Shown here one piece after another: positions 1 to 64,000 of a stretch of 64,000 nt of DNA. Both the position numbers and the translations under genes were made by a program. Positions within the stretch are counted from its first letter, which is position 1; every line of letters starts with the position of its first letter. The notes below the pieces were generated by a model that saw only the letters and a list, made by a program, of their open reading frames with translations, was not told the origin of the DNA and did no database searches. The stretch is from sequence record PZ166176.1; one strand, given 5' to 3'. Origin of the DNA: a phage.

Positions 1-258
1 ATTCGTTTAAGGTGGAACACTAGGGACGAGTCTTGGCAATGTCAGATGGGATTATCTGGAGATGATCCAAGTATAAGTTTCAAAGTTACAAATGGTTTAG
101 ATCTTCTTAAACCTTATAAATATCTTGAAAGTGTTCCAGATGGTCAATTGTATATAGTAGATACAGTTAAGATTAATGGTCGTCCTGGGTATACAACTAC
201 AGGTCGAGATAAACGTTTTGTATTGGTTTATATTGATAACAAACCTAATCAGGCGTAA
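1..258 (+). CDS. 3' end of a CDS that begins upstream of the window (probable virion structural protein)
   Basis: Frame of the 46..258 ORF stays open back to position 1; sits at the head of the baseplate module. Confidence 0.4.
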   Translation: MRLRWNTRDESWQCQMGLSGDDPSISFKVTNGLDLLKPYKYLESVPDGQLYIVDTVKINGRPGYTTTGRDKRFVLVYIDNKPNQA

Positions 259-267
259 GGAGATAAT

Positions 268-1278
268 ATGGCAGAAAGAGAGTATACAAAAGCTCCTGCC
301 CCTAATTTAAACAGGGCATACAAATTATTAATTGGTTCTGCCACAAACACAATACAGAAGAGAACTAAGAACTCGGCATTTAAATCTACAGTAGATTTGG
401 ATACCAAGTTAGGGACAACAGAAAAATCCTCTTCTAATTTGTATTTGTTGCAAGACCATCAAATAACCTTCAGCATTAAGAAAGATAATAACAAAGATCC
501 TAACCAAGCAGAGATTGTAGTTTATAACCTTTCGGATGATACTGTTAATTATATAAACCGTGGTATCCGAAATAACTTGGCTGTTGCTTTAGCGGTAGGA
601 TACGAAGGTGAAGAGTTGGTTATGATCTTCAAAGGAACTATCCAATGGGTTAGTGATACTTTTGACTCGGTAGACAGGAAAACCACTTTACACTGTTTGG
701 ATGGCGGTATTAACATTGCAGAAGCAAGAACAAGCCGCAGTTATCCAAAAGGAACTAAAATCAAACGTGTTGTGACAGATTTGGTAAAGGATTTAGGAAC
801 TACAGAAGGTAATATACACGTAGATAATGATCAAACCTTATCTTCAGCAACAGCTATGTGTGGAAACACTTCACATTACCTAGAACATATTTGTAAAAGT
901 ATTGATCACAATGTGTCAATACAAGATGGATCTGTTTATGTTACTCCTCGTTCACAAATGTCTAGTGCACGTAGCGCCTATATTAGCCCTGAAACTGGTC
1001 TGATAGGAAGTCCAGAACCATTCCACAACGATATAAAACCTACTAAAAAAGTTACCAAGTCCTCTAAGAAGGCAAAGAAACCTACAGATGGTGTTAAATT
1101 CAAATGCCAAATGAATGGTGCAATATTACCAGAAAAAACAATCTGGTTAAAAAGCCGAGATTATGACGGTCCATTTAAAGTTGTTTCTGTTTCTCACAAT
1201 GGTGATAAAGAGGGTAAAGAGTGGGTTACTGAAGTGGAGTGTGTATCCGTGTCTGAAATAATGACTAAGGAGAAATAA
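268..1278 (+). CDS. putative baseplate hub / tail structural protein
   Basis: 336 aa ORF with AGGAG RBS, immediately upstream of the spike gene; no diagnostic motif seen, function is from position only. Confidence 0.4.
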   Translation: MAEREYTKAPAPNLNRAYKLLIGSATNTIQKRTKNSAFKSTVDLDTKLGTTEKSSSNLYLLQDHQITFSIKKDNNKDPNQAEIVVYNLSDDTVNYINRGIRNNLAVALAVGYEGEELVMIFKGTIQWVSDTFDSVDRKTTLHCLDGGINIAEARTSRSYPKGTKIKRVVTDLVKDLGTTEGNIHVDNDQTLSSATAMCGNTSHYLEHICKSIDHNVSIQDGSVYVTPRSQMSSARSAYISPETGLIGSPEPFHNDIKPTKKVTKSSKKAKKPTDGVKFKCQMNGAILPEKTIWLKSRDYDGPFKVVSVSHNGDKEGKEWVTEVECVSVSEIMTKEK

Positions 1279-2012
1279 TGGATGCATTGAATTTTGTCAC
1301 AGCAATGCGTGGCTTAATGACAGAACAATTAGCAGAAGTCCATACAGCCTTGCCAGTCCGTGTGACTGGTGTTAATTATGGTGCTAAAACTGTCACTTTA
1401 GAATCTATTGTTAAAAACACACGATCTAGTGAAGATGAAATAGATTATCCAACTTTCGAAGATGTTCCTTTCATGGTTAATGGTGGTGGGACAGGAAGAA
1501 TCTCATTCCCTATTAAAGCTGGCGATTTAGGAACTGTTATATTTTCTGAAAGAGATCCTTCTAATGCACTGCAAACTAGTGGGGAAACCTCTTCATCATC
1601 CACTTTTATGCAGCCTTGTGGATTATACCCTATTTGTTTTATTCCCAAAATAGCTACAGGAACAGATTCAACAGAAGCTGTAGATTCTGAAAAGGTAGTT
1701 ATTTCTAATAACAAAAACACGTACGCTTCTTTCGACCCTACAGGTAATATTTCAATATGGAATAGTCAAGGGATGAAAATAGATATTACTACCTCCGGTA
1801 TTACTATTACAGATGGCACAGGAACTTTGGATCTAAAAGGTGGTAATTTAACTTTCAAAGGCGGCGTGGCAGATATCAATGGTCTTAAAATAGACCAGAA
1901 CGGTTTGATGACAGATGGTAATGGCATCGGATTCCATACTCACACGCACACGGTTCGTAACATTCAGAGCGGTAACTCAAGTGCCGAGTCCTTAAAACCA
2001 ACAGGAGCCTAA
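1278..2012 (+). CDS. baseplate central spike protein (P2 gpV / phi92 gp138-like) with His-rich tip
   Basis: 244 aa; TAATG overlap with the upstream gene; C-terminal GIGFHTHTHTVRN resembles the HxH metal-binding tip of membrane-piercing spikes. Confidence 0.55.
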   Translation: MDALNFVTAMRGLMTEQLAEVHTALPVRVTGVNYGAKTVTLESIVKNTRSSEDEIDYPTFEDVPFMVNGGGTGRISFPIKAGDLGTVIFSERDPSNALQTSGETSSSSTFMQPCGLYPICFIPKIATGTDSTEAVDSEKVVISNNKNTYASFDPTGNISIWNSQGMKIDITTSGITITDGTGTLDLKGGNLTFKGGVADINGLKIDQNGLMTDGNGIGFHTHTHTVRNIQSGNSSAESLKPTGA

Positions 2013-2013
2013 C

Positions 2014-2637
2014 ATGGGAATCCCTTTTGACTTAAAGCTTGGACCAAACAACGACCTCATCATGGACGATGGGGATTTGGTCCTCACCACAACCAGAACA
2101 GAAATTGCAGCACAAACTCTTGGGATAACTCTGAACACGTATCGTGGAGAGTGGTTTTTAAATACTAACTTCGGTGTTCCTTACTTACAAGAGATTATTG
2201 GTGTTGCTAGAAAGAAAGATATTGTAGACAGAATATTTTTAGCGGAGATTGCCAAAAACGTTTACATAGATACAATAAACAGTTATAAATCTGCTTACGA
2301 CATGGACCAACGTTATTACTCAATGACAGTTATGGTGACAGTTGGAGCAGATACAGTAACATCCATATTCAATACTCAACCTTCTGAAGAGTTTATTTAC
2401 CCTGAAGCTGGTGAAGACAATGCAGCGATCATTTGTGAAGCTTACAGTATTGTTGAGAATTCGAATAGACTTTATCGCTTTATCAACTTTGTTGGTTTGC
2501 CACGTGATACCTACTCTACTTGGTGGAATGAATGGTCTACAGAGTCAGCAGGGGAAAGAATCATGGTTAACGAAAAAGGTGATGCATTAGCTACAAACAA
2601 TAATTTCGGTATAACAGCTATGACAGGAGTAGAATAA
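2014..2637 (+). CDS. baseplate wedge protein (gp25 / gpW / XkdS-like)
   Basis: N-terminal FDLKLGPNNDLIMDDGDLVLTT...EIAAQTLGITLNTYRGEWFLNTNFGVPYLQEI fits the DL-x-GDL...GEW pattern of gp25/W-like baseplate proteins. Confidence 0.45.
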   Translation: MGIPFDLKLGPNNDLIMDDGDLVLTTTRTEIAAQTLGITLNTYRGEWFLNTNFGVPYLQEIIGVARKKDIVDRIFLAEIAKNVYIDTINSYKSAYDMDQRYYSMTVMVTVGADTVTSIFNTQPSEEFIYPEAGEDNAAIICEAYSIVENSNRLYRFINFVGLPRDTYSTWWNEWSTESAGERIMVNEKGDALATNNNFGITAMTGVE

Positions 2638-3110
2638 TGGCAGATTTAACTACGATCAAAGTTTCTGATCTTACACAAACAACCTCTGTATCTGATACAG
2701 ATTTCTTTGTAACAGATCAGGCTGGAATAACAAAGAAGACTTCTTTGAAAGTGCTGTTGAGTGGTGCAGGGGTAACTAGAAACCGTTTAAATGCACGTGG
2801 AACAGTAACTAGCACCTTGGCATTAGATATTAGTTCAGCAGAATATTTTTCGGCAACTTTATCTTCTGCAACATGCACAATTAGTTTTACTAATATTCCA
2901 GTAGCAACGAATGCAGTTTTAAACTTTACTTTAGCTTTGCGTCAAGGAAGTGGCGCAAATAAAGTCGTATGGCCTTCTTCTGTAAAATGGAGTTTTGGTC
3001 GTTCCCCAGTTTTGAGTTATCGTCAAGGTGCAACAGACACTTTTGAGTTTATCAGTTATGATAATGGTGCAACTTGGACAGGTAGCTTAGTTTTAGCAGG
3101 AGTTATTTAA
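2637..3110 (+). CDS. hypothetical virion protein
   Basis: 157 aa ORF with ATGA-type overlap inside the baseplate operon. Confidence 0.45.
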   Translation: MADLTTIKVSDLTQTTSVSDTDFFVTDQAGITKKTSLKVLLSGAGVTRNRLNARGTVTSTLALDISSAEYFSATLSSATCTISFTNIPVATNAVLNFTLALRQGSGANKVVWPSSVKWSFGRSPVLSYRQGATDTFEFISYDNGATWTGSLVLAGVI

Positions 3111-5986
3111 TGTCAAGAGTTAAGCACAATATTGACAACACGTTTCAGTTGATTGAAGGGTTGGTTCAGTTTTTGGAAAGAAATACTGGGCTTACCATAG
3201 ATCCTACGGTTCAGCATTACATTATCAACCCACAAAACGTATTGGCGAACAACAGACACTTTATTAACTGGACAGCGCAGGAAGGGCAACCAAACGGTGA
3301 CGCTACTACCGAAGGTCAATCTGTGCTTATCACTGGTTTTGCTTATGCATATTTGGCTACAGGGGATAAAAAATATCTTGAATCTGCCGAGAAGTATTGG
3401 CAAGCCTATATAGATCACTTCTTCGGGGGCCAACCTATTCCTGATCCTCCGGCTAAGTATCGTCCCAACTGGATCATCAATGGTAAAGAACCACGTTTAG
3501 CACATTACCCTCTCACAGATGATGGGTATCCTACGCACGGTGGGTTCAAAGGTAGCATGATGACTTGGATTAACGGAAGGACTGTTATTCCTAAAGGTGC
3601 ACCGCATTGGGGGGAATACTTAGATAAAGCTTGGTTTGCTTTCAATGGCAATCTTGGTTGGAACTCCGTTAACGCAACAGTTTATGCAACTAATCCAGAT
3701 GGTTCAACCAACTGGAAAGAATATGGAGATCAGTGGGACGTTGAATGGATTATAGATCGTCTAGGACGTAAAGTTGATTGGGATGGTAACATTTTATCTA
3801 CAGATCACAGCTTCGCAGAATATGGAACAGTGCAACTTAAAAATGCTTCTGTGAACGGTGATTATAAATTCAACTACGCTACATGCAACCCTGTAGAACA
3901 CGGTGGATATCTGCTTAAGCGTAATGAGATGTGGCATAACCGTCCTGTAAACGTTCCGGTAGAGTTAGGTTATCAAGATAATGCTTCCGATGCTGAAACG
4001 TGGTGGTGTGATGCAAACTACTTGATGTATCAGATCACAGGAGAGAGAAAATACTGGCTTTGCTGGCAATCTTCTTTATTGTTGTGTCAAGACTACTCAA
4101 ACATCGATATGTTTGATAAATTCTTCCGTAGATCTACGACAGCAATAATTCCTTTTACAGATGGTATCTCGTATGATTACTCATACCCATCTACAGCAAT
4201 ACCTAAATATTCTCGTGACGAATTAGGATACACAGTAATTCGCCAAGATGTTTCAGCACAAACAACTCTAGAACAACAGGCAGTTTGGTTCAGAGTAGAT
4301 CAGAATTCAAAACTGCGTATTGAGTTTCAAGGTGTAGATGATGCAGGGGAAGGTGTTCTTTTCCGTCCAGAGCTAGAATTAAGCAAAACTAAGAGTGAAA
4401 CAGACACAGTGACATATCGTTGTGGCTTACCTCTTGGTGCAGCTAATATGACTAAGATGGATATACCTTTATCTAGTTTTATGCGCACCGAACCTCCTGG
4501 AGGTGGTGTATATATTATTGCTGAACCCAGAATTATTGTTGACTGGGGAAGCAATACTGTGATACAATATAAATATGCAACTGGTATTGCTGGGACAAAT
4601 AGTGATCAGATAGTTTCTGCTAATATGGATTCAGATGGTGGTTTTACTGTTGGGTTTTGGTTAACACCAACTAAAACAGCCAATTTAAAATCTATTACAT
4701 ATCGTTCATACGCAGATGATTTTAACATCACTATTACGGATTCCGCAGGTTGGAGATGGTGGGCCATGTTAGAAAAAACAAATTCTGCATGGGTTACTAA
4801 AGCTTTAAGTCCTGCTGATTTCAAATTAAGCACTTGGCAACCCAATCATAACGACACAGAGACAAAACCTTCGTCAATAAACCTGACTGCTGTTGATCAG
4901 ATCAACATTGCATTGGATTCTGAACCTGCAAATGGCTTGACAGGGGCAATCGATTTTTATTGTGTTAACGATATCCCATCTTTGTATTCTTCAGCCGCTG
5001 GTGATGATTACACAATGTATTTCAGGGTTACAGTTTCATCTGAAAATCCTTATACAGCAAAACTTGGAGATTGTACAATACTGGACTATAAACTTGACAG
5101 TTTGAATTATACTCCAGGAATCATTCCATTTTCCAATATTAGTGATCCTAACACAGCATTATATGACGGTTGGCGTGGTATTCCTTACCCAGGTTATCAA
5201 TACCCATCCTTATATTGTTTTAAAGGGAGAGATATTGACTGGGTTCGTATGAACAACAGTATAGACTTTTTATATGATTCACAAATGTGGTTTTATAATA
5301 AGTTTGCCCCTGTAATGCCTGGGCCAATGGCACAAGCTTATGTTTGGGATCGTTGGGATGCTCATAAATATGGAAACAAAAATGAGTTCACAATGTATCA
5401 TTGGAACGATAAAGCTTGGGATGGTTATGAAGCACGAGCATTCTTCTGTGCGTGTCATACGGTATACGAACTAAAGCGACGAGGAGCCGAAGTTCCTGAA
5501 AAACTTTTAACAGTTTGTAAAAACTGGATCAACTACCTGAAGTGGTTCCAAGATAACAACGAAGGAAGAACACCAACAATATTTTATCCCAACGGAGAAG
5601 TGGCTGCGCCTGTAGATGACTTTACAAGTCACATGTCTGCGCTCTTTATGGCGGGATGTGCTATAATGGGGATGGCTGGATATGATTCAGAAATTCCTAA
5701 CATTAAAATAGTAGCAGACCGCTGTTTTGAACTTATTCAGGAAAACTATATTGTTCTTGGTCCTAATCACGTTATGAATGGTTGTTGGAGTGCTGCTCCT
5801 AGACCAGACAGTGATAACGGAGTCTTCTTTGGCTTCCACGCTGGAGAGTTGTTACGTGGTTTTGGGTTGTATGCTTTATACAAAAAACTTAATCCCCAAA
5901 ATGCATTACCTGTTTTGGATTCGAGCAATATTCCTGCACTTACTGTTTTGACAATGGCAAACATTAGTGTGGACGTTACCGAGTAA
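3110..5986 (+). CDS. large baseplate/tail structural protein
   Basis: 958 aa uninterrupted ORF, translationally coupled to neighbours; rich in Trp, Tyr and Asn as in phage fibre and wedge proteins. Confidence 0.55.
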   Translation: MSRVKHNIDNTFQLIEGLVQFLERNTGLTIDPTVQHYIINPQNVLANNRHFINWTAQEGQPNGDATTEGQSVLITGFAYAYLATGDKKYLESAEKYWQAYIDHFFGGQPIPDPPAKYRPNWIINGKEPRLAHYPLTDDGYPTHGGFKGSMMTWINGRTVIPKGAPHWGEYLDKAWFAFNGNLGWNSVNATVYATNPDGSTNWKEYGDQWDVEWIIDRLGRKVDWDGNILSTDHSFAEYGTVQLKNASVNGDYKFNYATCNPVEHGGYLLKRNEMWHNRPVNVPVELGYQDNASDAETWWCDANYLMYQITGERKYWLCWQSSLLLCQDYSNIDMFDKFFRRSTTAIIPFTDGISYDYSYPSTAIPKYSRDELGYTVIRQDVSAQTTLEQQAVWFRVDQNSKLRIEFQGVDDAGEGVLFRPELELSKTKSETDTVTYRCGLPLGAANMTKMDIPLSSFMRTEPPGGGVYIIAEPRIIVDWGSNTVIQYKYATGIAGTNSDQIVSANMDSDGGFTVGFWLTPTKTANLKSITYRSYADDFNITITDSAGWRWWAMLEKTNSAWVTKALSPADFKLSTWQPNHNDTETKPSSINLTAVDQINIALDSEPANGLTGAIDFYCVNDIPSLYSSAAGDDYTMYFRVTVSSENPYTAKLGDCTILDYKLDSLNYTPGIIPFSNISDPNTALYDGWRGIPYPGYQYPSLYCFKGRDIDWVRMNNSIDFLYDSQMWFYNKFAPVMPGPMAQAYVWDRWDAHKYGNKNEFTMYHWNDKAWDGYEARAFFCACHTVYELKRRGAEVPEKLLTVCKNWINYLKWFQDNNEGRTPTIFYPNGEVAAPVDDFTSHMSALFMAGCAIMGMAGYDSEIPNIKIVADRCFELIQENYIVLGPNHVMNGCWSAAPRPDSDNGVFFGFHAGELLRGFGLYALYKKLNPQNALPVLDSSNIPALTVLTMANISVDVTE

Positions 5987-5994
5987 GGGGTAAA

Positions 5995-8148
5995 ATGAAA
6001 CAAGCTATATTTACTGTCACGCGAGACAAGAGAGTAAATGCGAGTTCATTTAACTACACGACTGTTGACGGAACAGCAGTCGCTGGTAGAGATTATATTG
6101 CAAAATCGGGAACACTTGTGTTCCCTGATGATGCGGATTCTGCTACTATTGTGGTTGAAGTATTTGAACGACCAAAGAACTCAATAGATCTTAACTTCTC
6201 CCTCCAAGTTTCAGGGATTAGTCAAAATAACATGATGGTTGAAACGACCATTAATTGTATTATAACTACTATCCAAGAAAATACTACTCCAATAACTTGG
6301 ACTACAAAAGACGTTAAAATGTTCTCTCCTATGTATTGGACAATAGATTCTCAAGCAACGGAAAGTTGTTCTATTGTATCTCATGGAGACTCTTTTACTG
6401 CAAGATTTGTAAACAGAACAACAGCAGGTTTGGCAGGGGTTATCTGGAGCACAGTTGACAAATATGACCATAAAGGTGTTGGGTATTTGCCTCACACAGA
6501 TTTAAGTTCAGAGAAACTTTGGTTTAAAATGGAAATTAGTCAAAACATGCCAGGTTTTAAAGAAGAACCTTTGGTGCCGACTTTGACTGTAACTCTCCTG
6601 GATAAAAGTGTTCATTATGTCAGTTTAGGATTCTACGCTTCAGATATTTCAGAAGATGGTAAAACAGCCACAATAAAGTTAGATTTTGGTAATATCTTTT
6701 CTGGCCCTAATAATGATATTCCTTTGGATATGAGTGCTGTAGATAATATTTTCTTCTCTTTGATTACAGCAAGGTATGAAGAAATAGAAGAGATTATACC
6801 TATTGCCAGTCAAGAGGCTTGGTTTACTTTCACTCTTCTTGAACCTACTTCTGGTTACAGTATGATGAAAGTCAGCAACCTTGTCCAGCCTGAACATGAT
6901 ATTCGCATGTGCACATCTTATGATGATATGTATAACCTGACTCCAGAGAGAGTTATTTATAATACATATGCACTAGGTTATCGTGGAATGATTAACCATT
7001 ACAACGGAATGTCTCACTATTATGAGTTCTCATGGAACGGAACATCTTGGGCTTTAAATAGATCTGTTTTCCTGAATCCGGCTACAGAAGCTTGGCTTAA
7101 CAGTTTCCATTCTATAGCTAATGAAAATGGCTACACAATAATGAACTCTTTGAGTTTTGAGTTGATGAGCACAGTTTGTCCTGTTGAATGGGTCCAGCAT
7201 GATTGGAACGATGCTCTTGCAGCAACAGGGTATAAGCCTCCTAGTTACGTGTTGTCTCCAACTATTGACGAAGGCATGGAATATTTGCAAAATGTTATTA
7301 ACAAAATAGCATCTATTTCTCAAGCTAATAACATTCCAGTCGTAATTCAAATTGGTGAACCTTGGTGGTGGTATAATACAGCAAGTAAAATGCCTTGTAT
7401 ATATGATTACACTACCAAACTGGCATTCAATACAGAAACAGGCTTATTTGCACAAGACGCAGGAACAATAGATAATTATAAAACAGGAACACCATTTGAC
7501 GAATACTATGCATTTTTGTCTCGTAAACTAGGGTTAAGAGTTACAAAGTTTGCAACAGACACCAGAGCAACTTATCCTGGAGCTAAAGTAACATTGCTTC
7601 CGTTCTTACCGTCAATTATTGGCAACGGTTTGATGGAGAAAGTTAACTTCCCGTCTGATTACTACATTCCTGAAGCTTTTGATTTTTACTGTTCAGAGTG
7701 TTACGACTGGCTTCTGGAAGGTAAAATGATGAAAGCATTCGATGCAATTACCATACCACATGAAAAATTAGGTTTTGAATATTCTGATATTCACTATCTT
7801 TCGGGTTTTGTTCCAGATGCTACTCTTGCACCTTTGTATGGCTTCGATCCTGAATCAAACTACCGCACGTATCTTTGGAAAATGATTATAGGTAATATAG
7901 TGTTGAACGCCAATAAGTTCAATGGGCTTACACAATATATATGGGCCTATCCTCAAATAATGCATGATTCCATCACGGTAGTTAATTCTCAATCCCAAGT
8001 TTTCTATATGGGTAATGTGCCTTTGAATTGTTATTTGCAAGATATCACTCTTAAACAAGCAAATGTTGAGATTGCTACCATAAGTGGAATTACATTAGCT
8101 ACTAAATCTGGAGAAGATTTAGTAACAACACAAAAATTTTATATATAG
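5995..8148 (+). CDS. structural protein with N-terminal Calx-beta domain
   Basis: 717 aa; N-terminus TVTRDKRVNASSFNYTTVDGTAVAGRDYIAKSGTLVFPDDADSATIVVEVFERP matches the Calx-beta signature (T-x-DGTA-x-DY...G-x-L-x-F). Confidence 0.55.
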   Translation: MKQAIFTVTRDKRVNASSFNYTTVDGTAVAGRDYIAKSGTLVFPDDADSATIVVEVFERPKNSIDLNFSLQVSGISQNNMMVETTINCIITTIQENTTPITWTTKDVKMFSPMYWTIDSQATESCSIVSHGDSFTARFVNRTTAGLAGVIWSTVDKYDHKGVGYLPHTDLSSEKLWFKMEISQNMPGFKEEPLVPTLTVTLLDKSVHYVSLGFYASDISEDGKTATIKLDFGNIFSGPNNDIPLDMSAVDNIFFSLITARYEEIEEIIPIASQEAWFTFTLLEPTSGYSMMKVSNLVQPEHDIRMCTSYDDMYNLTPERVIYNTYALGYRGMINHYNGMSHYYEFSWNGTSWALNRSVFLNPATEAWLNSFHSIANENGYTIMNSLSFELMSTVCPVEWVQHDWNDALAATGYKPPSYVLSPTIDEGMEYLQNVINKIASISQANNIPVVIQIGEPWWWYNTASKMPCIYDYTTKLAFNTETGLFAQDAGTIDNYKTGTPFDEYYAFLSRKLGLRVTKFATDTRATYPGAKVTLLPFLPSIIGNGLMEKVNFPSDYYIPEAFDFYCSECYDWLLEGKMMKAFDAITIPHEKLGFEYSDIHYLSGFVPDATLAPLYGFDPESNYRTYLWKMIIGNIVLNANKFNGLTQYIWAYPQIMHDSITVVNSQSQVFYMGNVPLNCYLQDITLKQANVEIATISGITLATKSGEDLVTTQKFYI

Positions 8149-8156
8149 GAGTAAAA

Positions 8157-10103
8157 ATGTCAACTACAATTACTAATTTACCCGAAACATCAAAAGTTAA
8201 TGGTTCTGATTACCTAGTTTTAGACCAATCTGATAAGACCGTTAAAAGCACAGTTTCTAACTTTCTTGCTGACACTGGGGTGGTTTTAGCCACCCAGTTG
8301 AAAGATACAAATGGAGCAGATTTAATACAATCCTCAAATGGTAATACTGTTCAGGAAGAGTTGAATAACAATCTTCTTAATGATCGTGAACAGTGGTGTC
8401 GTAGTCTTGCTGAGGCAGGGTTAACCCTTGTCAACGGTAGCTTTGAAGAAGGCGCTACATTAAATAATAAGACCGATGCTGTTTGGTATATTGCAGGCGG
8501 TCAGTGTTATTCATGGGATGGTGCACTACCTAAAGAAGTTCCAAATGGCTCAACTCCAGAAACATCTGGTGGTGTTGGTCTGGGTGCGTGGGTTAGTGTT
8601 GGTGATGCATCGTTGCGCACTGAACTTTCCTCTTTATCAGGGGCTAATCTTGTTGGGTATAGCGTTTCCATGAGATATAATGAAGAGACTGTTGGGTGGA
8701 TGTTAGAAAATCTCACCGACAGAGCTTTATCATCAAGTGATTTCCCTGGAGACGATGCCGGAGAACAAATAAATAACGGTCTTGATTTTTTACGCTCCCA
8801 GAATGAGAAATATAGACAAGGGGGAACATTAAACCTACCCAGAGAAACACTGAATGTATCGACACCGATTACACTCGACAGAACTCCAAGCGGTGCGCCA
8901 GATGAAAATGATGAATATACAATATCTGGCTCTGGAAAAGGAGGGACAGTACTGATAGCGGGTAATAGCTTCCCACCAGATAAAGCGGTTTTAACAACTA
9001 ACTCTGCTAATGGTAATGCGGTTCAAGGTTTTAAATTAAAAGACTTTTCCATCAGGGGTGGCAAAAACGGACTTCGTATTGAAACCGCATCAAGAAGTAT
9101 AATAGACAGCATCAAAGTTTCGGGATCAGGTTCGGACGGTATTTATGTAGGTAATAGCTGGGTCAATCTTTATAGTCAGGTGCTTGTAGATTCAAGCGGT
9201 GGTAATGGAATTACGTTCGATAATAGTCTACAAAAAACAAGCACAACAGTACTTTCAGGATACCAGTTAAAAAACAAGGGGTCAGGTTGGGATTTTGGTT
9301 TTATGAACTATTCAGTGGCAATTGCCACTGCTTCAGATCAGAACTCACAACATGGCTATAAAATATCAAGGTCGGAAGGATTTGTTCTTATATCTCCGGG
9401 AGCGGAAAGCAACGGGGGTGCTGGTATATTAGCTGAGGCATCAACATCTTTAGGGGAAAACAAGAGCGTCCTAATTCAAGGAGCTTTTTGCCACAATAAT
9501 AATAAGATAGGTACTTACGCGAATCTTTTATATGCGGTGAGTACTGCTAACACAATAAACCGTGTAAAAATAACAGATAGCACAGCACATTCCAGCCCTG
9601 TAGGTTCTCCAGATGTTGTTGCTGATGGGAACGAATGCGTTGTCACAATAGATAACTGCGTACTACCTAACGGCTGGGAATCCAGAAATGGTGGATATAT
9701 TGACTGGGTTCATCATACCCTATATGTACAGAAACCAGGAATCACAGGGGCAACAGCCATATGCAACTTAAGAGGAACTCAGGGGCACGGTAGAAATGAA
9801 GCTTCTGCTTCTGATAGTTTTGCTGGGGAAGTAACCATAGTAGCAAGTCCATTAGCGCCTTCAACAGCGACAAGACGACTTGCTATCTATAAACTTTTTA
9901 TTTGCGTAGCAGCGGATACCGGCGTTCAATGCGAAGTGATAAAACAATTGGGTTACGTATCTGGAAATGTTCCAGGTTCGCCAAGTTTCACATGGAGCAT
10001 CGGTTCATCTCATGAATTGATAGCAACCCCAATAGGGTCTACAGCCGGAACGTTCTATTTTGAAATCACAACGGATTCGCAAGTTGTAGCCCTCAAAAGA
10101 TAA
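8157..10103 (+). CDS. tailspike/tail fibre protein with right-handed beta-helix (depolymerase-like)
   Basis: 648 aa; N-terminal fibre-attachment motif (PNGSTPETSGGVGLGAWVSVGD) shared with ORFs 14789 and 17904; Gly/Asn/Ser-rich beta-helix-like repeats; hairpin terminator follows. Confidence 0.6.
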   Translation: MSTTITNLPETSKVNGSDYLVLDQSDKTVKSTVSNFLADTGVVLATQLKDTNGADLIQSSNGNTVQEELNNNLLNDREQWCRSLAEAGLTLVNGSFEEGATLNNKTDAVWYIAGGQCYSWDGALPKEVPNGSTPETSGGVGLGAWVSVGDASLRTELSSLSGANLVGYSVSMRYNEETVGWMLENLTDRALSSSDFPGDDAGEQINNGLDFLRSQNEKYRQGGTLNLPRETLNVSTPITLDRTPSGAPDENDEYTISGSGKGGTVLIAGNSFPPDKAVLTTNSANGNAVQGFKLKDFSIRGGKNGLRIETASRSIIDSIKVSGSGSDGIYVGNSWVNLYSQVLVDSSGGNGITFDNSLQKTSTTVLSGYQLKNKGSGWDFGFMNYSVAIATASDQNSQHGYKISRSEGFVLISPGAESNGGAGILAEASTSLGENKSVLIQGAFCHNNNKIGTYANLLYAVSTANTINRVKITDSTAHSSPVGSPDVVADGNECVVTIDNCVLPNGWESRNGGYIDWVHHTLYVQKPGITGATAICNLRGTQGHGRNEASASDSFAGEVTIVASPLAPSTATRRLAIYKLFICVAADTGVQCEVIKQLGYVSGNVPGSPSFTWSIGSSHELIATPIGSTAGTFYFEITTDSQVVALKR

Positions 10104-10106
10104 AAA

Positions 10107-10133
10107 CAACCCCGCTTCGGCGGGGGGTTCTTA
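10107..10133 (+). terminator. rho-independent terminator candidate
   Basis: CCCCGC-TTCG-GCGGGG hairpin followed by TTCTT, just after the stop at 10103. Confidence 0.55.
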
Positions 10134-10152
10134 GAAAAACAAAGAGGTACTT

Positions 10153-10464
10153 ATGAACGAGATGTTCTCACAAGGTGGTAAAGGTTCAACTGGAATCTTA
10201 ACCAATAAACAAGCAGTAGCCCGTCACTTTGGAGTTAAACAATCTGAGGTTGTTTACTTCTCAGTTGGTGCACTGCTTGATGGGTACAAAGTTATCTATG
10301 ATAAGGAGACGCAAAGGGCGTATTCCCTACCTGCTGATATTGCCCCAGGTACTATTGCCATTAGTCTTAGTGCTGCCGGAGTATTAGTTCACTCTGCGGG
10401 TAATGTGGACCTTGGGGAATTAGCTGTATCTCGTGATTTAAAAAGTAATGAGAACGCACTATGA
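10153..10464 (+). CDS. hypothetical protein
   Basis: 103 aa ORF with RBS, between tailspike and baseplate genes. Confidence 0.4.
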   Translation: MNEMFSQGGKGSTGILTNKQAVARHFGVKQSEVVYFSVGALLDGYKVIYDKETQRAYSLPADIAPGTIAISLSAAGVLVHSAGNVDLGELAVSRDLKSNENAL

Positions 10465-10703
10465 GAAAATTTTTAATAGGTATGTTCTGTACATATCCTG
10501 ATAATAAAGTCAGTTCTACGAAAGTCTGGAACGCTGTAGGCATGTCGGTTATGACAGGCATGTTTATCTTTTTAGGAATAGAAAAAGAAATTCCTGAATG
10601 GATGGGTTGGGCTTTTGTTTTCATGATAACTCCTTCTCGCCTCATGAAAAATCTTATTGATTTACGCTGGGGCAGATCACAATCTACCAAAGAGGATGAC
10701 TAA
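10461..10703 (+). CDS. hypothetical small membrane protein
   Basis: 80 aa with a hydrophobic segment (GMSVMTGMFIFLGI); ATGA overlap with the upstream ORF. Confidence 0.4.
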   Translation: MRKFLIGMFCTYPDNKVSSTKVWNAVGMSVMTGMFIFLGIEKEIPEWMGWAFVFMITPSRLMKNLIDLRWGRSQSTKEDD

Positions 10704-12190
10704 TGGACGAATATGGTTTGACAGATGCGGGATTTGTAATCCCGACTTTTGACGATGTTTTAAACAACTACATGACAGCAGTAAAAAACACATTTGGTGC
10801 AGATGCAGCCACTTCGGAAGATACTGTGATCGGACAACTGTTTAGAATAATTGCATACACAGATTACACATTGTGGGAAGGTATGCAAGGTGTTTACAAT
10901 ACTCAAACACTGGATGGTGCAGAAGGTATTTATCTTGATGAAATCTTTTCTAAACGCGGTTTCTATCGAGCAGGGGCAGCAGCAAGTACAGGTTATGCAT
11001 ATGTTAAGAGTAATAACAAAGCAGCTTGGACTTATGAGCTAGGCACGGATATTTACTTCAACTCTGATAGTGATATGAACTACTATGTTAGCACACCAAC
11101 TATGTTGAATGCTAAGATTGCAGCTTATCAAATCTCTCGTGCTAATGCAACTGCTACAGGTGTTCCAAATATTACTTTTTATGCACAAAGTGCGGTGGAT
11201 GGAGGACTAAACAGTAAAACACTTGCACCTGGTTCTTCTACATTTATAACCGATCTTGAAACTTTTATCAAGGCGAATTTAACAGAAGCTGATCGTAGTC
11301 TTGTATTTTCTGATTCAGGTAACTTATCAATTGGTTTTACTTCTTTAACCAGCGATACTCCAGTGGGACTAGTAACTCCTATCAAATTTTATGCCAGTGT
11401 TCCAGTTGGAACCAAATGGAGTGAAATTCCAGTAGTTGCAGCAGAGAAAGGATACAATCCTGTTGGTGTGGAGTCTATTACAGGGATATCTTCTACCTTT
11501 ACAGGTTATCTTGACAGTGGTAACTTTTATTCATTTTCTCCTGGTCGGGATGTTGAGACAGATGCAGAATTCCGCTCTCGTTTCAATGACAACGTTGATG
11601 AAGCTAACGCAGGGACACGAGCAGCTATTGTGAAAGCTCTGTTACTTACAGATGGTGTTACTAAGGTGAAGATTTATGATAACCCTACGTTACATGATCA
11701 AGAACACGCTCCAGCTATGACTTTCCAGACTATAGTTTATGGTGGCAGTGCAGAAGAAATTGCAAATGTTATCTATAAAACCAAACCAATCAACACTTTG
11801 ACACACGGAACAACTAACATAACAGTTACAACAGAAGATGGAGGACAAGAAATTATTCGCTTCTCTCCTGGTGCTTCTGCTATGTATTCCGTAAAACTTG
11901 TTTATCAAACTGTCAACGGAACAACTTTAAGTGGAACAGAAAAACAAAACATCGTAGAAGCTTTACAAAACCTGCAAGCTTACTTTGAGTTAGGTTCTTC
12001 AGTAACGAACGATCAAATCAAAGGTGTTATTTATGCAGCACTTGCTTTTGGACGCTTGACTTCTCTTCGTGTTTATGTTAAACTTAATACTGAGGATGAC
12101 AGTAAATATACAGAGAATAATATAGTTCCTGCTTATAATGTTGTCCCTTCTTTTGACCTTGATAACATTTCTTACGAGTATGGAGTGTAA
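10703..12190 (+). CDS. baseplate wedge protein, gpJ / gp6-like
   Basis: 495 aa; N-terminal region and gene order (followed by a gpI-like protein and a fibre) resemble the baseplate J family. Confidence 0.45.
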   Translation: MDEYGLTDAGFVIPTFDDVLNNYMTAVKNTFGADAATSEDTVIGQLFRIIAYTDYTLWEGMQGVYNTQTLDGAEGIYLDEIFSKRGFYRAGAAASTGYAYVKSNNKAAWTYELGTDIYFNSDSDMNYYVSTPTMLNAKIAAYQISRANATATGVPNITFYAQSAVDGGLNSKTLAPGSSTFITDLETFIKANLTEADRSLVFSDSGNLSIGFTSLTSDTPVGLVTPIKFYASVPVGTKWSEIPVVAAEKGYNPVGVESITGISSTFTGYLDSGNFYSFSPGRDVETDAEFRSRFNDNVDEANAGTRAAIVKALLLTDGVTKVKIYDNPTLHDQEHAPAMTFQTIVYGGSAEEIANVIYKTKPINTLTHGTTNITVTTEDGGQEIIRFSPGASAMYSVKLVYQTVNGTTLSGTEKQNIVEALQNLQAYFELGSSVTNDQIKGVIYAALAFGRLTSLRVYVKLNTEDDSKYTENNIVPAYNVVPSFDLDNISYEYGV

Positions 12191-12192
12191 AA

Positions 12193-12822
12193 ATGGCAGT
12201 GAGTGTTGACCATGTAACAACTTGGGCCAGTATCAATGAAGATGTTAAAAACCTTCTGATTGAAGATTTTAAATCTTCTCCTAACATTGTCAAGCTCCTC
12301 TACATCGTATCCAGTGAAAAGCAAAAGATAGATCAGGCAATGATCTATCTTGCTAAACACCGCTTGATCTCTACAGCCACAGGCAAATACCTAGATATTC
12401 TAGGGGAAGAAATGGGGATCGAACGTAATGGCTCTGATGATGAAGAGTATAGAACAATATTAAAAATCAGGGCTTACCGCGTAGCCTCATCGGGGACTCG
12501 TGGTGACATAATTGATATCTTCGCCCGTTTCACAGGAACAGAGCGTGAAACGCTTAATACTTACGTAGGTTTGAATAAAACCTTTGATGTGTTTTTCTAC
12601 AACCTGTGTCTTCAATCTGATCAAGCTTTAGAGCAGTTGCTAAGTGTTTTCCCTATTATTAGTAGCTACCGTCTTGGAGCAAAAGCAGGATCAGCTTTTG
12701 GTTTTAGTTCTTATTATGCTACCAAACCGCCTCATGGTATTGGTGGTTTAGGTTCCCTGTACATGGAATCTACTGGGGATGAAACAGGACGCATGTGTAC
12801 GCTTCTCAAGCAAATAGATTAA
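12193..12822 (+). CDS. baseplate/tail protein, P2 gpI-like
   Basis: 209 aa; GKYLDILGEEMGIERNGSDDEEYRTILKIRAYRVASSGT resembles the conserved core of tail protein I family; sits directly after the J-like gene. Confidence 0.4.
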   Translation: MAVSVDHVTTWASINEDVKNLLIEDFKSSPNIVKLLYIVSSEKQKIDQAMIYLAKHRLISTATGKYLDILGEEMGIERNGSDDEEYRTILKIRAYRVASSGTRGDIIDIFARFTGTERETLNTYVGLNKTFDVFFYNLCLQSDQALEQLLSVFPIISSYRLGAKAGSAFGFSSYYATKPPHGIGGLGSLYMESTGDETGRMCTLLKQID

Positions 12823-12831
12823 GGAGTTTAA

Positions 12832-13893
12832 ATGGCGAAGCCAATATATTATCCTGACTGGGCTACACAAACTGTAACGCTCCCAGGAACTTTAAACACA
12901 AACAAAATTAGACCTAAAGAAACCATCCGCACAGTTGGTATGGATTATGGTCAAATCATGACTTGCGAAGAAATGAACTGGATTCTTAATAATATCGGTT
13001 TATGGATTCGCTATTTGGTGGATGACTTTCTTCCAACTTTGCCTGATACTTACTTGCCTTTAGTGGGAACTAAGATTACAATGGCTGGTGACGCTACTGG
13101 TGAGGCTACTTGGAATGGTAACAAAGAAGTTACTTTATCTATCCAGGTTCAAGATAACAGTCATAATCACTTGTCGGCAAACATTACAGATGCCACTAGT
13201 TCAACAGTAACACCAAACGTGCTGGTAAAACGTGATGCGGGTGGTGCTATTTATGGTGGCGATGTTTATGTTAACGGTACTTCCACAACAGATCCTGCAA
13301 CACTGTTCTTCAAAAACTTTGCAGGACAAACAAATGGTGAGATTTCTGCCGAGTATCAAAGCGGAGGTCAGCTTTATATTTATCGTAGAAATCCTAGCAC
13401 AGGTAGTGTATCGGCAGGTGTTCGTTTATATGATGCAGGTTATGTTCTAATAGATAATCCAAGATCAAACAGTGGACAAGATACTTCTAACGGAAATGCT
13501 TTAGTTCGTTTAGATTATCTGAACTCTCGTTTGACTTCCCTTCAGAACACATTGCAGACGAATATTAACACTGTTCAAAATAACTTGAATAATGTTAACA
13601 GCAACCTTTCTTCCCGTATAAACAATGTAGAAAGTAATCATCAAAGTCAGATTACAAATAACTACAATTATGCTAACGGAACCTTTGTAAGAGATATTCG
13701 TTATACTAGCCAAGGTGTGTATTATCCACCAGGGAACGAGGTTTCTTGGACTTATATCTGTTCTTCTGGTTATGTTCTTTCTGGTATTATCGTACAGGAA
13801 ACAGGACGTAGTTCTGCGGATAACATCGGTGGGGTTTATTTCAAACGCCTCCAGCGCAACGTTAACGGAAACTGGTACGATATCGGAGGCTAG
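12832..13893 (+). CDS. tail fibre protein with Asn-rich coiled-coil
   Basis: 353 aa; heptad-like segment LDYLNSRLTSLQNTLQTNINTVQNNLNNVNSNLSSRINNVESN. Confidence 0.5.
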   Translation: MAKPIYYPDWATQTVTLPGTLNTNKIRPKETIRTVGMDYGQIMTCEEMNWILNNIGLWIRYLVDDFLPTLPDTYLPLVGTKITMAGDATGEATWNGNKEVTLSIQVQDNSHNHLSANITDATSSTVTPNVLVKRDAGGAIYGGDVYVNGTSTTDPATLFFKNFAGQTNGEISAEYQSGGQLYIYRRNPSTGSVSAGVRLYDAGYVLIDNPRSNSGQDTSNGNALVRLDYLNSRLTSLQNTLQTNINTVQNNLNNVNSNLSSRINNVESNHQSQITNNYNYANGTFVRDIRYTSQGVYYPPGNEVSWTYICSSGYVLSGIIVQETGRSSADNIGGVYFKRLQRNVNGNWYDIGG

Positions 13894-13894
13894 A

Positions 13895-14440
13895 ATGAGA
13901 TTTACAAATTTTAAAAGATATATTCCCGAAGATCCCGAACTAAAAGAATTGGTAGAAGTAGAGAACATTCTTTTTCTTCGTTGCGATCAAGGTTACGATT
14001 GGTATGATTTACGTAGCACAGAATTCAATAACGATAAAATGAAAGTCGTTTTTGACGATCAAAATCGTATTGTGTTTTGGAATACTGATCCTACACTACT
14101 TTGCCCTGAAGATCTTTCTATAGCACAAGTAGACTTTAATATAGATACTTTTGAGGATATTAGGAACAAGGTTCTGGATTTAGAAACCTTAACTCTTAAG
14201 GATAAAGAGTATTCCCGTGAAGAGTTGATGACACAAGCTAGTGCAAAAATTCGCTCTTTACAAGAAACAGCGGTAGCACTTATAACACCTTTACAGTATG
14301 CTAAAGATTTAGAAATGGCTACTGAAGACGAATTAGCTTATCTTAAAAATCTTCAAGTTTATGTAGTTAAACTAAATCGTGTTCCGCTTCAAAAAGACTA
14401 TCCTTACGCTATAGATTGGCCTACATTACCGACAGAATAA
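13895..14440 (+). CDS. putative tail fibre assembly protein / chaperone
   Basis: Start moved to the ATG right after the upstream stop (track start 13715 overlaps the fibre gene); position and size fit a Tfa-like chaperone. Confidence 0.4.
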   Translation: MRFTNFKRYIPEDPELKELVEVENILFLRCDQGYDWYDLRSTEFNNDKMKVVFDDQNRIVFWNTDPTLLCPEDLSIAQVDFNIDTFEDIRNKVLDLETLTLKDKEYSREELMTQASAKIRSLQETAVALITPLQYAKDLEMATEDELAYLKNLQVYVVKLNRVPLQKDYPYAIDWPTLPTE

Positions 14441-14449
14441 GGGATCACT

Positions 14450-14785
14450 ATGGAATTTCAAGAAGCATGGGGACTTGCAAAGGATGCAATAATCCCTTTA
14501 ATCGGAGTCATCTGGTTCTTTTTCAAACAAAAAATGGATAAATTCGGCTCTGATCTTGAGGAAATGGAGGAGAAAAGTCGAGAGCTAGAGAAGAAGTTGG
14601 TCTTTGTTGAATCAACTTATGCAACTAAAGCCGAACTTACCCAGATGCTAAATCAAATTAACTCTACATTAATGGCAAATAATAACACCCTTGAGCAAAA
14701 AATTGAAAAGATTATGGACCTCAAGAATGCGACTATCCAAATGATGCTAGATGACATAGTTAAACGTACACAGAATAAGGGGTAA
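14450..14785 (+). CDS. membrane-anchored coiled-coil protein
   Basis: 111 aa; N-terminal hydrophobic helix (AIIPLIGVIWFFF) then a charged coiled-coil. Confidence 0.4.
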   Translation: MEFQEAWGLAKDAIIPLIGVIWFFFKQKMDKFGSDLEEMEEKSRELEKKLVFVESTYATKAELTQMLNQINSTLMANNNTLEQKIEKIMDLKNATIQMMLDDIVKRTQNKG

Positions 14786-14788
14786 TTA

Positions 14789-17700
14789 ATGGCAACATTC
14801 CCAACATATCCAGCAACGTCTCTCGAACAGGGCGTAGACCTGGTTATTTTCTCATCTAACCAACTCCATGATGTTATTAATGGAAGTGCTACAGAGAGTA
14901 TTGAAACAGAATCAGGGTTGATACCAACCCTGAGAAAAGCCCTTGTTGACAACTTTTTCTTTAAAAGCCCATTGGATTGGGCGCAAGGCACAAACGAAAC
15001 AGTTTTTAACCAACTTCGTTATTTCCAGAATGGAGTATTGAGCGGTTATTACTATGCCCCTAACGCTACATTGGTTAACCCAATCCCTATGCAAGGGACT
15101 CCAGTAGGAGATAACAACTGGGTATTGTGGGGACTGAAGACAGAACAATTGGCAACAGAAGTCACCCCTTGGGTATATTCTGGTGCAACTGGTTATGAAA
15201 CAGTAATTAGTCCTCCTTACATCTTTGATAGTGCTATTGTTACGATCAATGGTGTTATTCAGGTTCTGGGGGAAGCTTTCCGTATAGAAGACAGTAAGAT
15301 CATCTTATCTGAACCTTTGGGACACGATCCTGCAACAGGACTGCCAAACAAGCTTTTTGCTTATATTGGTAAAATCGTAGCTTCAGCAGATACAGATCCT
15401 AATCTAGAGAACCGTCTTGTTAGTTTAGAAACAAAAACGGAAGAACTAACAGAAAGCATGGATAAAGTCCCTCTGCAAGCTATTGCTCGTAAGTATGGTT
15501 TGTTAGATGATGAGGTGGCTTACGCAACAGCAGGTCAATCGTTAACAGGGATTAAAGCTCTGTATGATCCGGTAGCACAGTCTTCCTACACATTACCTCC
15601 TAACATCACAGGAACTTTAACATCCTTATCTGTTTCTGGAGTAATGACTTATTCTGGAGGATCTGTAGACCTTTCTGCACTGGCTGTTGAGCGTGGACAG
15701 TTTGTTCATTTGCCTACAAGCTTTGGTAATAACGTAACTCTGACAGCTAAAAATCAGACGATTGGACGTGGTGCTGGTCGTTATCGTTGGGCTGGAAGTT
15801 TACCAAAAAGTATTTTGGCCTCTGATACATTGGAGACAAGCGGAGGATTAGGTCCAAATGCATGGGTTCTGACTAATACAGAAGGACTGTTAACCCCTCG
15901 TGGTGGAACATACAACGATCTATTCGATGTTGTCTACTTGTCAGAATTTGCTAACAATACAACTACCTATACCACACCAGAAGCAGCTTTCCAGGCGGCA
16001 CTGTTAGCAGCAAAAGCTTCGAAAAGCAAGATTCTCGATGCTTACGGTTGCGACATGACTTTCACGACAAGCTCTTTTGATATTCAAGATATCACTTTGC
16101 GTGGTGGTGTGTTCCGTGGTCAACGCGACTATCGTGTGCAGAATGCTACAGTAGAAGGCACAACTTTCCGTAACTCTCGTGTTATGTATTGGGGTGGTGC
16201 TGTGCGCATGTTCGATTGTTTGTGGGACGGTGCTCCTCGCGCAGGTCAAGTTGGTAGCTTGGTATTCCAAGGCAACCCAATATCAGGTACTTTTGAAATT
16301 GATAATTGTACTTTTAAAAACGGGTTATATGGCATTCTTCAACAAGGAACAGGGGAACCAGTAACACGCGGTGTCTTCCGTAACCTTACCTTCATGGACA
16401 TGCAAGGTGATGCAATAGAACTGAACGTCATCAATAAACATTATGACGATGGTTGTGTGATTGAGAATATTTACCTGTCTAATATCGATGGGACTAACGC
16501 TCCTATTCCTCTGTCCAACTGGGGTATCGGTATCGGTGTAGCTGGTAAAGGACCATATGGTTACGGAATCCCTGATGATCAATATTGTAAGAACATTACA
16601 ATTCGTAACGTTTTTGCAAAACGTTGTCGTCAGATTGTCCACGTAGAAGTTGGTCGTAATATCTCTATCGAAAACATTCATGGCGATCCAGATCAAACCG
16701 TATCTGTTGGGACAGGTTTGGCAACTGGCGCAGTTGTAATGTATGGAAGTAAAGACTTTACGATTGATGGTGTTTATGGAGAGCCTAAAACAGACGGTAG
16801 CACACTTGCAAGTAATATCCGTATGATTTACTTGGAGTGGGGAACTAACGCAGTTCTGGATGAAGAGGGTAATCCGGTAGTTCCGGCACAGGGCAGACCT
16901 TCAAACCCATGCTTTAACTATTCTGTTCGTAACATTCACACCAAAACTGGGCGTGTTTTTGCGGGAGTTTCCGCTGGGCCAGGTTATGAAAACAGAGTTA
17001 GCTTTGAAAATATTCGTTGCGCTGCCTTGCAGTTGTTCGGTATAGCTTCTTGGCTTTCAATGTCTAACATCACCTGTAATATCTTCGATTGTGTTGGTCA
17101 ACCTGAATCTGGTCCAGGGACATTTTATGATGGATTCTTCCGTAGAGAAAAATCTGTTCTTGAAATGGTTAACGTAAACTGTTACCCAGATGGCAAGACG
17201 ATGGTTACTGGTCGTCCACAGTGGAGCCGTTGCCGTTACTCGGATATTCATCGTGTCAACTGTAATGTTGAAGCTAATATGTATACCAATATCGCAGGTG
17301 GTATTGGAGCTATTGTAGGGACAACGGGCAAAGTTTATTACTTAGAGCCTAATCCTAGTCGAAACATTGATGGAATGCATTTCCCAACAGGGAAAGAGTT
17401 TGACAAAGGGGATATGATAGTCAAGGCGGATAATACGTTCTTCCTTGTAACAACAAGTGGGGCATATATTCCAGATATCCCAGCTTTCGGTATTCGAGCT
17501 ACACAGGCAGGAGATACCTTCCTGACACAGAACTTGACTCCTAACGGGACAGCAACAAATGCTTCTTGGTTGTATCATTACCCTCTGTCAGCAGGGACAC
17601 GTATCCGTATTCCTGGCGCTGGTGTAGGTGGAGCAGATTTGGACACAGTTATTACTCGTGCACCTTATCAAGATAATGATACGTGGACTAACCCAGTTAA

Positions 17701-17842
17701 AATAGACATTGCAGATCCAATTGTAACGCCTACAAGTGCTGGAGTTAGAATTAAAACCATACCTAATGATTCCAGTAATGTTTCTGTAGGTAATACTGCG
17801 GTTATTCGCCCAACGCCAGTAGTAGATGTGCCAACAACCTAA
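14789..17842 (+). CDS. tailspike protein with beta-helix (candidate polysaccharide depolymerase)
   Basis: 1017 aa; shares the SDTLETSGGLGPNAWV motif with the other fibre genes; long Gly/Asn/Val-rich repeats typical of pectate-lyase-like folds. Confidence 0.6.
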   Translation: MATFPTYPATSLEQGVDLVIFSSNQLHDVINGSATESIETESGLIPTLRKALVDNFFFKSPLDWAQGTNETVFNQLRYFQNGVLSGYYYAPNATLVNPIPMQGTPVGDNNWVLWGLKTEQLATEVTPWVYSGATGYETVISPPYIFDSAIVTINGVIQVLGEAFRIEDSKIILSEPLGHDPATGLPNKLFAYIGKIVASADTDPNLENRLVSLETKTEELTESMDKVPLQAIARKYGLLDDEVAYATAGQSLTGIKALYDPVAQSSYTLPPNITGTLTSLSVSGVMTYSGGSVDLSALAVERGQFVHLPTSFGNNVTLTAKNQTIGRGAGRYRWAGSLPKSILASDTLETSGGLGPNAWVLTNTEGLLTPRGGTYNDLFDVVYLSEFANNTTTYTTPEAAFQAALLAAKASKSKILDAYGCDMTFTTSSFDIQDITLRGGVFRGQRDYRVQNATVEGTTFRNSRVMYWGGAVRMFDCLWDGAPRAGQVGSLVFQGNPISGTFEIDNCTFKNGLYGILQQGTGEPVTRGVFRNLTFMDMQGDAIELNVINKHYDDGCVIENIYLSNIDGTNAPIPLSNWGIGIGVAGKGPYGYGIPDDQYCKNITIRNVFAKRCRQIVHVEVGRNISIENIHGDPDQTVSVGTGLATGAVVMYGSKDFTIDGVYGEPKTDGSTLASNIRMIYLEWGTNAVLDEEGNPVVPAQGRPSNPCFNYSVRNIHTKTGRVFAGVSAGPGYENRVSFENIRCAALQLFGIASWLSMSNITCNIFDCVGQPESGPGTFYDGFFRREKSVLEMVNVNCYPDGKTMVTGRPQWSRCRYSDIHRVNCNVEANMYTNIAGGIGAIVGTTGKVYYLEPNPSRNIDGMHFPTGKEFDKGDMIVKADNTFFLVTTSGAYIPDIPAFGIRATQAGDTFLTQNLTPNGTATNASWLYHYPLSAGTRIRIPGAGVGGADLDTVITRAPYQDNDTWTNPVKIDIADPIVTPTSAGVRIKTIPNDSSNVSVGNTAVIRPTPVVDVPTT

Positions 17843-17848
17843 TGGAAT

Positions 17849-17873
17849 AGAGGGGGATTCCCCCTCTTCTTCC
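17849..17873 (+). terminator. rho-independent terminator candidate
   Basis: AGAGGGGG-ATT-CCCCCTCT hairpin followed by TCTTCC, after the stop at 17842. Confidence 0.5.
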
Positions 17874-17903
17874 AATAGAATGGTCTAATGATAGGAGAGA
17901 TAA

Positions 17904-19928
17904 ATGAATTTAACAAGACCTAATAGTGCGATAGCCGATCTGGTAGAAGCTACTTATCGAAAACGTCGCAGCTTTGAGGCAGGTTTTACATTACGTAATT
18001 CCCGTGAAGTTTTGCTGTTAGCAGCAGAAGGGAATTATTACCAATGGAAAGGAACTTTTCCTAAAGTTGTTCCAGCAAACTCTACGCCAGCCACCACAGG
18101 TGGTATTTCTTCCCTTGCATGGCAAAGTGTTGGGACCGCTGATGATATAGCAATTATCAATGCCAAGTTTACGGCAATGCAGCAACAGATTGATGATCTG
18201 TCGGAAACAATACCTGAAGCTGGTAAATCGGCTTATCAGATCGCACTTGATAATGGTTTTGTTGGAACAGAAGCACAATGGCTTGCTTCTTTGAAAGGGG
18301 ATACTGGTGCTCAACTTAATATTAAAGGATCATTAGCAAACACTAGTGAACTACCATCCACAGGTAACGTTGCAGGGGATGGTTATATCGTAGGTGATGT
18401 AATCTACGCTTGGGATGGTTCTGTTTGGAAACTTATTTCTTCTCTTGGGCCAGAAGGTAAATCAGCTTACGAGGTATGGTTGGCAGATGGTAATACAGGA
18501 TCTGTTTATGATTTTCTTACCTCTATAAAAGGTGATAAAGGTGATGTTGGTCCTACAGGGCCACAGGGAGCACCTGGTGTTAACGCCAACGGTTTTGATT
18601 ATCGTGGGGATTTGCCTTCTACAAGTAACTTACCACAACCAAACTCTGAAAACGTAAGTCAAGCTTATTCTATCAATGGTAATCTTTATGTCTCTAATGG
18701 GACAGCTTGGGTCAACATGGGTAATATTGTTGGTCCTCAAGGTCCACAAGGTGAGGCAGGTAAAGACGGTCTTGATGGAACAGATGGAGATGAAGGGAAG
18801 TCTGCATATCAAAGTTGGCTGGATGCTGGTAATGAAGGGACAGAAGTAGATTTTATTGCCTCACTTAAAGGTCCAAAAGGAGACAAAGGTGATCAAGGAG
18901 AGCGAGGTCCACAAGGTGAACTAGGTCCACAAGGACCAGTGGGTGCAACAGGATCAGGCTTAGATATTATCGGGGTTCTGAACAGTGAAGCTGAACTTCC
19001 TCCTACCGGAGAAGTAGGTGATGCATATAAAATTAATAATGATTTATATGTTTGGGTTCAAGATGCTACGGAATGGATGAATGTTGGCAGTCTTGGAGGA
19101 ACATCAATTACAGCTAAAGGTCATGTTCCGAACAGTGAAGCTCTCCCTGTTTATAATAACTATGGCGATGCCTACTTAACTGAAGACACTAGTAATCTTT
19201 ACATCTATACCTACGATCAAGACACCAATTCCGCATCTTTTGTTGACATGGGAAGTATTAAAGGCGACAAAGGTGAAAAAGGGGATAAAGGAGATAAGGG
19301 TGATCCTGGAACAAACGGAACCAACGGTACTGATGGGACCAACGGTAAGGACGGCGCACAGTGGTTTGTAGCAACAACTAATCCAGTCGCAGGAGACGGT
19401 GTTATCAATGATTACGCCTTCAATACTACCACTGGAGCAGTGTTCAAGAAAACAGATTCTTCTACTTGGACACTTATAGGAACTCTTCCTAGTATACCAG
19501 AAGCACCTCAAGACGGCTTGACGTATGGTCGTTCTGATGGGAACTGGATTGAAATATCAGGATCAGATCCTACGGAAGCTATAACACCAACTAGAGTTAC
19601 AGCAGGTTTCATGGAACTTGAAACAACTACTGCCAACTCTGGAGCATCTTGGACCCCTTCTGGAACTTCCAATATGTATGTTGTTACAGTAACTGACGCT
19701 CTGACAGTTGGAGCATGGCCTGGTGTCACTGGCTCTACAAAGCCTAAAGCGTTTTCAGCAATGATTTATTTGATTCAAGATACAACGGGACACACGGTTA
19801 CACTAGATGCGTCTTATGGAGCACTGAATGATACAGAAATAGCAACTACTGCTAACGCAGTAACAATTTTGCAATTAACGTATCCTGGTGTGGGTAATGT
19901 CGTGGACATGGTTGTTGTAACACGATAA
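17904..19928 (+). CDS. tail fibre protein with phage tail-fibre repeats and collagen-like Gly-X-Y tracts
   Basis: 674 aa; three copies of GKSAY-x-WL-x-GN-x-G...SLKG-x-KGD and Gly-X-Y runs (GPQGPQGEAGKDGLDGTDGDEG; GDKGEKGDKGDKGDPGTNGTNGTDGTNGKDG). Confidence 0.7.
   Translation: MNLTRPNSAIADLVEATYRKRRSFEAGFTLRNSREVLLLAAEGNYYQWKGTFPKVVPANSTPATTGGISSLAWQSVGTADDIAIINAKFTAMQQQIDDLSETIPEAGKSAYQIALDNGFVGTEAQWLASLKGDTGAQLNIKGSLANTSELPSTGNVAGDGYIVGDVIYAWDGSVWKLISSLGPEGKSAYEVWLADGNTGSVYDFLTSIKGDKGDVGPTGPQGAPGVNANGFDYRGDLPSTSNLPQPNSENVSQAYSINGNLYVSNGTAWVNMGNIVGPQGPQGEAGKDGLDGTDGDEGKSAYQSWLDAGNEGTEVDFIASLKGPKGDKGDQGERGPQGELGPQGPVGATGSGLDIIGVLNSEAELPPTGEVGDAYKINNDLYVWVQDATEWMNVGSLGGTSITAKGHVPNSEALPVYNNYGDAYLTEDTSNLYIYTYDQDTNSASFVDMGSIKGDKGEKGDKGDKGDPGTNGTNGTDGTNGKDGAQWFVATTNPVAGDGVINDYAFNTTTGAVFKKTDSSTWTLIGTLPSIPEAPQDGLTYGRSDGNWIEISGSDPTEAITPTRVTAGFMELETTTANSGASWTPSGTSNMYVVTVTDALTVGAWPGVTGSTKPKAFSAMIYLIQDTTGHTVTLDASYGALNDTEIATTANAVTILQLTYPGVGNVVDMVVVTR
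18213..19352 (+). repeat. in-frame coding repeats (tail-fibre repeat units and collagen-like triplets)
   Basis: Repeated peptide units seen in the translation of 17904..19928; the antisense ORF 19217..19408 is an artefact of this repeat. Confidence 0.6.
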
Positions 19929-19930
19929 CA

Positions 19931-19958
19931 GAAGCCCCGAAAGGGGCTTTCTTTTTAT
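19931..19958 (+). terminator. rho-independent terminator
   Basis: AAGCCCC-GAAA-GGGGCTT hairpin followed by TCTTTTTAT. Confidence 0.7.
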
Positions 19959-19969
19959 GGAGGGTTTAA

Positions 19970-22642
19970 ATGTTTCCAATTCCAATATTTACTATTATGA
20001 CCAGCACTGGTGTCGTTCCTCTGCCAGCAGGTATTGTTAAAAAAGTAATTACTTTAGATTACCCAGATAATGCTGGTAATTCTAACAGCAGTTTAGCAAT
20101 TTTGCTTAATGATGGTAGATTGTTTACTCAAGGCGCAAACCTCTTTGGTGAGATTGCAGATGGAACTCGTAGTGCACGATTCAATAATTTCCACTTAGCT
20201 TCTACTGTAGTAGCGGATGTGTTTACCGCAGATCGTTGTTTTGTTATTAAAACTAACAGTGGGGGATGGCAATATTCAGGATTGACAGCAGGGTTAGTAG
20301 GATCTATAGCAGCAGGTGGTACGGATGCATGTGTAACTACTTGGACCAGCTTTCCATCTGTAATAACAGGGACTATCTCTTTAGCCAATCTTAAAGAGGT
20401 TAAGGGAGGATATAACAACACTCTCTGGTTAATGAATAGTGGTGTTCTTTATGGATCGGGTCAAAACACAGTAGGTAGTTTAGGTGCAAGCACTACTAAC
20501 GAAGTTTCTACTCCTCGTCAGATAACAAGTTCAGCAGTTGCTTTTGATGCAGGTTACAACCAATGCTCTTATGTCAACAATGTGGGAACCTTGCGTGTTT
20601 GTGGAGCTAGTAAAGGTTTAGCAGGTAATAATAACACAACAACAGCTTTTGTCAATGCCAAGATATCCGCTACTGAAACAGTGTATGTCAAAGATTACAT
20701 CAATACAGTTTCCCAGACAATAGTTGTAGGAGATACCTCCGGTGGCACGGGTACAGTAAACTACTTATATGTCAGGTCTAATACAGAAACAACCTACACT
20801 AAACTGGATACCTTTGCAGCAGGTTTCTCAACATGGAAATTTCCACCAAGCCGCCACTCTTTTTTCGTTGGGATCAACAATTCCTTGTGGGCTATTGGTA
20901 AGAACTACACTGCAAACTTAGGTTTGGGGTATGATTCTGCGAGCGGAGATCCACTCCAAGTGGGAAAACCAGTTAAACCTGAAGGAGTGGGTTCTTGGGA
21001 TATAAACAAGCTCACAAGCGTTCATACGCTGAATATGGATATTACTAACCAATTAGGTTATCAAGGAACCTTTTTCGTTTATAACGGGGATATGTATTAT
21101 TCCGGTATTTGGAAAGATGGGAAAGCCTCGTATCTGTTCAACAGTGGTCTAAATTATAATAAATTCACACCGATAGCAAGCTCTGTGATTACGGGTGATA
21201 TTCTGGCAACTGGTTTAACTACAGATTCTTTAGGAATTTGTATTGTAGGTGGAACTAAACAGTTGACACATTCTGTTAGCCCAGAAGGAGGTAAACTTTT
21301 CAATATTAAATACACTTCTTCTGCCCCTGCAAACATGACAATATCATCCACTGGTTTAATGACTTTCCATGCAGAAGGTGGTTTTGATGCAGGTATGACA
21401 GCCTTAAACGCTGAAGGAACAACTTTATCAGATACCTCTGGAGGATATGCTTCAACATTGAGTGTTTACACCCCTAGCTTATCTGCGATGGATGTAGGAA
21501 CAACACAAACAATGGTAGCAGAAATAACGCCAACAGGAGCAGCAAGCTTACCTGGTATGGTTGTTGAGTATACAACTACAGATCCTAATGTTGCTACAGT
21601 AGATCCTACAACTGGTGTAATAACTGGTGTTGGTGATGGTGGTTGTAGAATTGGTTGCACAGCTACGTATCAAGGTGTTGTTACCGCTTCTGATAGTTCT
21701 TATTTAACGGTGAACGCTGTTGCGGGAAAGGAGTTAGCTCCATCTCCGAGTAGTAGTTTAACGGTTCTAAACGGATATTTCAACCACTCGGCAGATGGGG
21801 CAATTACGTTCCCAATTTTATCGGGTACTGTCACACCAGCTAACTTTGTAGTTAAGGTGGATGACGTTGTAATACCTTCAAATAAAGTAATATTTAGAAA
21901 TAAAGCTTTCTCTACAGTGGATAGTTATCCAGCAGGAGAATATAGACTGGCTATTGAATTTGCAAGTGCTTCAGTAGTGAATAGTGTTGATGTGTCTATG
22001 GAAGCAAATCCAGATCTTTTAGAATTATGGGGCGGCAACAGAATTGGTTATTCTACAAGCCCAGCCTCACAATTCTTAAAAGGTTGTGCTAACTTAAGAC
22101 GAATAACTTCTGATTGTTTTAGTAACACATCTTACACCGGAACATCTATAAGTGGTATCTTCTCTGGCTGTACAAGTTTGACAGCTATCCCTGAAGGATT
22201 ATTCAGTGATGCTTTATTTCCTTCAATGACAACAATGTCAAGCACGTTTGAAGGTTGTACATCTTTAACATCTATTCCTTCAGATTTATTTAAGAATCTA
22301 TCAAAAGTTACAAGATATTCTTACACCTTTAAAGATTGCACCTCTCTTGCAGAAGTTCCAGCAGGAATGTTTGATAATATTCCAACGAAAGTGACCTCTT
22401 TAACAGCTACATTCCAAGGTTGTTTAGCACTTACAGATTTTAATAAAATCTTTAATGACAACCCAGGGTTAACGGTTTGTGGTCAACGTGGAGCATTATC
22501 TTCTTTCTTTAGTGGATGCACAAATCTTACAGGAACAGGAGTAACATTAACAAGCACATTAGGTGGAGCAGCTAATAGTTACCTATTCAGGTATTGCACA
22601 AAACTTTCTGATTATAACAATATTCCTTCGGGTTATAAATAA
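19970..22642 (+). CDS. distal tail fibre / receptor-binding protein with Big_2-like domain and BspA-type leucine-rich repeats
   Basis: 890 aa; Big_2-like segment (MDVGTTQTMVAEITPTGAASLPGMVVEYTTTDPNVATVDPTTGVITGVGDGG); C-terminal repeats of F-x-GCTSLT-x-IP-x-x-LF. Confidence 0.55.
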   Translation: MFPIPIFTIMTSTGVVPLPAGIVKKVITLDYPDNAGNSNSSLAILLNDGRLFTQGANLFGEIADGTRSARFNNFHLASTVVADVFTADRCFVIKTNSGGWQYSGLTAGLVGSIAAGGTDACVTTWTSFPSVITGTISLANLKEVKGGYNNTLWLMNSGVLYGSGQNTVGSLGASTTNEVSTPRQITSSAVAFDAGYNQCSYVNNVGTLRVCGASKGLAGNNNTTTAFVNAKISATETVYVKDYINTVSQTIVVGDTSGGTGTVNYLYVRSNTETTYTKLDTFAAGFSTWKFPPSRHSFFVGINNSLWAIGKNYTANLGLGYDSASGDPLQVGKPVKPEGVGSWDINKLTSVHTLNMDITNQLGYQGTFFVYNGDMYYSGIWKDGKASYLFNSGLNYNKFTPIASSVITGDILATGLTTDSLGICIVGGTKQLTHSVSPEGGKLFNIKYTSSAPANMTISSTGLMTFHAEGGFDAGMTALNAEGTTLSDTSGGYASTLSVYTPSLSAMDVGTTQTMVAEITPTGAASLPGMVVEYTTTDPNVATVDPTTGVITGVGDGGCRIGCTATYQGVVTASDSSYLTVNAVAGKELAPSPSSSLTVLNGYFNHSADGAITFPILSGTVTPANFVVKVDDVVIPSNKVIFRNKAFSTVDSYPAGEYRLAIEFASASVVNSVDVSMEANPDLLELWGGNRIGYSTSPASQFLKGCANLRRITSDCFSNTSYTGTSISGIFSGCTSLTAIPEGLFSDALFPSMTTMSSTFEGCTSLTSIPSDLFKNLSKVTRYSYTFKDCTSLAEVPAGMFDNIPTKVTSLTATFQGCLALTDFNKIFNDNPGLTVCGQRGALSSFFSGCTNLTGTGVTLTSTLGGAANSYLFRYCTKLSDYNNIPSGYK

Positions 22643-22643
22643 G

Positions 22644-22668
22644 AAAAGGAGCCAAATGGCTCCTTTCT
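22644..22668. terminator. bidirectional terminator at the convergence of the + and - blocks
   Basis: AAAGGAGCC-AAAT-GGCTCCTTT hairpin with T-rich flank on the + strand, between convergent genes ending at 22642 and 22670. Confidence 0.65.
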
Positions 22669-22669
22669 T

Positions 22670-23164
22670 TTATTCAGCGTTCAACCCTTCCCCATGTTCT
22701 TGATGCCAAGCTTCATGGTGCAGAGGACACAGCCATAGAACATCTAACGGTTTATCATAATCACAATGATGAGCATGAACATCAACAGACCCACACACTT
22801 GGCAAGGTTGTTTTACTAACTTTCCATCTCGGAGTGCGTTACCTACAGCTATATGAGCAGAACGTTTTTTCGGATTCTTTTCGATGTAACGTTTCTTAGC
22901 TTCATTAGCCTTATCTTTACCTTTCCCTTTTGCGTAAGCCTCTTTCAAAGCTTTGCGCTCTGGGGTCTGATCTCTGCTTTTATCATACTCTTTGTAATAT
23001 TCAGATTTATCTTTACGATTCTGTTTAACATCTTTCTTATTACATTCCTTGCATTTATTGACGTGACCGTCAGCCATAGCTTTATGTTTGTAAAATTCAG
23101 TGAGGGGCTTTAACACCCCACACTTGAAACAAACCTTAGAAGCAATGCAGGAAGTTTCGACCAT
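22670..23164 (-). CDS. HNH homing endonuclease
   Basis: C-terminal CQVCGSVDVHAHHCDYDKPLDVLWLCPLHHEAWH is an HNH motif; N-terminal Cys pairs (CFKCG...CKEC). Start moved to the internal ATG (MVETS) because the track start runs far into the SSB gene. Confidence 0.6.
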   Translation of the reverse strand: MVETSCIASKVCFKCGVLKPLTEFYKHKAMADGHVNKCKECNKKDVKQNRKDKSEYYKEYDKSRDQTPERKALKEAYAKGKGKDKANEAKKRYIEKNPKKRSAHIAVGNALRDGKLVKQPCQVCGSVDVHAHHCDYDKPLDVLWLCPLHHEAWHQEHGEGLNAE

Positions 23165-24068
23165 ATTGCAGTCCAATAGGGGCAAATGGAATATCATCAT
23201 CGAAGTCCATTGGAGGTTCTTCTTGATTACTTGGAGTTGGTTCTGGTTGTGGTTCAGGCTTCTTAACTTCTTTCTTCTCTTCTTTCTTAGGTTGTTCTGC
23301 GGAACCACGGATGGCAGCAGCAACTTTATCAGACAGAGCCAGAACTTTACGAGCAGAGTCAATCAGATCTTCTACAGATACAGTCTTAATGGTATGGTCT
23401 TTACAAGCATTGAGGATAGCGTGACCAACAGATGCCCCAAGATCATAATCATTAATATCAACGCCACGAGATTCAGCAATTTCCGATTTCAGTGTGACAG
23501 TTGCAGATTGAACAACCCCAGCGATATCGAAAGCATCGCCTTTAACACCATTACGAATCAGTTCCAGTGCACCATTTACTGCGTGACCAGTTTCCAGACC
23601 TACAGTATCACGTTTTTTATAGGATTGCTTAGGAGCAGCATCGTTGGAACCTTTATTGCCAGAAGATTTGTTAGACTTCTGAACACCATCGGTAGACAAT
23701 ACTGTAATACGAGATTTTTTAGTATTGTAGTAAGTTTTACCGCCTTTATTATCAACGCGATCAATATCAATACTTACTTCTACACCTTTTTCAATAGTGA
23801 TCCAATTATCACCTTCTTTGACTTGCAGGTTTTCATAACCTTCTTTCAGTTCAATGTCACCAAGAGAAATCCAAACACCTTTCTCATCTGGTTTAGCACC
23901 TTTCTCTTTCAGAACAAGAGAAGCTCGGTGAGTTGAAACAATCGTTTTTCCTTCCCAATGAAAAGTTTTAGGTTCAGCGAATTTATCCAGTTTAACGTAG
24001 TCTACGATACCAGTTGCATAAGTTACGGTTTTGCCTTTACGATCAGTTTCAGTATTAATTACGGACAT
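23136..24068 (-). CDS. ssb: single-stranded DNA-binding protein (SSB-like), C-terminally extended
   Basis: 310 aa; Pro/Glu/Lys-rich linker then MDFDDDIPF, the acidic tip of bacterial-type SSB, followed here by 15 extra residues (APIGLQYGRNFLHCF). Confidence 0.55.
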   Translation of the reverse strand: MSVINTETDRKGKTVTYATGIVDYVKLDKFAEPKTFHWEGKTIVSTHRASLVLKEKGAKPDEKGVWISLGDIELKEGYENLQVKEGDNWITIEKGVEVSIDIDRVDNKGGKTYYNTKKSRITVLSTDGVQKSNKSSGNKGSNDAAPKQSYKKRDTVGLETGHAVNGALELIRNGVKGDAFDIAGVVQSATVTLKSEIAESRGVDINDYDLGASVGHAILNACKDHTIKTVSVEDLIDSARKVLALSDKVAAAIRGSAEQPKKEEKKEVKKPEPQPEPTPSNQEEPPMDFDDDIPFAPIGLQYGRNFLHCF

Positions 24069-24084
24069 TATTATCTCCTCTACA

Positions 24085-24477
24085 TTACATTAATTTTGCA
24101 CAGAAAGAGCGGAGTCTTTCCATATCATCTTGCTCTAACAGGTATTTACCTTTACCTATTCCAACTCCAATTTCACCATTAGGGAAATGAACTATTTGCA
24201 CTGGAAAACCTCCGAGTTTAATTGTGGCAGCTTTGCCTTCTTCGTCTATAACGTTTCGGATTGTATCTTGCAGTGAAATGAATTCTTTGTTTGTAACAGT
24301 GGTTTCAATTATTTCAGATGTTTCAACACGAGCAGTTAGCTTCTTGTTTCCACCTTGAATAACCAAAATTTGAAAATAAAAAGAGTTGTCAAGACCTATA
24401 ACATTTTTCTCAACTAGTGTCAAACTGGTATAGTTTCCATAAACAGTTTCAACAGCTATCTTAGAACGTTCAGTCAT
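24085..24477 (-). CDS. hypothetical protein
   Basis: 130 aa ORF with RBS in the co-directional early block. Confidence 0.45.
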   Translation of the reverse strand: MTERSKIAVETVYGNYTSLTLVEKNVIGLDNSFYFQILVIQGGNKKLTARVETSEIIETTVTNKEFISLQDTIRNVIDEEGKAATIKLGGFPVQIVHFPNGEIGVGIGKGKYLLEQDDMERLRSFCAKLM

Positions 24478-24522
24478 TGAATGCTATCCTATCATAAAAT
24501 GTTTAATATTGTCAAGCTTTAA

Positions 24523-25116
24523 TTACCAAGGAATATCATCTTCTTCCAATCTGGCATCTACTTTAGGTGGACGTGGAACCTTAACCTCTTTCACAAAACG
24601 AAGATATGGGAAACGTGTAGCAATTTTAATAACATGTTTGGCATCTTCTCTAACATCTTTGTGCAAGAAGCAGATCCCTGTTTCCAAGGTTGTTTCAAAA
24701 TCTTTAGAATAATAACAGTCCTTCCCATCAAATGCAGCCTGGCAGATGGACAGATCGAACTCATTTAGAAAGGTTGTCATTACGCTTGGTTCCATAATCA
24801 TAAGGTTGCAAAGCTGACCATCACGTTCAAACTCAAAAACGTGTTTAAGACCAGTAACACCTTCATAATTGTCAGAAGCCTCTTTGTTTCCTAGTTTACG
24901 AATATTGGTTCCCATTAAAGCAGATGCAATTAATCCTTGTATTTGTTCTTCAGTCTGATGTGCAGGAAGGGATGTATAGAAATCCAGATCACGTCCAGCA
25001 ATATCAAGAATACGCCAATCACGAACAGCACCGCCAGCCAAGACAGAATTAGGATCAGCGATCTTTAATACGGTAAGAATCTCTTTGGCAATATTGATTT
25101 GTTTTGATTTAGTCAT
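24523..25116 (-). CDS. minimal Pol-beta superfamily nucleotidyltransferase (tRNA-NT head-like)
   Basis: LAGGAVRDW then DLD 13 residues later gives the GG-x(13)-DxD nucleotidyltransferase signature; GGAVRD matches the CCA-adding / poly(A) polymerase head. C-terminus ends EEDDIPW. Confidence 0.5.
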   Translation of the reverse strand: MTKSKQINIAKEILTVLKIADPNSVLAGGAVRDWRILDIAGRDLDFYTSLPAHQTEEQIQGLIASALMGTNIRKLGNKEASDNYEGVTGLKHVFEFERDGQLCNLMIMEPSVMTTFLNEFDLSICQAAFDGKDCYYSKDFETTLETGICFLHKDVREDAKHVIKIATRFPYLRFVKEVKVPRPPKVDARLEEDDIPW

Positions 25117-25327
25117 TGATACGCTCCACAGTTACTTTTACAACATCGTCCATATTAATCTCATCCCCCAAGACCTCAATAACACCTTCCTCATAAAGTC
25201 GAGCACATTCTTCCCACACTTCAGCTTCCGTCATTCCACCTGCAATCTTATTTGCAAGACCTTTAATAACATCTTCATTTTGTTCATCAACAAGAATTGA
25301 AACATTAAAGCTCACTAATTTACGCAT
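25109..25327 (-). CDS. hypothetical small acidic protein
   Basis: 72 aa ORF; RBS GGAGAAAACA upstream of the ATG. Confidence 0.45.
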   Translation of the reverse strand: MRKLVSFNVSILVDEQNEDVIKGLANKIAGGMTEAEVWEECARLYEEGVIEVLGDEINMDDVVKVTVERIND

Positions 25328-25337
25328 TGTTTTCTCC

Positions 25338-25505
25338 TTATACTTCTAAACGGAAAGTTTCTTTAGATACAAAATCGTATCCACCTTTTTCAAGCCAGTT
25401 ATTGTAAACCTCATCGGCTTGAGACTCTATCATAAAATACCGAGTGGTAACTTCGTCTCCGACAATACGCACAATTTTATAGCAAATCATGATACCATTT
25501 CCCAT
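25338..25505 (-). CDS. hypothetical small protein (55 aa, not in ORF track)
   Basis: My translation of the gap: MGNGIMICYKIVRIVGDEVTTRYFMIESQADEVYNNWLEKGGYDFVSKETFRLEV; GGAGGAAG RBS; TAATG overlap with the upstream gene; fills the gap exactly. Confidence 0.4.
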   Translation of the reverse strand: MGNGIMICYKIVRIVGDEVTTRYFMIESQADEVYNNWLEKGGYDFVSKETFRLEV

Positions 25506-25696
25506 TAATCTTCCTCCAGATCAATTTCATTGTAACAATGTATGCAGAAACCATCATTGTGCATATGTTGTTCATAAGACATATCTTTACCACAAGACCA
25601 ACAACGGATATCCCCATCGTCCCATTCACGTTCTTCTTCACCTTCAAATTCATCTGGTAGGTAAGGCATACCAAGACAATCTAAATCGTAATGCAT
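25505..25696 (-). CDS. small zinc-ribbon protein
   Basis: 63 aa with CWSCG...CIHC cysteine pairs; AGGAGG RBS. Confidence 0.5.
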   Translation of the reverse strand: MHYDLDCLGMPYLPDEFEGEEEREWDDGDIRCWSCGKDMSYEQHMHNDGFCIHCYNEIDLEED

Positions 25697-25703
25697 ATCT
25701 CCT

Positions 25704-25728
25704 CCTATAAAGGGGCAGAAGCCCCTTA
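25704..25728 (-). terminator. terminator candidate downstream of the DNA polymerase gene
   Basis: AGGGGC-AGAA-GCCCCT hairpin between 25745 and 25696; T-tract is weak. Confidence 0.4.
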
Positions 25729-25744
25729 TAAAACAATGAGTTAA

Positions 25745-28700
25745 CTAGTGACAGGACGCCCAGGAATTACCCACATCATACCCAGCAGTAAGCTGAACAT
25801 TAAGATTGTAAAATTCTCCAGCCTTAGTAACAGCTAAAGCAGCAAGTTCACCTGCCCGACTATAAGCTGTAAACCATCCACCTTTGGGAGATTCATGAAT
25901 GTTAGCCCAAATTTGCCCTGTCTCTTTTTCCTTATTATGCTTCCATTCTTCGACTTTAGCAAGGCATTCTTTATCAATTTTCTTTTGTTCTTCAGGATCG
26001 TCTACTTTCTTCCAACCTAATGATTCAGGTGAAAACCATTTAAATTCTACAAGGTTACGAGAAACTTCAAGCTGGGCTTCATCGTGATATGCAATCATTT
26101 GTTGCACGAAATCTTTATTCTTCCAGTCATCTTTAAAGAAGTCAACACTTAGCCCTTCTTCTTCGATCATGTCATCATAAATAACCATTGCACGTTTAGC
26201 ACAGATAACCCCACCGCTTTGGAACAGAGAGTTAAGAATCGCGTGAGCAGAACGAGTAGGAACCTTACGACCGTCAATACCCAAAACATATTGTTTACCA
26301 GTCTTAACCCAGAAATCGTTTAAACGTTCTTTAAGACGCGCCAATGGGAATGCAGCTTCCCAGAAAGCATCGAACACCAATTGCCCTGTAAACTTGTCGC
26401 TACCAATTGTTTTAGCAACCTTGTCGGCTTGTGCACCATAGGTAATACCATACTTAACAGATTTAGCAGGACTACGTTCAAATTTACGTCCAATAGTTTC
26501 AGTGATACGTTTTGCCATCATTGTGTGAACATCATTAGGTTTCTCTAACAACAGAGCGTTACAATATTCGTGTGGCTCCGGCTCGTACCGCCAACAGTTT
26601 CCTGTGATGGTAATGCAGTCTTTCTGACGCATGACCCACGTACCAAGTTCTGTTTGTGGACACCAAACATCCTCTACACCCCACTCTTCAATAGTCAAAC
26701 TTTGAACAGGAATGTGAGAGCGGTTAGTCAATGTTGCCACTTTTACTTTCTGCTCTTTTGTATTGAAAGCTACAGAGATATTGCCTCCATGCACCAGGTA
26801 CGAGGCAGTTAAAGCTGCTTCAAAAAGTTCACCTGGGTTCTGCGCCCAACGCCAAACAGGTTTTTGTTTATGTTCGTGCCAGTAACCATCTGCAATCAAG
26901 AAACCTTCCAAGAAAGCTACACGCTCGGCATGAGACATATTAACTACACGTTCTACCCACGGAACATCCCATTTACCTTGTTGAACAGAAGTTAAACTAT
27001 TTACCTGATCTTGTTCCATGTTAAATGGAGCATTACAAATAATGTTATCTCCTGTGCAAAGCTCGGCAGTTGTTCTGACTTTAGGCACATAAGTATTCCC
27101 TTTACTACGGGTATTAACATACCAACGGTGATCTGCTGTTGCACGGTAAGTGTGTGATTTCCCTTTAATCTCAAACGTCTTACTATTTTTATAGAAGACC
27201 TTACCTTTTACTTTAGTCCATTCTTTCAGACCTGTTTCAGCATTGTACCCTAAAATCTCATCCCCTTCCTTCAGGTCGTGATATCCTACCCAACCTTTAC
27301 GAGTCAAAGCTTGAGCATCCATCGGCACACAGTAATGCGATTCAATTTTTGCTTCCAAAGAGTCGAAGTCGTAGCCAATCTGGAAGTATTTAGGAACTTC
27401 TACACCAAACAAGTTACGCATCTCCCATCCAAACAAAGATGTGACACGAGGAATATTAGCTACAGATCTATGCTTCATACGAGAGGTTGCAGCATCACAT
27501 GTAGCGGCTGGGGTAGGAATACGCCCATCCGCCCTTACTGCGGCTAAGAAACCTTTATCGTATTCTTGATCTTCTTCATCTTCTTCCCAATCGGCACCGC
27601 CACCTAAAATAGAGTTCCTACGATGCTTATACGTTAAGTATTCTACAATCTGTGTAGCATAAGGAAACTTCTCACCCAAAGCTTGCAGGTTAGGACAAAT
27701 TTCTTTTTCCTGACCTTTGGTAAAACACGGGTTAGTCAATACTTTAAGACCGCGACCTTTACCTTTTGCTATACGCTCTTGAATCTTCCTTTCCAGGGTT
27801 TCCGGTGTGCACTCCAGATGATCACAACGATCCTGACAAAAATTAGAAGATAGGGTTTGCTCAACGTAAGCTCGAATACCTTTCTGAAGTTCTTCCTCGC
27901 TCTTTTTAATTTTGGTGCCAGATTTAAGCGTCAAGTCTTTATCTTTATATTCAGACGGTACCCAACCTAATCCTACGAGCCAGTTTTTAATATGGGTTGT
28001 ATCGTTCAATGTTGCAGGGATGTTAGGATCACATAGAGGCTCATCTGCTGCAACTGGTAGTTTCCACTCTTTCCCCAACATAACTAACCACCAATCGCCA
28101 TCCCTCTCTTCCAAATGACCATCATGTTTCTTAGCAAAATTGATCATATGGTTAGTTGGCTCTAAGTTCTTTTTAATTTGCAACTTAGGTGGAATAAAAG
28201 CCTTAAGATAACCTTTTGTTGCTGGTTTAGGTGGCAAAATAGGCTCAACGAGTAAACGAAGACGCTCCATTTCTGCATCCAAAAAAGCAAGGTTCTCTTC
28301 TGCTTGCTTCATGTTAAAAGCAAACCCACGGTGTTCCTGGCGTGTAATAATGTCTGCTACACGTTGTTCAAGTTCAAACGGACCTTCCCATTTATCATAA
28401 TCACCCCATTCTTCCATAAGGTAATTATATACGCTCGTATTGGCTTTGTTGTCATAGATACAGTAATAAAGCATGTCCGCAGCAAAAGTCTTAAATCGAT
28501 CCTCTTCTGGAATCTCTTTACGGAAATCTATTTTTACATCACCACCTGCCTTTCGAGAAAGTGCTGCCAAACTATGTCCTGATTTGCCCTCAATCTTTCG
28601 ATCTGGGTTTAACACTTTACTCAAAATCAAGGAGTCAATAAGTTTTACCTTATTTTTGCCCCACGTGTTATATTTAACACTGTAATCTAAGCCATAAAAC

Positions 28701-29077
28701 AGTTTTGTAGCCAACCAGTCGTAGTTGATACCGTTGTGAGCCACAGCCATTTCAACCAGATATTCAGGCTTATCTTTAAAATAACCTTCATGATTAATAA
28801 AGTCTGGGAAATCTTTTAGTTGAAAATGTGTGTAATCTTGCGCCACATACTCTTTAAGAACATATGTGTATTTGCCATCTGACTCTTCATAAGGACGCCC
28901 ATCAAAGATGTATTTAGGACCATCGTGGAAAGCTACTATTTCTCCTGTTTCATGGTTCTCTAAGACAATACAGTGCATTTGAAATGTGTCTTTGAGACGA
29001 TAAGGACTAGCTAAATAATCAATAGTGTCATTATTCAACAATCCGTTTGCTTCAATATCCCATGTAAACTTACTCAC
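25745..29077 (-). CDS. family A DNA polymerase (T7/Pol I-like) interrupted by an intein
   Basis: 1110 aa; exonuclease motif WDIEANGL; motif A YDFDSLEAKIESHY; motif B RSPAKSVKYGITYG; motif C YHDEAQLE; about 245 extra residues lie between motifs A and B. Confidence 0.85.
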   Translation of the reverse strand: MSKFTWDIEANGLLNNDTIDYLASPYRLKDTFQMHCIVLENHETGEIVAFHDGPKYIFDGRPYEESDGKYTYVLKEYVAQDYTHFQLKDFPDFINHEGYFKDKPEYLVEMAVAHNGINYDWLATKLFYGLDYSVKYNTWGKNKVKLIDSLILSKVLNPDRKIEGKSGHSLAALSRKAGGDVKIDFRKEIPEEDRFKTFAADMLYYCIYDNKANTSVYNYLMEEWGDYDKWEGPFELEQRVADIITRQEHRGFAFNMKQAEENLAFLDAEMERLRLLVEPILPPKPATKGYLKAFIPPKLQIKKNLEPTNHMINFAKKHDGHLEERDGDWWLVMLGKEWKLPVAADEPLCDPNIPATLNDTTHIKNWLVGLGWVPSEYKDKDLTLKSGTKIKKSEEELQKGIRAYVEQTLSSNFCQDRCDHLECTPETLERKIQERIAKGKGRGLKVLTNPCFTKGQEKEICPNLQALGEKFPYATQIVEYLTYKHRRNSILGGGADWEEDEEDQEYDKGFLAAVRADGRIPTPAATCDAATSRMKHRSVANIPRVTSLFGWEMRNLFGVEVPKYFQIGYDFDSLEAKIESHYCVPMDAQALTRKGWVGYHDLKEGDEILGYNAETGLKEWTKVKGKVFYKNSKTFEIKGKSHTYRATADHRWYVNTRSKGNTYVPKVRTTAELCTGDNIICNAPFNMEQDQVNSLTSVQQGKWDVPWVERVVNMSHAERVAFLEGFLIADGYWHEHKQKPVWRWAQNPGELFEAALTASYLVHGGNISVAFNTKEQKVKVATLTNRSHIPVQSLTIEEWGVEDVWCPQTELGTWVMRQKDCITITGNCWRYEPEPHEYCNALLLEKPNDVHTMMAKRITETIGRKFERSPAKSVKYGITYGAQADKVAKTIGSDKFTGQLVFDAFWEAAFPLARLKERLNDFWVKTGKQYVLGIDGRKVPTRSAHAILNSLFQSGGVICAKRAMVIYDDMIEEEGLSVDFFKDDWKNKDFVQQMIAYHDEAQLEVSRNLVEFKWFSPESLGWKKVDDPEEQKKIDKECLAKVEEWKHNKEKETGQIWANIHESPKGGWFTAYSRAGELAALAVTKAGEFYNLNVQLTAGYDVGNSWASCH
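26597..27331 (-). mobile_element. intein (Hint domain with LAGLIDADG-like motif) inside the DNA polymerase gene
   Basis: Residues 583-827: begins with Cys right after motif A, block-B-like TADH, FLEGFLIADGY (LAGLIDADG-like), ends ITGN followed by Cys +1; flanking sequence restores normal motif A to motif B spacing. Confidence 0.6.
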
Positions 29078-29871
29078 TATTCCTCCTTTCTAATGTTCTC
29101 CAGAACCCACTGAAGTTCTTTTAAACTTAAACTTCTTACTCCCGCAGTTTTACTAGCTTCAGCTTTAAGTAACGGGTAAGCCTCAATGATACGCGTTTTA
29201 AGATCAGAAGTCAAGGCTTTTAAAAAATAGGTAGATGCTTCAGATAAAGAATCTTCTTCTGATAACACTTTACCTGCACTTGCTCCCGCTCTCCTAACAG
29301 CTATATCGTAGTCTTTACTGTTACCTAATACGAACAGTCGATTCTCTCCTAAAACAACGGGAGAACGCTTCTCGTTGCGTTTAATCCATACTTGGAATAC
29401 ACAAGGAACATCCCAAGGTTCTCCATGAAGAATAAAAGATCCTTTTGGACATTCTTCTTCGTAAAGAAGATGCATATGGGGATTTAGTTTGTGTGCAAAA
29501 AAGATTTTTTGAAATGTGCGAGGCAAGATAAAACAAATACCACCTTCGTTATCCAGCATTTCAGCACAATGGTTAAAGAATTTAATGGCAAGACTAGCAT
29601 TTTTTCCAAATGGAGGATTACCGACAAAAGCAGTTACACTACCAACAGACTCAACAGATTGAGCTAAAAAATCTGCCTCAATACAATCTTCAAACTTAGG
29701 GTCAATATCAAAAGAAGTTATGTTTTTAAAACAAGAAGAGAAAGCTCCTTCTCCCGCAGATGGTTCTACGTAGTTAGCTTCCTCTCCAAAAATTTCTTTG
29801 ATCTTATCACATAAGAACCCCGCATAAGCGGGGTTAGTGTAATATTGATCAAGTGTGTTCAACTTGCTCAA
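29077..29871 (-). CDS. N6-adenine DNA methyltransferase (gamma-class, TaqI-like)
   Basis: DQYYTNP (target-base motif), VEPSAGEGAF (SAM-binding motif I) then NPPFG (motif IV) in gamma-class order. Confidence 0.75.
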   Translation of the reverse strand: MSKLNTLDQYYTNPAYAGFLCDKIKEIFGEEANYVEPSAGEGAFSSCFKNITSFDIDPKFEDCIEADFLAQSVESVGSVTAFVGNPPFGKNASLAIKFFNHCAEMLDNEGGICFILPRTFQKIFFAHKLNPHMHLLYEEECPKGSFILHGEPWDVPCVFQVWIKRNEKRSPVVLGENRLFVLGNSKDYDIAVRRAGASAGKVLSEEDSLSEASTYFLKALTSDLKTRIIEAYPLLKAEASKTAGVRSLSLKELQWVLENIRKEE

Positions 29872-29880
29872 TAGTCCTCC

Positions 29881-30312
29881 TTAGTTGTTAGCGAACTCAA
29901 TAGTGAGGTCAACTTTACCATCATCAGAAATAACCATGTTTTTAGTATTTTTAAAGATGATATCTACTTTACCTTCACTTACACGACAAAATGCAACACC
30001 ATCTGCAACTTTATCGATATAATATTTGTAAGAAAGAATACCCACTTTACTACGACCAGCACCTTTTGTGAAAGAAGGGCTTACATCGAAACGGAAACCT
30101 TTAGAAGAAACAACACGGTAAGAACGTCCAGTTGGGATATGTTCAATAACAGAAACATTGTTCTCAACAACTTTTACAGCAAACTCTTCAGGATGATCCT
30201 CAACAATCATATGTGGGATGGCAAATGCCAACGCTTGTTTGTGTTTAATAACACCAGCACCCAGAGCACCAGCAGCTTTAACTTTTGCATTCAGATCGAT
30301 TGTCATACGCAT
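29881..30312 (-). CDS. hypothetical protein
   Basis: 143 aa ORF with AGGAG RBS downstream of a sigma70-like promoter. Confidence 0.45.
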   Translation of the reverse strand: MRMTIDLNAKVKAAGALGAGVIKHKQALAFAIPHMIVEDHPEEFAVKVVENNVSVIEHIPTGRSYRVVSSKGFRFDVSPSFTKGAGRSKVGILSYKYYIDKVADGVAFCRVSEGKVDIIFKNTKNMVISDDGKVDLTIEFANN

Positions 30313-30345
30313 TTTTACTTCTCCTCTTGTTTGGTTGATGAGACA

Positions 30346-30374
30346 AGTATAAGTCCCTTCCGCAAAGTTGTCAA
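30346..30374 (-). promoter_or_regulatory. sigma70-like promoter (TTGACA-17 nt-TATACT)
   Basis: On the - strand: TTGACA, 17 nt spacer, TATACT, then AGGAG RBS and the ATG at 30312. Confidence 0.55.
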
Positions 30375-30380
30375 CAGGTA

Positions 30381-30406
30381 TTTTTAATAAAAGGGCCGAA
30401 GCCCTT
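30381..30406 (-). terminator. rho-independent terminator after primase-helicase
   Basis: GGGCTTCGGCCC hairpin overlapping the stop codon, followed on the - strand by TTTTATTAAAAAT. Confidence 0.6.
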
Positions 30407-32183
30407 AATAGTTGCTATCCGTAGGCAAATTAGCAGGATTGTTGAAATACTGCTCTTTGTCATGCAGAGTTGCAGTTCTAATGTCATAGTAAAACTGCCC
30501 TGCCGGACCAGTTTCCGAGAACTCACGGTTTTTTAGGATAAAGCAATGAGTCGTATTGCGTTCTACAGGGTCTTCAGCGGCTTTATCTCGTTCCAAAGCC
30601 AAGGTAATACCAGCACCTTTAGCCAAGAAACTACTACCCATTGCATCGTCCTCTGTTAAGTGTTCATTGCCACCATTAGCCGATTTCTTAACGTGTGAGA
30701 TGACGATAATAGTTATAGCATACTCTTTCATGATGCGCTTCAACCATGTTGCTAACTCTTCCTGGGCTTGAACATCCATACCAGAAAGCAAATCAGAATA
30801 AGGGTCGATAACAAGAATTGTTACTCCAAAATAGATGATCATCTCCAAAACTTTTTCTTTGATAGACTCCACATCTGCTCCACGATCATCACACACATAA
30901 AAACGTGGTGATCCATCTTCTCTTTCGTAAAAATCTAGGATTTTTTCTTTATTCTCTTCCAAGATTTGAAATTTCTCTTCCGGTGTTTTCCTGTGCAGAG
31001 GAATATGCAGGAACGAGGACAACAGGTTACGAGAGTATTTCTTATAAGTTGCTTCCAAGGACAGAATGCCGAGGGTATGTTCTGGGTGCGCAACAATAAT
31101 ATGTTTTGTGATCTCGTTCACCATCAAAGTTTTACCGATACTGGTCTTTGCTAGGATGACTGTAATCTCTTCCTCTACTAAACCACCACCCAGCATATTT
31201 GCAGCAACACGCATAAAAGGGGGCAAGGTAATCATCTTGGATTCCAAGCATTCTAATGCAGCTTCATACAAGACATTAGAAGCATAAACACCTGCTGGGG
31301 TGTATAGACGAGCACTCCAAAAAGCCTTTACGAAATCCTTTGCACGACCTTCTTCCAGATACTGATTGGCATCCTTAAGATCCATCTGCATACGGTAGAC
31401 TTTGTTACGAGGTAGCACCTTAACAATATTTTCAAATGCCTCATTACCTGCTTTGTCATTATCCATGCAAACAATAATCTTCTTAAATTTTTCAAAGAAA
31501 GGATATTGTGCCTGAACTTGTTTATACATACTGGTTTCACCAGTTGTGCCACTAACTACTGCTGGAAGTTCATATTTGTTGTCCAAGTTTTCAGACAGCA
31601 TTTGATAAGCTGCCAGAGCATCGTGTTCACCACCTGTAATTACCACAGTATGAGAACGGTCTGCAAAACGAATTTGTCCAAAAAGATCTACATCTTTACC
31701 TACTTGACCAATAGGTTTACTGAAATCTTTAGGATGAATACGACGCTTAAAACCAACCAATTCTTTACCGATGGTAGTTGGATATAAACAACTTTCTACT
31801 ACCATCTGATCCCCTTCCTGACGGTATTCATAACGAACACCATAGAAAGATGAAACTTTTTCTTTAATGCCTCGATAACCACGTGGGTTGGCTGATGTTT
31901 CTTGAACAATTTTACGATGAATCTGTTTATTAAATTCCGAACCCACAATCTCCTCCTCTTCTTCTAAAACTTCACCATTTTCTCGTAACCATTCTACGCT
32001 AGGAATAGTGTATTCACACGCAAAGCACTTAGCACCTTTATGCTCTCCATTAGAATCTAATCCATAAACCATCAGGTTATTACGAGAGCGATCCTTGCCA
32101 TTTTTCATGCAGCGCGGACAACCTGTATGCCCTTCCTTGCTAAGATCAACATCAAATCCATATTTAGTTATAATGTGCGACAC
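30405..32183 (-). CDS. bifunctional DNA primase/helicase (T7 gp4-like)
   Basis: N-terminal zinc finger (CPRC...CFAC), TOPRIM-like IVCMDNDKAGNEAF, DnaB-type Walker A (ILAKTSIGKT) and Walker B (LVIDPYSDL). Confidence 0.8.
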   Translation of the reverse strand: MSHIITKYGFDVDLSKEGHTGCPRCMKNGKDRSRNNLMVYGLDSNGEHKGAKCFACEYTIPSVEWLRENGEVLEEEEEIVGSEFNKQIHRKIVQETSANPRGYRGIKEKVSSFYGVRYEYRQEGDQMVVESCLYPTTIGKELVGFKRRIHPKDFSKPIGQVGKDVDLFGQIRFADRSHTVVITGGEHDALAAYQMLSENLDNKYELPAVVSGTTGETSMYKQVQAQYPFFEKFKKIIVCMDNDKAGNEAFENIVKVLPRNKVYRMQMDLKDANQYLEEGRAKDFVKAFWSARLYTPAGVYASNVLYEAALECLESKMITLPPFMRVAANMLGGGLVEEEITVILAKTSIGKTLMVNEITKHIIVAHPEHTLGILSLEATYKKYSRNLLSSFLHIPLHRKTPEEKFQILEENKEKILDFYEREDGSPRFYVCDDRGADVESIKEKVLEMIIYFGVTILVIDPYSDLLSGMDVQAQEELATWLKRIMKEYAITIIVISHVKKSANGGNEHLTEDDAMGSSFLAKGAGITLALERDKAAEDPVERNTTHCFILKNREFSETGPAGQFYYDIRTATLHDKEQYFNNPANLPTDSNY

Positions 32184-32195
32184 TTTGTTCTCCTG

Positions 32196-32474
32196 TTAAA
32201 ATGGTTCGTTAGTCTCCATCATATATTCTGCTTCTAGTTCTTCCATATGCTTTCTAAATTGGAAAGCAATTTCTGCTACAGTTACATTTAAATCTTTTTC
32301 AAAAACTTCTGTAGAGCCTTCATAAAAACGAATACCGTCAATTAAAAGCCCTCCGTGGTAATCCCAATCACTTTCACGAGAAAGCGGGTTAGGCTCTTCA
32401 TAATAGTAATCCACCTCCACAACTAAGGCTTTCCCGTTACGAGTGGTGTATTCAAAATCAAAAGTGTTAATCAT
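32196..32474 (-). CDS. hypothetical protein
   Basis: 92 aa acidic ORF. Confidence 0.4.
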   Translation of the reverse strand: MINTFDFEYTTRNGKALVVEVDYYYEEPNPLSRESDWDYHGGLLIDGIRFYEGSTEVFEKDLNVTVAEIAFQFRKHMEELEAEYMMETNEPF

Positions 32475-33418
32475 TATAGCTCCTCAAATAAAAGTCTACG
32501 ACGCTCATTCAACACATCAATGTGATAATGAGTCCTGACATACTTAGCTAATGCTAATCCTTTCTCCATGCAAACATCGGGAGCACTTAATAAGTATTCC
32601 GTAATATCTTTCCACTCGGAAGGTGTTTCAGCAAAGAATAACAAATCTTTAAACTCTTGTGTATGATAATTCTCACGAGGAGAACAGATCAAAGGTAAAC
32701 CCTTAGCACCTGCCTCAAGAATTTTAAGATTGCTTTTTGCATTATTAAACACGTTATCAATCAATGGCGCAAGACTGATTTGATGACCATCGTAAGATTC
32801 CATGTAGTTGGCATATGGTCTTACACCTTCATAAACACAAGTTGGTGCTACATTTTCTCTGATTACAGACCATTCACGACTACTTAAAACTTCAGAATCC
32901 CTACGAAAACCACATATTGTAAGATCTTTACCAAAATCGGGCAAGATAGCCAAATCTTGTTTATGTGTTTCACTTCCAGCCCAGACTAATGGAGTTTTGG
33001 AGTAGCGATCACGGGTCAACACAAATTGACCTTCATCATAAGGAAGTCCATTAGGGATTATGTGCACATTATCATTGTATTGTGAAAGTTCAACTTGCAA
33101 GGCAGGTGTCGTAGTTGTAACAAGATCACTGTGCTCTAAAAACCATTTTAAATGTTCACGAATACCTGATTCAAAAATACCTTCTAACATGTGTCCTTTT
33201 GGAATAACTAAAGAGTCATCCAAATCCATAACCATTTTAAAGCCTAGGTTTTTAAGGGCTAAAAAGCCCTCTTTACCTTTTGTTGGCACTCCGTTAAAAA
33301 CGAAAACGTTGTATTTAGGTTGTGAAGAGAACTGCCTTGAGTAAGGCAGCACTACCCTATGGAAATCGCAGACACTATAATTGATTCCGTTACGATTGTC
33401 AAGAATTATTTGTCCCAT
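32474..33418 (-). CDS. glycosyltransferase, GT-B-like (paralogue 1)
   Basis: 314 aa; paralogue of 33426..34373 (shared VWAG...SNLKILEAGAKG-x-P-x-CS); the LEAGAKG-P motif resembles the GT-B C-terminal motif. Confidence 0.45.
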   Translation of the reverse strand: MGQIILDNRNGINYSVCDFHRVVLPYSRQFSSQPKYNVFVFNGVPTKGKEGFLALKNLGFKMVMDLDDSLVIPKGHMLEGIFESGIREHLKWFLEHSDLVTTTTPALQVELSQYNDNVHIIPNGLPYDEGQFVLTRDRYSKTPLVWAGSETHKQDLAILPDFGKDLTICGFRRDSEVLSSREWSVIRENVAPTCVYEGVRPYANYMESYDGHQISLAPLIDNVFNNAKSNLKILEAGAKGLPLICSPRENYHTQEFKDLLFFAETPSEWKDITEYLLSAPDVCMEKGLALAKYVRTHYHIDVLNERRRLLFEEL

Positions 33419-33425
33419 ACTTCAC

Positions 33426-34373
33426 CTACAAACTTTCAATAACCTGGCGTCGCAACTCATTTGCATCTGCCAGATTATAATGTGTTCGAACATGTTCAGC
33501 CAAGAACAAGCCACGATCTTCCCGATAGTTTGGATTGCGAAGAAGCTTAACAATTTCGTAATGCCATTCTGCTTTGTTCTCTGCGTAAGCAACAGCACGA
33601 GCATCTACAGGGTTAAAATAAGGTAATACCTTAGAACAAACAATCGGAATACCCTTTGCTCCAGCTTCTAGGATTTTGAGATTACTTTTACAATTATTAA
33701 AATCATTATCTACCAAAGGAGCTATAGCAATAGCATGACTTTCGTAAACACTCATGTAATTATCTAAATCTTTTACAGCAGCTTTATATTTAGCATTTGG
33801 TAAATTTCTGCGAATCTTAATCCACTCTTGTCCCGTGATGCTCTGCGATGCTTCATATCCCGCAATAGTAAGAAGTTCATCATCGAAAGTATTAGAGACT
33901 AGTCGTAAATCGGGTTCGTGACTAGCACCGCCAGCCCATACAACAGGGGTACCGGATGAACGATCATTTGACAAAGTGAATTGTCCACTATCAAAAGGAA
34001 GTGCATTTCGGATCACAACAACATTCCTATTTAAGTGACGGATCTTATATGCCAAGTATTCCGTAGTCACAATAACCACATCAGCAAGCTTAACCATAGC
34101 CACAATAGCATGAGTGTTTGACTCGTATAAACTTGCTAAATAATGCTCTGGATTAAGTTGGTAAAAATCATCTAAATCTACAACAACCTTAACACCTTGA
34201 CGTTTCAAAGATAAAACGTATTCTGCACCTTTAGAGTGGATACGGTTAAACACAACAATATCTTTCTTAGGTTGAAAATTATTGTTGTTAAATGGCATAA
34301 CAATACGATGATAGTCACAACCGCTATGAGGTTTTGCATCAATTTTTAGTTTAGACCATTTTTTATTTGACAT
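33426..34373 (-). CDS. glycosyltransferase, GT-B-like (paralogue 2)
   Basis: 315 aa; co-linear similarity to 32474..33418 (HRIVMPFNN, VVDLDD, VWAGGASHEPDL, KSNLKILEAGAKGIPIVCS). Confidence 0.45.
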   Translation of the reverse strand: MSNKKWSKLKIDAKPHSGCDYHRIVMPFNNNNFQPKKDIVVFNRIHSKGAEYVLSLKRQGVKVVVDLDDFYQLNPEHYLASLYESNTHAIVAMVKLADVVIVTTEYLAYKIRHLNRNVVVIRNALPFDSGQFTLSNDRSSGTPVVWAGGASHEPDLRLVSNTFDDELLTIAGYEASQSITGQEWIKIRRNLPNAKYKAAVKDLDNYMSVYESHAIAIAPLVDNDFNNCKSNLKILEAGAKGIPIVCSKVLPYFNPVDARAVAYAENKAEWHYEIVKLLRNPNYREDRGLFLAEHVRTHYNLADANELRRQVIESL

Positions 34374-35046
34374 GTGCTAGTGCCTCCTCATAGGAAATTC
34401 GGATTTTCCCATTTTTAATATCCTCTAAAGATGCTTTATATTCTTCCCAGTTAATCCCGATAGCAGCTTCTTTCTCTTCTTTTGTCAGATTAGCAAAAGG
34501 CATAGGGTTGTTTCCAAAAACATCGTCTGGGTGGATATAAGCCATGATACGAAGTGGACAAGGTGTTGCCTGAATACCATGATTCAAACCAGCAGCTTTC
34601 AAACGGTGTCCCCATTCGGCATCTTCAAAACCATAACCGTGAGTGTAAGGGCGGAAATAACCCATCTTCTCAACAACGGCACGAGAATACATTGCAAATT
34701 GACACATTGCAAGTTCCCAGAGAATAACTTCTCCTTTGCTTCCAACAACTTTATCTTTGAAGTACTCCGGCATACCAAAGAAATCCCATCCTCCAGAAAC
34801 AGCTTGATCTACAAAGTATGTTTCCCATCCTTCCATGACTGGGTAGCAATCGTCGTCAAAAATAAACCAATAATCATAACCTTCTTCATAAAACTGGTGC
34901 ATAAGTTCATTCCTGGCATAAGCTACACCTTTACGGTCTGGATCGTTGAATACTCGAAAATCTGCACGTGGATCTGTTACAAGGTAGTCTTTAAGTGGGC
35001 GGACACCTACAGTGATAACACCCACTCCGATTTTAATATTTTCCAT
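34363..35046 (-). CDS. glycosyltransferase, GT-A-like
   Basis: 227 aa; acidic DxD-type region WFIFDDDCYP and YGFEDAEW. Confidence 0.4.
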   Translation of the reverse strand: MENIKIGVGVITVGVRPLKDYLVTDPRADFRVFNDPDRKGVAYARNELMHQFYEEGYDYWFIFDDDCYPVMEGWETYFVDQAVSGGWDFFGMPEYFKDKVVGSKGEVILWELAMCQFAMYSRAVVEKMGYFRPYTHGYGFEDAEWGHRLKAAGLNHGIQATPCPLRIMAYIHPDDVFGNNPMPFANLTKEEKEAAIGINWEEYKASLEDIKNGKIRISYEEALAHVK

Positions 35047-35054
35047 TTTCTCTC

Positions 35055-35618
35055 CTAAATAGTTTTACTGTGATCGTGACAGTGTAATAAATGATGTATA
35101 GACCGTTGAGGATTTGTTTGACCTAATCTGTAAATGTGAAACAGATACATTCCCCGCATCAATCCTAACCTCTTTCCTTTTTCATGTAAAGTGCGAGAGA
35201 AAATTAAGTCGAATTGGATAGATTTTTCTTCGAAATGAATTTCATTCCACAATGATTTTCTAAAAAGCAAAAAGAAACCTGCCAAAGGTGTTCCGAAAGG
35301 AACTTCTTCAACACTCACTTTATGATATTCTCTTGCAATCTTAGCATATTCTATATGGTTTAGAATATCTGGATCATCGTTAATTTGGTTAGAGAAAAGC
35401 TGATAACCACTGCCTAACCTGTTACAAGTTGCACCTATTACATCAAAAGGCGGGTTTGACATAACAAGCTCTTCAAGCATAGATGGTTGATCAGGTAGGA
35501 GGAACATTGTATCGGTATCTCTTAAACACACCCAACTATCATCTGGAAGAACGGCAATGGCTTCATTGATAGCCTTGCCGATATTTCCTGTCAGATAGGG
35601 AGTAATATAATAAATCAT
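35055..35618 (-). CDS. putative glycosyltransferase, GT-A-like
   Basis: 187 aa; LRDTDTMF DxD-like motif after a Rossmann-like N-terminus; weak. Confidence 0.3.
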   Translation of the reverse strand: MIYYITPYLTGNIGKAINEAIAVLPDDSWVCLRDTDTMFLLPDQPSMLEELVMSNPPFDVIGATCNRLGSGYQLFSNQINDDPDILNHIEYAKIAREYHKVSVEEVPFGTPLAGFFLLFRKSLWNEIHFEEKSIQFDLIFSRTLHEKGKRLGLMRGMYLFHIYRLGQTNPQRSIHHLLHCHDHSKTI

Positions 35619-35634
35619 TCTCCCCTCCGTTATA

Positions 35635-35826
35635 TTAACTGTCGGCTACAATCCCGCGTTTAATCATTTCCTGTTGGATTTGGATGACACGATCTCGTGC
35701 TTCCATGTATTCTTTAAAAGATTCTTGAAGATGGTCACGAGCTACGTCTCGTAGCTTAATCAGCTTGTCGTTTGTCACTTCTTGAAGAGAGATTTCGCCA
35801 GTTTCATTGGTCCCAAGCGTTTTCAT
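35635..35826 (-). CDS. hypothetical small protein
   Basis: 63 aa charged helical ORF. Confidence 0.4.
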   Translation of the reverse strand: MKTLGTNETGEISLQEVTNDKLIKLRDVARDHLQESFKEYMEARDRVIQIQQEMIKRGIVADS

Positions 35827-36034
35827 TTACAACCTCCTTAATAGCTACTGCACAGTTCTTACAAATACATTGACCTTTGTTCTTAGAAATTTCAATGTAA
35901 GGTTCATTTTCGTTTTCTCCGCGTCGTGAGTCGTATATTACTGTATTGAAGCAGACAACGCAAATGTTTTTAATAACGACATATTTTTGCACTTTCTGTT
36001 TAGTGCGAAAATTGACTTCAATGACTTCTCCCAT
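35804..36034 (-). CDS. small zinc-ribbon protein
   Basis: Start moved to the ATG overlapping the upstream stop (TGATG); CVVCF...CICKNC cysteine pairs. Confidence 0.4.
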   Translation of the reverse strand: MGEVIEVNFRTKQKVQKYVVIKNICVVCFNTVIYDSRRGENENEPYIEISKNKGQCICKNCAVAIKEVVNENAWDQ

Positions 36035-36318
36035 CAGTGAATCTCCCCTAAAATATTGTTTTGAGACATTACTGCGGAGCATTCTACAGCATCATGAGTC
36101 CTTGCAAAACGCTCCCACAACACAGCATCTACTTTAAGAACCATACAAGGATAAATACTGTCGTTGATCATGTCAATGCTATATTTATCTACATCCTTTT
36201 CATCTTCCATAAACAAAGTAGCGTATGCTTCTAAATGCTTACGGGTGTAGTATACATCCTCTTCAGTAAGACCGACAACCAGGTAACTTGCTACAACAAC
36301 AGTATTATCTTCTTGCAT
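36034..36318 (-). CDS. hypothetical protein
   Basis: Start moved to the internal ATG (MQEDNTVVV) one nt after the SleB-like stop, with an AGGGGAG RBS. Confidence 0.4.
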   Translation of the reverse strand: MQEDNTVVVASYLVVGLTEEDVYYTRKHLEAYATLFMEDEKDVDKYSIDMINDSIYPCMVLKVDAVLWERFARTHDAVECSAVMSQNNILGEIH

Positions 36319-36319
36319 T

Positions 36320-36841
36320 TTAACTCCCCTTTGGTAGATAGAAACCATGCACTTTATCTCGATAAACAAGACGCATATCACGTTCCCAGTGTGTCCTTAT
36401 ATTCCGTTTCTTGAAGTATAGAGCACCTTTAGTAACATCTAAAACAGACCGCAATTCAGGAAAATGTTTCTCTAAATAAAGTAAACGCTCCGCTATTGCT
36501 TTTGCTTCCTGCCACTTATCTTTCTCTGTTACGTTAAAAGTTTTCGCATATGAGAATTGTCCTTTCTGGAACAAGACTCCTCTGACTGTGTTAGGGAAGT
36601 AGGTATCATTTCTTCTGTTGATTACCACGTTCCCAACGGCATTCATTCCTTTTTTACCCAGACCGCGACCTTCTGCGTAAATTGCACAAGCTAATAGAAT
36701 TTTATCATTATATTGCTTTGTACATTTGTGAACTACTTTAGCGGTTTTTACGTTTGCAGCTTCGGCTTTCGCCACAACAGGTGTAAATGTAAAAGCAGTT
36801 AAGGATAGTAACGCAACTGTTACAAAGTTTTTTATCAGCAA
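36320..36841 (-). CDS. secreted cell-wall hydrolase, SleB / Hydrolase_2-like
   Basis: Signal peptide (LLSLTAFTFTPVVAKA) then LACAIYAEGRGLGKKGMNAVGNVVINRRNDTYFPNTVRGVLFQKGQFSY; apparent TTG start 7 nt after AAAGGAGG. Confidence 0.6.
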   Translation of the reverse strand: MLIKNFVTVALLSLTAFTFTPVVAKAEAANVKTAKVVHKCTKQYNDKILLACAIYAEGRGLGKKGMNAVGNVVINRRNDTYFPNTVRGVLFQKGQFSYAKTFNVTEKDKWQEAKAIAERLLYLEKHFPELRSVLDVTKGALYFKKRNIRTHWERDMRLVYRDKVHGFYLPKGS

Positions 36842-36873
36842 ATTTTGCCTCCTTTTTAAGTTAACGAATTTCT

Positions 36874-36902
36874 AGTATAGCACGATAGAGGCTTTATTGC
36901 AA
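36874..36902 (-). promoter_or_regulatory. sigma70-like promoter (TTGCAA-17 nt-TATACT)
   Basis: On the - strand: TTGCAA, 17 nt, TATACT, about 25 nt before the AAAGGAGG RBS; same -10 as the promoter at 30346. Confidence 0.5.
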
Positions 36903-36922
36903 GAGGGGTATTTCTCCCCCTC
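36903..36922 (-). terminator. hairpin downstream of the TerD gene (weak terminator candidate)
   Basis: GAGGGG-N8-CCCCTC hairpin between the TerD stop and the promoter; no clear T-tract. Confidence 0.3.
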
Positions 36923-36940
36923 AAAATCATTTGTTAATTA

Positions 36941-37543
36941 TTATGGACATTCATACCATTCTTTTTTACCACCGAAGGCCATCACCACATCACAAATATC
37001 CAGACCAGCTTTACCTACACCATATGCTTTCAGCTTCCATTCCCCATCTTCACGGACCAAGGAAGCCACGTGGCAGATTGTGTTGCCAGCTACTTCAGGA
37101 GCCAGGAAGTCAAAATCCAGAATTTCCACATTGCGCTCGGAGTCGAAGATTTTAAGCATACCTTCAGAAGCATGACCAAAACGTTTCAGACCTGTATCAT
37201 CATCAATGGTCAGAACAAAGGCAATCTCTTGTGCATCAGGAGAGATTTTAGCTAGAGTAATATCAATCTGCTCCATGCTGCCAGTTCCATCACGAACATC
37301 GTCACCAGCGAAGGTAGAACGTTCAGGATCAAACTTGTTAGCATAGCAAACCAGATGACGTGCAGACAGCATTTCAGGATTGCCAGCGGCATTGTGACGA
37401 CAAACCAGTGCACTTACATCCAGATCCAGTTTAGAATCAGATTTCCAAGAGAATTCAAGGCGCAGTTCTTTCAGAGCCGGAGCAACTTTCTTCAGGGAAA
37501 TTTTTTCGCTAGAGCCTTTTTTCAGGGAAATTTTATCAGTCAT
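36941..37543 (-). CDS. terD: TerD-domain protein (tellurite resistance TerD/TerE/TerZ family)
   Basis: 200 aa; co-linear with E. coli TerD as recalled from memory: ISLKKG...ISLKK vs VSLSKGGNVSLSK; LDLDVSAL vs FDLDASAF; GDDVRDGTG...IAFVLTI vs GDNRTGEGDG...IIFVVTI; EDGEWKLKAYGVG vs HNGEWKFRAVGQG. Confidence 0.85.
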   Translation of the reverse strand: MTDKISLKKGSSEKISLKKVAPALKELRLEFSWKSDSKLDLDVSALVCRHNAAGNPEMLSARHLVCYANKFDPERSTFAGDDVRDGTGSMEQIDITLAKISPDAQEIAFVLTIDDDTGLKRFGHASEGMLKIFDSERNVEILDFDFLAPEVAGNTICHVASLVREDGEWKLKAYGVGKAGLDICDVVMAFGGKKEWYECP

Positions 37544-37558
37544 CTTTTGTCTCCTCTA

Positions 37559-37828
37559 TTATTTAAGTGTAATACCAGTTACAGTCAATTCTACTTCCAA
37601 AAGCTTAGATGTGTTTTGGATTGATACTAATTGTGCATGATGGTTTAGTTCTACAGCAGAACAATCATTTTCCCCATCATCTACTTTTAAATAAACAATG
37701 ATTTCACTAAGGTCTAAACCATTTTCGTCAAATGCATTTTCATAGACGAAAGTATCTCCTACATCCAAATCTTTAATGGTAAGGCATCGTTTATTTACTT
37801 TTTGCTCATCAATTTCGAAGTTTAACAC
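37559..37828 (-). CDS. hypothetical protein (paralogue of 38850..39194)
   Basis: 89 aa; shares DLDVGDTFVYENAFDENGLD and a C-terminal LEVELTVTGITLK with the 114 aa ORF. Confidence 0.45.
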   Translation of the reverse strand: MLNFEIDEQKVNKRCLTIKDLDVGDTFVYENAFDENGLDLSEIIVYLKVDDGENDCSAVELNHHAQLVSIQNTSKLLEVELTVTGITLK

Positions 37829-38057
37829 TTCTTCCTCCTAATGTTATCTCCGGTTTGTATATACGAAGAATTATAGCATTTTCATTTTCTTTGTCAACCC
37901 ATTCTTCATAATCGGGCCATACATGAATCTCTACTCTACTTACAATATCTTCCATTCGCACAGTCCCAATGAAATACTCTTTGAGACTGCGCATAATGAA
38001 AGCTTCTCTCTCGCGCCAATAATTTTCTATGACTTGAGAGGCAAGCTCGTCGATCAT
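37809..38057 (-). CDS. hypothetical protein
   Basis: 82 aa ORF, ATGA-coupled. Confidence 0.4.
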   Translation of the reverse strand: MIDELASQVIENYWREREAFIMRSLKEYFIGTVRMEDIVSRVEIHVWPDYEEWVDKENENAIILRIYKPEITLGGRSVKLRN

Positions 38058-38848
38058 TTTTTAGCACCTACTTTAACAACCCACTCTCCGAACTCTTCAG
38101 ATAAGAGTTTGTCATAAAGCTCTGAATCTGTCAAGTCTAAATCTTTAATGCCAATAAAACCAACATTATCATAAGCATTTGCCAGTTCTTTCAGGAAGCC
38201 GAACTTCTCATTACCAACGCCAACCATGAACCAATAAATAGGTTTATTCTTATTCTCTTCGATAAGACGACGAACAGCACTAGGATCACCATTCTCACCA
38301 TCCGTCTGGAAGAATACAACACCAGGGGTAACGTCAGCACCTGGTTCAGATACAGCTACAACTTTTTCACGCTCTACAGACACTGTTTCAGTTTTACCAA
38401 GCAGACGATTAAAGAAGCCTTTCTTTGGAGCCTCCTCTTGTACCACTTGTTTAGTGGTAATATATTTAGTAACAGTGCCAAAATACTCATCGTAGATATC
38501 CGCCATTACAGGGGCGTAATTTGTTCCACCTCCGATACGAACATTACGCATACATTTGCCAACATAGTCATCGTAAACATCTGCTGTTGCTGGAGTAAGC
38601 TCTTGGGAACTCGTATTGAAGGCCCACATATCAATTTGTTGATTATCGTCGAACAGCATACCAAAAGGAAGCAGTTTACCTACAAAATCACTCACTACCC
38701 CACTAGAATATAGACCATGCATACTACCAGAAATATCTAGAGCACATGCTACACGAAGAACAATCTTACCTTCATTCAGGTTCTTATTCTTTTTCAGAGA
38801 GAAAGCAAGGTTTTCTTGACGTTTTTTCAGGCTGATTTTCTCGGACAT
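38054..38848 (-). CDS. von Willebrand factor A domain protein (TerY-like)
   Basis: 264 aa; MIDAS motif ACALDISGSM and FFQTDGENGD; N-terminus MSEKISLKK echoes the TerD N-terminus. Confidence 0.6.
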   Translation of the reverse strand: MSEKISLKKRQENLAFSLKKNKNLNEGKIVLRVACALDISGSMHGLYSSGVVSDFVGKLLPFGMLFDDNQQIDMWAFNTSSQELTPATADVYDDYVGKCMRNVRIGGGTNYAPVMADIYDEYFGTVTKYITTKQVVQEEAPKKGFFNRLLGKTETVSVEREKVVAVSEPGADVTPGVVFFQTDGENGDPSAVRRLIEENKNKPIYWFMVGVGNEKFGFLKELANAYDNVGFIGIKDLDLTDSELYDKLLSEEFGEWVVKVGAKK

Positions 38849-38849
38849 A

Positions 38850-39194
38850 TTATTTCTCCTTCTTAAGTGTAATATTGGTAACTTCTAAATCTACTTCCAC
38901 CATATTTGTATCTGGTGGGATGCAATGAGTATAGCCTCGTTGTGCTAGTGATCCATTAATACAAATCGCACTGTTTGTGGAATTTTTAATGAACACCAAG
39001 TTACGGTAGGTATCCAACCCTGCGTCTTCATAGGCATCATAATACATGAATGTGGCCCCTACGTCAAGATCTTCGAAAGCAATAGGTAAATCCTGACTTT
39101 TTTCTTCTTGAATATTGAATCTAAACACGCATACCTCCTCTACCAATTTTGAAGCCCAAATCGTAAGCTTCCTTAGTGATCTTTTGTAACTCAC
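38850..39194 (-). CDS. hypothetical protein (paralogue of 37559..37828)
   Basis: 114 aa; DLDVGATFMYYDAYEDAGLD and VDLEVTNITLKKEK; start uncertain (overlaps the upstream ORF). Confidence 0.4.
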   Translation of the reverse strand: MSYKRSLRKLTIWASKLVEEVCVFRFNIQEEKSQDLPIAFEDLDVGATFMYYDAYEDAGLDTYRNLVFIKNSTNSAICINGSLAQRGYTHCIPPDTNMVEVDLEVTNITLKKEK

Positions 39195-39684
39195 TTATAG
39201 GAAGTGTTACAAGAGGATCATCTTCTTCAATTTCCATCTTGTCATCTTCTGTTTCAATGAGAGTATTATGCACTTTGTGATAAGGGTTGTCAACACGTTT
39301 AAACTTATTCTTTTCTGTGCTGAAAAAACAATCTGGATCTTCTTCACCATCACCCCAACCTTGGTTAGGATCTCCGTCAGATTGTTCTGTAGGGATTTCA
39401 CCTGTAAAGTACTCTTCCAGCACCATAGCAATACCGTCCCTTGGATTTGAGGAATGCATTAAATCACAAACCTTACCCCAATCCATAGCCCATTCGAACC
39501 GTTCACGAACGCCATTTTCATCCTCCTTTCCAGAGAAAACACAACCATAACTATCATAGTTGCCATACATCTCTTCAATAACAACACCGTCCTTCAAAAG
39601 AAAGAGGTAGCAAGGTGATCCGTCGAAAGAAGTAGAAAGGGCAGCTTTGCCCGATTCTTTGCACAAAAAGCTAAAACAACCCAT
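39121..39684 (-). CDS. hypothetical protein
   Basis: 187 aa acidic ORF. Confidence 0.45.
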   Translation of the reverse strand: MGCFSFLCKESGKAALSTSFDGSPCYLFLLKDGVVIEEMYGNYDSYGCVFSGKEDENGVRERFEWAMDWGKVCDLMHSSNPRDGIAMVLEEYFTGEIPTEQSDGDPNQGWGDGEEDPDCFFSTEKNKFKRVDNPYHKVHNTLIETEDDKMEIEEDDPLVTLPISELQKITKEAYDLGFKIGRGGMRV

Positions 39685-39887
39685 TACAAACCCTCCTTCA
39701 GATTATCAAGAGCTACAGTGGTTTCACAAGAGTCTCCATAAGTTTTATGATGTTCCAGAAAAGCTTCGGGTCCACCCCAGTCATTATCTTGTGTATTCCA
39801 GCCATCAATAAAAGCATCTTCAATGATTGTGATCAGTTCTTGTCGGGTTAACTGGATAATATTAGGATCGTTATCGTAGTTAAACAT
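39684..39887 (-). CDS. hypothetical small protein
   Basis: 67 aa ORF. Confidence 0.4.
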   Translation of the reverse strand: MFNYDNDPNIIQLTRQELITIIEDAFIDGWNTQDNDWGGPEAFLEHHKTYGDSCETTVALDNLKEGL

Positions 39888-40053
39888 CTTCTTCCTCCTC
39901 TAAAATATGGAACCCGTAATTACAATAATCCTGAAAGGTTTCGTGCGCAAGATCTTCTATATCCTCTTGAGACATATCATCTTCAATTTCGATATCCACA
40001 ACCTCATTGCATCCACACCAAGCAGTTTCAATATTCACTCGTAATGTTTTCAT
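39880..40053 (-). CDS. hypothetical small acidic protein (57 aa, not in ORF track)
   Basis: My translation: MKTLRVNIETAWCGCNEVVDIEIEDDMSQEDIEDLAHETFQDYCNYGFHILEEEEDV; GGAGGAGGAG RBS; ATG overlaps the upstream stop; fills the gap. Confidence 0.4.
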   Translation of the reverse strand: MKTLRVNIETAWCGCNEVVDIEIEDDMSQEDIEDLAHETFQDYCNYGFHILEEEEDV

Positions 40054-40250
40054 TACTCCTCCTCCTCATTGAAGTCAATATCTGCAAGGAGTTCGAATTT
40101 ACGGAAGTTACGACAACCTTCATAAATATAACAATCACGACAAACTGCTAGAACACTTGCGGGATATATACCTCCCATCGGTGCGAATCGTTTTTCGTCA
40201 TCATAACGGACACCAATGTCTTCATCAATTATATAGATACGGATTCTCAT
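40053..40250 (-). CDS. hypothetical small protein
   Basis: 65 aa with Cys pair CRDC...C. Confidence 0.4.
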   Translation of the reverse strand: MRIRIYIIDEDIGVRYDDEKRFAPMGGIYPASVLAVCRDCYIYEGCRNFRKFELLADIDFNEEEE

Positions 40251-41359
40251 TTACCAAGCCCTCGTTTCACAGCAGCTACCATCCCGTCTTCCAGAGATTG
40301 AACTTCATTAATATAATCAACACGAGCAGCACGGGCTTCCGTATTGATGCGGTTAGTTTCTTCCAACATCTTAACCAAGTTTTCCTGATCGTGACGCAGA
40401 GTTTCAATATCCAACACTTGACGGTTAGCCAGTGCTGCTGCTTCGATCTGATTCTGTGTGGCAAGATCGCTACCCAGTTTAATTGCCAGGTTAAATTCAT
40501 CAAGAACGTTATTCTGCGTCTCTGCTGCTTTCATTTGACGTAAGCTCTCGATATACATTGAGAAGTTAGCAGAGTAAGCAGGAATAACATTATTTACTAT
40601 GTTACGCGCAGATCGCATTAAGCTTGCAGAAACTTTTTGCATACCTTGTACACGCGGTCCCATTTGGACACACAGTAGGCGCAATGCTTTTAAATCTGCA
40701 ATACGAATCTCCAGAAGATCCAAAGTATCTCGGATCACTTGTCGCTGTTCTACTGCATCTTCTGGAAGAGCAGCCAAAGCTTGTTCTTCTTTTTCATAGG
40801 TTGCTGTTAGAAGCTGCATATCTCGGTTCAAACTTGCAGCATATTGTCCAATAGCTTGATGCAGCTTTTCAAGATATACCAAGGAATCTTCTTCTTTGCG
40901 AATATCCATTTGAAGGTTCTTTACCAACTCTTCAATACGGTTATTAACATTATCAAACTCCCCGAACAGGTCTTCTTTCATACCCATAACTTTTTTAATG
41001 AGTTTAGTAATACCCTTGCTTTGTTTAATAGAGTTTGGATCAAGTTGTTTTGCCTGTTTAATCAAAGCTGTGAGTCGTTCACTCATCTGATCGCCTTGAT
41101 TACTACGTTGATGTTTTAACACCTCGGCATTCAAGGAACGCAAGGTTGTTCCTGCCTCTGCCCCAATCTCTTCAATCTCTTGTCGGGTCATAGAAGGCAA
41201 AACTGGAACTTCTTGCGGTGCCGCTGGTGCATAAACAGGACTGGCATCTAACACGCTTGGAGCGAATACAGATTTACTTGCATCTGTTGTTGCAGCGAAT
41301 ACACTCATTTCAGACTTCTTCTGACCACCAGTAGCTGCTTTTAAAAATGGACTTGTCAT
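40247..41359 (-). CDS. TelA-like toxic anion resistance family protein (candidate)
   Basis: 370 aa all-helical protein; segments LIKQAKQLDPNS, QMGPRVQGMQ...NVIPAYSANFSMYI and LDIETLRHDQENL resemble TelA/KlaB as I recall them; same strand as TerC and TerD. Confidence 0.45.
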   Translation of the reverse strand: MTSPFLKAATGGQKKSEMSVFAATTDASKSVFAPSVLDASPVYAPAAPQEVPVLPSMTRQEIEEIGAEAGTTLRSLNAEVLKHQRSNQGDQMSERLTALIKQAKQLDPNSIKQSKGITKLIKKVMGMKEDLFGEFDNVNNRIEELVKNLQMDIRKEEDSLVYLEKLHQAIGQYAASLNRDMQLLTATYEKEEQALAALPEDAVEQRQVIRDTLDLLEIRIADLKALRLLCVQMGPRVQGMQKVSASLMRSARNIVNNVIPAYSANFSMYIESLRQMKAAETQNNVLDEFNLAIKLGSDLATQNQIEAAALANRQVLDIETLRHDQENLVKMLEETNRINTEARAARVDYINEVQSLEDGMVAAVKRGLGK

Positions 41360-41946
41360 TCTTCATTCTCCTCTTCTGCATCTCTTATATATGGTGAAAC
41401 ACCGTACTCTTTAGCTACTTTAACCCAATCATCCCATTTATACAACCATAATTTTCCTTCAGTTCCTTCTTTATCTGATTTCAACCACATGTTAGGTTGC
41501 TTGCCTGGGTACATGCGATTAGGTTTACGATTATAACCTCTAACACATCTTGTCGCAAACCTATCTACCAGAACAAGAACATATTTATATTCGTGGTTCA
41601 ACGGCTCTTTGGAAGTGGCTTTAGGATTAGCCCCTAACTCTGCTGCCAGTTTTTGCCAATGAGCACCGTGTCTACTAAACTTACCCATACAACCATCAAT
41701 AGCATGAGCAATTTCGTGCTTCATTGTATCCACGATCATATCTCTTGTGGAGTTCTTATGCAAGTGCCAATTTACAACAACAATTTTATCTCGGTAGTTG
41801 CACCAACCGAAAGAGTTATTCACTTTGTTTCTAACACAAGCTTTATATCCTGCTTCACGTAACATGTTGTAGTAAACAGGAAAATCTTCTTTTATTTCCT
41901 GCATCACTTCCCACCACAAGAGTTGCAAGTCTCTCTCGGTATGCAT
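41356..41946 (-). CDS. SprT-like zinc metallopeptidase domain protein
   Basis: 196 aa; HEIAHAIDG...HGAHW zinc-binding motif after an N-terminal helical region. Confidence 0.5.
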   Translation of the reverse strand: MHTERDLQLLWWEVMQEIKEDFPVYYNMLREAGYKACVRNKVNNSFGWCNYRDKIVVVNWHLHKNSTRDMIVDTMKHEIAHAIDGCMGKFSRHGAHWQKLAAELGANPKATSKEPLNHEYKYVLVLVDRFATRCVRGYNRKPNRMYPGKQPNMWLKSDKEGTEGKLWLYKWDDWVKVAKEYGVSPYIRDAEEENEE

Positions 41947-41949
41947 AAC

Positions 41950-42543
41950 TTACACCTTAAAAGCGAAATGCGTGGTCGTGGCTTCAAAATCAGGGCCAGA
42001 TAAACTTGCACTGAAATCTGAAATATTTGTAATTAAAAAGCTTTTATGCATACCTAACACAGCCACGCTTTCAATATCTTCTACTAACATTTCAATCATG
42101 TTAGAAACATGGCTGAACGTATAGTTTTGTTTTTTGATGGTGTAGAAAGAAAGACTCCCACCTGCTGTATAAGATACCTCTTCAAAATCTTTAATCGTAT
42201 ATTGTGTGCCATCAGTAAAGAAAATGGTAGCTTTATTAGTAGCACGTTTCTTGTTTTTTGGTCCTTTTTTACGTTTACTGCGAGTAGGCAAACCGTTTGG
42301 AAATACTGTAGCTACAAATTCTTCAGGAGAAACCTCCTTACCGAAATCATAACCGTAAGAAACAGCGTCTATAAACTCGTCGTCTTCATTTTTAAAATAA
42401 TGAAAATAGGGCCAATTTGAGAGATTATCGAGCATCTTATGCTCATCCACAGCAGAGAACGTATCCCTCAAAGCACGTGTGATTTGCAAAGCATTAGGCA
42501 AACTTTTAACACCTGTAATGGAAGTACGAATAGAAATTGTCAT
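41950..42543 (-). CDS. hypothetical protein
   Basis: 197 aa with a basic Lys/Arg patch (RSKRKKGPKNKKR). Confidence 0.45.
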   Translation of the reverse strand: MTISIRTSITGVKSLPNALQITRALRDTFSAVDEHKMLDNLSNWPYFHYFKNEDDEFIDAVSYGYDFGKEVSPEEFVATVFPNGLPTRSKRKKGPKNKKRATNKATIFFTDGTQYTIKDFEEVSYTAGGSLSFYTIKKQNYTFSHVSNMIEMLVEDIESVAVLGMHKSFLITNISDFSASLSGPDFEATTTHFAFKV

Positions 42544-42557
42544 TGTTTTTCTCCTTA

Positions 42558-42995
42558 TTAACGTCGCTTGCTACGAGATGAACTCTTTTTACTTAAAGGG
42601 CTATTGTAAGATTTACGAGTTGTATAGCTACTATTTGTTTTAAAAGTTTGTCTCGGCTTTTCATAAGTTTTTATCTCTTGTTTAGGCTTACCATAAAAAT
42701 TAGTTTTCGGTTTAGGTGTATTATAATGCTTATTAATAATCGTTCTGTTATCGTTATAATCCCCACTGTTACGATTACTACCACCACTCATCATATGCCC
42801 TAACAACATACCTGTAGCAAACTCACCAACACCGCTACTACTAGAACCGCCACCATTGTTGATAATAGTTGTATCTCCGTCAGATCCTTGTTGAGCGTAT
42901 TGTTGAGGAGGTTGTTGGTATTGTGCAGGATTTGTTTCATCCTCGCAAGCTGTTAAAAAGATACAACCAATTAAAATCAGGGCTAGTTTTTTCAT
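42558..42995 (-). CDS. putative lipoprotein with Gly/Ser-rich region
   Basis: MKKLALILIGCIFLTAC gives signal peptide plus lipobox (LTAC); start moved to that ATG (alternative ATG at 43010). Confidence 0.5.
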   Translation of the reverse strand: MKKLALILIGCIFLTACEDETNPAQYQQPPQQYAQQGSDGDTTIINNGGGSSSSGVGEFATGMLLGHMMSGGSNRNSGDYNDNRTIINKHYNTPKPKTNFYGKPKQEIKTYEKPRQTFKTNSSYTTRKSYNSPLSKKSSSRSKRR

Positions 42996-43182
42996 ATTTG
43001 CTTTCCTCATTTTGACTATTAATACATCTGTGTTTGAAATCTCCAGAGAAGCAATAAAGTTGCTCTCCATCTCGGTATAAACTCACTTTACTGCCGTTGA
43101 TTACGCTTGTCAATACAAAAATTACAACAAACAACCCTATTGCAAAACAAATATTTTCAAACACAATCAACAAGTATTTCAT
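42937..43182 (-). CDS. small membrane protein
   Basis: 81 aa; N-terminal TM helix (LLIVFENICFAIGLFVVIFVLTSVI); 3' end overlaps the lipoprotein start in another frame. Confidence 0.4.
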   Translation of the reverse strand: MKYLLIVFENICFAIGLFVVIFVLTSVINGSKVSLYRDGEQLYCFSGDFKHRCINSQNEESKYEKTSPDFNWLYLFNSLRG

Positions 43183-43529
43183 TTTAAAAATACCTCATCA
43201 TCAGTTTCATTATCCCAGAAGAACAAATCCCAACCATTCGGATCATTCCATTTGGCTGCTGGAGAAGTCCATATTTGTTCGATATCAATATTCAAAACTT
43301 CACCGTTTCGTTTTGAAACAGCTTTAGTTAATTCCCAACGAGATACAGGCTCTACTTCCCCTGAACCACTCCCACAACAAGCTACCACGTTAGGAGGCAA
43401 ATTAATTGGATCTTTGGTCACGATCATAACGCTTACCCCAGGGTAAACTTTTGAAAGATAATCTAAAACGTAATCCACATCACCAGATAAATCCCAAACA
43501 AGTTCTTGAATTTCATCAAAATTATTCAT
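43179..43529 (-). CDS. hypothetical protein
   Basis: 116 aa acidic ORF with GGAGAG RBS. Confidence 0.45.
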   Translation of the reverse strand: MNNFDEIQELVWDLSGDVDYVLDYLSKVYPGVSVMIVTKDPINLPPNVVACCGSGSGEVEPVSRWELTKAVSKRNGEVLNIDIEQIWTSPAAKWNDPNGWDLFFWDNETDDEVFLK

Positions 43530-43536
43530 AAGTCTC

Positions 43537-43566
43537 TCCTATAAAATAGCCTCCCGAAGGAGGCTC
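43537..43566 (-). terminator. rho-independent terminator after the TerC gene
   Basis: GCCTCC-TTCG-GGAGGC hairpin followed on the - strand by TATTTTATA. Confidence 0.55.
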
Positions 43567-43571
43567 ATCTA

Positions 43572-44546
43572 TTAAACAGCAGCTTCTTCTTTTTCAGGGA
43601 AGATAAAGCTTGCAATAACACCAAGAGCTAATGTGCTTAGAACAATCATCAGACTTACGTTAGGGGAAATATCATGCGGGAGGAATGACCATTTGGCATG
43701 AAGTGTTTCACCGAACGGGTGATACATAAGTTTAGCACCGACAAACACCAGAACCACAGCAACAGCTTTCTCTAAGTGAACCAGATATTTCACAGCTACA
43801 CTTAACACAAAGAAAAGTGCACGTAAACCAAGAACAGCCATCAGCATTGCAGAATAAACTAGCAGAGGTTCTTGTGTCACACCGATCACAGCCGGAACTG
43901 AATCAAAAGAGAAGACAATATCTGTAAGCTCAATAACAAACACACAAAGAAGAGCAGGAGTTGCATATTTAATACCATTCTTAATGGTGATGAACTTTTC
44001 ACCATCCAGTGCATTGTGCACAGGCAGAACTTTACCTACTAAACGAACAGCCCAATGCTTAGAGTAATCAATATCCTCTTCTTCGTCACCACCTTTGATG
44101 ATAGCCACGGCAGACCAAGCTACAATCAAACCGAACAACACTTGGACCGACCAATGAAGGTTAAACAAAGCGGTCCCTGCTGCAACAAAAATACCTCGGA
44201 AGACAATGGCTCCTGCAATCCCCCAAAGTAAAATCTTATGTTGGAGATGTGTGCTCTTAATTCCAAAGCTTGCAAAAATTGCCATGAACACCATCAGGTT
44301 ATCTACAGAAAGACTCTTTTCCAACACATAGCCACTTAGGAAAAGCGCGGCAAACTCTTTACCATGTTCTACCCAAATGAATGCGTAATATCCTAAAGCT
44401 AAAGCAATCCAAAAAACAGACCAAAGCAAAGCAGATTTAATTCCAATTTCTTTATTCTCTTTATGACCAAAGAAATCGATACCAATAGACAATGCCAAAA
44501 TACCAACTAAAACAACTACATCAATAATTGGGAAACCAAGTTGCAT
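43572..44546 (-). CDS. terC: TerC family integral membrane protein
   Basis: 324 aa, multiple TM helices; LEKSLSVDNLMVFMAIF and ELTDIVFSFDSVPAVIGVT...LGLRALFFVL match the two TerC-family signature blocks. Confidence 0.8.
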   Translation of the reverse strand: MQLGFPIIDVVVLVGILALSIGIDFFGHKENKEIGIKSALLWSVFWIALALGYYAFIWVEHGKEFAALFLSGYVLEKSLSVDNLMVFMAIFASFGIKSTHLQHKILLWGIAGAIVFRGIFVAAGTALFNLHWSVQVLFGLIVAWSAVAIIKGGDEEEDIDYSKHWAVRLVGKVLPVHNALDGEKFITIKNGIKYATPALLCVFVIELTDIVFSFDSVPAVIGVTQEPLLVYSAMLMAVLGLRALFFVLSVAVKYLVHLEKAVAVVLVFVGAKLMYHPFGETLHAKWSFLPHDISPNVSLMIVLSTLALGVIASFIFPEKEEAAV

Positions 44547-44563
44547 TCTTTTCTCCTCTCTTT

Positions 44564-44582
44564 GCGGGGAACTATTCCCCGC
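44564..44582 (-). promoter_or_regulatory. 5' UTR stem-loop upstream of the TerC gene
   Basis: GCGGGGA-ACTAT-TCCCCGC hairpin between a putative promoter and the TerC RBS; no T-tract follows. Confidence 0.35.
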
Positions 44583-44594
44583 TTCATGTGATAC

Positions 44595-44622
44595 ATCTTA
44601 CTCTTTTTAAGAACTATGTCAA
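44595..44622 (-). promoter_or_regulatory. sigma70-like promoter candidate (TTGACA-16 nt-TAAGAT)
   Basis: On the - strand: TTGACA, 16 nt, TAAGAT, just after the stop of the 73 aa ORF and before the TerC gene. Confidence 0.4.
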
Positions 44623-44625
44623 CAC

Positions 44626-44847
44626 TTATTTTGTTGAATGAGAGGAAAAGATTCCTCGTAATACAGCCAGAATAAACGAAACACAAACCACGGTCCAGAA
44701 GGTTACTGGGACAGTGATATCTGCATGACCCATAACTTCAGCAACATAGTTGTAAGCCAGCAACAGTAACCAAGCTGGAATCAAACTAAGCATAAAAGCA
44801 ATAACAAAAAAGCTTACCACTGCAACAATACCTGCAAAAACACCCAT
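44626..44847 (-). CDS. small membrane protein
   Basis: 73 aa with two hydrophobic helices. Confidence 0.45.
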   Translation of the reverse strand: MGVFAGIVAVVSFFVIAFMLSLIPAWLLLLAYNYVAEVMGHADITVPVTFWTVVCVSFILAVLRGIFSSHSTK

Positions 44848-44859
44848 ACTAATCTCCTC

Positions 44860-45333
44860 TTAAAGTTTATAAATAGTCACATCGTGACCTGTTTTTACTA
44901 AAGTTTCTTCAATCATCACTTGGATGATAGCCCAATTACCTCCAGCATATCCAGCGCCAATCATAGGTAAGCCGATCTTACATTTTTTGTCACGGAGAAG
45001 CAAATCGTTAGCCATAGCTATTAGTGCATCGTAAAGTGCATCATAGTCCAACTGACGACCTTTAGCATTATATCCGTAACGGTATTGCCCGTATAGATTA
45101 TATACCAAAGGGTCTGATTGTTCGTCTGGCACCCCTAAACTAAAAGAACCTAACTTACTTTGATCACCAGCCATTGTGTCTAAATCTGCCGCATATGCAT
45201 AAGGGAATGCTCGTTTAATTTGCGGAGCAATTCCTGCTCCCATATTACACATACAATTGCAACAATGAGCAATAACAGTTACTTCACCTGCTTTAGCGGC
45301 ATCAATAAGATTACCTGTTTTCATTTTAAGCAT
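44860..45333 (-). CDS. macro domain protein (ADP-ribose binding/processing)
   Basis: Start moved to the ATG 6 nt after AAGGAG; GNLIDAAKAGEVTVIAHCCNCMCNMGAGIA and IGLPMIGAGYAGGNW match the macro domain Gly-rich blocks. Confidence 0.6.
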   Translation of the reverse strand: MLKMKTGNLIDAAKAGEVTVIAHCCNCMCNMGAGIAPQIKRAFPYAYAADLDTMAGDQSKLGSFSLGVPDEQSDPLVYNLYGQYRYGYNAKGRQLDYDALYDALIAMANDLLLRDKKCKIGLPMIGAGYAGGNWAIIQVMIEETLVKTGHDVTIYKL

Positions 45334-45346
45334 TTTTAGCTCCTTA

Positions 45347-46174
45347 TTACAGAATGTGTTGTTTTGTGTAACGATCCAAGAATTCAAAGTTTTCAGCATA
45401 CTTTGAAATTCGGTTGTAACCTTCTCCCAAACATCCGAAGAAAAGTTGCTCTACATAGTAGTGTGGCAATTGGCTAAGAATGATTTTGAAGTCTTCGTGA
45501 TTTTGGCCCATAAGATACTTAATAGGACGAACAAGGCACTGTGCATCACGTTCTTCATTAATCATTTTAACAAACGCTTCTGGTGTATTAATGTAGTTAA
45601 AATTCAGTTTAGCTTCTGTATCTGCTTGATTACCTTCATATTTTGCAAAATATAAGAAGTAAACATCATTTTTAACTTGATTTTCATCAAGGATCTCAAT
45701 CAGTTTGTCTTCATGAGTTCCAGTGATATTTACATCATCAATAAACACAAGCTTCTTATCACCCCAGAATTCTTTGTTGCAGTAGAATGTATCCCCATCA
45801 ATAAGTTTCTTACGACTAGCTTTATCCAAGAAACCATAATCGTTGATATAGCTAACTTTACGATGAATAATATCCAGTTCTGCTGAACGACCTTGATCAT
45901 ATTGTGATTGCAACATATTAAAGTAATTAATAAAATGATCTGTCATCATTGTTGCAGCATTATGCACATGGTTGTAAGGAGAAGGGATGATAACAAATTG
46001 TTCCCCAATATGTTTCATTGCCACTTGAGCAAAAAACTGAAGTGCCAATTCTTTACCCATACGACGCGCAGCCTGGTTACTACCAAATTTCAATTTTGAA
46101 TAATCTTTGATATCAAAAGTAGCAGTTTCCAGGTCATCAAATTTATTTGCAAAAATTTGAGTTTGATTACGCAT
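45347..46174 (-). CDS. phosphoribosyltransferase-domain protein (type I PRTase fold)
   Basis: 275 aa; KKLVFIDDVNITGTHEDK matches the type I PRT motif (hydrophobic x4-DD-x3-TGxT). Confidence 0.55.
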   Translation of the reverse strand: MRNQTQIFANKFDDLETATFDIKDYSKLKFGSNQAARRMGKELALQFFAQVAMKHIGEQFVIIPSPYNHVHNAATMMTDHFINYFNMLQSQYDQGRSAELDIIHRKVSYINDYGFLDKASRKKLIDGDTFYCNKEFWGDKKLVFIDDVNITGTHEDKLIEILDENQVKNDVYFLYFAKYEGNQADTEAKLNFNYINTPEAFVKMINEERDAQCLVRPIKYLMGQNHEDFKIILSQLPHYYVEQLFFGCLGEGYNRISKYAENFEFLDRYTKQHIL

Positions 46175-46823
46175 TTACAATTTCTCCTTTTTTAAGTTTC
46201 TCTAGTAAGTCGTTAGGGTTCTTAATATGACAGAAGTTAAATCCTAAGTCAACACATTTTCCATCATATTCTTCACTATCGCCTACGTGCAATACTTCGT
46301 GCCCTAACAGAGGGATCGGAGAATACGTGAGCGTGCGAGCAAAGAATCGCGGATCTGGTTTACAAAGTAAAGCTTCATCCGAGAAATGGGTGAACTCAAA
46401 ACAATTCCAACTATCAAACTTACAAGCACGACGCAGGATATCCCCTGATATGAAGTTGGTATTGCTCTTAATACTCAAATCATAACGCCCCGAAAGATAC
46501 AGCAAGTACATCGGCAGATCCACGGCTACGTGTGGTGGAAACTTAAGGAACCACTGTTCACACTCGAAACGAAGCTTTGCAGACTTCCAAGGCGTTATCC
46601 CAAGTTCAGAACCAAGTCTTTCCCAGGCGTATGCTGCACACTCGGCTTTGCCTTGAAGTGCTGCATTATCCAGTTCCTTTTTGATCTTCTTATAAGCTGC
46701 TCTTGCTTCCACTTCCGTAATATCTCCATATTTTGCGATAGTCCAGGCTCGCATATCTGCGTAATTGGAGTTTGCTGTGATCAGTGTGTTCCATACATCA
46801 AAAGAGATATGTTTAATAGTCAT
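46167..46823 (-). CDS. HAD-superfamily hydrolase (phosphatase-like)
   Basis: 218 aa; motif I ISFDVWNTL, KPDP motif and motif IV HVGDSEEYD. Confidence 0.5.
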   Translation of the reverse strand: MTIKHISFDVWNTLITANSNYADMRAWTIAKYGDITEVEARAAYKKIKKELDNAALQGKAECAAYAWERLGSELGITPWKSAKLRFECEQWFLKFPPHVAVDLPMYLLYLSGRYDLSIKSNTNFISGDILRRACKFDSWNCFEFTHFSDEALLCKPDPRFFARTLTYSPIPLLGHEVLHVGDSEEYDGKCVDLGFNFCHIKNPNDLLEKLKKGEIVNA

Positions 46824-46824
46824 A

Positions 46825-47430
46825 TTAAGCCCACCATGCGTCTAAGTTAAGATTACTGTCCACTACCACTTGTTCTATGTGGTAGCCTTTTATCTGTATC
46901 CCACTGTTCAAGAGCATATCATACGCTTCATTGAAACGCAACTTATCTTCTGCGGAATATAAGCGAGCATTATAAAATCGGTAATCAATTTCTTCAGCAT
47001 TAGAAGAAATACGGAAGAAGTTTGTTTCTACTTCGGGATCACTTGCTGAAGTCTTAATGTGAACTTCTCCGTAATTTTCTTTACTTAGATCCATGAAAAG
47101 AACACAGGCAACATGTTTAAACATTCGTTCCAGTTTGTAACGAACAACATTGAAACCTGCATTCTCAAGTTTTTCTACACACTGCAACATTAAAGTAGTG
47201 TCGAGATCGCTTTGATACTTTGTTAACATACGATCACGTTGAGACTTTGTATCCCGATATAAATCAATTGTTGTGCATTTGGCACCAATAATCTTAGCTG
47301 CTTTCATCAACTCTTCAGAACTAACGTTAGATAAAGTAAGATGAAAATGGGCTTTCCACACTTTTTTAGCAGGGACACCAAAAGAGTTATCTCCGCTGTT
47401 CGGCATGTTGACTACTACACTATGTTGCAT
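46825..47430 (-). CDS. hypothetical protein
   Basis: 201 aa ORF translationally coupled to the HAD gene; no motif assigned. Confidence 0.45.
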   Translation of the reverse strand: MQHSVVVNMPNSGDNSFGVPAKKVWKAHFHLTLSNVSSEELMKAAKIIGAKCTTIDLYRDTKSQRDRMLTKYQSDLDTTLMLQCVEKLENAGFNVVRYKLERMFKHVACVLFMDLSKENYGEVHIKTSASDPEVETNFFRISSNAEEIDYRFYNARLYSAEDKLRFNEAYDMLLNSGIQIKGYHIEQVVVDSNLNLDAWWA

Positions 47431-47445
47431 TACTTATCTCCTCAC

Positions 47446-47637
47446 TTAAAATGGAAGTCTTTGAAGTTCATCTCCTCCGATATCAAGTAATTTAGCAACA
47501 TCTCGATCAGAAAGCAACTCTTTTCTTTGTAAAATATCCACAAGGGTTGCAAGAATCTCCTTAACGTCCCGATCACTGTTCTTCAACAGTTCTCCTGCCG
47601 TCCCTACTCTATCTCCTACAGCAAAATATGTAACCAT
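47446..47637 (-). CDS. hypothetical small protein
   Basis: Start moved to the ATG 4 nt after AGGAGG (track start overlaps nrdG). Confidence 0.4.
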   Translation of the reverse strand: MVTYFAVGDRVGTAGELLKNSDRDVKEILATLVDILQRKELLSDRDVAKLLDIGGDELQRLPF

Positions 47638-47650
47638 GAAACCTCCTAAG

Positions 47651-48121
47651 TTAATCTGATTGCCAACCACTTGCCGTTTTGGTCCATAATCTTTGATTAT
47701 CTGACCCTCTGAAAGGTTTTGTAGTTGGATTGTTTATTTCGTACTTTCCGTCTACAATAATGTCAACAAGATTTTTAATATACAAAGGCACTTCCTCAAA
47801 AGTATATCCTGTATACACCATTATATCTTTGCTTGACCCATAAACATCTCTAACCTTTTCTATAAGGCTTTTAACATTGTGAATATTCTGTGGATCTAAT
47901 GGTTCTCCTCCTAAAATTGTTAAACCTTTTACAAATGGTCTTGACAAATCTTTTAAAACTTGCTCTACATTTTCATCAGTAAACGGTTTCCCATAAGAAT
48001 AAGACCAGGCTTTCTGGTTAAAACAGCCACGACAACCGTGGCTACAACCGCTAACCCAGAGGGAGCACCTAACTCCCTCGCCATTAATAAGATCTACAGG
48101 TTCATATCCTGCAAAATTCAA
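47651..48121 (-). CDS. nrdG: anaerobic ribonucleotide reductase activating protein (radical SAM)
   Basis: 156 aa; CSHGCRGC radical-SAM cluster motif; directly downstream of nrdD. Confidence 0.8.
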   Translation of the reverse strand: MNFAGYEPVDLINGEGVRCSLWVSGCSHGCRGCFNQKAWSYSYGKPFTDENVEQVLKDLSRPFVKGLTILGGEPLDPQNIHNVKSLIEKVRDVYGSSKDIMVYTGYTFEEVPLYIKNLVDIIVDGKYEINNPTTKPFRGSDNQRLWTKTASGWQSD

Positions 48122-49932
48122 AGATGTTTCTCCCTTTGCAAAACTTCCTGCATTTTACCTTTGTTGTAAGGGCGTGAATTGGGGGCAGAAAGATACCCTG
48201 ACACACGTCTAACTACAGAAATAGTTTCTTCTTCATGGTTGCCACAATCAGGACACTCAAACCCTTTAGCCGTTGCCTTAAATTCTCCATGAAAACCACA
48301 CTTAAAGCATTGATCCACGGGCTGATTAATACCAAAATAGTGAATATGTTCATAAGCGTAGTCTACTAAAGTCTCCAAAGCTTCTAAGTTATTCTTTAAG
48401 TTTGGTGTTTCGACATAACTTATGTTACCGCCATTACTAATCTGTGCAAAACCTGCTTCATAATCCCATTTTTCAAAAGGATTTGTTACCAACCATACAG
48501 GTTGATGAAAAGAGTTAGTAAGATAATCTCTTTCTACCAGACCTGGATATTTTTCATTTAAAGCTGTTGCAAACTTATAGCACAAGGATTCTGCCGGAGT
48601 TCCATAGAGACTAAATGCCAGCTTAGATCGCTCTTTAAACACAGCACACACATCTTTCATATGTTGCAGAATGTTTTTACCTAGCTCCTTTTTATCTTTT
48701 TCTTCTGGATAAAGGATTTCCAAAGCTTCAGCAAGACCTACATAACCAATACTAATAGAAGCATAACCATCTTCAAACAAAACACCAATTTCATCGTTGG
48801 TATTTAAACGCGCTAAAGCCCCTTCCATGAAAAGAATAGGGTTTTCAGATGCTTTGGTATGTTTAATACGGTTTACACGTAACATGTGAGCATCGTAGGC
48901 TATCTCCATATGTTTATTAAGGAGGTCGGTGAAAGATTCTCCTTTACTTCTCGCTTCCGCAGCAATCAGAGGCAAGTTGATAGAAACTACTCCAAGGTTG
49001 AATCGTCCATCATATTTTTCTCCTTGTTCGGTGGCATAGTACGACAAAAAGGAGCGACAACCCATACTCGTAACAGTACCATCTGCTGATCCCGTAACTT
49101 CTTTGTTCAAAGGAACAGAAATAAAATCTGGATAAATGCGATCAGCACAACATGCCAAAGCTTGTTGCTTAAGGTCATAGTTAGGATCACTAGGTTTCAT
49201 GTTAACACCTTCTTGTAAAAAGAAAATAACTTTAGGAAATACAGGTGTTACATGATCTTTGCCTAGACCATTACTATGCACTTTAAGATAGTTAGCTGTG
49301 ATCATTCTGCCAAAAACAGAGGTATCCAGACCCATACTGATTGTAATAAAAGGAGATTGTCCATTTACACTCATTAAAGTATTAACCTGATACAAGAGAG
49401 TTTGCATAGCATCATATACATCTTGTTCGGTCATTTCTAGGGCTTCTTTCCTTGCATAACAACCGTAGCGACGTTTAGTTATCTCCATGTTTTTAAGGAA
49501 ACTAGCTTCAACATAAGGACTAAGACCTTTATCAATGTGCGCACACGTCTGACCTCCATACTGACTGGAGGCAACAGCTTGAATGATTTGAGTTAGCACT
49601 GTAGTAGCTACCCCAATAGATTTTGGTTTTTCTATTTGTGCGGCTCCGATCTTAAAACCATTCTCTAGCATATCTTGATAATTAACAAGACAACAGTTTG
49701 TAAGAGGAGAGAGTAGATAATCCAAGTCGTGAATATGTCCAAAACCTTCTGTATGCCATTCTGACAAGTTTTTTGGCAGTATCTGTGTCATTGCCATATG
49801 TTTGCTTAAAATCCCCGCCAAGAGATCCCTGTGCGTGTTAACGAGGTGGGAAGGTTTGTTTGCATTCTCTCTAGTGTATGTTTCTGAAGTGCGATCTAAA
49901 AAAGAAAAAACATCTTGGTACAAATCTTTCAT
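48118..49932 (-). CDS. nrdD: anaerobic ribonucleoside-triphosphate reductase
   Basis: 604 aa; C-terminal zinc ribbon (CFKCGFHGEF...CPDCGN) and glycyl-radical motif RRVSGYLS. Confidence 0.85.
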   Translation of the reverse strand: MKDLYQDVFSFLDRTSETYTRENANKPSHLVNTHRDLLAGILSKHMAMTQILPKNLSEWHTEGFGHIHDLDYLLSPLTNCCLVNYQDMLENGFKIGAAQIEKPKSIGVATTVLTQIIQAVASSQYGGQTCAHIDKGLSPYVEASFLKNMEITKRRYGCYARKEALEMTEQDVYDAMQTLLYQVNTLMSVNGQSPFITISMGLDTSVFGRMITANYLKVHSNGLGKDHVTPVFPKVIFFLQEGVNMKPSDPNYDLKQQALACCADRIYPDFISVPLNKEVTGSADGTVTSMGCRSFLSYYATEQGEKYDGRFNLGVVSINLPLIAAEARSKGESFTDLLNKHMEIAYDAHMLRVNRIKHTKASENPILFMEGALARLNTNDEIGVLFEDGYASISIGYVGLAEALEILYPEEKDKKELGKNILQHMKDVCAVFKERSKLAFSLYGTPAESLCYKFATALNEKYPGLVERDYLTNSFHQPVWLVTNPFEKWDYEAGFAQISNGGNISYVETPNLKNNLEALETLVDYAYEHIHYFGINQPVDQCFKCGFHGEFKATAKGFECPDCGNHEEETISVVRRVSGYLSAPNSRPYNKGKMQEVLQREKHL

Positions 49933-49994
49933 TATTAATCCTTATTTTGTGAGTAGAACTATTATTCTACCTCTTCCAACCGAAAAAAGCTTTG

Positions 49995-50028
49995 AGGAAA
50001 ATCAAAAAAGGCGCAAAGTGCGCCTTTA
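49995..50028 (-). terminator. rho-independent terminator
   Basis: AAAGGCGCA-CTTT-GCGCCTTT hairpin followed on the - strand by TTTTTTGATTTT, between the stop at 50033 and nrdD. Confidence 0.65.
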
Positions 50029-50032
50029 AGTT

Positions 50033-51382
50033 TTATTGTTTGGAGAGGAATTGTCTTCCCATGATCTTACCGTTCTTTACAGCGGTCCCATCATGTCCAT
50101 TATAATCCCAAGTTCCATCGATATTACGCAAGAAGCTATCACGAACAGTGTAGGCTTTACCGTTCTCTATTTTACTTTCTTCCACAATGATCGCCATAAC
50201 AAGCTTATTTTCAATTTCGGTAGTAACCGATTCTTTGATACCCTCTGTAACTTCACGATCATATTGGATATAAACTCGCTCCTCAGTCACTTGCACGTCT
50301 ACCACATTTTTAAATGTGTAGGTCTGTTGTGTAGTGTAGAGGACACGAACGACACTCTTCTTACCTACTGGCGGCTTCTGACGACGTTTGCGGTAACGTG
50401 GAGACGGGTTAAGTTTAATATAACCTACAATGTCTGATCCATCTCCAGAGTGGCTCCAATAAAGTGTCTCTGCCGACAAACCTTTTCCTTGGTCCCCATT
50501 TCGAAAAAGAACATCAACAGGACCATCACAAGGGCGTTTACCTCCGATGTGGGCTTGGTATTTTGCTGTTCTTGGGAGAACAAAATATTCTTCAATCTGC
50601 CATTCACTATCGTATTTCTCCCATTCAAAGTGGTTGGCTTTGCATACTTCTAAAACACCATTTTTGTAACGGACTTGAACAAAGTCCTCACAAGGTTGAA
50701 TACCTGTATTAGGAATATAGGTAGGCTCTGTGTCTTCTGGTTCAAAAGTCTCTTTTTGTTGTTCCACATCTTCCACTTTTCTTACATGTTTAGTATAAAA
50801 CATATCTTTAAACTCCTGTGCTTCAACCTCAACTGCAAATTCATGTTCTCTGACAGCCGGAGGCACAAGGCTTCCACACTCAAGATGTAGGGCATCCAGA
50901 CCTGCCATTTTATCGTAAAAGATAACTTTTCGATACTTCTTACCGTCTTCTGGGATAGCAGGGTCTACTCGTTTAAGACGGGAAGCATCGTTTTTAGTCC
51001 AAAAACTCTTCCCTGTTGTATTATTGAAAGTAGTAATCATTTCTCCAATTTCTTCTTCAGAAAGGTTACTAGTGTCTGTGTAAACATCTTCAATTTTTAG
51101 CATTTTAGTTTTCTTAAAAATTAAATCTAGCATTGCATCTCCTGTAAAACGTAGTTCATTATCTCCTACTGTCGGCTCTCCAGAAAATTCATCGGTCCCG
51201 ACTGTGTGACAGATGTATGGAAAATTTGTGCAACCGTGTAAAAGAGCATATTGTCCTGTAAGTTTAGGATCTGTCTCTTTAGTCCAACCATATGCAATCT
51301 CAATAGCTTTGCAAAGCCTATCGAACAAGCCCCGATTGTTTGCCGCTGTTACCAAATCTTGCTTATGTGCATATACATTCAT
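50033..51382 (-). CDS. hypothetical protein
   Basis: 449 aa ORF; no confident motif. Confidence 0.5.
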   Translation of the reverse strand: MNVYAHKQDLVTAANNRGLFDRLCKAIEIAYGWTKETDPKLTGQYALLHGCTNFPYICHTVGTDEFSGEPTVGDNELRFTGDAMLDLIFKKTKMLKIEDVYTDTSNLSEEEIGEMITTFNNTTGKSFWTKNDASRLKRVDPAIPEDGKKYRKVIFYDKMAGLDALHLECGSLVPPAVREHEFAVEVEAQEFKDMFYTKHVRKVEDVEQQKETFEPEDTEPTYIPNTGIQPCEDFVQVRYKNGVLEVCKANHFEWEKYDSEWQIEEYFVLPRTAKYQAHIGGKRPCDGPVDVLFRNGDQGKGLSAETLYWSHSGDGSDIVGYIKLNPSPRYRKRRQKPPVGKKSVVRVLYTTQQTYTFKNVVDVQVTEERVYIQYDREVTEGIKESVTTEIENKLVMAIIVEESKIENGKAYTVRDSFLRNIDGTWDYNGHDGTAVKNGKIMGRQFLSKQ

Positions 51383-51933
51383 AATAACCCTCCTCGTTTT
51401 ATTGCAATAGATGCCCTAGGCTCTGCGATACCAGTGGCGTATAAATATGGATGACCTTGTGGAGAAGTTCTCATCCCAAACGAACCTAATTCTAACCCAT
51501 ACATATCTTCCACGTCAAGACCAATATCTGTCTCTATGATTTGAGTTTGAACTTTGTAATACGTCCAAAAGAAATAGCGCATAGTTTCGGCATATTCTTT
51601 GACGGACGCTCCTGGATAAAACTCAATAATTTCCAACTTTAAGAAAATGTTAAAATGAGCATCATCTAACTCTTCTTCTGTTCGGTAGCAAGGTGTTAGA
51701 GCCATATAAGGATGATCTGTTGAAAATTCAAACCCATCTTTCTCCATCTGGAGGAAAGACTGCTCTGCACTGGCTACGTAGAACTTACCATTAGGATGCC
51801 CCAAGGGGCGATCCTCTTTACCTTCTGGTAATGTATATGCAAGGATATCCGCATCTACAAGATAAGGGACTTCCAACATCTCCGCAAATCGCCCGTAGTA
51901 ATCAATAGCTTGAGCAATAACAGCTACGTTCAT
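51379..51933 (-). CDS. hypothetical protein
   Basis: 184 aa ORF, ATGA-coupled. Confidence 0.45.
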   Translation of the reverse strand: MNVAVIAQAIDYYGRFAEMLEVPYLVDADILAYTLPEGKEDRPLGHPNGKFYVASAEQSFLQMEKDGFEFSTDHPYMALTPCYRTEEELDDAHFNIFLKLEIIEFYPGASVKEYAETMRYFFWTYYKVQTQIIETDIGLDVEDMYGLELGSFGMRTSPQGHPYLYATGIAEPRASIAIKRGGLL

Positions 51934-52181
51934 GATCTTCCTCCTGTGCGGAAAGCGCGTTTAGTAATGTTGGACATAATGATTAAGTCTTGTAAAGTCA
52001 TATCTGGGAACTGTTGTTCTAAAACTCCCTCGACAGCACCTATAATATCTGATAATTCCACAAGTTGCATTATTTTGCAATCCTGTTCAACAGCATCAAA
52101 AAGTTCTTCTACTTCCTCTTTAATCTTTTCTATGCTGCCATAAGGTTGTTTCTTAATGTCTGTTATGTGATACCCCGCCAT
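51930..52181 (-). CDS. hypothetical protein
   Basis: 83 aa acidic helical ORF. Confidence 0.4.
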   Translation of the reverse strand: MAGYHITDIKKQPYGSIEKIKEEVEELFDAVEQDCKIMQLVELSDIIGAVEGVLEQQFPDMTLQDLIIMSNITKRAFRTGGRS

Positions 52182-53774
52182 TTAACGATCCTCTCTGATT
52201 TGATTAATCTTACGAGCAAGGGCAGCTATAAGCTTATCTTCTTCGGATACAGGAGCCGTGCTCTTACCTAAACGATGCATGTCTAGAATCTCTTGAACAG
52301 TCCGGTTCCATTGTAGACATTTAATACAACGTGTATGTGCAACATACAGAAGATTTCGTTCTGATTCTTCAAGACCTACCCATTCACCCTTCTTATCATA
52401 ATTAGAAGGGAAGTCATTTGCAACAATAACCTGATCCCATTCCAAACCTTTTGATTTGTGGGCTGTAGTTAAAGTAACTTTAGCCGTTGGAGAGTTACGG
52501 TGCATACGTAAAGTGTATGCAATATTATTAGCTTTACCAGAAACAACAATGTTTAAAAGTCGTTTTGCATCAGGATCTGATTCTGCACACTCTACAAATT
52601 CTTCCCAAGAAGTGTAAGGTAGAACTGTCTCATGCTTAACTTTGTCCAAATCACCTCTACGTAAAGCATTAACACTATCAACCATAGAAATGAAATCTTT
52701 GGTATCTACGTTAATAATAATCTCTTCTCCGTTAGCGATTCGATCCATAGCTTCGAGCAACAGGGTCAAATTCTTACGGAAAATAATGGTGTAAGGTTTA
52801 CTATAATCTACCACATCAGAATGAAAACTTCCAGTGACAGTATCATAACCTTTGCCTACCAGCGGATGCTTCAGAGGTGAGCGATCAGAAAGGATCGCAT
52901 TAGCAATGTCCGCAACTTTAGGACCAAAGCGAAAACAAGCTGTCAGAGGCAACTCAACCCCATATGTAGCCGTTTGCTTCATCATGTTCTGGCTTCCACG
53001 GAACTGATAAATACTCTGAAATTCATCACCCACAACAACAATACGTTTAGCCGATTTAGCATTGCGAAGGATAGACAGGAATGCAGGGTTAACATCCTGG
53101 AATTCATCTCCAAAAATAATATCGTATCCTAAATCTTCTTTACTCAATTCAAAGAGTTTCACATAGGTGTCATGAGTCATAATGGTTTCTGATTTAGGAT
53201 CAATACGCTCACGCCAAAGTTGCTTCGCATATTTAACAACTTCGTTAATAAGTTTTTGTTCGTTGATGTTCTTACGTTTAAGATCTGACATATACACTTT
53301 AGGAAAATGTTTATGTCCAATATGTTCATCGTCAGAAAACTCATATTTAGCTAAAGTTTGTTTTACCATTAACCCGATCATTGCACGAGTCAGTAGCACT
53401 TTACCATTCTTATCAATCAAATTCTGAATCTTGAATTTTTTGGCAATCTCACTACCAGTTCCAGCTACGTTAACATATTGACCTTCTGGACGAGACAATT
53501 TGTGTCGAAGGTTTTGTGGAAGACGCTGGTAACAGATTGAATGTAGCGTTCGGCACATAACGTTAGGCGGCATTTTACGTCGAGCTTCCTCTGCCATACT
53601 TTTGTTAAACGCCAAATATAGAATACTATCATTTGTGCCATTAGCCAACATATATAGTGTTGACGTTTTACCTGATCCAGATTTAGCTTGAATTGTAACG
53701 AAACGATTTTCTTTATACCCGCTTTCAATAGCGTATTGTTCCTCGGTAGGTGTAAAACTCAATTGTGTAGACAC
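52182..53774 (-). CDS. UvrD/Rep-family (SF1) DNA helicase
   Basis: 530 aa; Walker A AKSGSGKTST and motif II IIFGDEFQDVN. Confidence 0.7.
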   Translation of the reverse strand: MSTQLSFTPTEEQYAIESGYKENRFVTIQAKSGSGKTSTLYMLANGTNDSILYLAFNKSMAEEARRKMPPNVMCRTLHSICYQRLPQNLRHKLSRPEGQYVNVAGTGSEIAKKFKIQNLIDKNGKVLLTRAMIGLMVKQTLAKYEFSDDEHIGHKHFPKVYMSDLKRKNINEQKLINEVVKYAKQLWRERIDPKSETIMTHDTYVKLFELSKEDLGYDIIFGDEFQDVNPAFLSILRNAKSAKRIVVVGDEFQSIYQFRGSQNMMKQTATYGVELPLTACFRFGPKVADIANAILSDRSPLKHPLVGKGYDTVTGSFHSDVVDYSKPYTIIFRKNLTLLLEAMDRIANGEEIIINVDTKDFISMVDSVNALRRGDLDKVKHETVLPYTSWEEFVECAESDPDAKRLLNIVVSGKANNIAYTLRMHRNSPTAKVTLTTAHKSKGLEWDQVIVANDFPSNYDKKGEWVGLEESERNLLYVAHTRCIKCLQWNRTVQEILDMHRLGKSTAPVSEEDKLIAALARKINQIREDR

Positions 53775-53788
53775 GTATTTCTCCTCTC

Positions 53789-54304
53789 TTAATAAAAACT
53801 CTTGACAATCCTCATCATTTCCTTAGCTCTGCTGGCATAAGGTTCTTTTAGATTAGGTGGCAAATGTGCATTAATGTACCCCATTTGTTTTTCCCATGTC
53901 CACTTATCTTTAAATCTTGGCATGGTGTCTCCTGCTAAACTGTTTTCTTTTCGTGTTTGAATGATCCAATTACATGGAAAATGCACACCACCTTTACGGA
54001 AGGGAATATAATGTCCCAATGTGAATGCCTTATTGTTCTTTAAACGTCCAGCTAAATTAAGATTAACAATAAGACTACGAAACACGTAGTATTGATAAAG
54101 ATTGTCAACAGTATATACAGAGTAGTATGCTCTAAGTGCATTATCTCTACTAAGATTACCAACATCCAAACTGCACCAGTTTAAATTACTTGGATCGTAG
54201 TTGTGATTATCAATCCATTCTTCTCTTTCCTCAAATTCTGCATTAACAGCAGACTGCCCTGCTGTAGATACAAAAAGAGAATTTGCATCAAAGAACATAC
54301 TCAC
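53789..54304 (-). CDS. hypothetical protein
   Basis: 171 aa ORF. Confidence 0.45.
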   Translation of the reverse strand: MSMFFDANSLFVSTAGQSAVNAEFEEREEWIDNHNYDPSNLNWCSLDVGNLSRDNALRAYYSVYTVDNLYQYYVFRSLIVNLNLAGRLKNNKAFTLGHYIPFRKGGVHFPCNWIIQTRKENSLAGDTMPRFKDKWTWEKQMGYINAHLPPNLKEPYASRAKEMMRIVKSFY

Positions 54305-54311
54305 TCCCCCT

Positions 54312-54722
54312 TTAGTTTACATCGTTTAGAGCATTACCAATCTTTAAGATAATAACATCATTAAGAGCTTCTTCTCCATTAAGACCAGAGAAAGCAGGAG
54401 TAACGAAAGTTACCATATAATAATGGTCTTCTTGTAGGATTGCGATAACGCCGTCTAGTTTAACATCTCCTGTGAAACGAAAAACTTTCAACTTTTGTTC
54501 TAAAGGAAGATCTCCTTCAACATTTAAAACCATATCTCCGACACCAAACTTTTCTGCCCCGATGTAGATGTAAGCTTGGTCATCTTTTTTATGATAATAC
54601 AATGTTGCTTGTTTGTCTTGTAGTGTTGTGATACCAAACACATCTACATCAATAATATTTTTCAAAAATTCTCCTCCCAAATCCAATAATTGTCTACATA
54701 AGTAGGATGCCTTTTGTCCCAC
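54312..54722 (-). CDS. hypothetical protein
   Basis: 136 aa ORF; start uncertain (track start overlaps the upstream gene by 61 nt). Confidence 0.4.
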   Translation of the reverse strand: MGQKASYLCRQLLDLGGEFLKNIIDVDVFGITTLQDKQATLYYHKKDDQAYIYIGAEKFGVGDMVLNVEGDLPLEQKLKVFRFTGDVKLDGVIAILQEDHYYMVTFVTPAFSGLNGEEALNDVIILKIGNALNDVN

Positions 54723-55030
54723 TCTTTTCTAGCCCAAGCTACGGCTGCTACCAATACATCTCCATGACAAGGTTGAGGCGAGCAGAAGCAAACTAAATCT
54801 TTTCCTTCTAACTCTAATAAATCTTCAAGAGTGATCTTACCACAACGAATTTGCTCCCACAACCACTCTTTATACCTTTGTATGGTTGATCCTCGTGGTT
54901 CATCATCTTTTAACTTAAAAGGATTTGCAAACTTAGAGGCTTTTAGTCCCATATGTGGCATTGCTCTACCAATATAAACAGCACCCTCTGGGATTGTTTT
55001 GCCTAAATGGTAAAAGTTTAATACCTTCAT
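54662..55030 (-). CDS. conserved small protein with Cys/His motif (possibly DUF4326-like)
   Basis: 122 aa; KFANPF...YKEWLWEQI...GKDLVCFCSPQPCHGDVL. Confidence 0.45.
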   Translation of the reverse strand: MKVLNFYHLGKTIPEGAVYIGRAMPHMGLKASKFANPFKLKDDEPRGSTIQRYKEWLWEQIRCGKITLEDLLELEGKDLVCFCSPQPCHGDVLVAAVAWARKEWDKRHPTYVDNYWIWEENF

Positions 55031-55031
55031 A

Positions 55032-55394
55032 TTAACCTAAACACATACGTGCGATCAGACCCTGGATGAGTTTATCTGCTTCTTCGCGATCATAGTCGGT
55101 ATCTTCTATACCACCATCTTCGTCACGATAAACTTTACCTTCTAGGTACCCAGCATCGATCAAACCAATAATCAAATCGAACTGCCAGCAAGAGTTACCG
55201 AAAGGGCGTTTTCCACTGAAGCTATCTTCTTCTTCCCAAAGTGTAGAGAGCAGTCGTCTGAAATATTCACGCACAGTAACAGTGCCAAGATCATCGTCTT
55301 CAAAAACAACATCTAAAGCATCCGGTTCAGCTTTCTCTACAACAGGCACATAACGTTGACCATTAATAACAACATCTACGATTGTTTCTCTCAT
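55032..55394 (-). CDS. hypothetical acidic protein
   Basis: 120 aa ORF. Confidence 0.45.
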   Translation of the reverse strand: MRETIVDVVINGQRYVPVVEKAEPDALDVVFEDDDLGTVTVREYFRRLLSTLWEEEDSFSGKRPFGNSCWQFDLIIGLIDAGYLEGKVYRDEDGGIEDTDYDREEADKLIQGLIARMCLG

Positions 55395-55753
55395 TTTTCC
55401 TCCTTTTTGTATTCAATGAACATATCTGCATAGTAAGCTTTACGTTCTTCAAATTTAGCAGGGTTTACCACAATGAACAACACCTTTCTATTGTCTTGTG
55501 GTTCTTTGACTGTAATATATAAATCTTTTGTGCAATAGAAACCTGTGGCTTTGTAAGCGTCACCCCAATTATCCACTCCACGATCTATACGATCAAACTT
55601 GCAGTTATACTTTTTATCATCCGCCTGGTAGACAGCTTCACCACCATACCAAGTGAAGAATTGGCTACCTTCCACCCCAATCTTGAAACCATCACGAGCG
55701 GCTGTAGCATTGGTGGCAATCATCAACATCAGGACACAAAGTAGCTTTTTCAT
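55391..55753 (-). CDS. secreted/periplasmic protein
   Basis: 120 aa; N-terminal signal peptide MKKLLCVLMLMIATNATAA. Confidence 0.5.
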   Translation of the reverse strand: MKKLLCVLMLMIATNATAARDGFKIGVEGSQFFTWYGGEAVYQADDKKYNCKFDRIDRGVDNWGDAYKATGFYCTKDLYITVKEPQDNRKVLFIVVNPAKFEERKAYYADMFIEYKKEEK

Positions 55754-56059
55754 TTAGAATTCCTCTTCAGTCTTCTGTCGGTTTTTGAAGAATACTACGT
55801 CATATACCTCTCCGTAACCATCGTTTACACAGAACATAATAAAACGATCATCTTCTGCTGTTGGTGCGCGATGTTCAAGTTCAAAACTTTCAATAAAACC
55901 GCGTGAATTTACGTAGTAGATTTCATCCTCACCAGAGAACATCCAATCCCTGTCTATCAGATAGAAAGCTAAACTCACAGGCGACAACTCATCCTTCACA
56001 GAATCATTGTACAGCATGTGGGCTGCAACTGCCAAACTTAAAGTCGTATTGTGCTGCAT
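55754..56059 (-). CDS. hypothetical protein (tandem paralogue A)
   Basis: 101 aa; shares LSLAV, YELEYRAP-x-EDD, IMF/YxVN-GxGE-x-VVF with 56059..56370. Confidence 0.45.
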   Translation of the reverse strand: MQHNTTLSLAVAAHMLYNDSVKDELSPVSLAFYLIDRDWMFSGEDEIYYVNSRGFIESFELEHRAPTAEDDRFIMFCVNDGYGEVYDVVFFKNRQKTEEEF

Positions 56060-56370
56060 TACATCTCCTCGTCGGACTTCAAGGCTTTAGAGAATACTAC
56101 ATTAAACGTTTCACCGCAACCATTATTAACATAATACATGATGTAATTGTCATCTTCGTCTACAGGCGCACGATACTCCAGTTCATAACTGTATAAATTA
56201 GAGTCACTTGTGCAACCCTGTGGATACCAAAAGTAAAGTTCACCACAAGATTCTACCCACTTAAGACCAGTTCTATCTTCAAACACCAATGTAGAAGGAT
56301 TTTCTGAATCTTTCACAGCTTCTTCATACTGTTGATGTACCATGACTGCTAATGATAATGTACTCATCAC
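56059..56370 (-). CDS. hypothetical protein (tandem paralogue B)
   Basis: 103 aa; paralogue of 55754..56059. Confidence 0.45.
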   Translation of the reverse strand: MMSTLSLAVMVHQQYEEAVKDSENPSTLVFEDRTGLKWVESCGELYFWYPQGCTSDSNLYSYELEYRAPVDEDDNYIMYYVNNGCGETFNVVFSKALKSDEEM

Positions 56371-56570
56371 GCCTCCAAATAGTGTTTACAAATGACAAAA
56401 CGCCATGTTTGTTTATAATAGTCTCTTTTTTCAAGAGCCTCTTTGTAAGAGGGTATACGTTGCGACAGAAGCATCCATTCACAATCTGCACCCATTCTTC
56501 CATAAAGCGCGTAACGGATGTTACTTTGTTTATCTCCCATAAATGCCTCCTTAATCTTGTTTACAAGCAT
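56367..56570 (-). CDS. hypothetical small protein
   Basis: 67 aa ORF. Confidence 0.4.
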   Translation of the reverse strand: MLVNKIKEAFMGDKQSNIRYALYGRMGADCEWMLLSQRIPSYKEALEKRDYYKQTWRFVICKHYLEA

Positions 56571-56583
56571 ACCCTCTAATTAG

Positions 56584-56781
56584 TTACACTTTTTCCCAAG
56601 TACCAAAAGCACAGGAAGGGTAGATTCCAACTTGAGGGTTTCCGTTATCATCTTTGAAAGTAAAACTGTTGTTGTCTTTATCAAGAACTGTAGAATAAAT
56701 CTTACCAACAGTAACGCAGTTGGAAGCTTGACCCAGTTCAGTGAGAGTAAGACATTTCATTTTCTGTTTCTTTGTAGCCAT
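56584..56781 (-). CDS. hypothetical small protein
   Basis: 65 aa ORF with AAGGAG RBS, downstream of a promoter candidate. Confidence 0.45.
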   Translation of the reverse strand: MATKKQKMKCLTLTELGQASNCVTVGKIYSTVLDKDNNSFTFKDDNGNPQVGIYPSCAFGTWEKV

Positions 56782-56811
56782 TTATAAAATCTCCTTAGTA
56801 AGTGAATCTTT

Positions 56812-56841
56812 ATTCTACACAAAGAGCTTTGCACATGTCAA
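56812..56841 (-). promoter_or_regulatory. sigma70-like promoter candidate (TTGACA-18 nt-TAGAAT)
   Basis: On the - strand: TTGACA, 18 nt, TAGAAT, about 30 nt upstream of the ATG at 56781. Confidence 0.45.
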
Positions 56842-56863
56842 GTAACTCTTTGTCAGATTAGTC

Positions 56864-57133
56864 TTAATGATTAGTGATGTTGATGACAATCTTAGTTTCA
56901 ACCTTAGCCCAACAGTAATCTGCTTCATTAAAACGACTAGTCACAATGTATTCTCCTGCACGAGAACCTGTTAAGCACACTGCACCTGTATCTGTAGCTA
57001 AGTAGTAGTCCCGTTCTTGTTCACTTACTTCTGAATCGTAGTAGTAGAAAACAGACATAGGTTCAATTTCAGATAAACGGTATAACTTTGGAACAGGGGA
57101 TTTCTCGATAAACTCAACAGAAGTTTTACTCAT
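56864..57133 (-). CDS. hypothetical small protein
   Basis: 89 aa ORF. Confidence 0.4.
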   Translation of the reverse strand: MSKTSVEFIEKSPVPKLYRLSEIEPMSVFYYYDSEVSEQERDYYLATDTGAVCLTGSRAGEYIVTSRFNEADYCWAKVETKIVINITNH

Positions 57134-57366
57134 TTGTTTTCTCCTAGATCTAAACTAATTAAGAAGTCACGAAGGATGATCATTTGTTCTGTAGACAATG
57201 ATAATACACCTTCTCCATAAATATCACCAGACCATTCAGCAGTTAGATCTAGTGTACCAGTACCAGGAAACCAATCAACAGTGATCTGATTACCATTAGA
57301 GTCAGGTAGTATTTCACTGACTAACATAACACACTCTCCTATTATTGTTCTTGATCTTACGATCAT
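57130..57366 (-). CDS. hypothetical small protein
   Basis: 78 aa ORF. Confidence 0.4.
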   Translation of the reverse strand: MIVRSRTIIGECVMLVSEILPDSNGNQITVDWFPGTGTLDLTAEWSGDIYGEGVLSLSTEQMIILRDFLISLDLGENK

Positions 57367-57503
57367 CTACCGATAAGAACAAGTACTTAAATCTCTGTTC
57401 TTCGAACATCTAACGATAGAGATTAATCTATTACATAATCTATACTCGCTATCGCTCGACCCTTCGGGGTTAGGGTAGCATATTTTTTGAAAAAAGTCAA
57501 CAC
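57367..57503 (-). promoter_or_regulatory. longest intergenic region of the early block, with dyad and direct repeats
   Basis: About 137 nt non-coding; repeated GATCATCTACCG / GAACATCTAACG, inverted GATAAGAAC / GTTCTTCGA, TTGACT-like -35 and a small CCC-TTCG-GGG hairpin. Confidence 0.4.
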
Positions 57504-57821
57504 TTATTTTTTGGTAAGTAGATAAATCAATTGTTCACCTGCTTCTGGTGCATATAGTGCTTTAGTATCGAAGTCAAAGAAGTGAGTGACTCCTGTTACT
57601 TTGGATGCATGAATAGATAATCGTGCAAGCTTAAGCAGATTATCCATTTCCGCAATCTTTGCACGAAATACTGCACGTGTAGTGTCAAAAGCTGCATGTG
57701 GCATGTATTTACGATTTAGACTACTACGTTTAAATTTACGATAATCTGCAATGATCCTGTTACGTTCTTTGTTCAAATGTTTTACCAGTGCAGTATATAC
57801 ATGTGGTTCTTTGTTAGCCAT
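57504..57821 (-). CDS. hypothetical basic protein
   Basis: Start moved to the internal ATG (MANKEPHVY); Lys/Arg-rich. Confidence 0.4.
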   Translation of the reverse strand: MANKEPHVYTALVKHLNKERNRIIADYRKFKRSSLNRKYMPHAAFDTTRAVFRAKIAEMDNLLKLARLSIHASKVTGVTHFFDFDTKALYAPEAGEQLIYLLTKK

Positions 57822-58026
57822 TGTTAATCTCCTCTTCATATGTTGGTAGTGCATGGTATGCGATCACAGGTGCCAAGTCAAAATAAAAATGACCATTGAT
57901 AACAGCTATCGTGCCATTGCGTGTTTTGTTAACTTCACAGAATCCCTTCTTGCCGTTTGCCATGATTACAAGCCACTCTCCGATAGGAACATCCTCGGTA
58001 CCAGATACTTTAATCCATCCACTCAC
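57814..58026 (-). CDS. hypothetical small protein
   Basis: 70 aa ORF. Confidence 0.4.
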   Translation of the reverse strand: MSGWIKVSGTEDVPIGEWLVIMANGKKGFCEVNKTRNGTIAVINGHFYFDLAPVIAYHALPTYEEEINNG

Positions 58027-58283
58027 TTTACTTCCCCTTTGTAATCGGACACTATACCAGGTCTTACTTTTGCCTTAAGATGTTTCAACTCTGCCATAGG
58101 AGTTGCCACTTGTATAAGGTTAATAATTTCAACCTCGTAGATAGTATACTCATAACCCGCATACTTCCCGATGGAATGCAGGTATTTGATAGCATGTTCA
58201 GGTGAATCTGCTTCAACATACCCCAAATCTTTTGTAGTGCGGCCTTCACAGTCGCCTTCTGTAGTTACGTGATAAAGTGTCAT
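58023..58283 (-). CDS. hypothetical small protein
   Basis: 86 aa ORF. Confidence 0.4.
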   Translation of the reverse strand: MTLYHVTTEGDCEGRTTKDLGYVEADSPEHAIKYLHSIGKYAGYEYTIYEVEIINLIQVATPMAELKHLKAKVRPGIVSDYKGEVK

Positions 58284-58429
58284 AAAACCTCCTCATAGTA
58301 AGGTAAAGCCTTGATCAGTTGTTCTGAAGTGCCATTTTGCACCCACGTAACACCCTTGTCAAGAGAAACATACCCTTTCTTATTGATAAATTTACGGAGA
58401 CAACCAGTGAACTTGTTTTTGTAGATCAT
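58280..58429 (-). CDS. hypothetical small protein (49 aa, not in ORF track)
   Basis: My translation: MIYKNKFTGCLRKFINKKGYVSLDKGVTWVQNGTSEQLIKALPYYEEVL; ATGA overlaps at both ends. Confidence 0.4.
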   Translation of the reverse strand: MIYKNKFTGCLRKFINKKGYVSLDKGVTWVQNGTSEQLIKALPYYEEVL

Positions 58430-58869
58430 TTCTTCTTTCCTTTCTTTAATTTGTTGTGACCTTTACCCTTATAAAGCTTGTGATTACGAGCAGACGGGTT
58501 ATTTTGGTTCTCCAGTCGGCTAACAGGTGTATTCCAAAGGTTTCCTGCTACAAAAGATGCTGCCACAAGTTCTTCCAGGTATACAAAATCCAAAGCAGGT
58601 ATCTTTGTTTCCCTCATCTCGCGTTCTACATTAGACAACACGCCTTCTTCCTTACTGTCTTCTTTTTCAATTACAGACCAACCCTCTTCCTGCCAAGCTT
58701 CCCCTCTGAACCAAGTTTCCATGTTATAACCTTGTTCGTCGAGAATAACACCATCTCGCATCTCAAACCATTCGCCACCACAAAAATGGCGGTGCTCAAC
58801 ACGTCTACCTTCCTTCATTGCTTCTTTAGCTTCGGGCCAAGTCAGTTTGATGTTTTGGATGTTTTGCAT
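58426..58869 (-). CDS. hypothetical early protein with Lys-rich C-terminal tail
   Basis: 147 aa; first gene after the divergent promoter region; ends KGKGHNKLKKGKKK. Confidence 0.45.
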   Translation of the reverse strand: MQNIQNIKLTWPEAKEAMKEGRRVEHRHFCGGEWFEMRDGVILDEQGYNMETWFRGEAWQEEGWSVIEKEDSKEEGVLSNVEREMRETKIPALDFVYLEELVAASFVAGNLWNTPVSRLENQNNPSARNHKLYKGKGHNKLKKGKKK

Positions 58870-58983
58870 TTGTTTTCTCCTTTTGTTTGGTAGGAGTTGA
58901 TCTTAACAAGATTAAAAAGTATGTCAATACTTGATCTGAAATTATTTTCAGGTATCATGTATGAACATTAACAAGAGAGGTAG
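58870..58983. promoter_or_regulatory. divergent promoter region between the - strand early block and the + strand block
   Basis: - strand TTGACA-16 nt-TAAGAT; + strand TTGATC-16 nt-TATCAT about 25 nt before the ATG at 58984. Confidence 0.45.
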
Positions 58984-59277
58984 ATGATGAACATTACTTT
59001 AGCAACTAAGAATATTTCTGAAACAATTAACGGTTTTGGTGTGATTGTAGCCTTGCACGGTAACAATGAGAAATGGTTGGCTTCTTTTGAAGAGGATCGT
59101 CAACACAACATTATTTTAGATGCCCCTATAAAAGTTATGCATATCGTTGGTGAAAGCAAAGTGCTCACTTCCTCCCGTTCAAAAGAACAAATTACAAATG
59201 AATTAGTAAAACTGCTTGACAATGTTCTTAACATGTTTGATAATGCACCCATCGATACAAAACGTGTCTTAATGTGA
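58984..59277 (+). CDS. hypothetical protein
   Basis: 97 aa ORF with GAGAGG RBS. Confidence 0.45.
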   Translation: MMNITLATKNISETINGFGVIVALHGNNEKWLASFEEDRQHNIILDAPIKVMHIVGESKVLTSSRSKEQITNELVKLLDNVLNMFDNAPIDTKRVLM

Positions 59278-59289
59278 GAGGAGAACAAA

Positions 59290-59577
59290 ATGTACTATTC
59301 ACAAGACGAAGTAGCAAACATTAAACTGGCAGTGGGCGATCTTATTGTGTCACCTAACTACTATTGGGATAACACAGATTTGGTTGAAGTAGTAACCTAT
59401 GTTGGAGTTGAAGGTATTGTGCTCTACACACTAGGTGGAGGTGTTGTTGGGGAAATGGAACGTTATACGACAACGAAGAAACTGGTAAGCTCTTATCACA
59501 TGTTTTTACACCAAGGTTCGGAAGAGTATACAGCTTTCTTGTTGAAATTAGATGCAGATCGGGAGAAGGCACGATGA
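59290..59577 (+). CDS. hypothetical protein
   Basis: 95 aa ORF with GAGAGGAG RBS. Confidence 0.45.
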   Translation: MYYSQDEVANIKLAVGDLIVSPNYYWDNTDLVEVVTYVGVEGIVLYTLGGGVVGEMERYTTTKKLVSSYHMFLHQGSEEYTAFLLKLDADREKAR

Positions 59578-59930
59578 AAATTGTACACGATGAAATTCAA
59601 ATAGAAGAAAGTGACCTGATGGATTTGGATGCAGCTTTGGGGAAGGTAATCTATGCAGGAATTAAAGCCTTCCGTGAGAAGGCAAACAATAGCACGTTTG
59701 TCATGATCCCCACTAAACTGATGCGTGTTTTGTATCCAAATAGAAGTGCGCCGTATACAGATGAAGAAGAGGAGACAGGTAGAAGAGAGTGGTTAAATAT
59801 TTTAGAAAAGATGGAGAATGCTTTTATTGATAGTGGTAATCCAGAAATCGTGTATGCTGAAGATCAAAGGAAGGCACGATTAGAAGGCCGTCTTTTATTC
59901 GCTAGTTATTTTGATAATCTTTGGAGCTAA
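59574..59930 (+). CDS. hypothetical protein
   Basis: 118 aa ORF, ATGA-coupled. Confidence 0.45.
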   Translation: MKIVHDEIQIEESDLMDLDAALGKVIYAGIKAFREKANNSTFVMIPTKLMRVLYPNRSAPYTDEEEETGRREWLNILEKMENAFIDSGNPEIVYAEDQRKARLEGRLLFASYFDNLWS

Positions 59931-59932
59931 AT

Positions 59933-60109
59933 ATGTCTGAATTCTTCACAATGGCTTTCTTAGGGATCTATCTGATTATTAGTGCTGTTGGCTTAATCAT
60001 GTCTCTAATAGAGGAAATGGGAATTAAGTGGAATTGTGCATTTGGTATAGCTCTTATGCTCACTCCGGTTTGGATCTACATCTGCAAAGCAGTTGAACTC
60101 ATTGGTTAA
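59933..60109 (+). CDS. small two-helix membrane protein
   Basis: Start moved to the ATG after the GGAG RBS (track uses upstream TTG); two hydrophobic segments. Confidence 0.4.
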   Translation: MSEFFTMAFLGIYLIISAVGLIMSLIEEMGIKWNCAFGIALMLTPVWIYICKAVELIG

Positions 60110-60119
60110 TGGAGGTAAT

Positions 60120-60458
60120 ATGTTTAGTAAAGAAATGAGAGAGGTGATCGCTACTCTGGTAGTAGATCATGGTGTTGAAGTTGAGCGTCACGTTTGGAAA
60201 GATGAGCCTCCTTTCTTTGATTTGGCATCACGGGCTAAAAGTCACATGTATCTCCTTGAAGATGATAAGGATTTTATTCTGCGTATGCGTTATGATCGAG
60301 AGTTTAGAATTCCTCTTGACACAGATCCTGATGATGTAGTATTGTGGTTGGCAGAGCATTTCGCATTTAACGCTCTACATGGAAGAAGTTTTGGTAATGA
60401 ACGTTGGGATACCATTTGTCGTAAACATAATATTGAACCAGAATACGGGAGTATGTAA
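60120..60458 (+). CDS. hypothetical protein
   Basis: Start moved to the ATG 4 nt after GGAGG. Confidence 0.45.
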   Translation: MFSKEMREVIATLVVDHGVEVERHVWKDEPPFFDLASRAKSHMYLLEDDKDFILRMRYDREFRIPLDTDPDDVVLWLAEHFAFNALHGRSFGNERWDTICRKHNIEPEYGSM

Positions 60459-60709
60459 TGTTAAGCGTTAAGCCTAAGATGATCAGTGAAGACCAGAAAG
60501 ATTTCATTTACAAGTGTGGACGAATCTGGAGAGAGTATACCAAGGGTAACAAGGTCGTGGTGGTTACTGAACACCAGATTGAAATCTCTGATCTTTTCGG
60601 TGATTATTTGCAAGTGATCAAATTAGGCATTGACAGAGGTTTGGTGCAGGTGTTAACATTATCCCAAGTTGAAGCAGAACACTTAGACAAAATCATTGTC
60701 GAGTTCTAA
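60458..60709 (+). CDS. hypothetical protein
   Basis: 83 aa ORF. Confidence 0.4.
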   Translation: MLSVKPKMISEDQKDFIYKCGRIWREYTKGNKVVVVTEHQIEISDLFGDYLQVIKLGIDRGLVQVLTLSQVEAEHLDKIIVEF

Positions 60710-60887
60710 GAGGAGAAAGAATATGATCTCTTTAGAATCAATAGCTTTTAAGAAAGGGTATACCGCAGGGTTCAAGTTTGGTATGTTTAATAAAGTAAAT
60801 CCATACTGTCCAATGACACACAAAAAGGAATTCGAAGAATGGGAAGATGGATTTTCTAAAGGCTACCAGGCAAAGGGTTGGTTGTAA
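60696..60887 (+). CDS. hypothetical small protein
   Basis: 63 aa ORF with GAGGAGAAAG RBS. Confidence 0.4.
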   Translation: MSSSKRRKNMISLESIAFKKGYTAGFKFGMFNKVNPYCPMTHKKEFEEWEDGFSKGYQAKGWL

Positions 60888-60896
60888 GGAGAGAAT

Positions 60897-61061
60897 ATGA
60901 TTTTAAACTTCATCATCAACTTGTGTTTGACATTGGGATTACTCTGTGCAATAGTATCCCCTCTGGTTGGTGAATATTGTTCTGAACTGGCGATGTTTAT
61001 AGTTCTTGGTGCGGCTATTGCTAATATGTTTGTCGCTGCGATTTGTATGTTGTGGGAATAG
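60897..61061 (+). CDS. small hydrophobic membrane protein (54 aa, not in ORF track)
   Basis: My translation: MILNFIINLCLTLGLLCAIVSPLVGEYCSELAMFIVLGAAIANMFVAAICMLWE; AAGGAGAG RBS. Confidence 0.4.
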   Translation: MILNFIINLCLTLGLLCAIVSPLVGEYCSELAMFIVLGAAIANMFVAAICMLWE

Positions 61062-61072
61062 GAGGGAAGTTT

Positions 61073-61429
61073 ATGAAAAAACTAATCTTAGCCACATTGC
61101 TGGCTACCGTAAGCTTCACCACTTACGCTCAAAAATTTGTAGCAGTTAAAACAGATATTGGTAAAGATGTTGTGATCACAGGCAACAAGTTTTACTATAC
61201 ACCTGGGAATGGTGTTCTAGAAGAGTGCAAAGATGTTGAGGCATATACAGGAAAAGAAGATAACACGGAACGTCCTTTTTATTCGATTATAGCTACTTGC
61301 AAAAATGAAATAGTAGCTATTAAACAATACAAAGATGCCCCTGGAGGAGAATACTTATTAGTCAAGAATATTAAGAGTGAAAAAACTGCAAAGTTTACAG
61401 TAATTATTTTAAAAGGAGAAACGTTCTAA
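61073..61429 (+). CDS. secreted protein
   Basis: Start moved to the ATG after GGAGGG; signal peptide MKKLILATLLATVSFTTYAQ. Confidence 0.5.
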   Translation: MKKLILATLLATVSFTTYAQKFVAVKTDIGKDVVITGNKFYYTPGNGVLEECKDVEAYTGKEDNTERPFYSIIATCKNEIVAIKQYKDAPGGEYLLVKNIKSEKTAKFTVIILKGETF

Positions 61430-62568
61430 TGAAATACACTATTTTTGGAGATGTGGCTGTTGTAAATAAGGAATATGGTGTTGAAGCTAATAAACTTCCT
61501 GCTGGAGTTTGGGTTGTCAACTGCGATCCGCACGGTAACTACTCTTTAGTGCGTGGCGAAAGTTTCTCTCTTCCGAACACTCTTTATGGGGAAACTAAAG
61601 ATCGCGCCGCACATGTTATTAAAACATTTGCTCGTCGTAGTAAAGAAGGTAAAAATACTGGGGTGTTACTGACAGGCACAAAAGGCAGTGGTAAGACGAT
61701 GTTAGCTAAACTAATTAGCATGTCCCTAATGTCCACAGAAGGTTTAGGTATTCCAACCATTTTGGTTACACAGCCTTACACAGATGCTGGATTCTTAGAG
61801 TTTATGAGTAAAATTACAGATCGTGCTGTTGTTTTATTTGACGAATTTGATAAAGTGTATGCTAAGAAAGAAGATCAGGAAGCACTGTTGACCTTGTTGG
61901 ATGGAACAGGAAGTGGGAATAAACTTTACATCCTCACTAAAAATAGTGGTTATATCTCGGAATATTTTGTAAACCGTCCTAGTCGTATCTATTACAGTTT
62001 CAATTACGATAAACTGTCTAGTGAAACTATGTTAGATTACTTGGATAAGAACTTGGTAAATAAAAAGCACGTAGATAACTTCCAACGTTTATGGGATGTT
62101 AGTACAGAGTTGTCTTTTGATGTTATTCAAGGTATTGTAGAAGAATTGAATTTCTATCCAAAAATGACTTTTAAAGAATGTCTGGAAATGATGGGTATTT
62201 CTTTAGGCAACGATGCTAAATGGAATGTGGCTTCTATCGTAGCTAATGGCAAAACGCTGAAGGTGAATTGGATCAATAACTGGCACGACTTCACCCCTAC
62301 TAAGTTTTTGTCGGGTGCTTGTTCCCTGAACATCTATCTGCAAAGCTTGAAAGATGATGAAGTTGAAGCAATGGAAACCAACAGTTATGTTATCCTGGAT
62401 GAAGATGGTGATCCACATATTGATCTATGTGCAACGGCGGATGGTCTAACTTGTGATCTGATTGAAGGTGGTAAGATTCTGGTTATGAGCACTACACCAG
62501 GAAACACTCTGCGAGTGGTGCTGGAGCCTGTAACACAACGTTCCACCACACTGGGTAGCGTGTTCTGA
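61429..62568 (+). CDS. AAA+ family ATPase
   Basis: 379 aa; Walker A GTKGSGKT and Walker B VVLFDEFD. Confidence 0.6.
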   Translation: MKYTIFGDVAVVNKEYGVEANKLPAGVWVVNCDPHGNYSLVRGESFSLPNTLYGETKDRAAHVIKTFARRSKEGKNTGVLLTGTKGSGKTMLAKLISMSLMSTEGLGIPTILVTQPYTDAGFLEFMSKITDRAVVLFDEFDKVYAKKEDQEALLTLLDGTGSGNKLYILTKNSGYISEYFVNRPSRIYYSFNYDKLSSETMLDYLDKNLVNKKHVDNFQRLWDVSTELSFDVIQGIVEELNFYPKMTFKECLEMMGISLGNDAKWNVASIVANGKTLKVNWINNWHDFTPTKFLSGACSLNIYLQSLKDDEVEAMETNSYVILDEDGDPHIDLCATADGLTCDLIEGGKILVMSTTPGNTLRVVLEPVTQRSTTLGSVF

Positions 62569-62584
62569 TACAGCACAAATAACT

Positions 62585-62612
62585 AAACCCGCTTCGGCGG
62601 GTTTTGTTATAT
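62585..62612 (+). terminator. rho-independent terminator
   Basis: AAACCCGC-TTCG-GCGGGTTT hairpin followed by TGTTATATT. Confidence 0.65.
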
Positions 62613-62650
62613 TGACTTCAGACTTGTAGGGAGAGAGAGGATAGATAAAG

Positions 62651-63853
62651 ATGGCGAAGACGTTAGAACAGTATATAGGAGAATGTAAACCAATAGCGGA
62701 AGCTAAAGGATATGAGATTATAGGGATTGTAGAGCCATTTAAAGGTGTGCACACGAAGATGATCAACTTCTGCCCTAATCATGGGGAGTGGAGAACATCC
62801 ACATTTGCCAATTTTAAACGTGGTAAATCTGGTTGCCCTGGGTGCAAAAATGAGAAAGCAAGACAAGACAACAGTAAAAACCTAGATTATTACCTTTCGG
62901 AATGTAAGCCCATTGCTGAAGCTAAGGGAATCGAGATTTTAGGCATTAATGGAGAGTTTATAGGTGTACATACAAAGATGATCAACCTTTGTCCTGAGCA
63001 CGGGGAATGGCGAACATTAACATTTCATAATCTTAAGGGTGGTAGTGGTTGTCCTAAATGCGGTAACAAAAGATCTAGGAATTCTAAAATACTCCCAGAC
63101 GATCAGCACATACAAGACTTCATTAATACAGGAAAGTTTAAAGAGGGTACAATCTTCACTAAAACAGATAAAAAACGAGGCCGCGATTCTTTATGGTGTG
63201 TAGAGTGTCCTGCCTGCTCTCACGATGAGTATGTGCAAGCTGGGGTGTGTGATGGTAAGTTTTATGTCGCAGGGAATGACCTTAAACAAGGGAAGATTCC
63301 TTGCCGTTGTGCAACTAACTGTCATTACACAGAAGCACAGATTACCTATAGGGTAAAAAAGGCAGTAGAAAGGAAAGGGTATATCTGGGTAGGTTGGATC
63401 GGGAAACCGTCTGTAAGATTAGGTAAGTTTAAATATGGATGTAAGAAACATGGGGTACAAATAGGACGTGCCAGTGGTTTGTTAAATCATGGCACTGGTT
63501 GTCCGCAATGTGCTAACCAGACACAACAACAATGTTACATTAACCACATTCATGATGAACAAGGTATTCTCTGTGCTTTGAAATTTGGAATTGCCAATAA
63601 TAGTGATCGCCGTATCAAAAAACAAAATAGTCGTAATGTGTTTACTATGAAACAGGTCCAAGTGTGGCACTTCCCTACTGTGAAGCAATGCAAAGATGCA
63701 GAGAAGCGTTGTAAGCGTGTCCTTCACACGGAAGCAGTGAGCAAATATGCTATGCCAGATGGCTACACAGAAACAGTAGAGTTATCTTGCATGGCCTCAA
63801 TACAAAACATTTATAAACTTTATGGTGGAACATTACAGGAGGAAACATGTTAG
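62651..63853 (+). CDS. zinc-ribbon repeat protein with internal tandem duplication (possible nuclease-associated DNA-binding protein)
   Basis: 400 aa; two near-identical modules (ECKPIAEAKG-x-EI-x-G...GVHTKMIN-x-CP-x-HGEWRT-x-TF...GCP-x-CGN) plus further CxxC pairs. Confidence 0.5.
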   Translation: MAKTLEQYIGECKPIAEAKGYEIIGIVEPFKGVHTKMINFCPNHGEWRTSTFANFKRGKSGCPGCKNEKARQDNSKNLDYYLSECKPIAEAKGIEILGINGEFIGVHTKMINLCPEHGEWRTLTFHNLKGGSGCPKCGNKRSRNSKILPDDQHIQDFINTGKFKEGTIFTKTDKKRGRDSLWCVECPACSHDEYVQAGVCDGKFYVAGNDLKQGKIPCRCATNCHYTEAQITYRVKKAVERKGYIWVGWIGKPSVRLGKFKYGCKKHGVQIGRASGLLNHGTGCPQCANQTQQQCYINHIHDEQGILCALKFGIANNSDRRIKKQNSRNVFTMKQVQVWHFPTVKQCKDAEKRCKRVLHTEAVSKYAMPDGYTETVELSCMASIQNIYKLYGGTLQEETC

Positions 63854-64000
63854 TTGACGTTCAAATTATGCGCAATGAAAGGATGGACTTCTTTGAAGCA
63901 GTAGAGAAACATCTGATTCGATGGGACTATGAATTTGTTCCTGCTGGATGTGGACCAGTAGAGCATTTAGCGGAAGACGACGATGTATACATGATCATTC
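63847..64000 (+). CDS. 5' part of a CDS running off the window end
   Basis: ATG at 63847 (MLVDVQIMRNERMDFFEAVEKH...) open to the window edge; overlaps the upstream stop. Confidence 0.3.
   Translation, partial: MLVDVQIMRNERMDFFEAVEKHLIRWDYEFVPAGCGPVEHLAEDDDVYMII

Follow-up and report, generated by a model that had tools for sequence, protein, structure and literature searches.

What do four consecutive glycosyltransferase genes do in a lytic coliphage, and on which acceptor do their products act? This question is raised by a 64,000-nt stretch of phage DNA (PZ166176.1; hereafter the window), which is from a Phapecoctavirus (phAPEC8-like). A preliminary description, made from the sequence alone, had reported two GT-B and two GT-A genes in a row; the ORFs lie on the minus strand exactly where it had placed them, and family and fold searches bore out the enzyme types. 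The cassette opens with a minimal GT-A of 187 aa (35055..35618; phrog_14179), followed by a GT2-like GT-A of 227 aa (34363..35046; phrog_2456) and two GT-B proteins, paralogue 1 of 315 aa (33426..34373; phrog_7162, E = 5.5e-149) and paralogue 2 of 314 aa (32474..33418; phrog_7162, E = 5e-145), all on the minus strand. Each gene is preceded by a Shine–Dalgarno sequence, and neighbouring genes are spaced by 7, -11 and 8 nt (negative denoting overlap). All four were already annotated as glycosyltransferases in RefSeq, and phi92 has the same gene order. Compared with the phi92 orthologues, pN was 0.16–0.25 and pS 0.68–0.82 (saturated), and pN/pS matched that of the primase/helicase. The low pN against high pS indicates real genes and not chance ORFs, and all four are under purifying selection. 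Their products are soluble, with neither a transmembrane segment nor a signal peptide predicted, and none contains a hydrophobic 19-residue segment above 1.65 (Kyte–Doolittle).

The two GT-B proteins had been called paralogous and, indeed, they share 41% identity (E = 3e-77) and both fall in phrog_7162. Paralogue 1 gave weak Pfam matches to Glyco_trans_1_4 and Glyco_trans_1_2 (22.8 and 20.8 bits, below cut-off), and paralogue 2 scored 25.2 bits against Glyco_trans_1_2 (cut-off 25). Among 33 members of the GT-B family, Glyco_trans_1_2 was matched by 27 (E <0.01; best E = 9e-10) and Glyco_trans_1_4 by 26, and the N-terminal models Glyco_transf_4 and Glyco_transf_4_4 by seven and four, respectively. 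Family models thus recognise a predicted C-terminal nucleotide-sugar-binding Rossmann domain in the 314- and 315-aa proteins, and in the phi92 record the annotation reads 'predicted GT-B fold'; a profile search of the PDB with the GT-B gave no match. Paralogue 1 has 207 homologues in the protein database. Invariant residues of the GT-B are C19, H22 and R23 near the N-terminus and, in the C-terminal domain, the stretch KSNLKxLEAG. Both copies are also present in phi92 (genes 163 and 164), and some Klebsiella relatives have a single GT-B copy.

The 227-aa and 187-aa proteins are unrelated to each other and both are GT-A, with structure predictions giving a single Rossmann-like alpha/beta/alpha GT-A fold in each case. 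Both have a DxD metal/nucleotide-sugar motif after a beta-strand, with D64, D65 and D66 invariant (16 sequences) and D34 and D36 nearly invariant (23 sequences). Against Pfam Glycos_transf_2 (PF00535), the 227-aa protein scored 14.4 bits, short of the cut-off of 23.3, and the 187-aa protein gave no match; both share the fold of Glycos_transf_2 and lie outside the curated sequence family. The 227-aa GT-A also weakly matched Pfam TAGT (PF20691; E = 1.2e-3, 19.3 bits vs a cut-off of 27.5; alignment limited to residues 32-68) and phrog_842, a beta-glucosyl-HMC alpha-glucosyltransferase family (E = 7.5e-6), with the two matches confined to the generic DxD segment (residues 32-70). Searched as single sequences or profiles (E up to 1-10), the cassette proteins had no sequence similarity to solved structures.

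The preliminary description had set the cassette in a replication block, between the primase-helicase and small genes. These flanks were confirmed, with the primase/helicase gene and a 92-aa ORF on one side and three small ORFs on the other. However, directly beyond the small ORFs come an endolysin gene and then TerD and vWA-TerF-like genes and, therefore, the surroundings are a mixed operon and not purely a replication block. The glycosyltransferase genes share one gene string with the primase/helicase, DNA polymerase and an N6-adenine-methyltransferase-like gene (its NPPF motif is of the N6-adenine type). A possible promoter of the endolysin–glycosyltransferase–primase/helicase unit, as a sigma-70-like consensus match only, lies at 37870..37897 on the minus strand (TTGACA-16-TATAAT, 12/12 matches, extended -10 TG), and no minus-strand terminator-like site was found between it and the primase gene.

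Genes for a sugar donor lie outside the window. In phAPEC8, RmlA, RmlB, RmlC and RmlD all score above the NCBIfam equivalog cut-offs (464.5 vs 360.7, 431.2 vs 365.1, 225 vs 155.8 and 237.1 vs 224.1, respectively), and the rml genes have genes of nucleotide metabolism around them (NrdAB, glutaredoxin, ThyX-like). In approximately 25 of 71 phapecoctavirus records, RmlA and RmlB have been lost and RmlC and RmlD kept, and ABPW7, the nearest relative of the window (99.9% identical), has RmlC and RmlD only. This pattern is expected if dTDP-L-rhamnose itself is needed.

The families phrog_14179, phrog_2456 and phrog_7162 are a mobile module, which is new in this analysis, and their order is conserved across unrelated phages. 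The phrog_7162 GT-B, encoded in >581 viral contigs, is the sole component found in every version of the module, and its range covers phages of Streptomyces, Chitinophaga, Pseudomonas and enterobacteria. Outside this subfamily (Stephanstirmvirinae), the module usually lies beside or inside terminase, portal and capsid genes: when GT-B clusters were drawn at 80% identity, at least 22 of the 42 had such a gene within 5 kb; apart from one small genome, only the Stephanstirmvirinae-like clusters had replication genes nearby. Insertions that arose independently are found immediately upstream of HNH/TerS/TerL (five), between TerL and portal (two, one of them in Chitinophaga), after portal (one) and immediately behind the gene for the major head protein (five, one of them in Paraburkholderia). 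In Streptomyces phage Zuko the order is epimerase, phrog_7162, TerS-like, TerL, portal and capsid, and among temperate phages of 30-50 kb, lambdoid ones included, the cassette is often between capsid and tail genes. In 10 lineages (38-68% GC), the cassette has the GC of its flanks, and overlaps of 4-17 nt join its genes, which are embedded in operons and are not autonomous morons. One setting alone was clearly not phage: Burkholderia dolosa and two Trinickia species share a chromosomal locus in which a GT-B with 42-45% identity to its phage counterpart lies directly downstream of genes for an invasin/intimin and other Ig-like surface proteins. Because glycosyltransferase families switch acceptor readily, this adhesin context is only suggestive of a protein acceptor.

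Two points weaken the argument from head-gene placement: a gene picked at random from a phage of 30-50 kb would lie near head genes only moderately less often, and DNA methyltransferases are likewise often near terminases. Thr-Thr C-termini on capsid proteins encoded beside the cassette were a further lead, but it has a counter-example, and Ser/Thr/Gly-rich tails are a family trait.

Based on the glycosyltransferase folds, the rml donor, the modular recurrence, the head-gene placement, the adhesin locus and the disfavoured DNA alternative (below), we tentatively propose that a cytoplasmic pathway puts a rhamnose-containing glycan on virion proteins. We infer the acceptor, the order of action, the enzyme that uses rhamnose and the benefit. 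Phage RmlC and RmlD would produce dTDP-L-rhamnose from dTDP-4-keto-6-deoxyglucose, itself supplied by phage RmlA/RmlB or, in phages that have lost these two, by host enzymes (presumably RffH/RffG or RmlA/RmlB). A phrog_7162 GT-B would put the first sugar on the acceptor, and the second GT-B and the two GT-As would lengthen or branch the chain, giving a short L-rhamnose-containing glycan; the phage-encoded proteins that carry it would most plausibly belong to the head or another part of the virion. The benefit to the particle may be shielding by the glycan, stability or a change in adhesion. The preliminary description had offered 'virion/host glycans' as a fallback; the evidence leans this way, mainly towards virion or other protein acceptors. 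Counting against the virion reading, the cassette in the window is not adjacent to structural genes but runs with the primase/helicase and DNA polymerase genes behind the predicted sigma-70-like promoter, its families show no detectable sequence kinship with the validated actinophage virion glycosyltransferases (below), and in the literature searched we found no experiment showing glycosylated virions in any Stephanstirmvirinae phage.

The main idea of the preliminary description was that sugar transferases among replication genes may glycosylate DNA bases for anti-restriction, and DNA glycosylation was earlier proposed for the rhamnose pathway of this phage group (Olsen et al. 2020; PMC7552041). 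Transfer of rhamnose or other sugars to phage DNA bases to evade nucleases would agree with the gene string shared with primase/helicase, the adenine-methyltransferase-like gene and DNA polymerase, with the rml genes amid nucleotide-metabolism genes in phAPEC8, and with the weak TAGT and phrog_842 matches, although these cover the DxD segment only; in addition, ~70% of the genes in the genome have no known function, leaving room for an unrecognised base-modifying enzyme. We nevertheless judge it quite improbable. The argument from replication neighbours is weak here because the endolysin gene is in the same gene string, and elsewhere the module is mostly with head and packaging genes. The BASEL phages PaulScherrer, EmilieFrey and JohannJBalmer have the complete orthologous cassette, and the phi92-like BASEL group (the window being Phapecoctavirus) is reported as 'exceptionally susceptible' to restriction–modification (RM) 'despite a putative dTDP glycosylation machinery' (PMC8594841). 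The subfamily is also reported to be sensitive to Druantia III/III-A and ARMADA II, and the DNA modifications of T4 abolish Druantia III defence (PMC13463889; bioRxiv 10.64898/2026.05.13.724758). The preliminary description had also advised looking for a hydroxymethylase or thymidylate-synthase homologue, and in the phAPEC8 annotation, together with one protein examined, there was no ThyA-family hydroxymethylase, TET/JBP, dCTPase or hmdUMP kinase. The 'thymidylate synthase' of phAPEC8 (gp156), which the annotation likens to the rV5 and PVP-SE1 homologues, matched ThyX only, and weakly (31 bits, below cut-off), and neither a TET/JBP dioxygenase nor a C5-cytosine methyltransferase was found in the phAPEC8 annotation or the prophage-locus flanks. 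Structures of T4 BGT and AGT are solved, and no Pfam or PDB match linked the cassette proteins to either enzyme. Furthermore, lambdoid phages and other temperate phages of 30-50 kb carry the cassette and have no genes that remodel the dNTP pool (nucleotide-metabolism genes were absent in the flanks examined), and a close GT-B homologue is in the chromosomal adhesin locus. The T-even DNA glucosyltransferases and TAGTs are likewise GT-A/GT-B enzymes of lytic phages expressed with replication genes; in contrast, the T-even donor is UDP-glucose and not dTDP-rhamnose, and the present cassette has no hydroxymethylase or TET partner and RM-sensitive carriers. A variant in which rhamnose is written directly onto DNA, sparsely or at specific sequences and with no hydroxymethyl-base intermediate, appears very improbable. 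Such a mark would not hinder the classical type I-III enzymes tested with BASEL but could counter some other defence, would be applied by small temperate phages around the time of packaging, and would represent a new DNA-glycosylation chemistry common to these and large lytic coliphages. As a caution for annotation, 'glycosyltransferase near replication genes' should not be read as DNA hypermodification.

Two further acceptors were weighed. At the cytoplasmic face, a lipid-linked glycan (LPS core, O-antigen, ECA or another) might receive rhamnose-containing branches, leading to receptor masking (superinfection exclusion and fewer progeny lost on debris) and, in prophages, to lysogenic conversion. 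The dTDP-4-keto-6-deoxyglucose pool drawn on by phage RmlC/RmlD also feeds ECA synthesis, and the prophage interval between lysis genes and terminase, where the cassette can lie, also houses conversion genes such as bor in lambda. Both points would fit an envelope target, as does the fact that the receptors on which Stephanstirmvirinae depend are surface glycans, namely ECA/NGR and the glucose of the LPS core (PMC8594841). This remains unlikely in our view, given that the cassette is universally retained in strictly lytic 150-kb phages, in which outer-membrane remodelling would be slow within one cycle, and that no acceptor is common to the envelopes of Streptomyces, Chitinophaga, Pseudomonas and enterobacterial hosts. 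Moreover, the four proteins had no Gtr family match (GtrA flippase, GtrB or GtrC), there are no membrane GtrA/B/C-type proteins and no integrase linkage, and moron features are lacking, with GC equal to the flanks, overlapping genes and co-directional placement inside head operons. A non-structural target could be a defence protein, a signalling molecule or a small metabolite, or else a host protein modified for takeover in the manner of phage ADP-ribosyltransferases. Such a target would suit the apparently early or middle expression from the predicted sigma-70-like promoter together with replication genes, and bacteria offer a precedent in EarP, which rhamnosylates translation factor EF-P (PMC5615199). 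Structures of EarP are solved, and no similarity to these or any other solved structure was found at E up to 1. With four transferases and a dedicated pathway for the donor, the system would suit an oligosaccharide better than a single regulatory sugar, and repeated insertion into the head-morphogenesis modules of small phages fits host takeover poorly; hence, we rate a non-structural target as improbable.

Virion glycosylation, our preferred reading, has parallels in other viruses. According to PMC12363180 and PMC11256854, which cite Freeman et al. 2023, Che8 gp110 and Corndog gp38 are essential for capsid glycosylation, and mycobacteriophage virion glycans lower antibody binding and neutralising-antibody production. 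Che8 gp108-110 and Corndog gp36-38 are likewise clusters of 3-4 soluble glycosyltransferases of GT-A/GT-B size, and they lie directly upstream of HNH/terminase or the major head gene, as the module does in most other phages that carry it. Their glycans are on capsid or tail proteins, a role only proposed for the present module. However, they belong to other families (phrog_8858, 1721 and 854), and hhalign of the cassette families against them gave probabilities of 0.1-0.6%. The present phages also differ in their Gram-negative hosts, the dedicated dTDP-rhamnose pathway and, in the window, the company of replication genes. If particles bear a phage-made rhamnose glycan, this would be, within the literature searched, the first virion glycosylation system to be described for phages of Gram-negative hosts. 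Given the mycobacteriophage effects, such a glycan could affect immunogenicity, gut stability and adhesion in phAPEC8- and phi92-like phages, which are among the coliphages with the broadest host range (PMC8594841). The eight-gene puzzle (four glycosyltransferases and RmlABCD), noted since at least 2020, is now directly testable.

More distant systems resemble parts of this picture. Chlorovirus PBCV-1, unlike the present phages, is a eukaryotic giant virus, and it uses UDP-L-rhamnose. Its capsid is glycosylated by A064R and other virus-encoded glycosyltransferases that include rhamnosyltransferase domains (reviewed in PMC9614988). The likeness is at the fold level only (8% identity) and does not imply an evolutionary link. 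Aah and TibC are cytoplasmic heptosyltransferases that modify the adhesins AIDA-I and TibA. As with the Burkholderiaceae homologue, the gene for a soluble glycosyltransferase there adjoins that of a large surface adhesin, a likeness of context alone.

Four open reading frames (ORFs) on the minus strand of this phAPEC8-like Phapecoctavirus from the Stephanstirmvirinae (32474..33418, 33426..34373, 34363..35046 and 35055..35618) form a compact cassette, with a Shine-Dalgarno sequence for each gene and intergenic spacings of 7, -11 and 8 nt; presence, strand and coordinates agree exactly with the preliminary description. In RefSeq, the same genes are already named glycosyltransferases (GTs; phAPEC8 gp074 to gp071), and phi92 genes 166 to 163 correspond to them with order and neighbourhood unchanged and predicted folds noted in the record. 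A nucleotide search with the 3.6-kb cassette region found matches in 71 phage records, the best being 'Acinetobacter phage' vB_AbaM_ABPW7 (99.9%; phAPEC8, 98.5%). None of the four proteins has a transmembrane segment or signal peptide, and their computed isoelectric points are 4.96-8.54. They share 66-76% amino-acid identity with their phi92 orthologues and, with pN of 0.16-0.25 and saturated synonymous sites, the genes are under the same constraint as the primase/helicase.

The cassette had been described as embedded in a replication block. It does lie beside the primase/helicase gene, but the surroundings are a mixed gene string that includes an endolysin. The primase/helicase and a 92-aa ORF flank one side and three small ORFs the other, directly past which are a SleB-type (Hydrolase_2) endolysin gene (36320..36841, minus strand) and then TerD and vWA-TerF-like genes (36941..37543 and 38054..38848, minus strand). 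In phAPEC8, a 'tellurite resistance' gene is annotated further upstream of the latter pair. A site that fits the sigma-70 consensus perfectly (TTGACA-16-TATAAT plus upstream TG; 37897..37870, minus strand), identified as a pattern match only, is a candidate early promoter that could drive a string containing the endolysin, GTs and primase. It falls within an ORF (37809..38057), and a pattern search between it and the primase gene found no minus-strand terminator-like site.

The 314- and 315-aa proteins are paralogues (41% identity) that both belong to phrog_7162. Their own Pfam matches are borderline: one scores 25.2 bits where the cut-off is 25, and the other falls under the cut-off. Among 33 members of the family, Glyco_trans_1_2 was matched in 27, Glyco_trans_1_4 in 26 and the N-terminal Glyco_transf_4 in 7. 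Because Pfam GT matches recur across the family, the predicted assignment as GT-B (GT4-like) enzymes holds. The 227-aa (phrog_2456) and 187-aa (phrog_14179) proteins gave no significant match in Pfam, NCBIfam or PDB sequences, and both families retain the DxD motif. The expected composition of two paralogous GT-B and two GT-A proteins is confirmed. An NCBIfam search assigned no family to the cassette proteins, and PDB searches by sequence and profile returned only chance-level matches for all three families. All viral proteins retrieved by a Foldseek comparison of the 227-aa model with BFVD were unnamed or generic GT2-like ones, which do not indicate an acceptor.

For the GT-B family, 207 homologues were found in databases, and relatives occur on over 581 viral contigs; in bacteria, only 20 loci were found among ~185,000 species genomes, most of them prophages. 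The module is portable, and its gene order is retained. An Enterobacter huaxiensis prophage carries, in order, endolysin, phrog_14179, phrog_540 sugar epimerase, phrog_2456, phrog_7162, HNH, TerS, TerL and capsid genes; in Pseudomonas prophages the order is phrog_2456, phrog_7162, TerS, TerL, portal and capsid; and in Streptomyces phage Zuko it is phrog_540, phrog_7162 (E 7e-57), TerS-like, TerL, portal and capsid. Among 42 GT-B clusters (80% identity), replication genes lie nearby only in those that are Stephanstirmvirinae-like and in one small genome. A terminase, portal or capsid gene lies within 5 kb in at least 22 of the 42, a lower bound from a few BLAST seeds that is only moderately above the value for a random gene in a small phage genome. 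Head modules contain independent insertions, which occur directly after the major head protein (loci L034, L038, L044, L045 and Paraburkholderia L103), between TerL and portal (L048 and Chitinophaga L109) and after portal (L042). Cassette GC matches that of the flanks over a range of 38% to 68%, and neighbouring genes share overlaps of 4-17 nt; they are embedded in operons and are not autonomous conversion morons. On ~20 viral contigs with the Enterobacter-prophage-type capsid (L199-L221, L234, L235, L239 and L248), a phrog_2456-like GT-A precedes the terminase and no phrog_7162 GT-B was detected; therefore, the GT-A can travel without the GT-B.

Only one setting is clearly not that of a phage: a chromosomal locus conserved in Burkholderia dolosa and two Trinickia species (L005, L011, L100, L102 and L104). 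Here, genes for a Big_1 protein, an invasin/intimin-type inverse autotransporter and a 555-aa Ig-like protein are followed by a GT-B with 42-45% identity to the phage enzyme. This adhesin locus, which may be an adhesin glycosylation system, points to protein acceptors.

A sugar donor is suggested by the dTDP-L-rhamnose (rml) genes, which lie outside the window. All four Rml enzymes (RmlA-D) of phAPEC8 score above NCBIfam equivalog cut-offs, and their order is RmlB-A-C-D (L002, 37131-40409). The locus is polymorphic: in ~25 of 71 phapecoctavirus records only the RmlD-RmlC half was matched, at high identity, and these include ABPW7, where RmlC and RmlD are kept and RmlA and RmlB are cleanly absent (L117, 5001-6403). 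ECA synthesis in enterobacteria supplies dTDP-4-keto-6-deoxyglucose (RffH/RffG), so RmlC and RmlD alone would suffice for dTDP-L-rhamnose. Their retention argues that the phage needs rhamnose itself.

Neither the genes nor the idea that they act on DNA is new, as the former are annotated and the latter is published. Olsen et al. (2020) described a complete dTDP-rhamnose pathway in phapecoctaviruses and phi92-like phages and speculated that hydroxymethylated nucleotides are glycosylated by rhamnose (PMC7552041); searches of the accessible literature found no test of cassette function. The preliminary description had likewise suggested DNA glycosylation, from sugar transferases lying among replication genes, beside virion or host glycans as the other option. 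The DNA proposal is now disfavoured on several grounds. Phi92-like BASEL phages are reported to be exceptionally susceptible to restriction-modification (PMC8594841). The entire cassette is present in three of them, PaulScherrer, EmilieFrey and JohannJBalmer, where 100% of its length aligns with phi92 at 97.6-98.2% identity, so the restriction data apply to phages with orthologous genes; RmlA is present in them too. The subfamily is also reported to be sensitive to Druantia III/III-A and ARMADA II, whereas Druantia III defence is abolished by T4 DNA modifications and each of the three systems was evaded by Straboviridae (PMC13463889; bioRxiv 10.64898/2026.05.13.724758). A hydroxymethylase or thymidylate-synthase homologue had been proposed as a check: the full phAPEC8 annotation contains no ThyA-type hydroxymethylase, TET/JBP or dCTPase, and its 'putative thymidylate synthase', annotated as similar to rV5 and PVP-SE1 genes, is a weak match, to ThyX only. 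T4 AGT and BGT have solved structures, and PDB sequence and profile searches found no likeness of the cassette proteins to any solved structure. Furthermore, small temperate phages also carry the module, and the flanks that were checked there contain no nucleotide-metabolism genes. Dense, restriction-blocking DNA modification by the phi92-like orthologues is effectively excluded and, by orthology, unlikely in this phage. A sparse or unusual modification is still compatible with these data; overall, DNA modification is an improbable role for the cassette. Identity with TAGT or the beta-glucosyl-HMC alpha-glucosyltransferase (phrog_842) was rejected, as the matches were generic to the DxD segment and under cut-off.

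The best-supported reading is phage protein or virion glycosylation, carried out by GT families that have no relation to the validated ones and are linked to the rhamnose pathway. Tentatively, we propose that the cassette is a cytoplasmic pathway that decorates phage proteins, most plausibly those of the virion, with a short glycan containing rhamnose. Only the phrog_7162 GT-B recurs in all versions of the module; it would initiate the glycan, which would then be lengthened by the second GT-B and both GT-As. Against a virion target, the genes in the window sit with replication genes behind the sigma-70-like promoter, and nearness to head genes elsewhere exceeds the chance level of small genomes only moderately. 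Remodelling of host-envelope glycans is an unlikely role of the cassette, and a non-structural protein or small molecule would be a quite improbable target for it. Virion or DNA as the target is an old question, clearly posed and open to direct test.

Virion glycosylation in phages Che8 and Corndog is alike in organisation and proposed role, and PMC12363180 and PMC11256854, citing Freeman et al. 2023, describe Che8 gp110 and Corndog gp38 as essential for capsid glycosylation. The enzymes are not homologous: no relationship to Che8 gp108-110 emerged when hhalign was run with the profiles of all three families, so the cassette proteins were not placed among the validated virion GTs. Chlorovirus capsid glycosylation is analogous to the role proposed here.

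Capsid sequences (L044, L045, L103, L006 and L118-L276) were compared for a possible acceptor site. Five HK97-type capsid proteins beside the cassette end in Thr, four with TT and one with AT (...AAPTT, ...TQAT, ...HPTT, ...GSTT and ...NTTT). The 76 GT-less relatives in one capsid subfamily all lack a terminal Thr, and the closest end in ...AAPTP. In a second subfamily, the GT-less locus L203 is a counter-example (...NSTT), and tails rich in Ser, Thr and Gly are general; C-terminal Thr-Thr was therefore dropped from acceptor site to a lead of little weight. The endings in Stephanstirmvirinae (...LTTA; phAPEC8 capsid gene L116, 18525-19526) and GT-less Vequintavirinae (...ATLKGGE or ...STGKFTA) are too thin to weigh.

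Elsewhere in the window, a 264-aa phrog_5172 protein (29077..29871, minus strand) contains the motif GNPPF and weakly matches an Eco57I-methylase Pfam model, and its phAPEC8 counterpart is annotated as a putative N6-adenine DNA methyltransferase. It abuts the DNA polymerase I gene (25745..29077, minus strand), which, relative to phAPEC8, has a 245-residue in-frame insertion (residues 583-827; approximately 26597..27331). This starts with Cys, ends ...ITITGN with Cys next, and is flanked by exteins 100% identical to phAPEC8, hallmarks of an intein-like element; no Hint or homing-endonuclease domain was matched in Pfam at E up to 0.01. Several host labels look doubtful and suggest contaminant or propagation-host issues (MG065650, MG065639, MG065689, OP562383, OR584014, OK210077 and others). 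Over the cassette, E. coli Stephanstirmvirinae share 97.5-99.9% identity with records named 'Campylobacter' or 'Acinetobacter' phage and 97.8% with a Serratia-phage record; a Pseudomonas-phage record shares 86.6% identity with the phAPEC8 rml region.

Follow-up and report, generated by a model that had tools for sequence, protein, structure and literature searches.

The coding sequence at 36320-36841 of the 64,000-nucleotide stretch of phage DNA analysed here (the window) raises the question of why a predicted exported peptidoglycan hydrolase should be found among the replication genes of a phage, and whether this protein is the endolysin of that phage or serves some other purpose. The window belongs to a Phapecoctavirus, given that a 3.5-kb query around the gene had 99% identity with Escherichia phage phAPEC8 and with over 60 further records; 60-odd more relatives, Justusliebigvirus and Klebsiella phages among them, matched at 60-80% identity. 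Phapecoctavirus is a genus in the Stephanstirmvirinae, which are myoviruses with genomes of about 150 kb. Baseplate and tail-fibre genes occupy the plus strand of the window as far as about 22.6 kb, and from there to about 58.9 kb all genes are on the minus strand, including those for DNA polymerase, primase/helicase, four glycosyltransferases, the SleB-like protein, a TerD/vWA-TerF cluster and ribonucleotide reductases. As in phAPEC8, the SleB-like gene has the TerD gene on one side and the glycosyltransferase genes on the other. An earlier note on this DNA had assigned the gene to the early strand, and its position inside this long block on the minus strand, which contains genes for replication and nucleotide metabolism, is consistent with that assignment.

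The gene is already known and annotated, and is not novel. Its phAPEC8 orthologue is gp067 (phAPEC8_00199; YP_007348567.1, AFU62770.1), labelled 'putative cell wall hydrolase SleB' in GenBank and 'endolysin' in RefSeq, in both cases as a coding sequence of 522 nt with a TTG start, which has been in the annotation since 2012. The length, TTG start and position are the same in gp067 and the other Phapecoctavirus orthologues, the locus has 99% nucleotide identity, and as nothing of substance differs between gp067 and the window gene they are the same gene. The domain has also been named in two genome papers on this genus, which list two lytic enzymes, Phage_lysozyme and Hydrolase_2 (PMC10793346; PMC12210895). 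A literature search revealed no functional studies of Hydrolase_2 enzymes from phages. The earlier note described the gene accurately, but it presented a known gene as noteworthy and missed a hairpin at its 5' end. What is new here is the conservation of weak start codons, the gene's own conserved sigma70-type promoter, and this hairpin, which is antisense to the gene. The features that bear on the expression of the gene are the following.

36320..36841, minus strand: coding sequence of a SleB/CwlJ-type (Hydrolase_2) peptidoglycan hydrolase of 173 aa, predicted to be exported
36839..36841, minus strand: TTG start codon; no other start is available from the upstream in-frame stop to the signal sequence
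36848..36853, minus strand: Shine-Dalgarno sequence AGGAGG, 6 nt ahead of the TTG; a spacing of 5-6 nt is kept in homologues
36874..36902, minus strand: putative sigma70-type promoter, with TTGCAA, a 17-nt spacer and TGcTATACT (extended -10)
36903..36922, minus strand: GC-rich terminator-like hairpin GAGGGG-N8-CCCCTC, 3' of the TerD gene

An in-frame TAG is located 11 codons upstream of the TTG, with no ATG, GTG or TTG between the two, and the next start candidates, a GTG at codon 23 and an ATG at codon 66, would result in loss of the signal sequence or a truncated domain. The TTG start proposed in the earlier note is therefore the first possible initiator after the stop, it is preceded by AGGAGG, and it matches the start given by both GenBank and RefSeq. 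A TTG start was found in all 15 Stephanstirmvirinae-like homologues examined, the genes of the rV5-like group start with TTG or GTG, and the T5-like and Pseudomonas-phage homologues start with ATG. Two rV5-like contigs (L025 and L026) have no ATG, GTG or TTG before the signal sequence and present an ATC 5 nt after GGAGG, which is probably the start codon of these genes.

Other genera have the promoter too: the -35 element, the TG, the -10 element, AGGAGG and TTG are all kept in VEcB, in a Klebsiella phage and in metagenomic relatives, with variation in the spacer. The hairpin on the TerD side is a clearer terminator in the relatives, where it is followed by a T-run, and its arms differ in sequence yet stay complementary. 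In Ro1 and naam a terminator is found directly upstream of the gene and no promoter is visible. Taken with the toxicity in E. coli reported for the rV5-group homologue CB7_83, which also has a predicted signal peptide (PMC7344957), the conserved weak starts and the upstream terminators suggest selection for a low dose of a toxic product. The gene would be transcribed by the host RNA polymerase from its own sigma70-type promoter, within the replication and metabolism block and with a predicted transcript start near 36867, and would be translated at a low rate from the weak TTG codon behind a strong Shine-Dalgarno sequence, the last two being visible in the sequence. This dosage control is relevant to anyone expressing this protein as an enzybiotic.

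The features of the protein itself are these.

36338..36733, minus strand: catalytic domain, residues ~37-168, from profile, PDB and fold matches
36671..36673, minus strand: codon of the invariant Glu57 in a Y-x-E-x-R-G motif; in SleB the aligned residue is the Glu of YGESRGE
36764..36841, minus strand: predicted Sec signal peptide, codons 1-26, with n-region MLIK, h-region FVTVALLSLTAFTF and c-region TPVVAKA/EA (the slash marks the predicted cleavage site)
36686..36724, minus strand: span from Cys52 (36686-36688) to Cys40 (36722-36724), a candidate periplasmic disulfide

The Hydrolase_2/SleB-like core that the earlier note had recognised was confirmed by a profile search, in which Pfam PF07486 (Hydrolase_2) matched residues 62-168 over profile positions 3-100 of 100 with a score of 64.1 bits (E=1.9e-17), the curated gathering threshold being 27 bits, and the predicted fold agrees. 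PHROG 938, named 'endolysin', was also matched (E=1.2e-18). A profile built from homologues had 4f55/4fet, the catalytic domains of SleB, as its sole PDB matches (E=6e-10), with ...YAESRnqG... aligned to ...YGESRGEpylG... of these structures. An AF2 model made from a diverse alignment of 73 sequences had a pLDDT of 86, whereas an alignment of 18 close homologues gave an unusable model with a pLDDT of 57. When the former was compared with the PDB using Foldseek, 4f55/4fet were again the sole significant matches (probability 1.0, TM normalised to the target 0.71-0.74). Seven residues, Glu57, Arg59, Asn75, Arg76, Pro83, Trp152 and His165, are invariant among the 73 diverse homologues. Glu57 is the presumed catalytic glutamate and, from the chain numbering, would be equivalent to Glu157 of SleB.

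The protein is nevertheless not a SleB equivalog, as the NCBIfam model TIGR02869 gave 51.7 bits where its cut-off is 236.5, with a match limited to profile positions 79-159 of 201. This match is confined to the catalytic part and the protein has no peptidoglycan-binding domain, and therefore its predicted architecture is CwlJ-like, with a single domain. SleB and CwlJ are the Bacillus spore-cortex enzymes with which the phage protein has a common fold (4f55, 4fet) and a Y-x-E-S/G-R-G motif that includes the catalytic Glu. [quoted passage not shown] The phage protein differs from both in that its gene carries a predicted Gram-negative Sec signal, in that the host peptidoglycan is without muramic-delta-lactam, and in having no YpeB or GerQ partners. 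SleB is a characterised member of the Hydrolase_2 family and is a lytic transglycosylase. Extending this bond specificity to the phage protein would be an extrapolation, because muramic-delta-lactam, the feature of the SleB substrate, is absent from E. coli.

The earlier note had also reported a cleavable signal peptide. The N-terminus reads M-L-I-K, followed by an uncharged stretch of 20 residues that includes Pro21 and then by AKA/EA, so that the n/h/c architecture and a candidate cleavage site are both recognisable, as predicted for an exported protein. The AF2 confidence is low at residues 1-32 (pLDDT <55), which agrees with a signal peptide. The same architecture, built from unrelated sequences, is found at the N-termini of the homologues of VEcB, the Klebsiella phage, Ro1 (...TPVLA/KES), naam (...PVVA/AP) and Bf23 (...SQA/SH). 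Most of 79 viral-contig homologues begin with a hydrophobic segment, and the Pseudomonas-phage homologues have such a segment with no clear cleavage site. A paper on O177 phages reports that no signal peptides were found, and describes a 173-aa 'endolysin' of 19.78 kDa and pI 9.98 (PMC10698182). This is evidently an orthologue of the window protein, because its length, mass and pI agree with the values that we computed (19.81 kDa, pI 10.0). The O177 paper is of low quality, and its statement on signal peptides conflicts with the CB7 paper.

From these data we would predict Sec export by the N-terminal signal peptide with cleavage after Ala26, resulting in a periplasmic enzyme of ~17 kDa and pI ~9.9. 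Both the phAPEC8-like and the rV5-like group keep Cys40 and Cys52. The remaining lineages have different sets of cysteines, again even in number, as in every mature part examined, and this fits an oxidising compartment. A disulfide between Cys40 and Cys52 would be placed near the catalytic helix that bears Glu57, and would probably stabilise the enzyme.

Among 18 homologues, identity is 89% in the hydrophobic core of the signal (residues 5-21) and only 67% in the catalytic domain. Conservation above that of the catalytic domain is atypical for a cleaved signal. It can be explained at the level of nucleotides, since a hairpin overlaps this part of the gene and the synonymous sites are frozen as well.

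36715..36828, plus strand: imperfect 46-bp hairpin of 114 nt, antisense to codons 43-5, an island of nucleotide conservation
36828..36833, plus strand: six T at the base of the hairpin on its 3' side; in 10 of 14 homologues the run has 5 T or more

Codons 43-26 make up one arm of the hairpin and codons 24-5 the other, with the variable c-region of the signal peptide at the apical loop. Together with the T-run, the hairpin resembles an intrinsic terminator or the 3' end of an RNA. Along the gene the conservation profile presents one island, from about -10 to +170, with pairwise identity of 0.80-0.96, compared to 0.55-0.78 in the rest of the gene and less than 0.5 in the upstream region. Among codon pairs that encode the same amino acid, synonymous differences amount to 5% at codons 5-21, 13% at codons 27-44 and 45-54% elsewhere. 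With blastn, the element of 114 nt was recovered from each of the 132 related phage records (at ≥99% in 65 of them and at 90-95% in 67), whereas a piece of equal length from the 3' half of the gene was matched in only 67 of them.

The minimum free energy of the plus-strand fold was roughly -47 to -53 kcal/mol. Against shuffled controls, z was -4.2 for 197 nt and -5.9 for 160 nt, and in a sliding scan of the whole 64-kb window the hairpin was the top GC-corrected outlier of the plus strand. The stable fold exists on the plus strand only, the sense strand having a z of ~0. This asymmetry, which is also obtained with DNA parameters, results from seven G.U pairs in the hairpin and no mismatches of the A.C type. 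The antisense fold is the more stable one, by 6-23 kcal/mol, in 14 of 15 homologues. Variable alignment columns avoid the paired positions (3 of 82 paired columns versus 16 of 32 unpaired, p=2.7e-8), and this was also seen with the structure predicted from the window alone (10 of 100 versus 17 of 34, p=3e-6), including at third codon positions, of which 4 of 34 paired and 7 of 11 unpaired were variable. In the apical stem the sequence changes and the pairing stays (GGC/GCC, UCGGC/GCCGA, CGGC/GCCG, ACAGCA/UGCUGU, UGGCAC/GUGCCA). The formal covariation score was not above that of shuffles, with one double change seen, because the main stems are almost invariant. The hairpin is absent from the rV5-like homologues, naam among them, and from the T5-like and Pseudomonas-phage homologues, as well as from three relatives with 53-59% identity (L019, L096 and L093), and it is weak or absent in Ro1. 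This is a clear case of a nucleic-acid structure constraining the sequence of a signal peptide.

Other causes of the conservation were considered. Structure in the sense-strand mRNA was rejected from the folding z of ~0. Dual coding was rejected given that the sole plus-strand open reading frame in the hairpin, 36713-36802 (29 aa, TTG), lacks its start codon in 5 of 7 relatives, and given that variable sites coincide with the first positions of its codons. A recent recombination of the 5' segment was also rejected, since the loop in the middle of the island is highly variable, amino-acid changes included, and both arms are frozen.

As to function, we put forward tentatively, and with considerable doubt, that the hairpin is a functional element of a plus-strand RNA that throttles or times the production of a toxic hydrolase with a weak TTG start, in a way similar to type I toxin-antitoxin systems. 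Candidate forms of such an element are a cis-antisense RNA or its 3' stem, a plus-strand terminator and an RNase III site, and the hairpin could also act in single-stranded DNA, for example in replication priming. A structured element opposite the 5' part of a gene with a toxic product is likewise found in hok/sok, lambda OOP and P22 sar, and, as with these cis-antisense RNAs, a T-run follows the hairpin in most relatives of the window gene. The differences are that the 46-bp stem is far longer, that the target is an enzyme of 173 aa and that no antisense promoter was found at this locus, and hence we speak of a resemblance only. The search upstream of the hairpin for a conserved sigma70-type promoter on the plus strand found none; of the candidates, TTGCAC-18-CATTAT is weak and unconserved, and a site at 36582-36609 is not conserved either. 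A scan of 36200-37100 on both strands with Rfam returned nothing at E<=1, the 'PHIRE promoter' motif of phAPEC8 is absent near the locus, and a literature search for transcriptomes of this phage group found none. The 'PHIRE' motif of phAPEC8 itself looks like a hairpin.

Whether the protein is the endolysin depends on what else these genomes encode for lysis. In phAPEC8, gp172 is a cytoplasmic T4-like lysozyme that starts with MAKVVDEFDMLRVDEGLKLTVYQD... from an ATG codon and has no signal, and gp121/gp120 are an Rz-like i-spanin and an overlapping lipoprotein o-spanin, located just before the terminase gene. No holin-like gene is adjacent to the SleB-like gene, as inspection of their translations and a Pfam search revealed neither a hydrophobic segment nor a Pfam hit in the three small downstream ORFs. 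In PVP-SE1/rV5-like phages a SleB-like gene, whose product is also predicted to be exported, coexists with a separate canonical endolysin. A SleB-like homologue is likewise present in the T5-like phage Bf23, and for T5 a separate peptidase endolysin is established, to the structure of which the CB7 paper refers (PMC7344957). Because lysozyme and spanins are present, no holin gene adjoins and the two kinds of enzyme coexist elsewhere, an auxiliary exported enzyme is the better reading. We thus consider it probable, with moderate confidence, that the gene encodes a small, weakly started, exported hydrolase of the SleB/CwlJ family which acts independently of holin as an auxiliary muralytic enzyme beside the canonical lysis set. 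Its role might be to pre-weaken or remodel the sacculus, thereby assisting the cytoplasmic T4-like lysozyme, the holin and the Rz/Rz1-type spanins. The earlier note had offered two descriptions, a signal-peptide endolysin or an exolysin. For the first, the domain and the predicted export signal stand, but the protein is probably not the main endolysin of the phage, as the T4-like lysozyme and the spanins exist; for the second we found no support.

Related genes of the Vequintavirinae (CB7_83 of a Pectobacterium phage, CR3_087 of a Cronobacter phage and naam_76 of the rV5-like phage naam) encode proteins of the same length with ~35% identity, and have in common with the window gene a predicted signal peptide, a Cys pair, a start codon other than ATG and a location among early genes. 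They differ in their neighbours, which include rIIA where the window gene has the Ter cluster, and the CB7 gene is overlapped by a candidate class II holin, which is not the case for the window gene.

It is unlikely, though it is the alternative that survives best, that the protein is the main endolysin of the secreted signal-peptide type, exported by Sec throughout infection, inactive in the energised periplasm and released for lysis once a holin or a pinholin depolarises the membrane. Release in this way has been described for Lys44 of the Oenococcus phage fOg44. The predicted export signal and the 'endolysin' labels of RefSeq and PHROG are in line with this, as are statements that the homologue CR3_087 is implicated in lysis and that CB7_83 is toxic on expression (PMC7344957); however, the same genome type has a canonical cytoplasmic lysozyme with spanins, the neighbouring small ORFs do not provide a holin, and the gene is placed among replication genes behind a host-type promoter. 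By analogy, the protein may still work like an exported endolysin, of the fOg44 Lys44 type, the SAR type being less likely. P1 Lyz and phage 21 R are SAR endolysins, and they and Lys44 are likewise exported in a Sec-dependent and holin-independent manner with activity restrained before lysis, as predicted for the window protein. The window protein belongs to another catalytic family, and its genome type also has the canonical cytoplasmic lysozyme.

We judge quite improbable a non-lytic early role, in which the enzyme would carry out limited remodelling of peptidoglycan so as to enlarge or alter the sacculus during the infection cycle, affect division or interfere with superinfecting phages. 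The location in an early or metabolic block with its own host-type promoter, the adjoining rIIA gene in rV5-like phages, an expression that looks throttled (weak starts, and in Ro1 and naam a terminator immediately ahead of the gene) and the coexistence of a full canonical lysis set would all be compatible with such a role, but the toxicity on over-expression fits a lytic enzyme as well and we know of no precedent for the Hydrolase_2 family in phages.

Finally, an uncleaved N-terminus, acting as a signal-anchor or SAR domain that keeps the enzyme tethered to the membrane and inactive until depolarisation, is very unlikely. In its favour, the 20 uncharged residues form a long stretch that contains much Thr, Ser and Ala and exceeds the catalytic domain in conservation, a Cys is found 5 residues ahead of the catalytic Glu and the Pseudomonas-phage homologues have no clear AXA site after the hydrophobic segment. 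Against it, a good A-x-A site, in which position -6 is Pro, is present and recurs in the homologues of rV5-like and T5-like phages, the h-region is without Gly and not Gly/Ala-rich as in typical SAR domains, and the high conservation, with synonymous sites frozen as well, is accounted for by the RNA or DNA hairpin.

An auxiliary exported hydrolase would mean that therapeutic-candidate coliphages in wide use carry a predicted exported muralytic enzyme on top of their canonical lysis set, and that the RefSeq label 'endolysin' is not to be taken to mean 'the' endolysin. The antisense hairpin, if transcribed, would represent a new regulatory RNA in phages. If the proposed throttling is true, it would constitute a circuit similar to type I toxin-antitoxin systems in a virulent phage, and would explain why the signal-peptide sequence has been frozen across a phage subfamily.

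The gene for the SleB-like hydrolase contains an antisense hairpin within its coding sequence, accompanied by a T-run, and stable folding of this hairpin is limited to the plus strand.

36715-36828, plus strand: hairpin of 114 nt with 46 bp, opposite codons 5-43 of the hydrolase gene
36828-36833, plus strand: T-run at the hairpin

Synonymous sites are frozen at the paired positions of the hairpin, which was found in all related phage records (132/132, at an identity of at least 90%). Further unusually stable and strand-asymmetric folds, with z of about -3.2 to -4.0, were obtained in a sliding MFE scan using 150-nt windows and GC-corrected z. At 43051, the folding energy was -45.7 kcal/mol on the minus strand versus -17.1 on the plus strand.

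about 326-475, minus strand: stable asymmetric fold
about 10151-10325, plus strand: stable asymmetric fold
about 29701-29875, minus strand: stable asymmetric fold
about 37951-38100, minus strand: stable asymmetric fold
about 43026-43200, minus strand: stable asymmetric fold
about 57601-57750, plus strand: stable asymmetric fold

The locus also turned up in records named Campylobacter phage, Dompiswa phage, Acinetobacter phage vB_AbaM_ABPW7 and Pseudomonas phage PsgM04F, where it is 91-99% identical to that of phapecoctaviruses from E. coli, and the host labels of such records look doubtful.

Directly upstream of the hydrolase gene, and entirely on the minus strand, this virulent coliphage carries a Ter-like stress cluster. 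Judged by its length, the 370-aa ORF appears to be the counterpart of the phAPEC8 "tellurite resistance" gene, the coordinates mapping inexactly. A sigma70 promoter was predicted within the minus-strand gene block, upstream of the ORF at 37559-37828. It is similar to the "host dependent promoters" of TTGACA type that the phAPEC8 annotation places in other parts of that genome.

36941-37543, minus strand: TerD-domain protein (E=3e-28)
37870-37897, minus strand: predicted sigma70 promoter that matches the consensus perfectly, 12/12 (TTGACA, 16 nt, TG-TATAAT)
38054-38848, minus strand: vWA-TerF-like protein (E=2e-37)
about 40247-41359, minus strand: 370-aa ORF, similar in length to the phAPEC8 "tellurite resistance" gene

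The 20-nt motifs annotated as "putative promoter determined with PHIRE" in the phAPEC8 early region, outside the window (GTAGGGCGGCAATGGTGCCGCTC), form short GC hairpins (GCGGCA/TGCCGC) and may be RNA structures or terminators instead of promoters.

In Vequintavirinae, the SleB-like gene is located directly upstream of rIIA (Ro1, L009, and naam, L010, around 1495-2500). Because an intrinsic terminator precedes the gene in both phages and no promoter is visible before it in this region, the sequences suggest expression at read-through level. In the rV5-like homologue carried by two IMG/VR contigs some 146-147 kb long, L025 (1480-1500) and L026, the signal sequence has no preceding ATG, GTG or TTG, and an ATC is found 5 nt past GGGAGG (...AAATGGGAGGTTAACATCAAATAT...). 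ATC is a very rare initiator. This codon would be the sole plausible start of the homologous gene, in line with the weak starts throughout the group.

Follow-up and report, generated by a model that had tools for sequence, protein, structure and literature searches.

Four genes of an E. coli phage of the genus Phapecoctavirus, encoding TerD, vWA, TelA and TerC proteins, make up a phage-borne Ter/Tel-type module, and the Ter system is larger than was initially marked, since a HAD-superfamily hydrolase and a phosphoribosyltransferase (PRTase) encoded just upstream belong with it. The block is a conserved trait of the phAPEC8/phi92 group that had already been annotated and published, rather than a new one; it almost certainly represents the phage-borne Ter system in the form taken by Stephanstirmvirinae (phAPEC8/phi92). 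The window, by which we mean the whole 64,000-nucleotide stretch analysed (PZ166176.1), derives from a phage of this group and is ∼99% identical to published genomes.

The four Ter proteins

The ORF boundaries in the initial annotation were exact, and all four genes are co-directional, on the minus strand (Table 1). Each product lies far above its Pfam gathering threshold. TerD matched PF02342 with E=3.2e-28 (98.9 bits, threshold 25.3) and matched the solved TerD structures 2KXT and 3IBZ in sequence (E=1.5e-15); an AlphaFold (AF2) model (pLDDT 89.8) retrieved the same two structures in Foldseek with TM 0.67–0.78. The Ca2+ loop is shortened and degenerate (GDDVRDG--TGSME as against the canonical GDNRTGEGDGDDE), a lineage-specific detail, and the metal-sensing part of the model discussed below may therefore not apply.

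TerC was identified by PF03741 at E=3e-40 (138.3 bits, threshold 27.8) and a full-length match to TIGR03718 (318.8 bits, cutoff 246.4), the subfamily that it has in common with E. coli Alx; its acidic motifs, E76/D82/N83 and E206/D209/D215, are intact and invariant in seven phage TerCs. The description of the 370-aa protein as TelA-like was borne out by PF05816 (E=3.2e-33, 115.7 bits, threshold 30) and by phrog_5890 'tellurite resistance' (E=1.6e-139); the TelA domain covers residues 59–361, and the N-terminal stretch ahead of it falls outside. The vWA protein had been read as TerY-like with a MIDAS motif. The predicted MIDAS residues are real (D38, S40, S42, T109 and D183, invariant across five phage homologues), but the subtype had to be dropped: PF10138 (vWA-TerF-like; E=1.6e-37, 130.1 bits, threshold 29.4) assigns the protein to the TerF C-terminal type, and the generic VWA model reached 18.5 bits, below its threshold of 23.8.

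Table 1. Features of the Ter block and their positions in the window
Feature	Position	Strand	Basis or remark
TerD-domain protein, short-loop variant, 200 aa	36941..37543	-	PF02342
89-aa protein directly upstream of TerD	37559..37828	-	phrog_11278
Perfect sigma70 consensus promoter TTGACA-16-TG-TATAAT, upstream of 89-aa ORF and TerD	37870..37897	-	12/12 matches
vWA protein, TerF C-terminal type, intact MIDAS, 264 aa	38054..38848	-	PF10138
∼92-aa paralogue of the 89-aa protein, directly upstream of vWA	38850..39128	-	phrog_11278
187-aa protein between TelA and vWA	39121..39684	-	phrog_14928
TelA-family protein, 370 aa	40247..41359	-	PF05816; phrog_5890
SprT-like Zn-metalloprotease, HEIAH motif	41356..41946	-	PF10263, E=4.2e-9; accessory
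Predicted lipoprotein between TerC and TelA	42558..42995	-	MKKLALILIGCIFLTAC lipobox; phrog_21570 and phrog_32479
Intrinsic terminator directly after TerC	43548..43565	-	equivalent in phi92, stem sequence different
TerC-family membrane protein, Alx subfamily, 324 aa	43572..44546	-	PF03741; TIGR03718
8-bp 5'-UTR hairpin GCGGGGAA-TAG-TTCCCCGC	44564..44582	-	ahead of TerC ribosome-binding site
Sigma70-like TerC promoter TTGACA-16-TAAGAT	44595..44622	-	consensus match
Macrodomain protein	44860..45399 (probable start near 45338)	-	PF01661, E=7.6e-5; weak DarG-like matches
ComF-like phosphoribosyltransferase, PRTase_3, 275 aa	45347..46174	-	PF15610, E=1.7e-41
HAD-superfamily hydrolase, 218 aa	46167..46823	-	phrog_14393; weak PF00702 and TIGR02252
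201-aa protein, 1 nt upstream of HAD gene	46825..47430	-	lineage-specific accessory

Arrangement and expression signals

The module spans ∼10 kb, with about 15 small phage ORFs interspersed among the four Ter genes. Because of this spread, and because TerC is served by a promoter and a terminator of its own, the Ter genes are not a single tight operon. The small ORFs directly upstream of TerD and of vWA are paralogues (35% identity, E=1e-15). The stop of the SprT-like ORF overlaps the TelA start; the 187-aa protein has a counterpart of 76% identity in phi92 (tblastn to the phi92 locus), and the predicted lipoprotein is weakly similar to phi92 gp180, for which a signal peptide is annotated.

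Promoters were called by consensus match only, 66 being found where 52 were expected. At the place equivalent to that of the TerC promoter, phi92 carries TTGACT-16-TATAGT, and its TerC hairpin, GCGGAGGA-TTG-TCCTCCGC, shows two compensatory pair changes; promoter, hairpin and terminator are all conserved there. The hairpin matched no Rfam family, and no Mn or yybP-ykoY riboswitch was found. In place of the yybP-ykoY leader of E. coli Alx, phage TerC has a sigma70-like promoter and a 19-nt hairpin.

The HAD–PRTase pair

The end of the HAD gene and the start of the PRTase gene share 8 nt, and the two genes, just upstream of the Ter core, are translationally coupled. The PRTase has the PRPP-loop motif VFIDDVNITGT. 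HAD, always found paired with PRTase, has invariant D9, S120, N121, K155, D182 and D187; its Asp+2 acid/base position is occupied by an invariant Trp (W11), so phosphatase activity is not assured. PRTase adjoins Ter genes in phi92 and in contigs L003, L004, L005, L011 and L013, in the last three of which it is located between TerC and TerD, and in three independent lineages of phages the pair stands beside Ter genes even though the gene order is shuffled. With TerD in only ∼0.3% of phage records, such adjacency is unlikely to arise by chance. The initial annotation was right as to the four Ter genes and too narrow as to the extent of the module. The link is not obligate, as the pair also occurs away from Ter genes in Rhizobium phage TM61, Xanthomonas phage XaC1, contigs L010 and L012 and a Sinorhizobium plasmid. 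The macrodomain gene, present in phi92 and absent from the Ter clusters of the five contigs named above, encodes an accessory neighbour outside the conserved core.

Origin and relatives of the block

Ter genes are usually chromosomal or plasmid-borne, and this is the sole argument that the block is host DNA, whether contaminating or of recent capture, or a misassembled prophage island. Host contamination, which the initial annotation had itself raised, was refuted on several grounds. Among 5,426 complete E. coli genomes there was no match to the whole 10.5 kb block (megablast) and no nucleotide-level match to the TerC gene (blastn). GC content is uniform (0.37–0.41), and both it and GC skew run on continuously into the flanks; the window contains no tRNA gene that might mark an integration site. 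The flanks consist of phage RNR, endolysin, glycosyltransferase and primase/helicase genes, the block being surrounded by same-strand nucleotide-metabolism and replication genes with sigma70-like promoters. Finally, the whole block is found in at least 62 phage genomes, at a position conserved among them and in phi92. We regard the probability of contamination, recent capture or misassembly as practically nil.

Synteny comparison gave an orthologous block in phi92 (gp172-gp187; NC_023693) and in Phapecoctavirus phAPEC8, ESCO13, SF1-1 and ZCKP1, with the order HAD, PRTase, macro, TerC, TelA, vWA, TerD, endolysin and four glycosyltransferases common to phi92 and Phapecoctavirus. Nucleotide identity to published Phapecoctavirus genomes is 98–99%; identity to phi92 proteins is 50–81% (TerD 81%, TelA 79%, TerC 71%, vWA 67%, PRTase 65%, HAD 50%). 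The phi92 locus has no counterpart of the SprT-like protein, of the 201-aa protein or of the 116-aa ORF at 43179–43529, has a single copy of the small phrog_11278 protein where two occur here, and carries an additional 200-aa ORF after TerD. Among phage records, TerD was matched in 146, PRTase in 157 and TelA in 225.

The view that a Ter system is unusual in a phage was not borne out: the same genes are already in GenBank annotations of the genus and of phi92, as tellurium-resistance membrane, toxic anion resistance, stress and VWA proteins and a phosphoribosyltransferase. The phi92 annotation dates from 2012, and a 2015 study of a phage cocktail drew attention to the Ter genes of these phages. 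Iyer, Anantharaman, Krishnan, Burroughs and Aravind (2021; PMC7824862) described Ter systems of phages, with PRTase and HAD among the components, and proposed superinfection exclusion as their role, so that the envelope- or metal-stress and exclusion roles hedged in the initial annotation are those already in the literature. As here, Acinetobacter phage ME3 and Caulobacter jumbo phages in that study combine PRTase and HAD 'signal biosynthesis' enzymes with TerD, TerC, TerF-type vWA and TelA. This phage is ∼150 kb and not jumbo, and smaller phages are touched on only briefly in the study, as 'certain other related smaller tailed phages'; its TerD differs from theirs in the shortened Ca2+ loop, and TerD and PRTase are ∼27 kb apart in CcrColossus, as against ∼10 kb for the entire module here. 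Papers on Pseudomonas phage PhiPsa374 and Klebsiella phage PhiKp34 also treat Ter genes, with terC, terD, terF-type vWA and telA clustered in a virulent myovirus and no mention of PRTase or HAD genes; TelA identity is ∼23%, and the PhiPsa374 authors give the function as unknown. In the literature searched, no phage Ter gene was the subject of an experiment.

TerC, the TerD fold and the TerF C-terminal vWA are common to the phage and to terZABCDEF (IncHI2 R478, E. coli O157, Klebsiella plasmids). The phage differs in having one TerD rather than five paralogues, a degenerate Ca2+ motif, no TerB, and TelA, which lies outside terZABCDEF; plasmid TerD, matched in 2,317 plasmid records, is ∼31% identical to phage TerD. 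The Bacillus subtilis yceCDE-meeF(yceF)-yceGH envelope-stress operon unites the TerD, TerC and TelA families in one unit, and the closest non-phage match found was TelA-TerD-TerD on the Photobacterium sp. GJ3 chromid (TerD 36%, TelA 28%), with no vWA, PRTase or HAD gene within 14 kb. Unlike the phage, both loci have several canonical-loop TerD paralogues and stress-sigma control.

Discussion

Our tentative choice for the module is a membrane-linked role, in exclusion or in envelope stress. Its core is TerC, a predicted Alx-type inner-membrane divalent-cation transporter, with TelA, a TerF-type vWA protein and one TerD beta-sandwich. The module would be transcribed by host RNA polymerase soon after infection; TerC would be inserted in the inner membrane, with an assembly of TelA, vWA and TerD beneath it, while PRTase and HAD would turn PRPP into a nucleoside-like small molecule acting as ligand or signal for the complex. 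With its membrane and divalent cations in an altered state, the infected cell would then block later phages and colicins (superinfection exclusion), and the envelope would be held stable up to programmed lysis. Conservation over phage genomes and in phi92 gene order, which points to selection for function in a lytic phage, was counted in favour, as were the adjacency of HAD–PRTase to Ter genes in three lineages, the sigma70-like promoters and the conserved TerC promoter, hairpin and terminator, which suggest early expression. Bacterial ter determinants are cited as inhibiting phages and colicins in PMC12054061, and a Klebsiella terC mutant gave larger plaques (PMC12054061). As a further precedent, members of the TerC family export Mn and supply metal to exported enzymes (PMC10550928). 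Counted against this role were the lack of any match of the four Ter proteins to PADLOC defence models, the absence from the block, by profile search, of TerB, the proposed ligand sensor, the degenerate TerD loop, the occurrence of the HAD–PRTase pair away from Ter genes and the loss of HAD Asp+2.

The main task of the module might instead be to tune the infected cell's Mn2+, Zn2+ or Ca2+, by pumping out surplus cations or by loading metal into phage proteins that are exported or periplasmic; this would serve phage enzymes and envelope integrity, with no anti-competitor role. The Mn export and enzyme metalation noted above for the TerC family (PMC10550928) speak for this reading, and Klebsiella terC adds to Zn and Mn resistance (PMC12054061). 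Membership of TerC in the Alx metal-homeostasis subfamily, its invariant acidic motifs and the adjoining ribonucleotide reductase genes fit this reading, as does the SleB-like hydrolase with a signal peptide downstream of TerD, found likewise in distant contig L015. Nevertheless, we know of no metal requirement of SleB-type hydrolases, a Mn riboswitch is absent and the TerD metal loop degenerate, and the co-travel of TelA, vWA, TerD and PRTase–HAD with TerC in several lineages would be left unexplained; we consider a pure metal helper unlikely. Similar doubt attaches to the proposal that two separate systems happen to be neighbours, HAD, PRTase, macrodomain and 201-aa protein forming a cassette for nucleotide, NAD or ADP-ribose metabolism, or for counter-defence, unrelated to the four Ter proteins. 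Consistent with it, the pair lies beside a NMN adenylyltransferase/Nudix gene in TM61, near Nudix, macrodomain and RNA-ligase genes in XaC1, L010 and L012, and within a biosynthetic cluster on the Sinorhizobium plasmid; the macrodomain is weakly DarG-like, and TerC is set apart from HAD–PRTase by a promoter of its own. Against it stand the shuffled adjacency in three lineages, with PRTase even between TerC and TerD, and bacterial comparative genomics that ties such PRTases and HADs to Ter (summarised in PMC7824862).

In preference to either, then, we retain the exclusion or envelope-stress role, which must also be set against a counter-defence decoy, whereby divergent phage Ter subunits would poison or bypass an inhibitory host or plasmid Ter system. 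Phage-inhibiting ter operons are common on enterobacterial plasmids, as the plasmid TerD matches attest, and the Ca2+ motif is incomplete in phage TerD, which might suit a dominant-negative subunit. To our knowledge, however, E. coli K-12 has no ter operon, and K-12 strains are on record as growth hosts for many of these phages. The TerC motifs and MIDAS site are intact rather than crippled, and the low identity to plasmid TerD is poor for co-assembly. We judge a decoy highly improbable; the core also occurs in phages of hosts as distant as Caulobacter and Pseudomonas.

The Ter block is genuine phage DNA

Four ORFs lie on the minus strand exactly where the initial annotation had placed TerD, a von Willebrand factor A (vWA) protein, TelA and TerC, and profile searches confirmed the TerD, TelA, TerC and vWA-domain calls with scores well over the Pfam curated thresholds. 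The block is 98–99% identical to the corresponding region of many published Phapecoctavirus genomes (phAPEC8, ESCO5/13, SF1-1, ZCKP1 and others), and the whole 7.6 kb is carried by at least 62 phage records. It is flanked by anaerobic ribonucleotide reductase genes on one side and by an endolysin gene, four glycosyltransferase genes and primase/helicase genes on the other, and in GC content (0.37–0.41) and GC skew it shows no break from the flanking DNA. Searches of 5,426 complete Escherichia coli genomes gave no match to the extended 10.5-kb block (megablast) or to the TerC gene (blastn), and the window contains no tRNA gene as a possible marker of integration. The lack of E. coli matches, the uniform composition and the absence of a tRNA gene from the window rule out host contamination or a prophage; taken with the phage flanks and the presence of the block in other phage genomes, they establish that it is genuine phage DNA, and we regard its origin as contaminating DNA as refuted. 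Thus, neither of the outcomes that the initial annotation had named as fatal to its reading, a failure of the profile searches or contaminating host sequence, was observed.

The TerD protein is ∼31% identical to TerD encoded on plasmids of Klebsiella, E. coli and other enterobacteria, while the closest non-phage match found was a TelA–TerD–TerD cluster on a Photobacterium chromid (TerD 36%, TelA 28%). The phage Ter proteins are only distantly similar to the products of ter genes in hosts and on plasmids; judged by sequence, the genes studied here belong to an old phage lineage rather than to a recent capture. Ter components are encoded and conserved across virulent tailed phage genomes.

Features of the Ter block and its surroundings
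Feature	Coordinates	Strand	Remarks
201-aa protein	46825–47430	minus	upstream run
HAD-superfamily hydrolase	46167–46823	minus	upstream run
ComF-like phosphoribosyltransferase	45347–46174	minus	PF15610, E = 1.7e-41
Macrodomain protein	44860–45399	minus	upstream run
Sigma70-like TerC promoter	44622–44595	minus	promoter match
8-bp TerC 5'-UTR hairpin	44582–44564	minus	
TerC	43572–44546	minus	
Intrinsic terminator of TerC	43565–43548	minus	
Predicted lipoprotein	42558–42995	minus	between TerC and TelA
SprT-like protease	41356–41946		
TelA	40247–41359	minus	
Small protein, vWA side	38850–39128	minus	phrog_11278
vWA protein	38054–38848	minus	
Sigma70 consensus promoter	37870–37897	minus	TTGACA-16-TG-TATAAT
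Small protein, TerD side	37559–37828	minus	phrog_11278
TerD	36941–37543	minus	
SleB-like cell-wall hydrolase	36320–36841	minus	PF07486
Four glycosyltransferase genes	32474–35618	minus	consecutive

A TerD with a degenerate metal loop and a TerF-type vWA protein

TerD matches PF02342 (E = 3.2e-28; 98.9 bits against a threshold of 25.3) and, by sequence, the solved TerD structures 2KXT and 3IBZ; both structures were also retrieved by fold with an AlphaFold model of mean pLDDT 89.8. The study of 2KXT reportedly defined the canonical Ca2+-binding motif as GDN(R/L)TG(E/A)GDGDDE. Where the canonical loop reads GDNRTGEGDGDDE, the TerD of the window has GDDVRDG--TGSME, with a two-residue deletion and DD replaced by SM, and so departs from that motif. 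This short-loop variant is kept down to 43% identity, and the canonical loop reappears in more distant phage and bacterial homologues. Because five acidic positions are retained (D40, D42, D82, D85 and E91), it is possible that metal binding is reduced rather than abolished. Only one TerD-domain ORF occurs in the block, in place of several paralogues (TerZ, A, D, E, F). In contrast, the enterobacterial terZABCDEF determinant of tellurite, phage and colicin resistance has both multiple TerD paralogues and the canonical Ca2+ motif.

The vWA protein carries an intact MIDAS motif, as first proposed: D38, S40, S42, T109 and D183 (DxSxS, T, D) are invariant in five phage homologues. Its designation as TerY-like did not stand, because the sole above-threshold match, among Pfam models that include no TerY-specific one, is to the vWA-TerF-like family (PF10138, E = 1.6e-37, 130.1 bits), placing it with the C-terminal type of TerF; the generic PF00092 model scored 18.5 bits, under its cutoff of 23.8. 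Residues 59–361 of TelA match PF05816 (E = 3.2e-33, 115.7 bits). No relatives of solved structure were found by sequence for TerC, vWA or TelA.

Inside the ORF at 37809–38057, upstream of a small ORF and TerD, lies a promoter that matches the sigma70 consensus perfectly and has an extended −10 element. That small ORF, directly upstream of TerD, encodes one of two paralogues (35% identical, E = 1e-15), the other of which is directly upstream of vWA; phage phi92 has just the vWA-side copy. TerD is followed, in the window and in phi92, by a SleB-like hydrolase whose N-terminus resembles a signal sequence; such a hydrolase also comes after TerD in the distant contig L015 (9888–10406), in which TerD is just 53% identical.

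TerC is predicted to form a separate transcription unit

TerC matches PF03741 (E = 3e-40, 138.3 bits) and falls in the Alx metal-homeostasis subfamily, scoring 318.8 bits with TIGR03718 against a curated cutoff of 246.4. No residue of its acidic motif pairs (E76/D82/N83 and E206/D209/D215) varies, even among phage TerC proteins of just 20% identity. Bacterial members of TIGR03718 are typically controlled by a Mn2+ riboswitch. No match to the yybP-ykoY leader was found in Rfam searches, either at the gathering score over the whole window or at E ≤ 1 between 36000 and 48500, which rules out such an element ahead of this Alx-type TerC. The gene has its own promoter match, 5'-UTR hairpin and intrinsic terminator, so that TerC is predicted to be a self-contained transcription unit (43548–44622, minus strand). 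All three elements are present in phi92 (locus L002, 5933–7012); two base pairs of the hairpin are changed there in a compensatory manner, an indication that its structure is under selection. The hairpin was rejected as a riboswitch; it is too short and matches no Rfam family.

Below TerC, fifteen ORFs are packed between 43529 and 36941, neighbours overlapping or lying no more than 15 nt apart, among them the predicted lipoprotein, a conserved 187-aa protein and the two paralogous small proteins. The lipoprotein has a lipobox (FLTAC), is rich in Gly, Ser and Asn in its central part, is basic at the C-terminus and is weakly similar to gp180, a signal-peptide protein of phi92.

A HAD–phosphoribosyltransferase pair is linked to the Ter genes

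The block is larger than initially marked: with respect to transcription, a tight run of genes immediately precedes it. Within this run the stop of the HAD gene overlaps the start of the phosphoribosyltransferase (PRTase; PRTase_3) gene by 8 nt, the overlapping pair being 800 nt upstream of TerC. Thus nucleoside-biosynthesis genes are linked to Ter genes in the window, as they are in phi92 and in five contigs, all phage-like, that were identified through PRTase homologues ∼48% identical and examined in their own context. Two of these (L003 and L004) have the order TerC-x-TerD-x-vWA-HAD-PRTase, and the other three (L005, L011 and L013) the order RNA ligase-TelA-vWA-...-TerC-x-HAD-PRTase-TerD. 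TerD occurs in 146 of 50,697 phage records. Given the rarity of TerD, finding the pair beside Ter genes in three independent lineages whose gene order is rearranged is strong evidence that the PRTase and HAD proteins are functionally linked to Ter.

The link is not obligate. No Ter genes lie near the pair in Rhizobium phage TM61, where it adjoins an NMNAT/Nudix gene, or in Xanthomonas phage XaC1, contig L010, the T4-like contig L012 and a Sinorhizobium plasmid. In T4-like and jumbo phage contigs, a pair lacking Ter neighbours adjoins a DUF2828/DUF7788 protein with a DTSGS motif, near RNA ligases; the non-Ter settings are at L010 9345–12562, L012 7152–10825, L009 8333–11527 and L008 4093–6420. 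The pair may be a portable cassette that takes different partners. Comparison of DUF2828/DUF7788 with the phage vWA profile (hhalign) gave a non-significant probability of 0.7%, the DTSGS motif being aligned, and we treat this as a lead only.

The HAD protein retains the nucleophile Asp and motifs II–IV. Its Asp+2 acid/base position is an invariant Trp (FDVWNTL) in all ten homologues aligned (alignment A4), so that it may not be a conventional phosphatase. The 201-aa protein has invariant HxHxT and HxKT motifs, from which it is suspected to be a 2H phosphoesterase.

Three other genes of the block fall outside the conserved set. Two of them, those for the SprT-like protease and the 201-aa protein, are lacking in phi92, and the third, for the macrodomain, is missing from distant Ter clusters. 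The large unannotated proteins in the Ter clusters of L003–L005 show no homology to the unknown ORFs of the window, and were rejected as extra conserved Ter components. Of the proteins compared with the PADLOC-DB 2.0 defence models, TerD, vWA, TelA, TerC, SprT, PRTase and HAD gave no match; the macrodomain alone matched, weakly, a DarG-like model.

Relation to known Ter systems

Gene order in phi92, of the sister genus Justusliebigvirus, is that of the window: HAD, PRTase, macrodomain, TerC, TelA, vWA, TerD, endolysin and glycosyltransferases, with protein identities of 81% for TerD, 79% for TelA, 71% for TerC, 67% for vWA, 65% for PRTase, 50% for HAD and 49% for the macrodomain. The four-gene core recurs in contigs L015 (TerC-Band_7-TelA-vWA-TerD-SleB-like hydrolase) and L016 (TelA-TelA-vWA-TerC-TerD-TerD). 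The Band_7 (SPFH) membrane-scaffold protein of L015 lies inside the Ter cluster (4332–5213); a second Band_7 protein is found near the HAD/PRTase pair in L010 (870–1682).

As relayed in PMC7824862, the Ter functional core consists of TerC, TerD, TelA and a TerF-type vWA protein with linked PRTase and HAD enzymes (Anantharaman et al., 2012). The window holds TerD, TerC with its acidic motifs, TelA, a TerF-type vWA protein with MIDAS, and the PRTase and HAD genes. TerB was not matched in a Pfam scan of 20 window ORFs (34363–47430), a set from which several small ORFs in 35.6–36.4 kb, in 39.7–40.3 kb, at 42937–43182 and at 47446–47670 were left aside.

The locations of these genes are already known and annotated. 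The 2012 phi92 annotation includes proteins labelled as tellurium-resistance membrane, toxic-anion-resistance and stress proteins, besides a phosphoribosyltransferase and a hydrolase. In 2015, work on the Intesti cocktail listed phi92 gp172, gp173 and gp178 as TerD or tellurite-resistance proteins, and several Phapecoctavirus records carry TelA-like, TerC, TerD or VWA annotations. The initial annotation was right about the identity of the genes; its view that they are unusual does not hold, as they are a known property of a phage subfamily that has been well sequenced, and a specialist would not be surprised to find them. Phage Ter systems, one of them ‘relatively complete’ with PRTases and HAD enzymes, were described by Iyer et al. 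(2021; PMC7824862), who assigned roles in signal synthesis, sensing by TerD/TerB, a membrane response by TerC and sub-membrane structures of TelA and TerF-type vWA, proposed their use against superinfecting phages and noted ‘certain other related smaller tailed phages’. The four-gene set was reported for PhiKp34 and PhiPsa374, its function being called unknown, and in gut jumbo phages a 2026 study found high transcription of terD genes. The literature searched contained no experiment on a phage Ter gene. What is added here is a corrected boundary that includes HAD and PRTase, a linkage that recurs in independent phage lineages yet is not obligate, a lineage-specific degenerate TerD metal loop and a separate predicted TerC transcription unit.

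Possible roles of the module

The analysis shows domain identity and motif state, conservation under selection in a lytic lineage, the recurrent linkage of the pair and sigma70-type promoter matches. The mechanism that we favour for the module, membrane-linked exclusion and envelope stabilization, is possible rather than probable. Soon after infection, TerC would be inserted into the inner membrane, TelA, vWA and TerD would assemble under it, and the PRTase and HAD enzymes would make a nucleoside-like ligand; the changed membrane and cation state would exclude later phages and colicins, and the envelope would be stabilized until lysis. We propose this because bacterial ter determinants inhibit phages and colicins (cited and extended in PMC12054061), because TerC proteins have a role in Mn export and metalation, and because a comparative-genomic model has been published.

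Set beside the Alx-type TerC on the one hand and the degenerate TerD loop on the other, a pure metal-homeostasis role of the Ter module seems rather unlikely. We also doubt, without dismissing it, that HAD, PRTase and the macrodomain form a separate nucleotide- or NAD-related cassette; the pair is found both next to Ter genes and away from them, and such a cassette would be compatible with the exclusion mechanism. That the module is a decoy against host Ter systems, from whose genes its proteins are far removed, is very improbable. The exclusion mechanism can be extended to a reading that we think unlikely, in which the module would serve a strictly lytic phage as a membrane ‘immunity organelle’ complete in itself, excluding competitors by means of a nucleoside-like HAD/PRTase_3 ligand, with the pair portable between partners (here TerF-type vWA, TerD and TelA; in jumbo and T4-like phages, DUF2828/DUF7788 with DxSGS, and RNA ligases). 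If true, this would point to a general logic of ‘PRTase-made ligand plus vWA effector’ in phage–phage conflict.

Plasmids of pathogenic Klebsiella and E. coli commonly encode Ter and TelA proteins, which have been associated with resistance to phages, colicins, metals and tellurite. The set studied here is compact (one each of TerD, TerC, TelA and vWA with a putative ligand pathway of two enzymes), and the lytic coliphage that carries it grows on K-12, which makes for a convenient experimental handle. Such phages are used in therapy cocktails, where annotations of ‘tellurite resistance’ raise safety questions, so that understanding the function of the Ter genes has practical value.

Three records attributed to other hosts, MG065650 (‘Campylobacter phage B15’), OP562383 (‘Acinetobacter phage ABPW7’) and MH252123 (‘Klebsiella phage ZCKP1’), have a block ∼99% identical to that of the window, which suggests that their hosts were mislabelled or that coliphages contaminated the isolations. 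Downstream of the block, the four glycosyltransferase genes are kept in phi92, and one of them has a sub-threshold match to the TET-associated glycosyltransferase family (PF20691, E = 0.0012).
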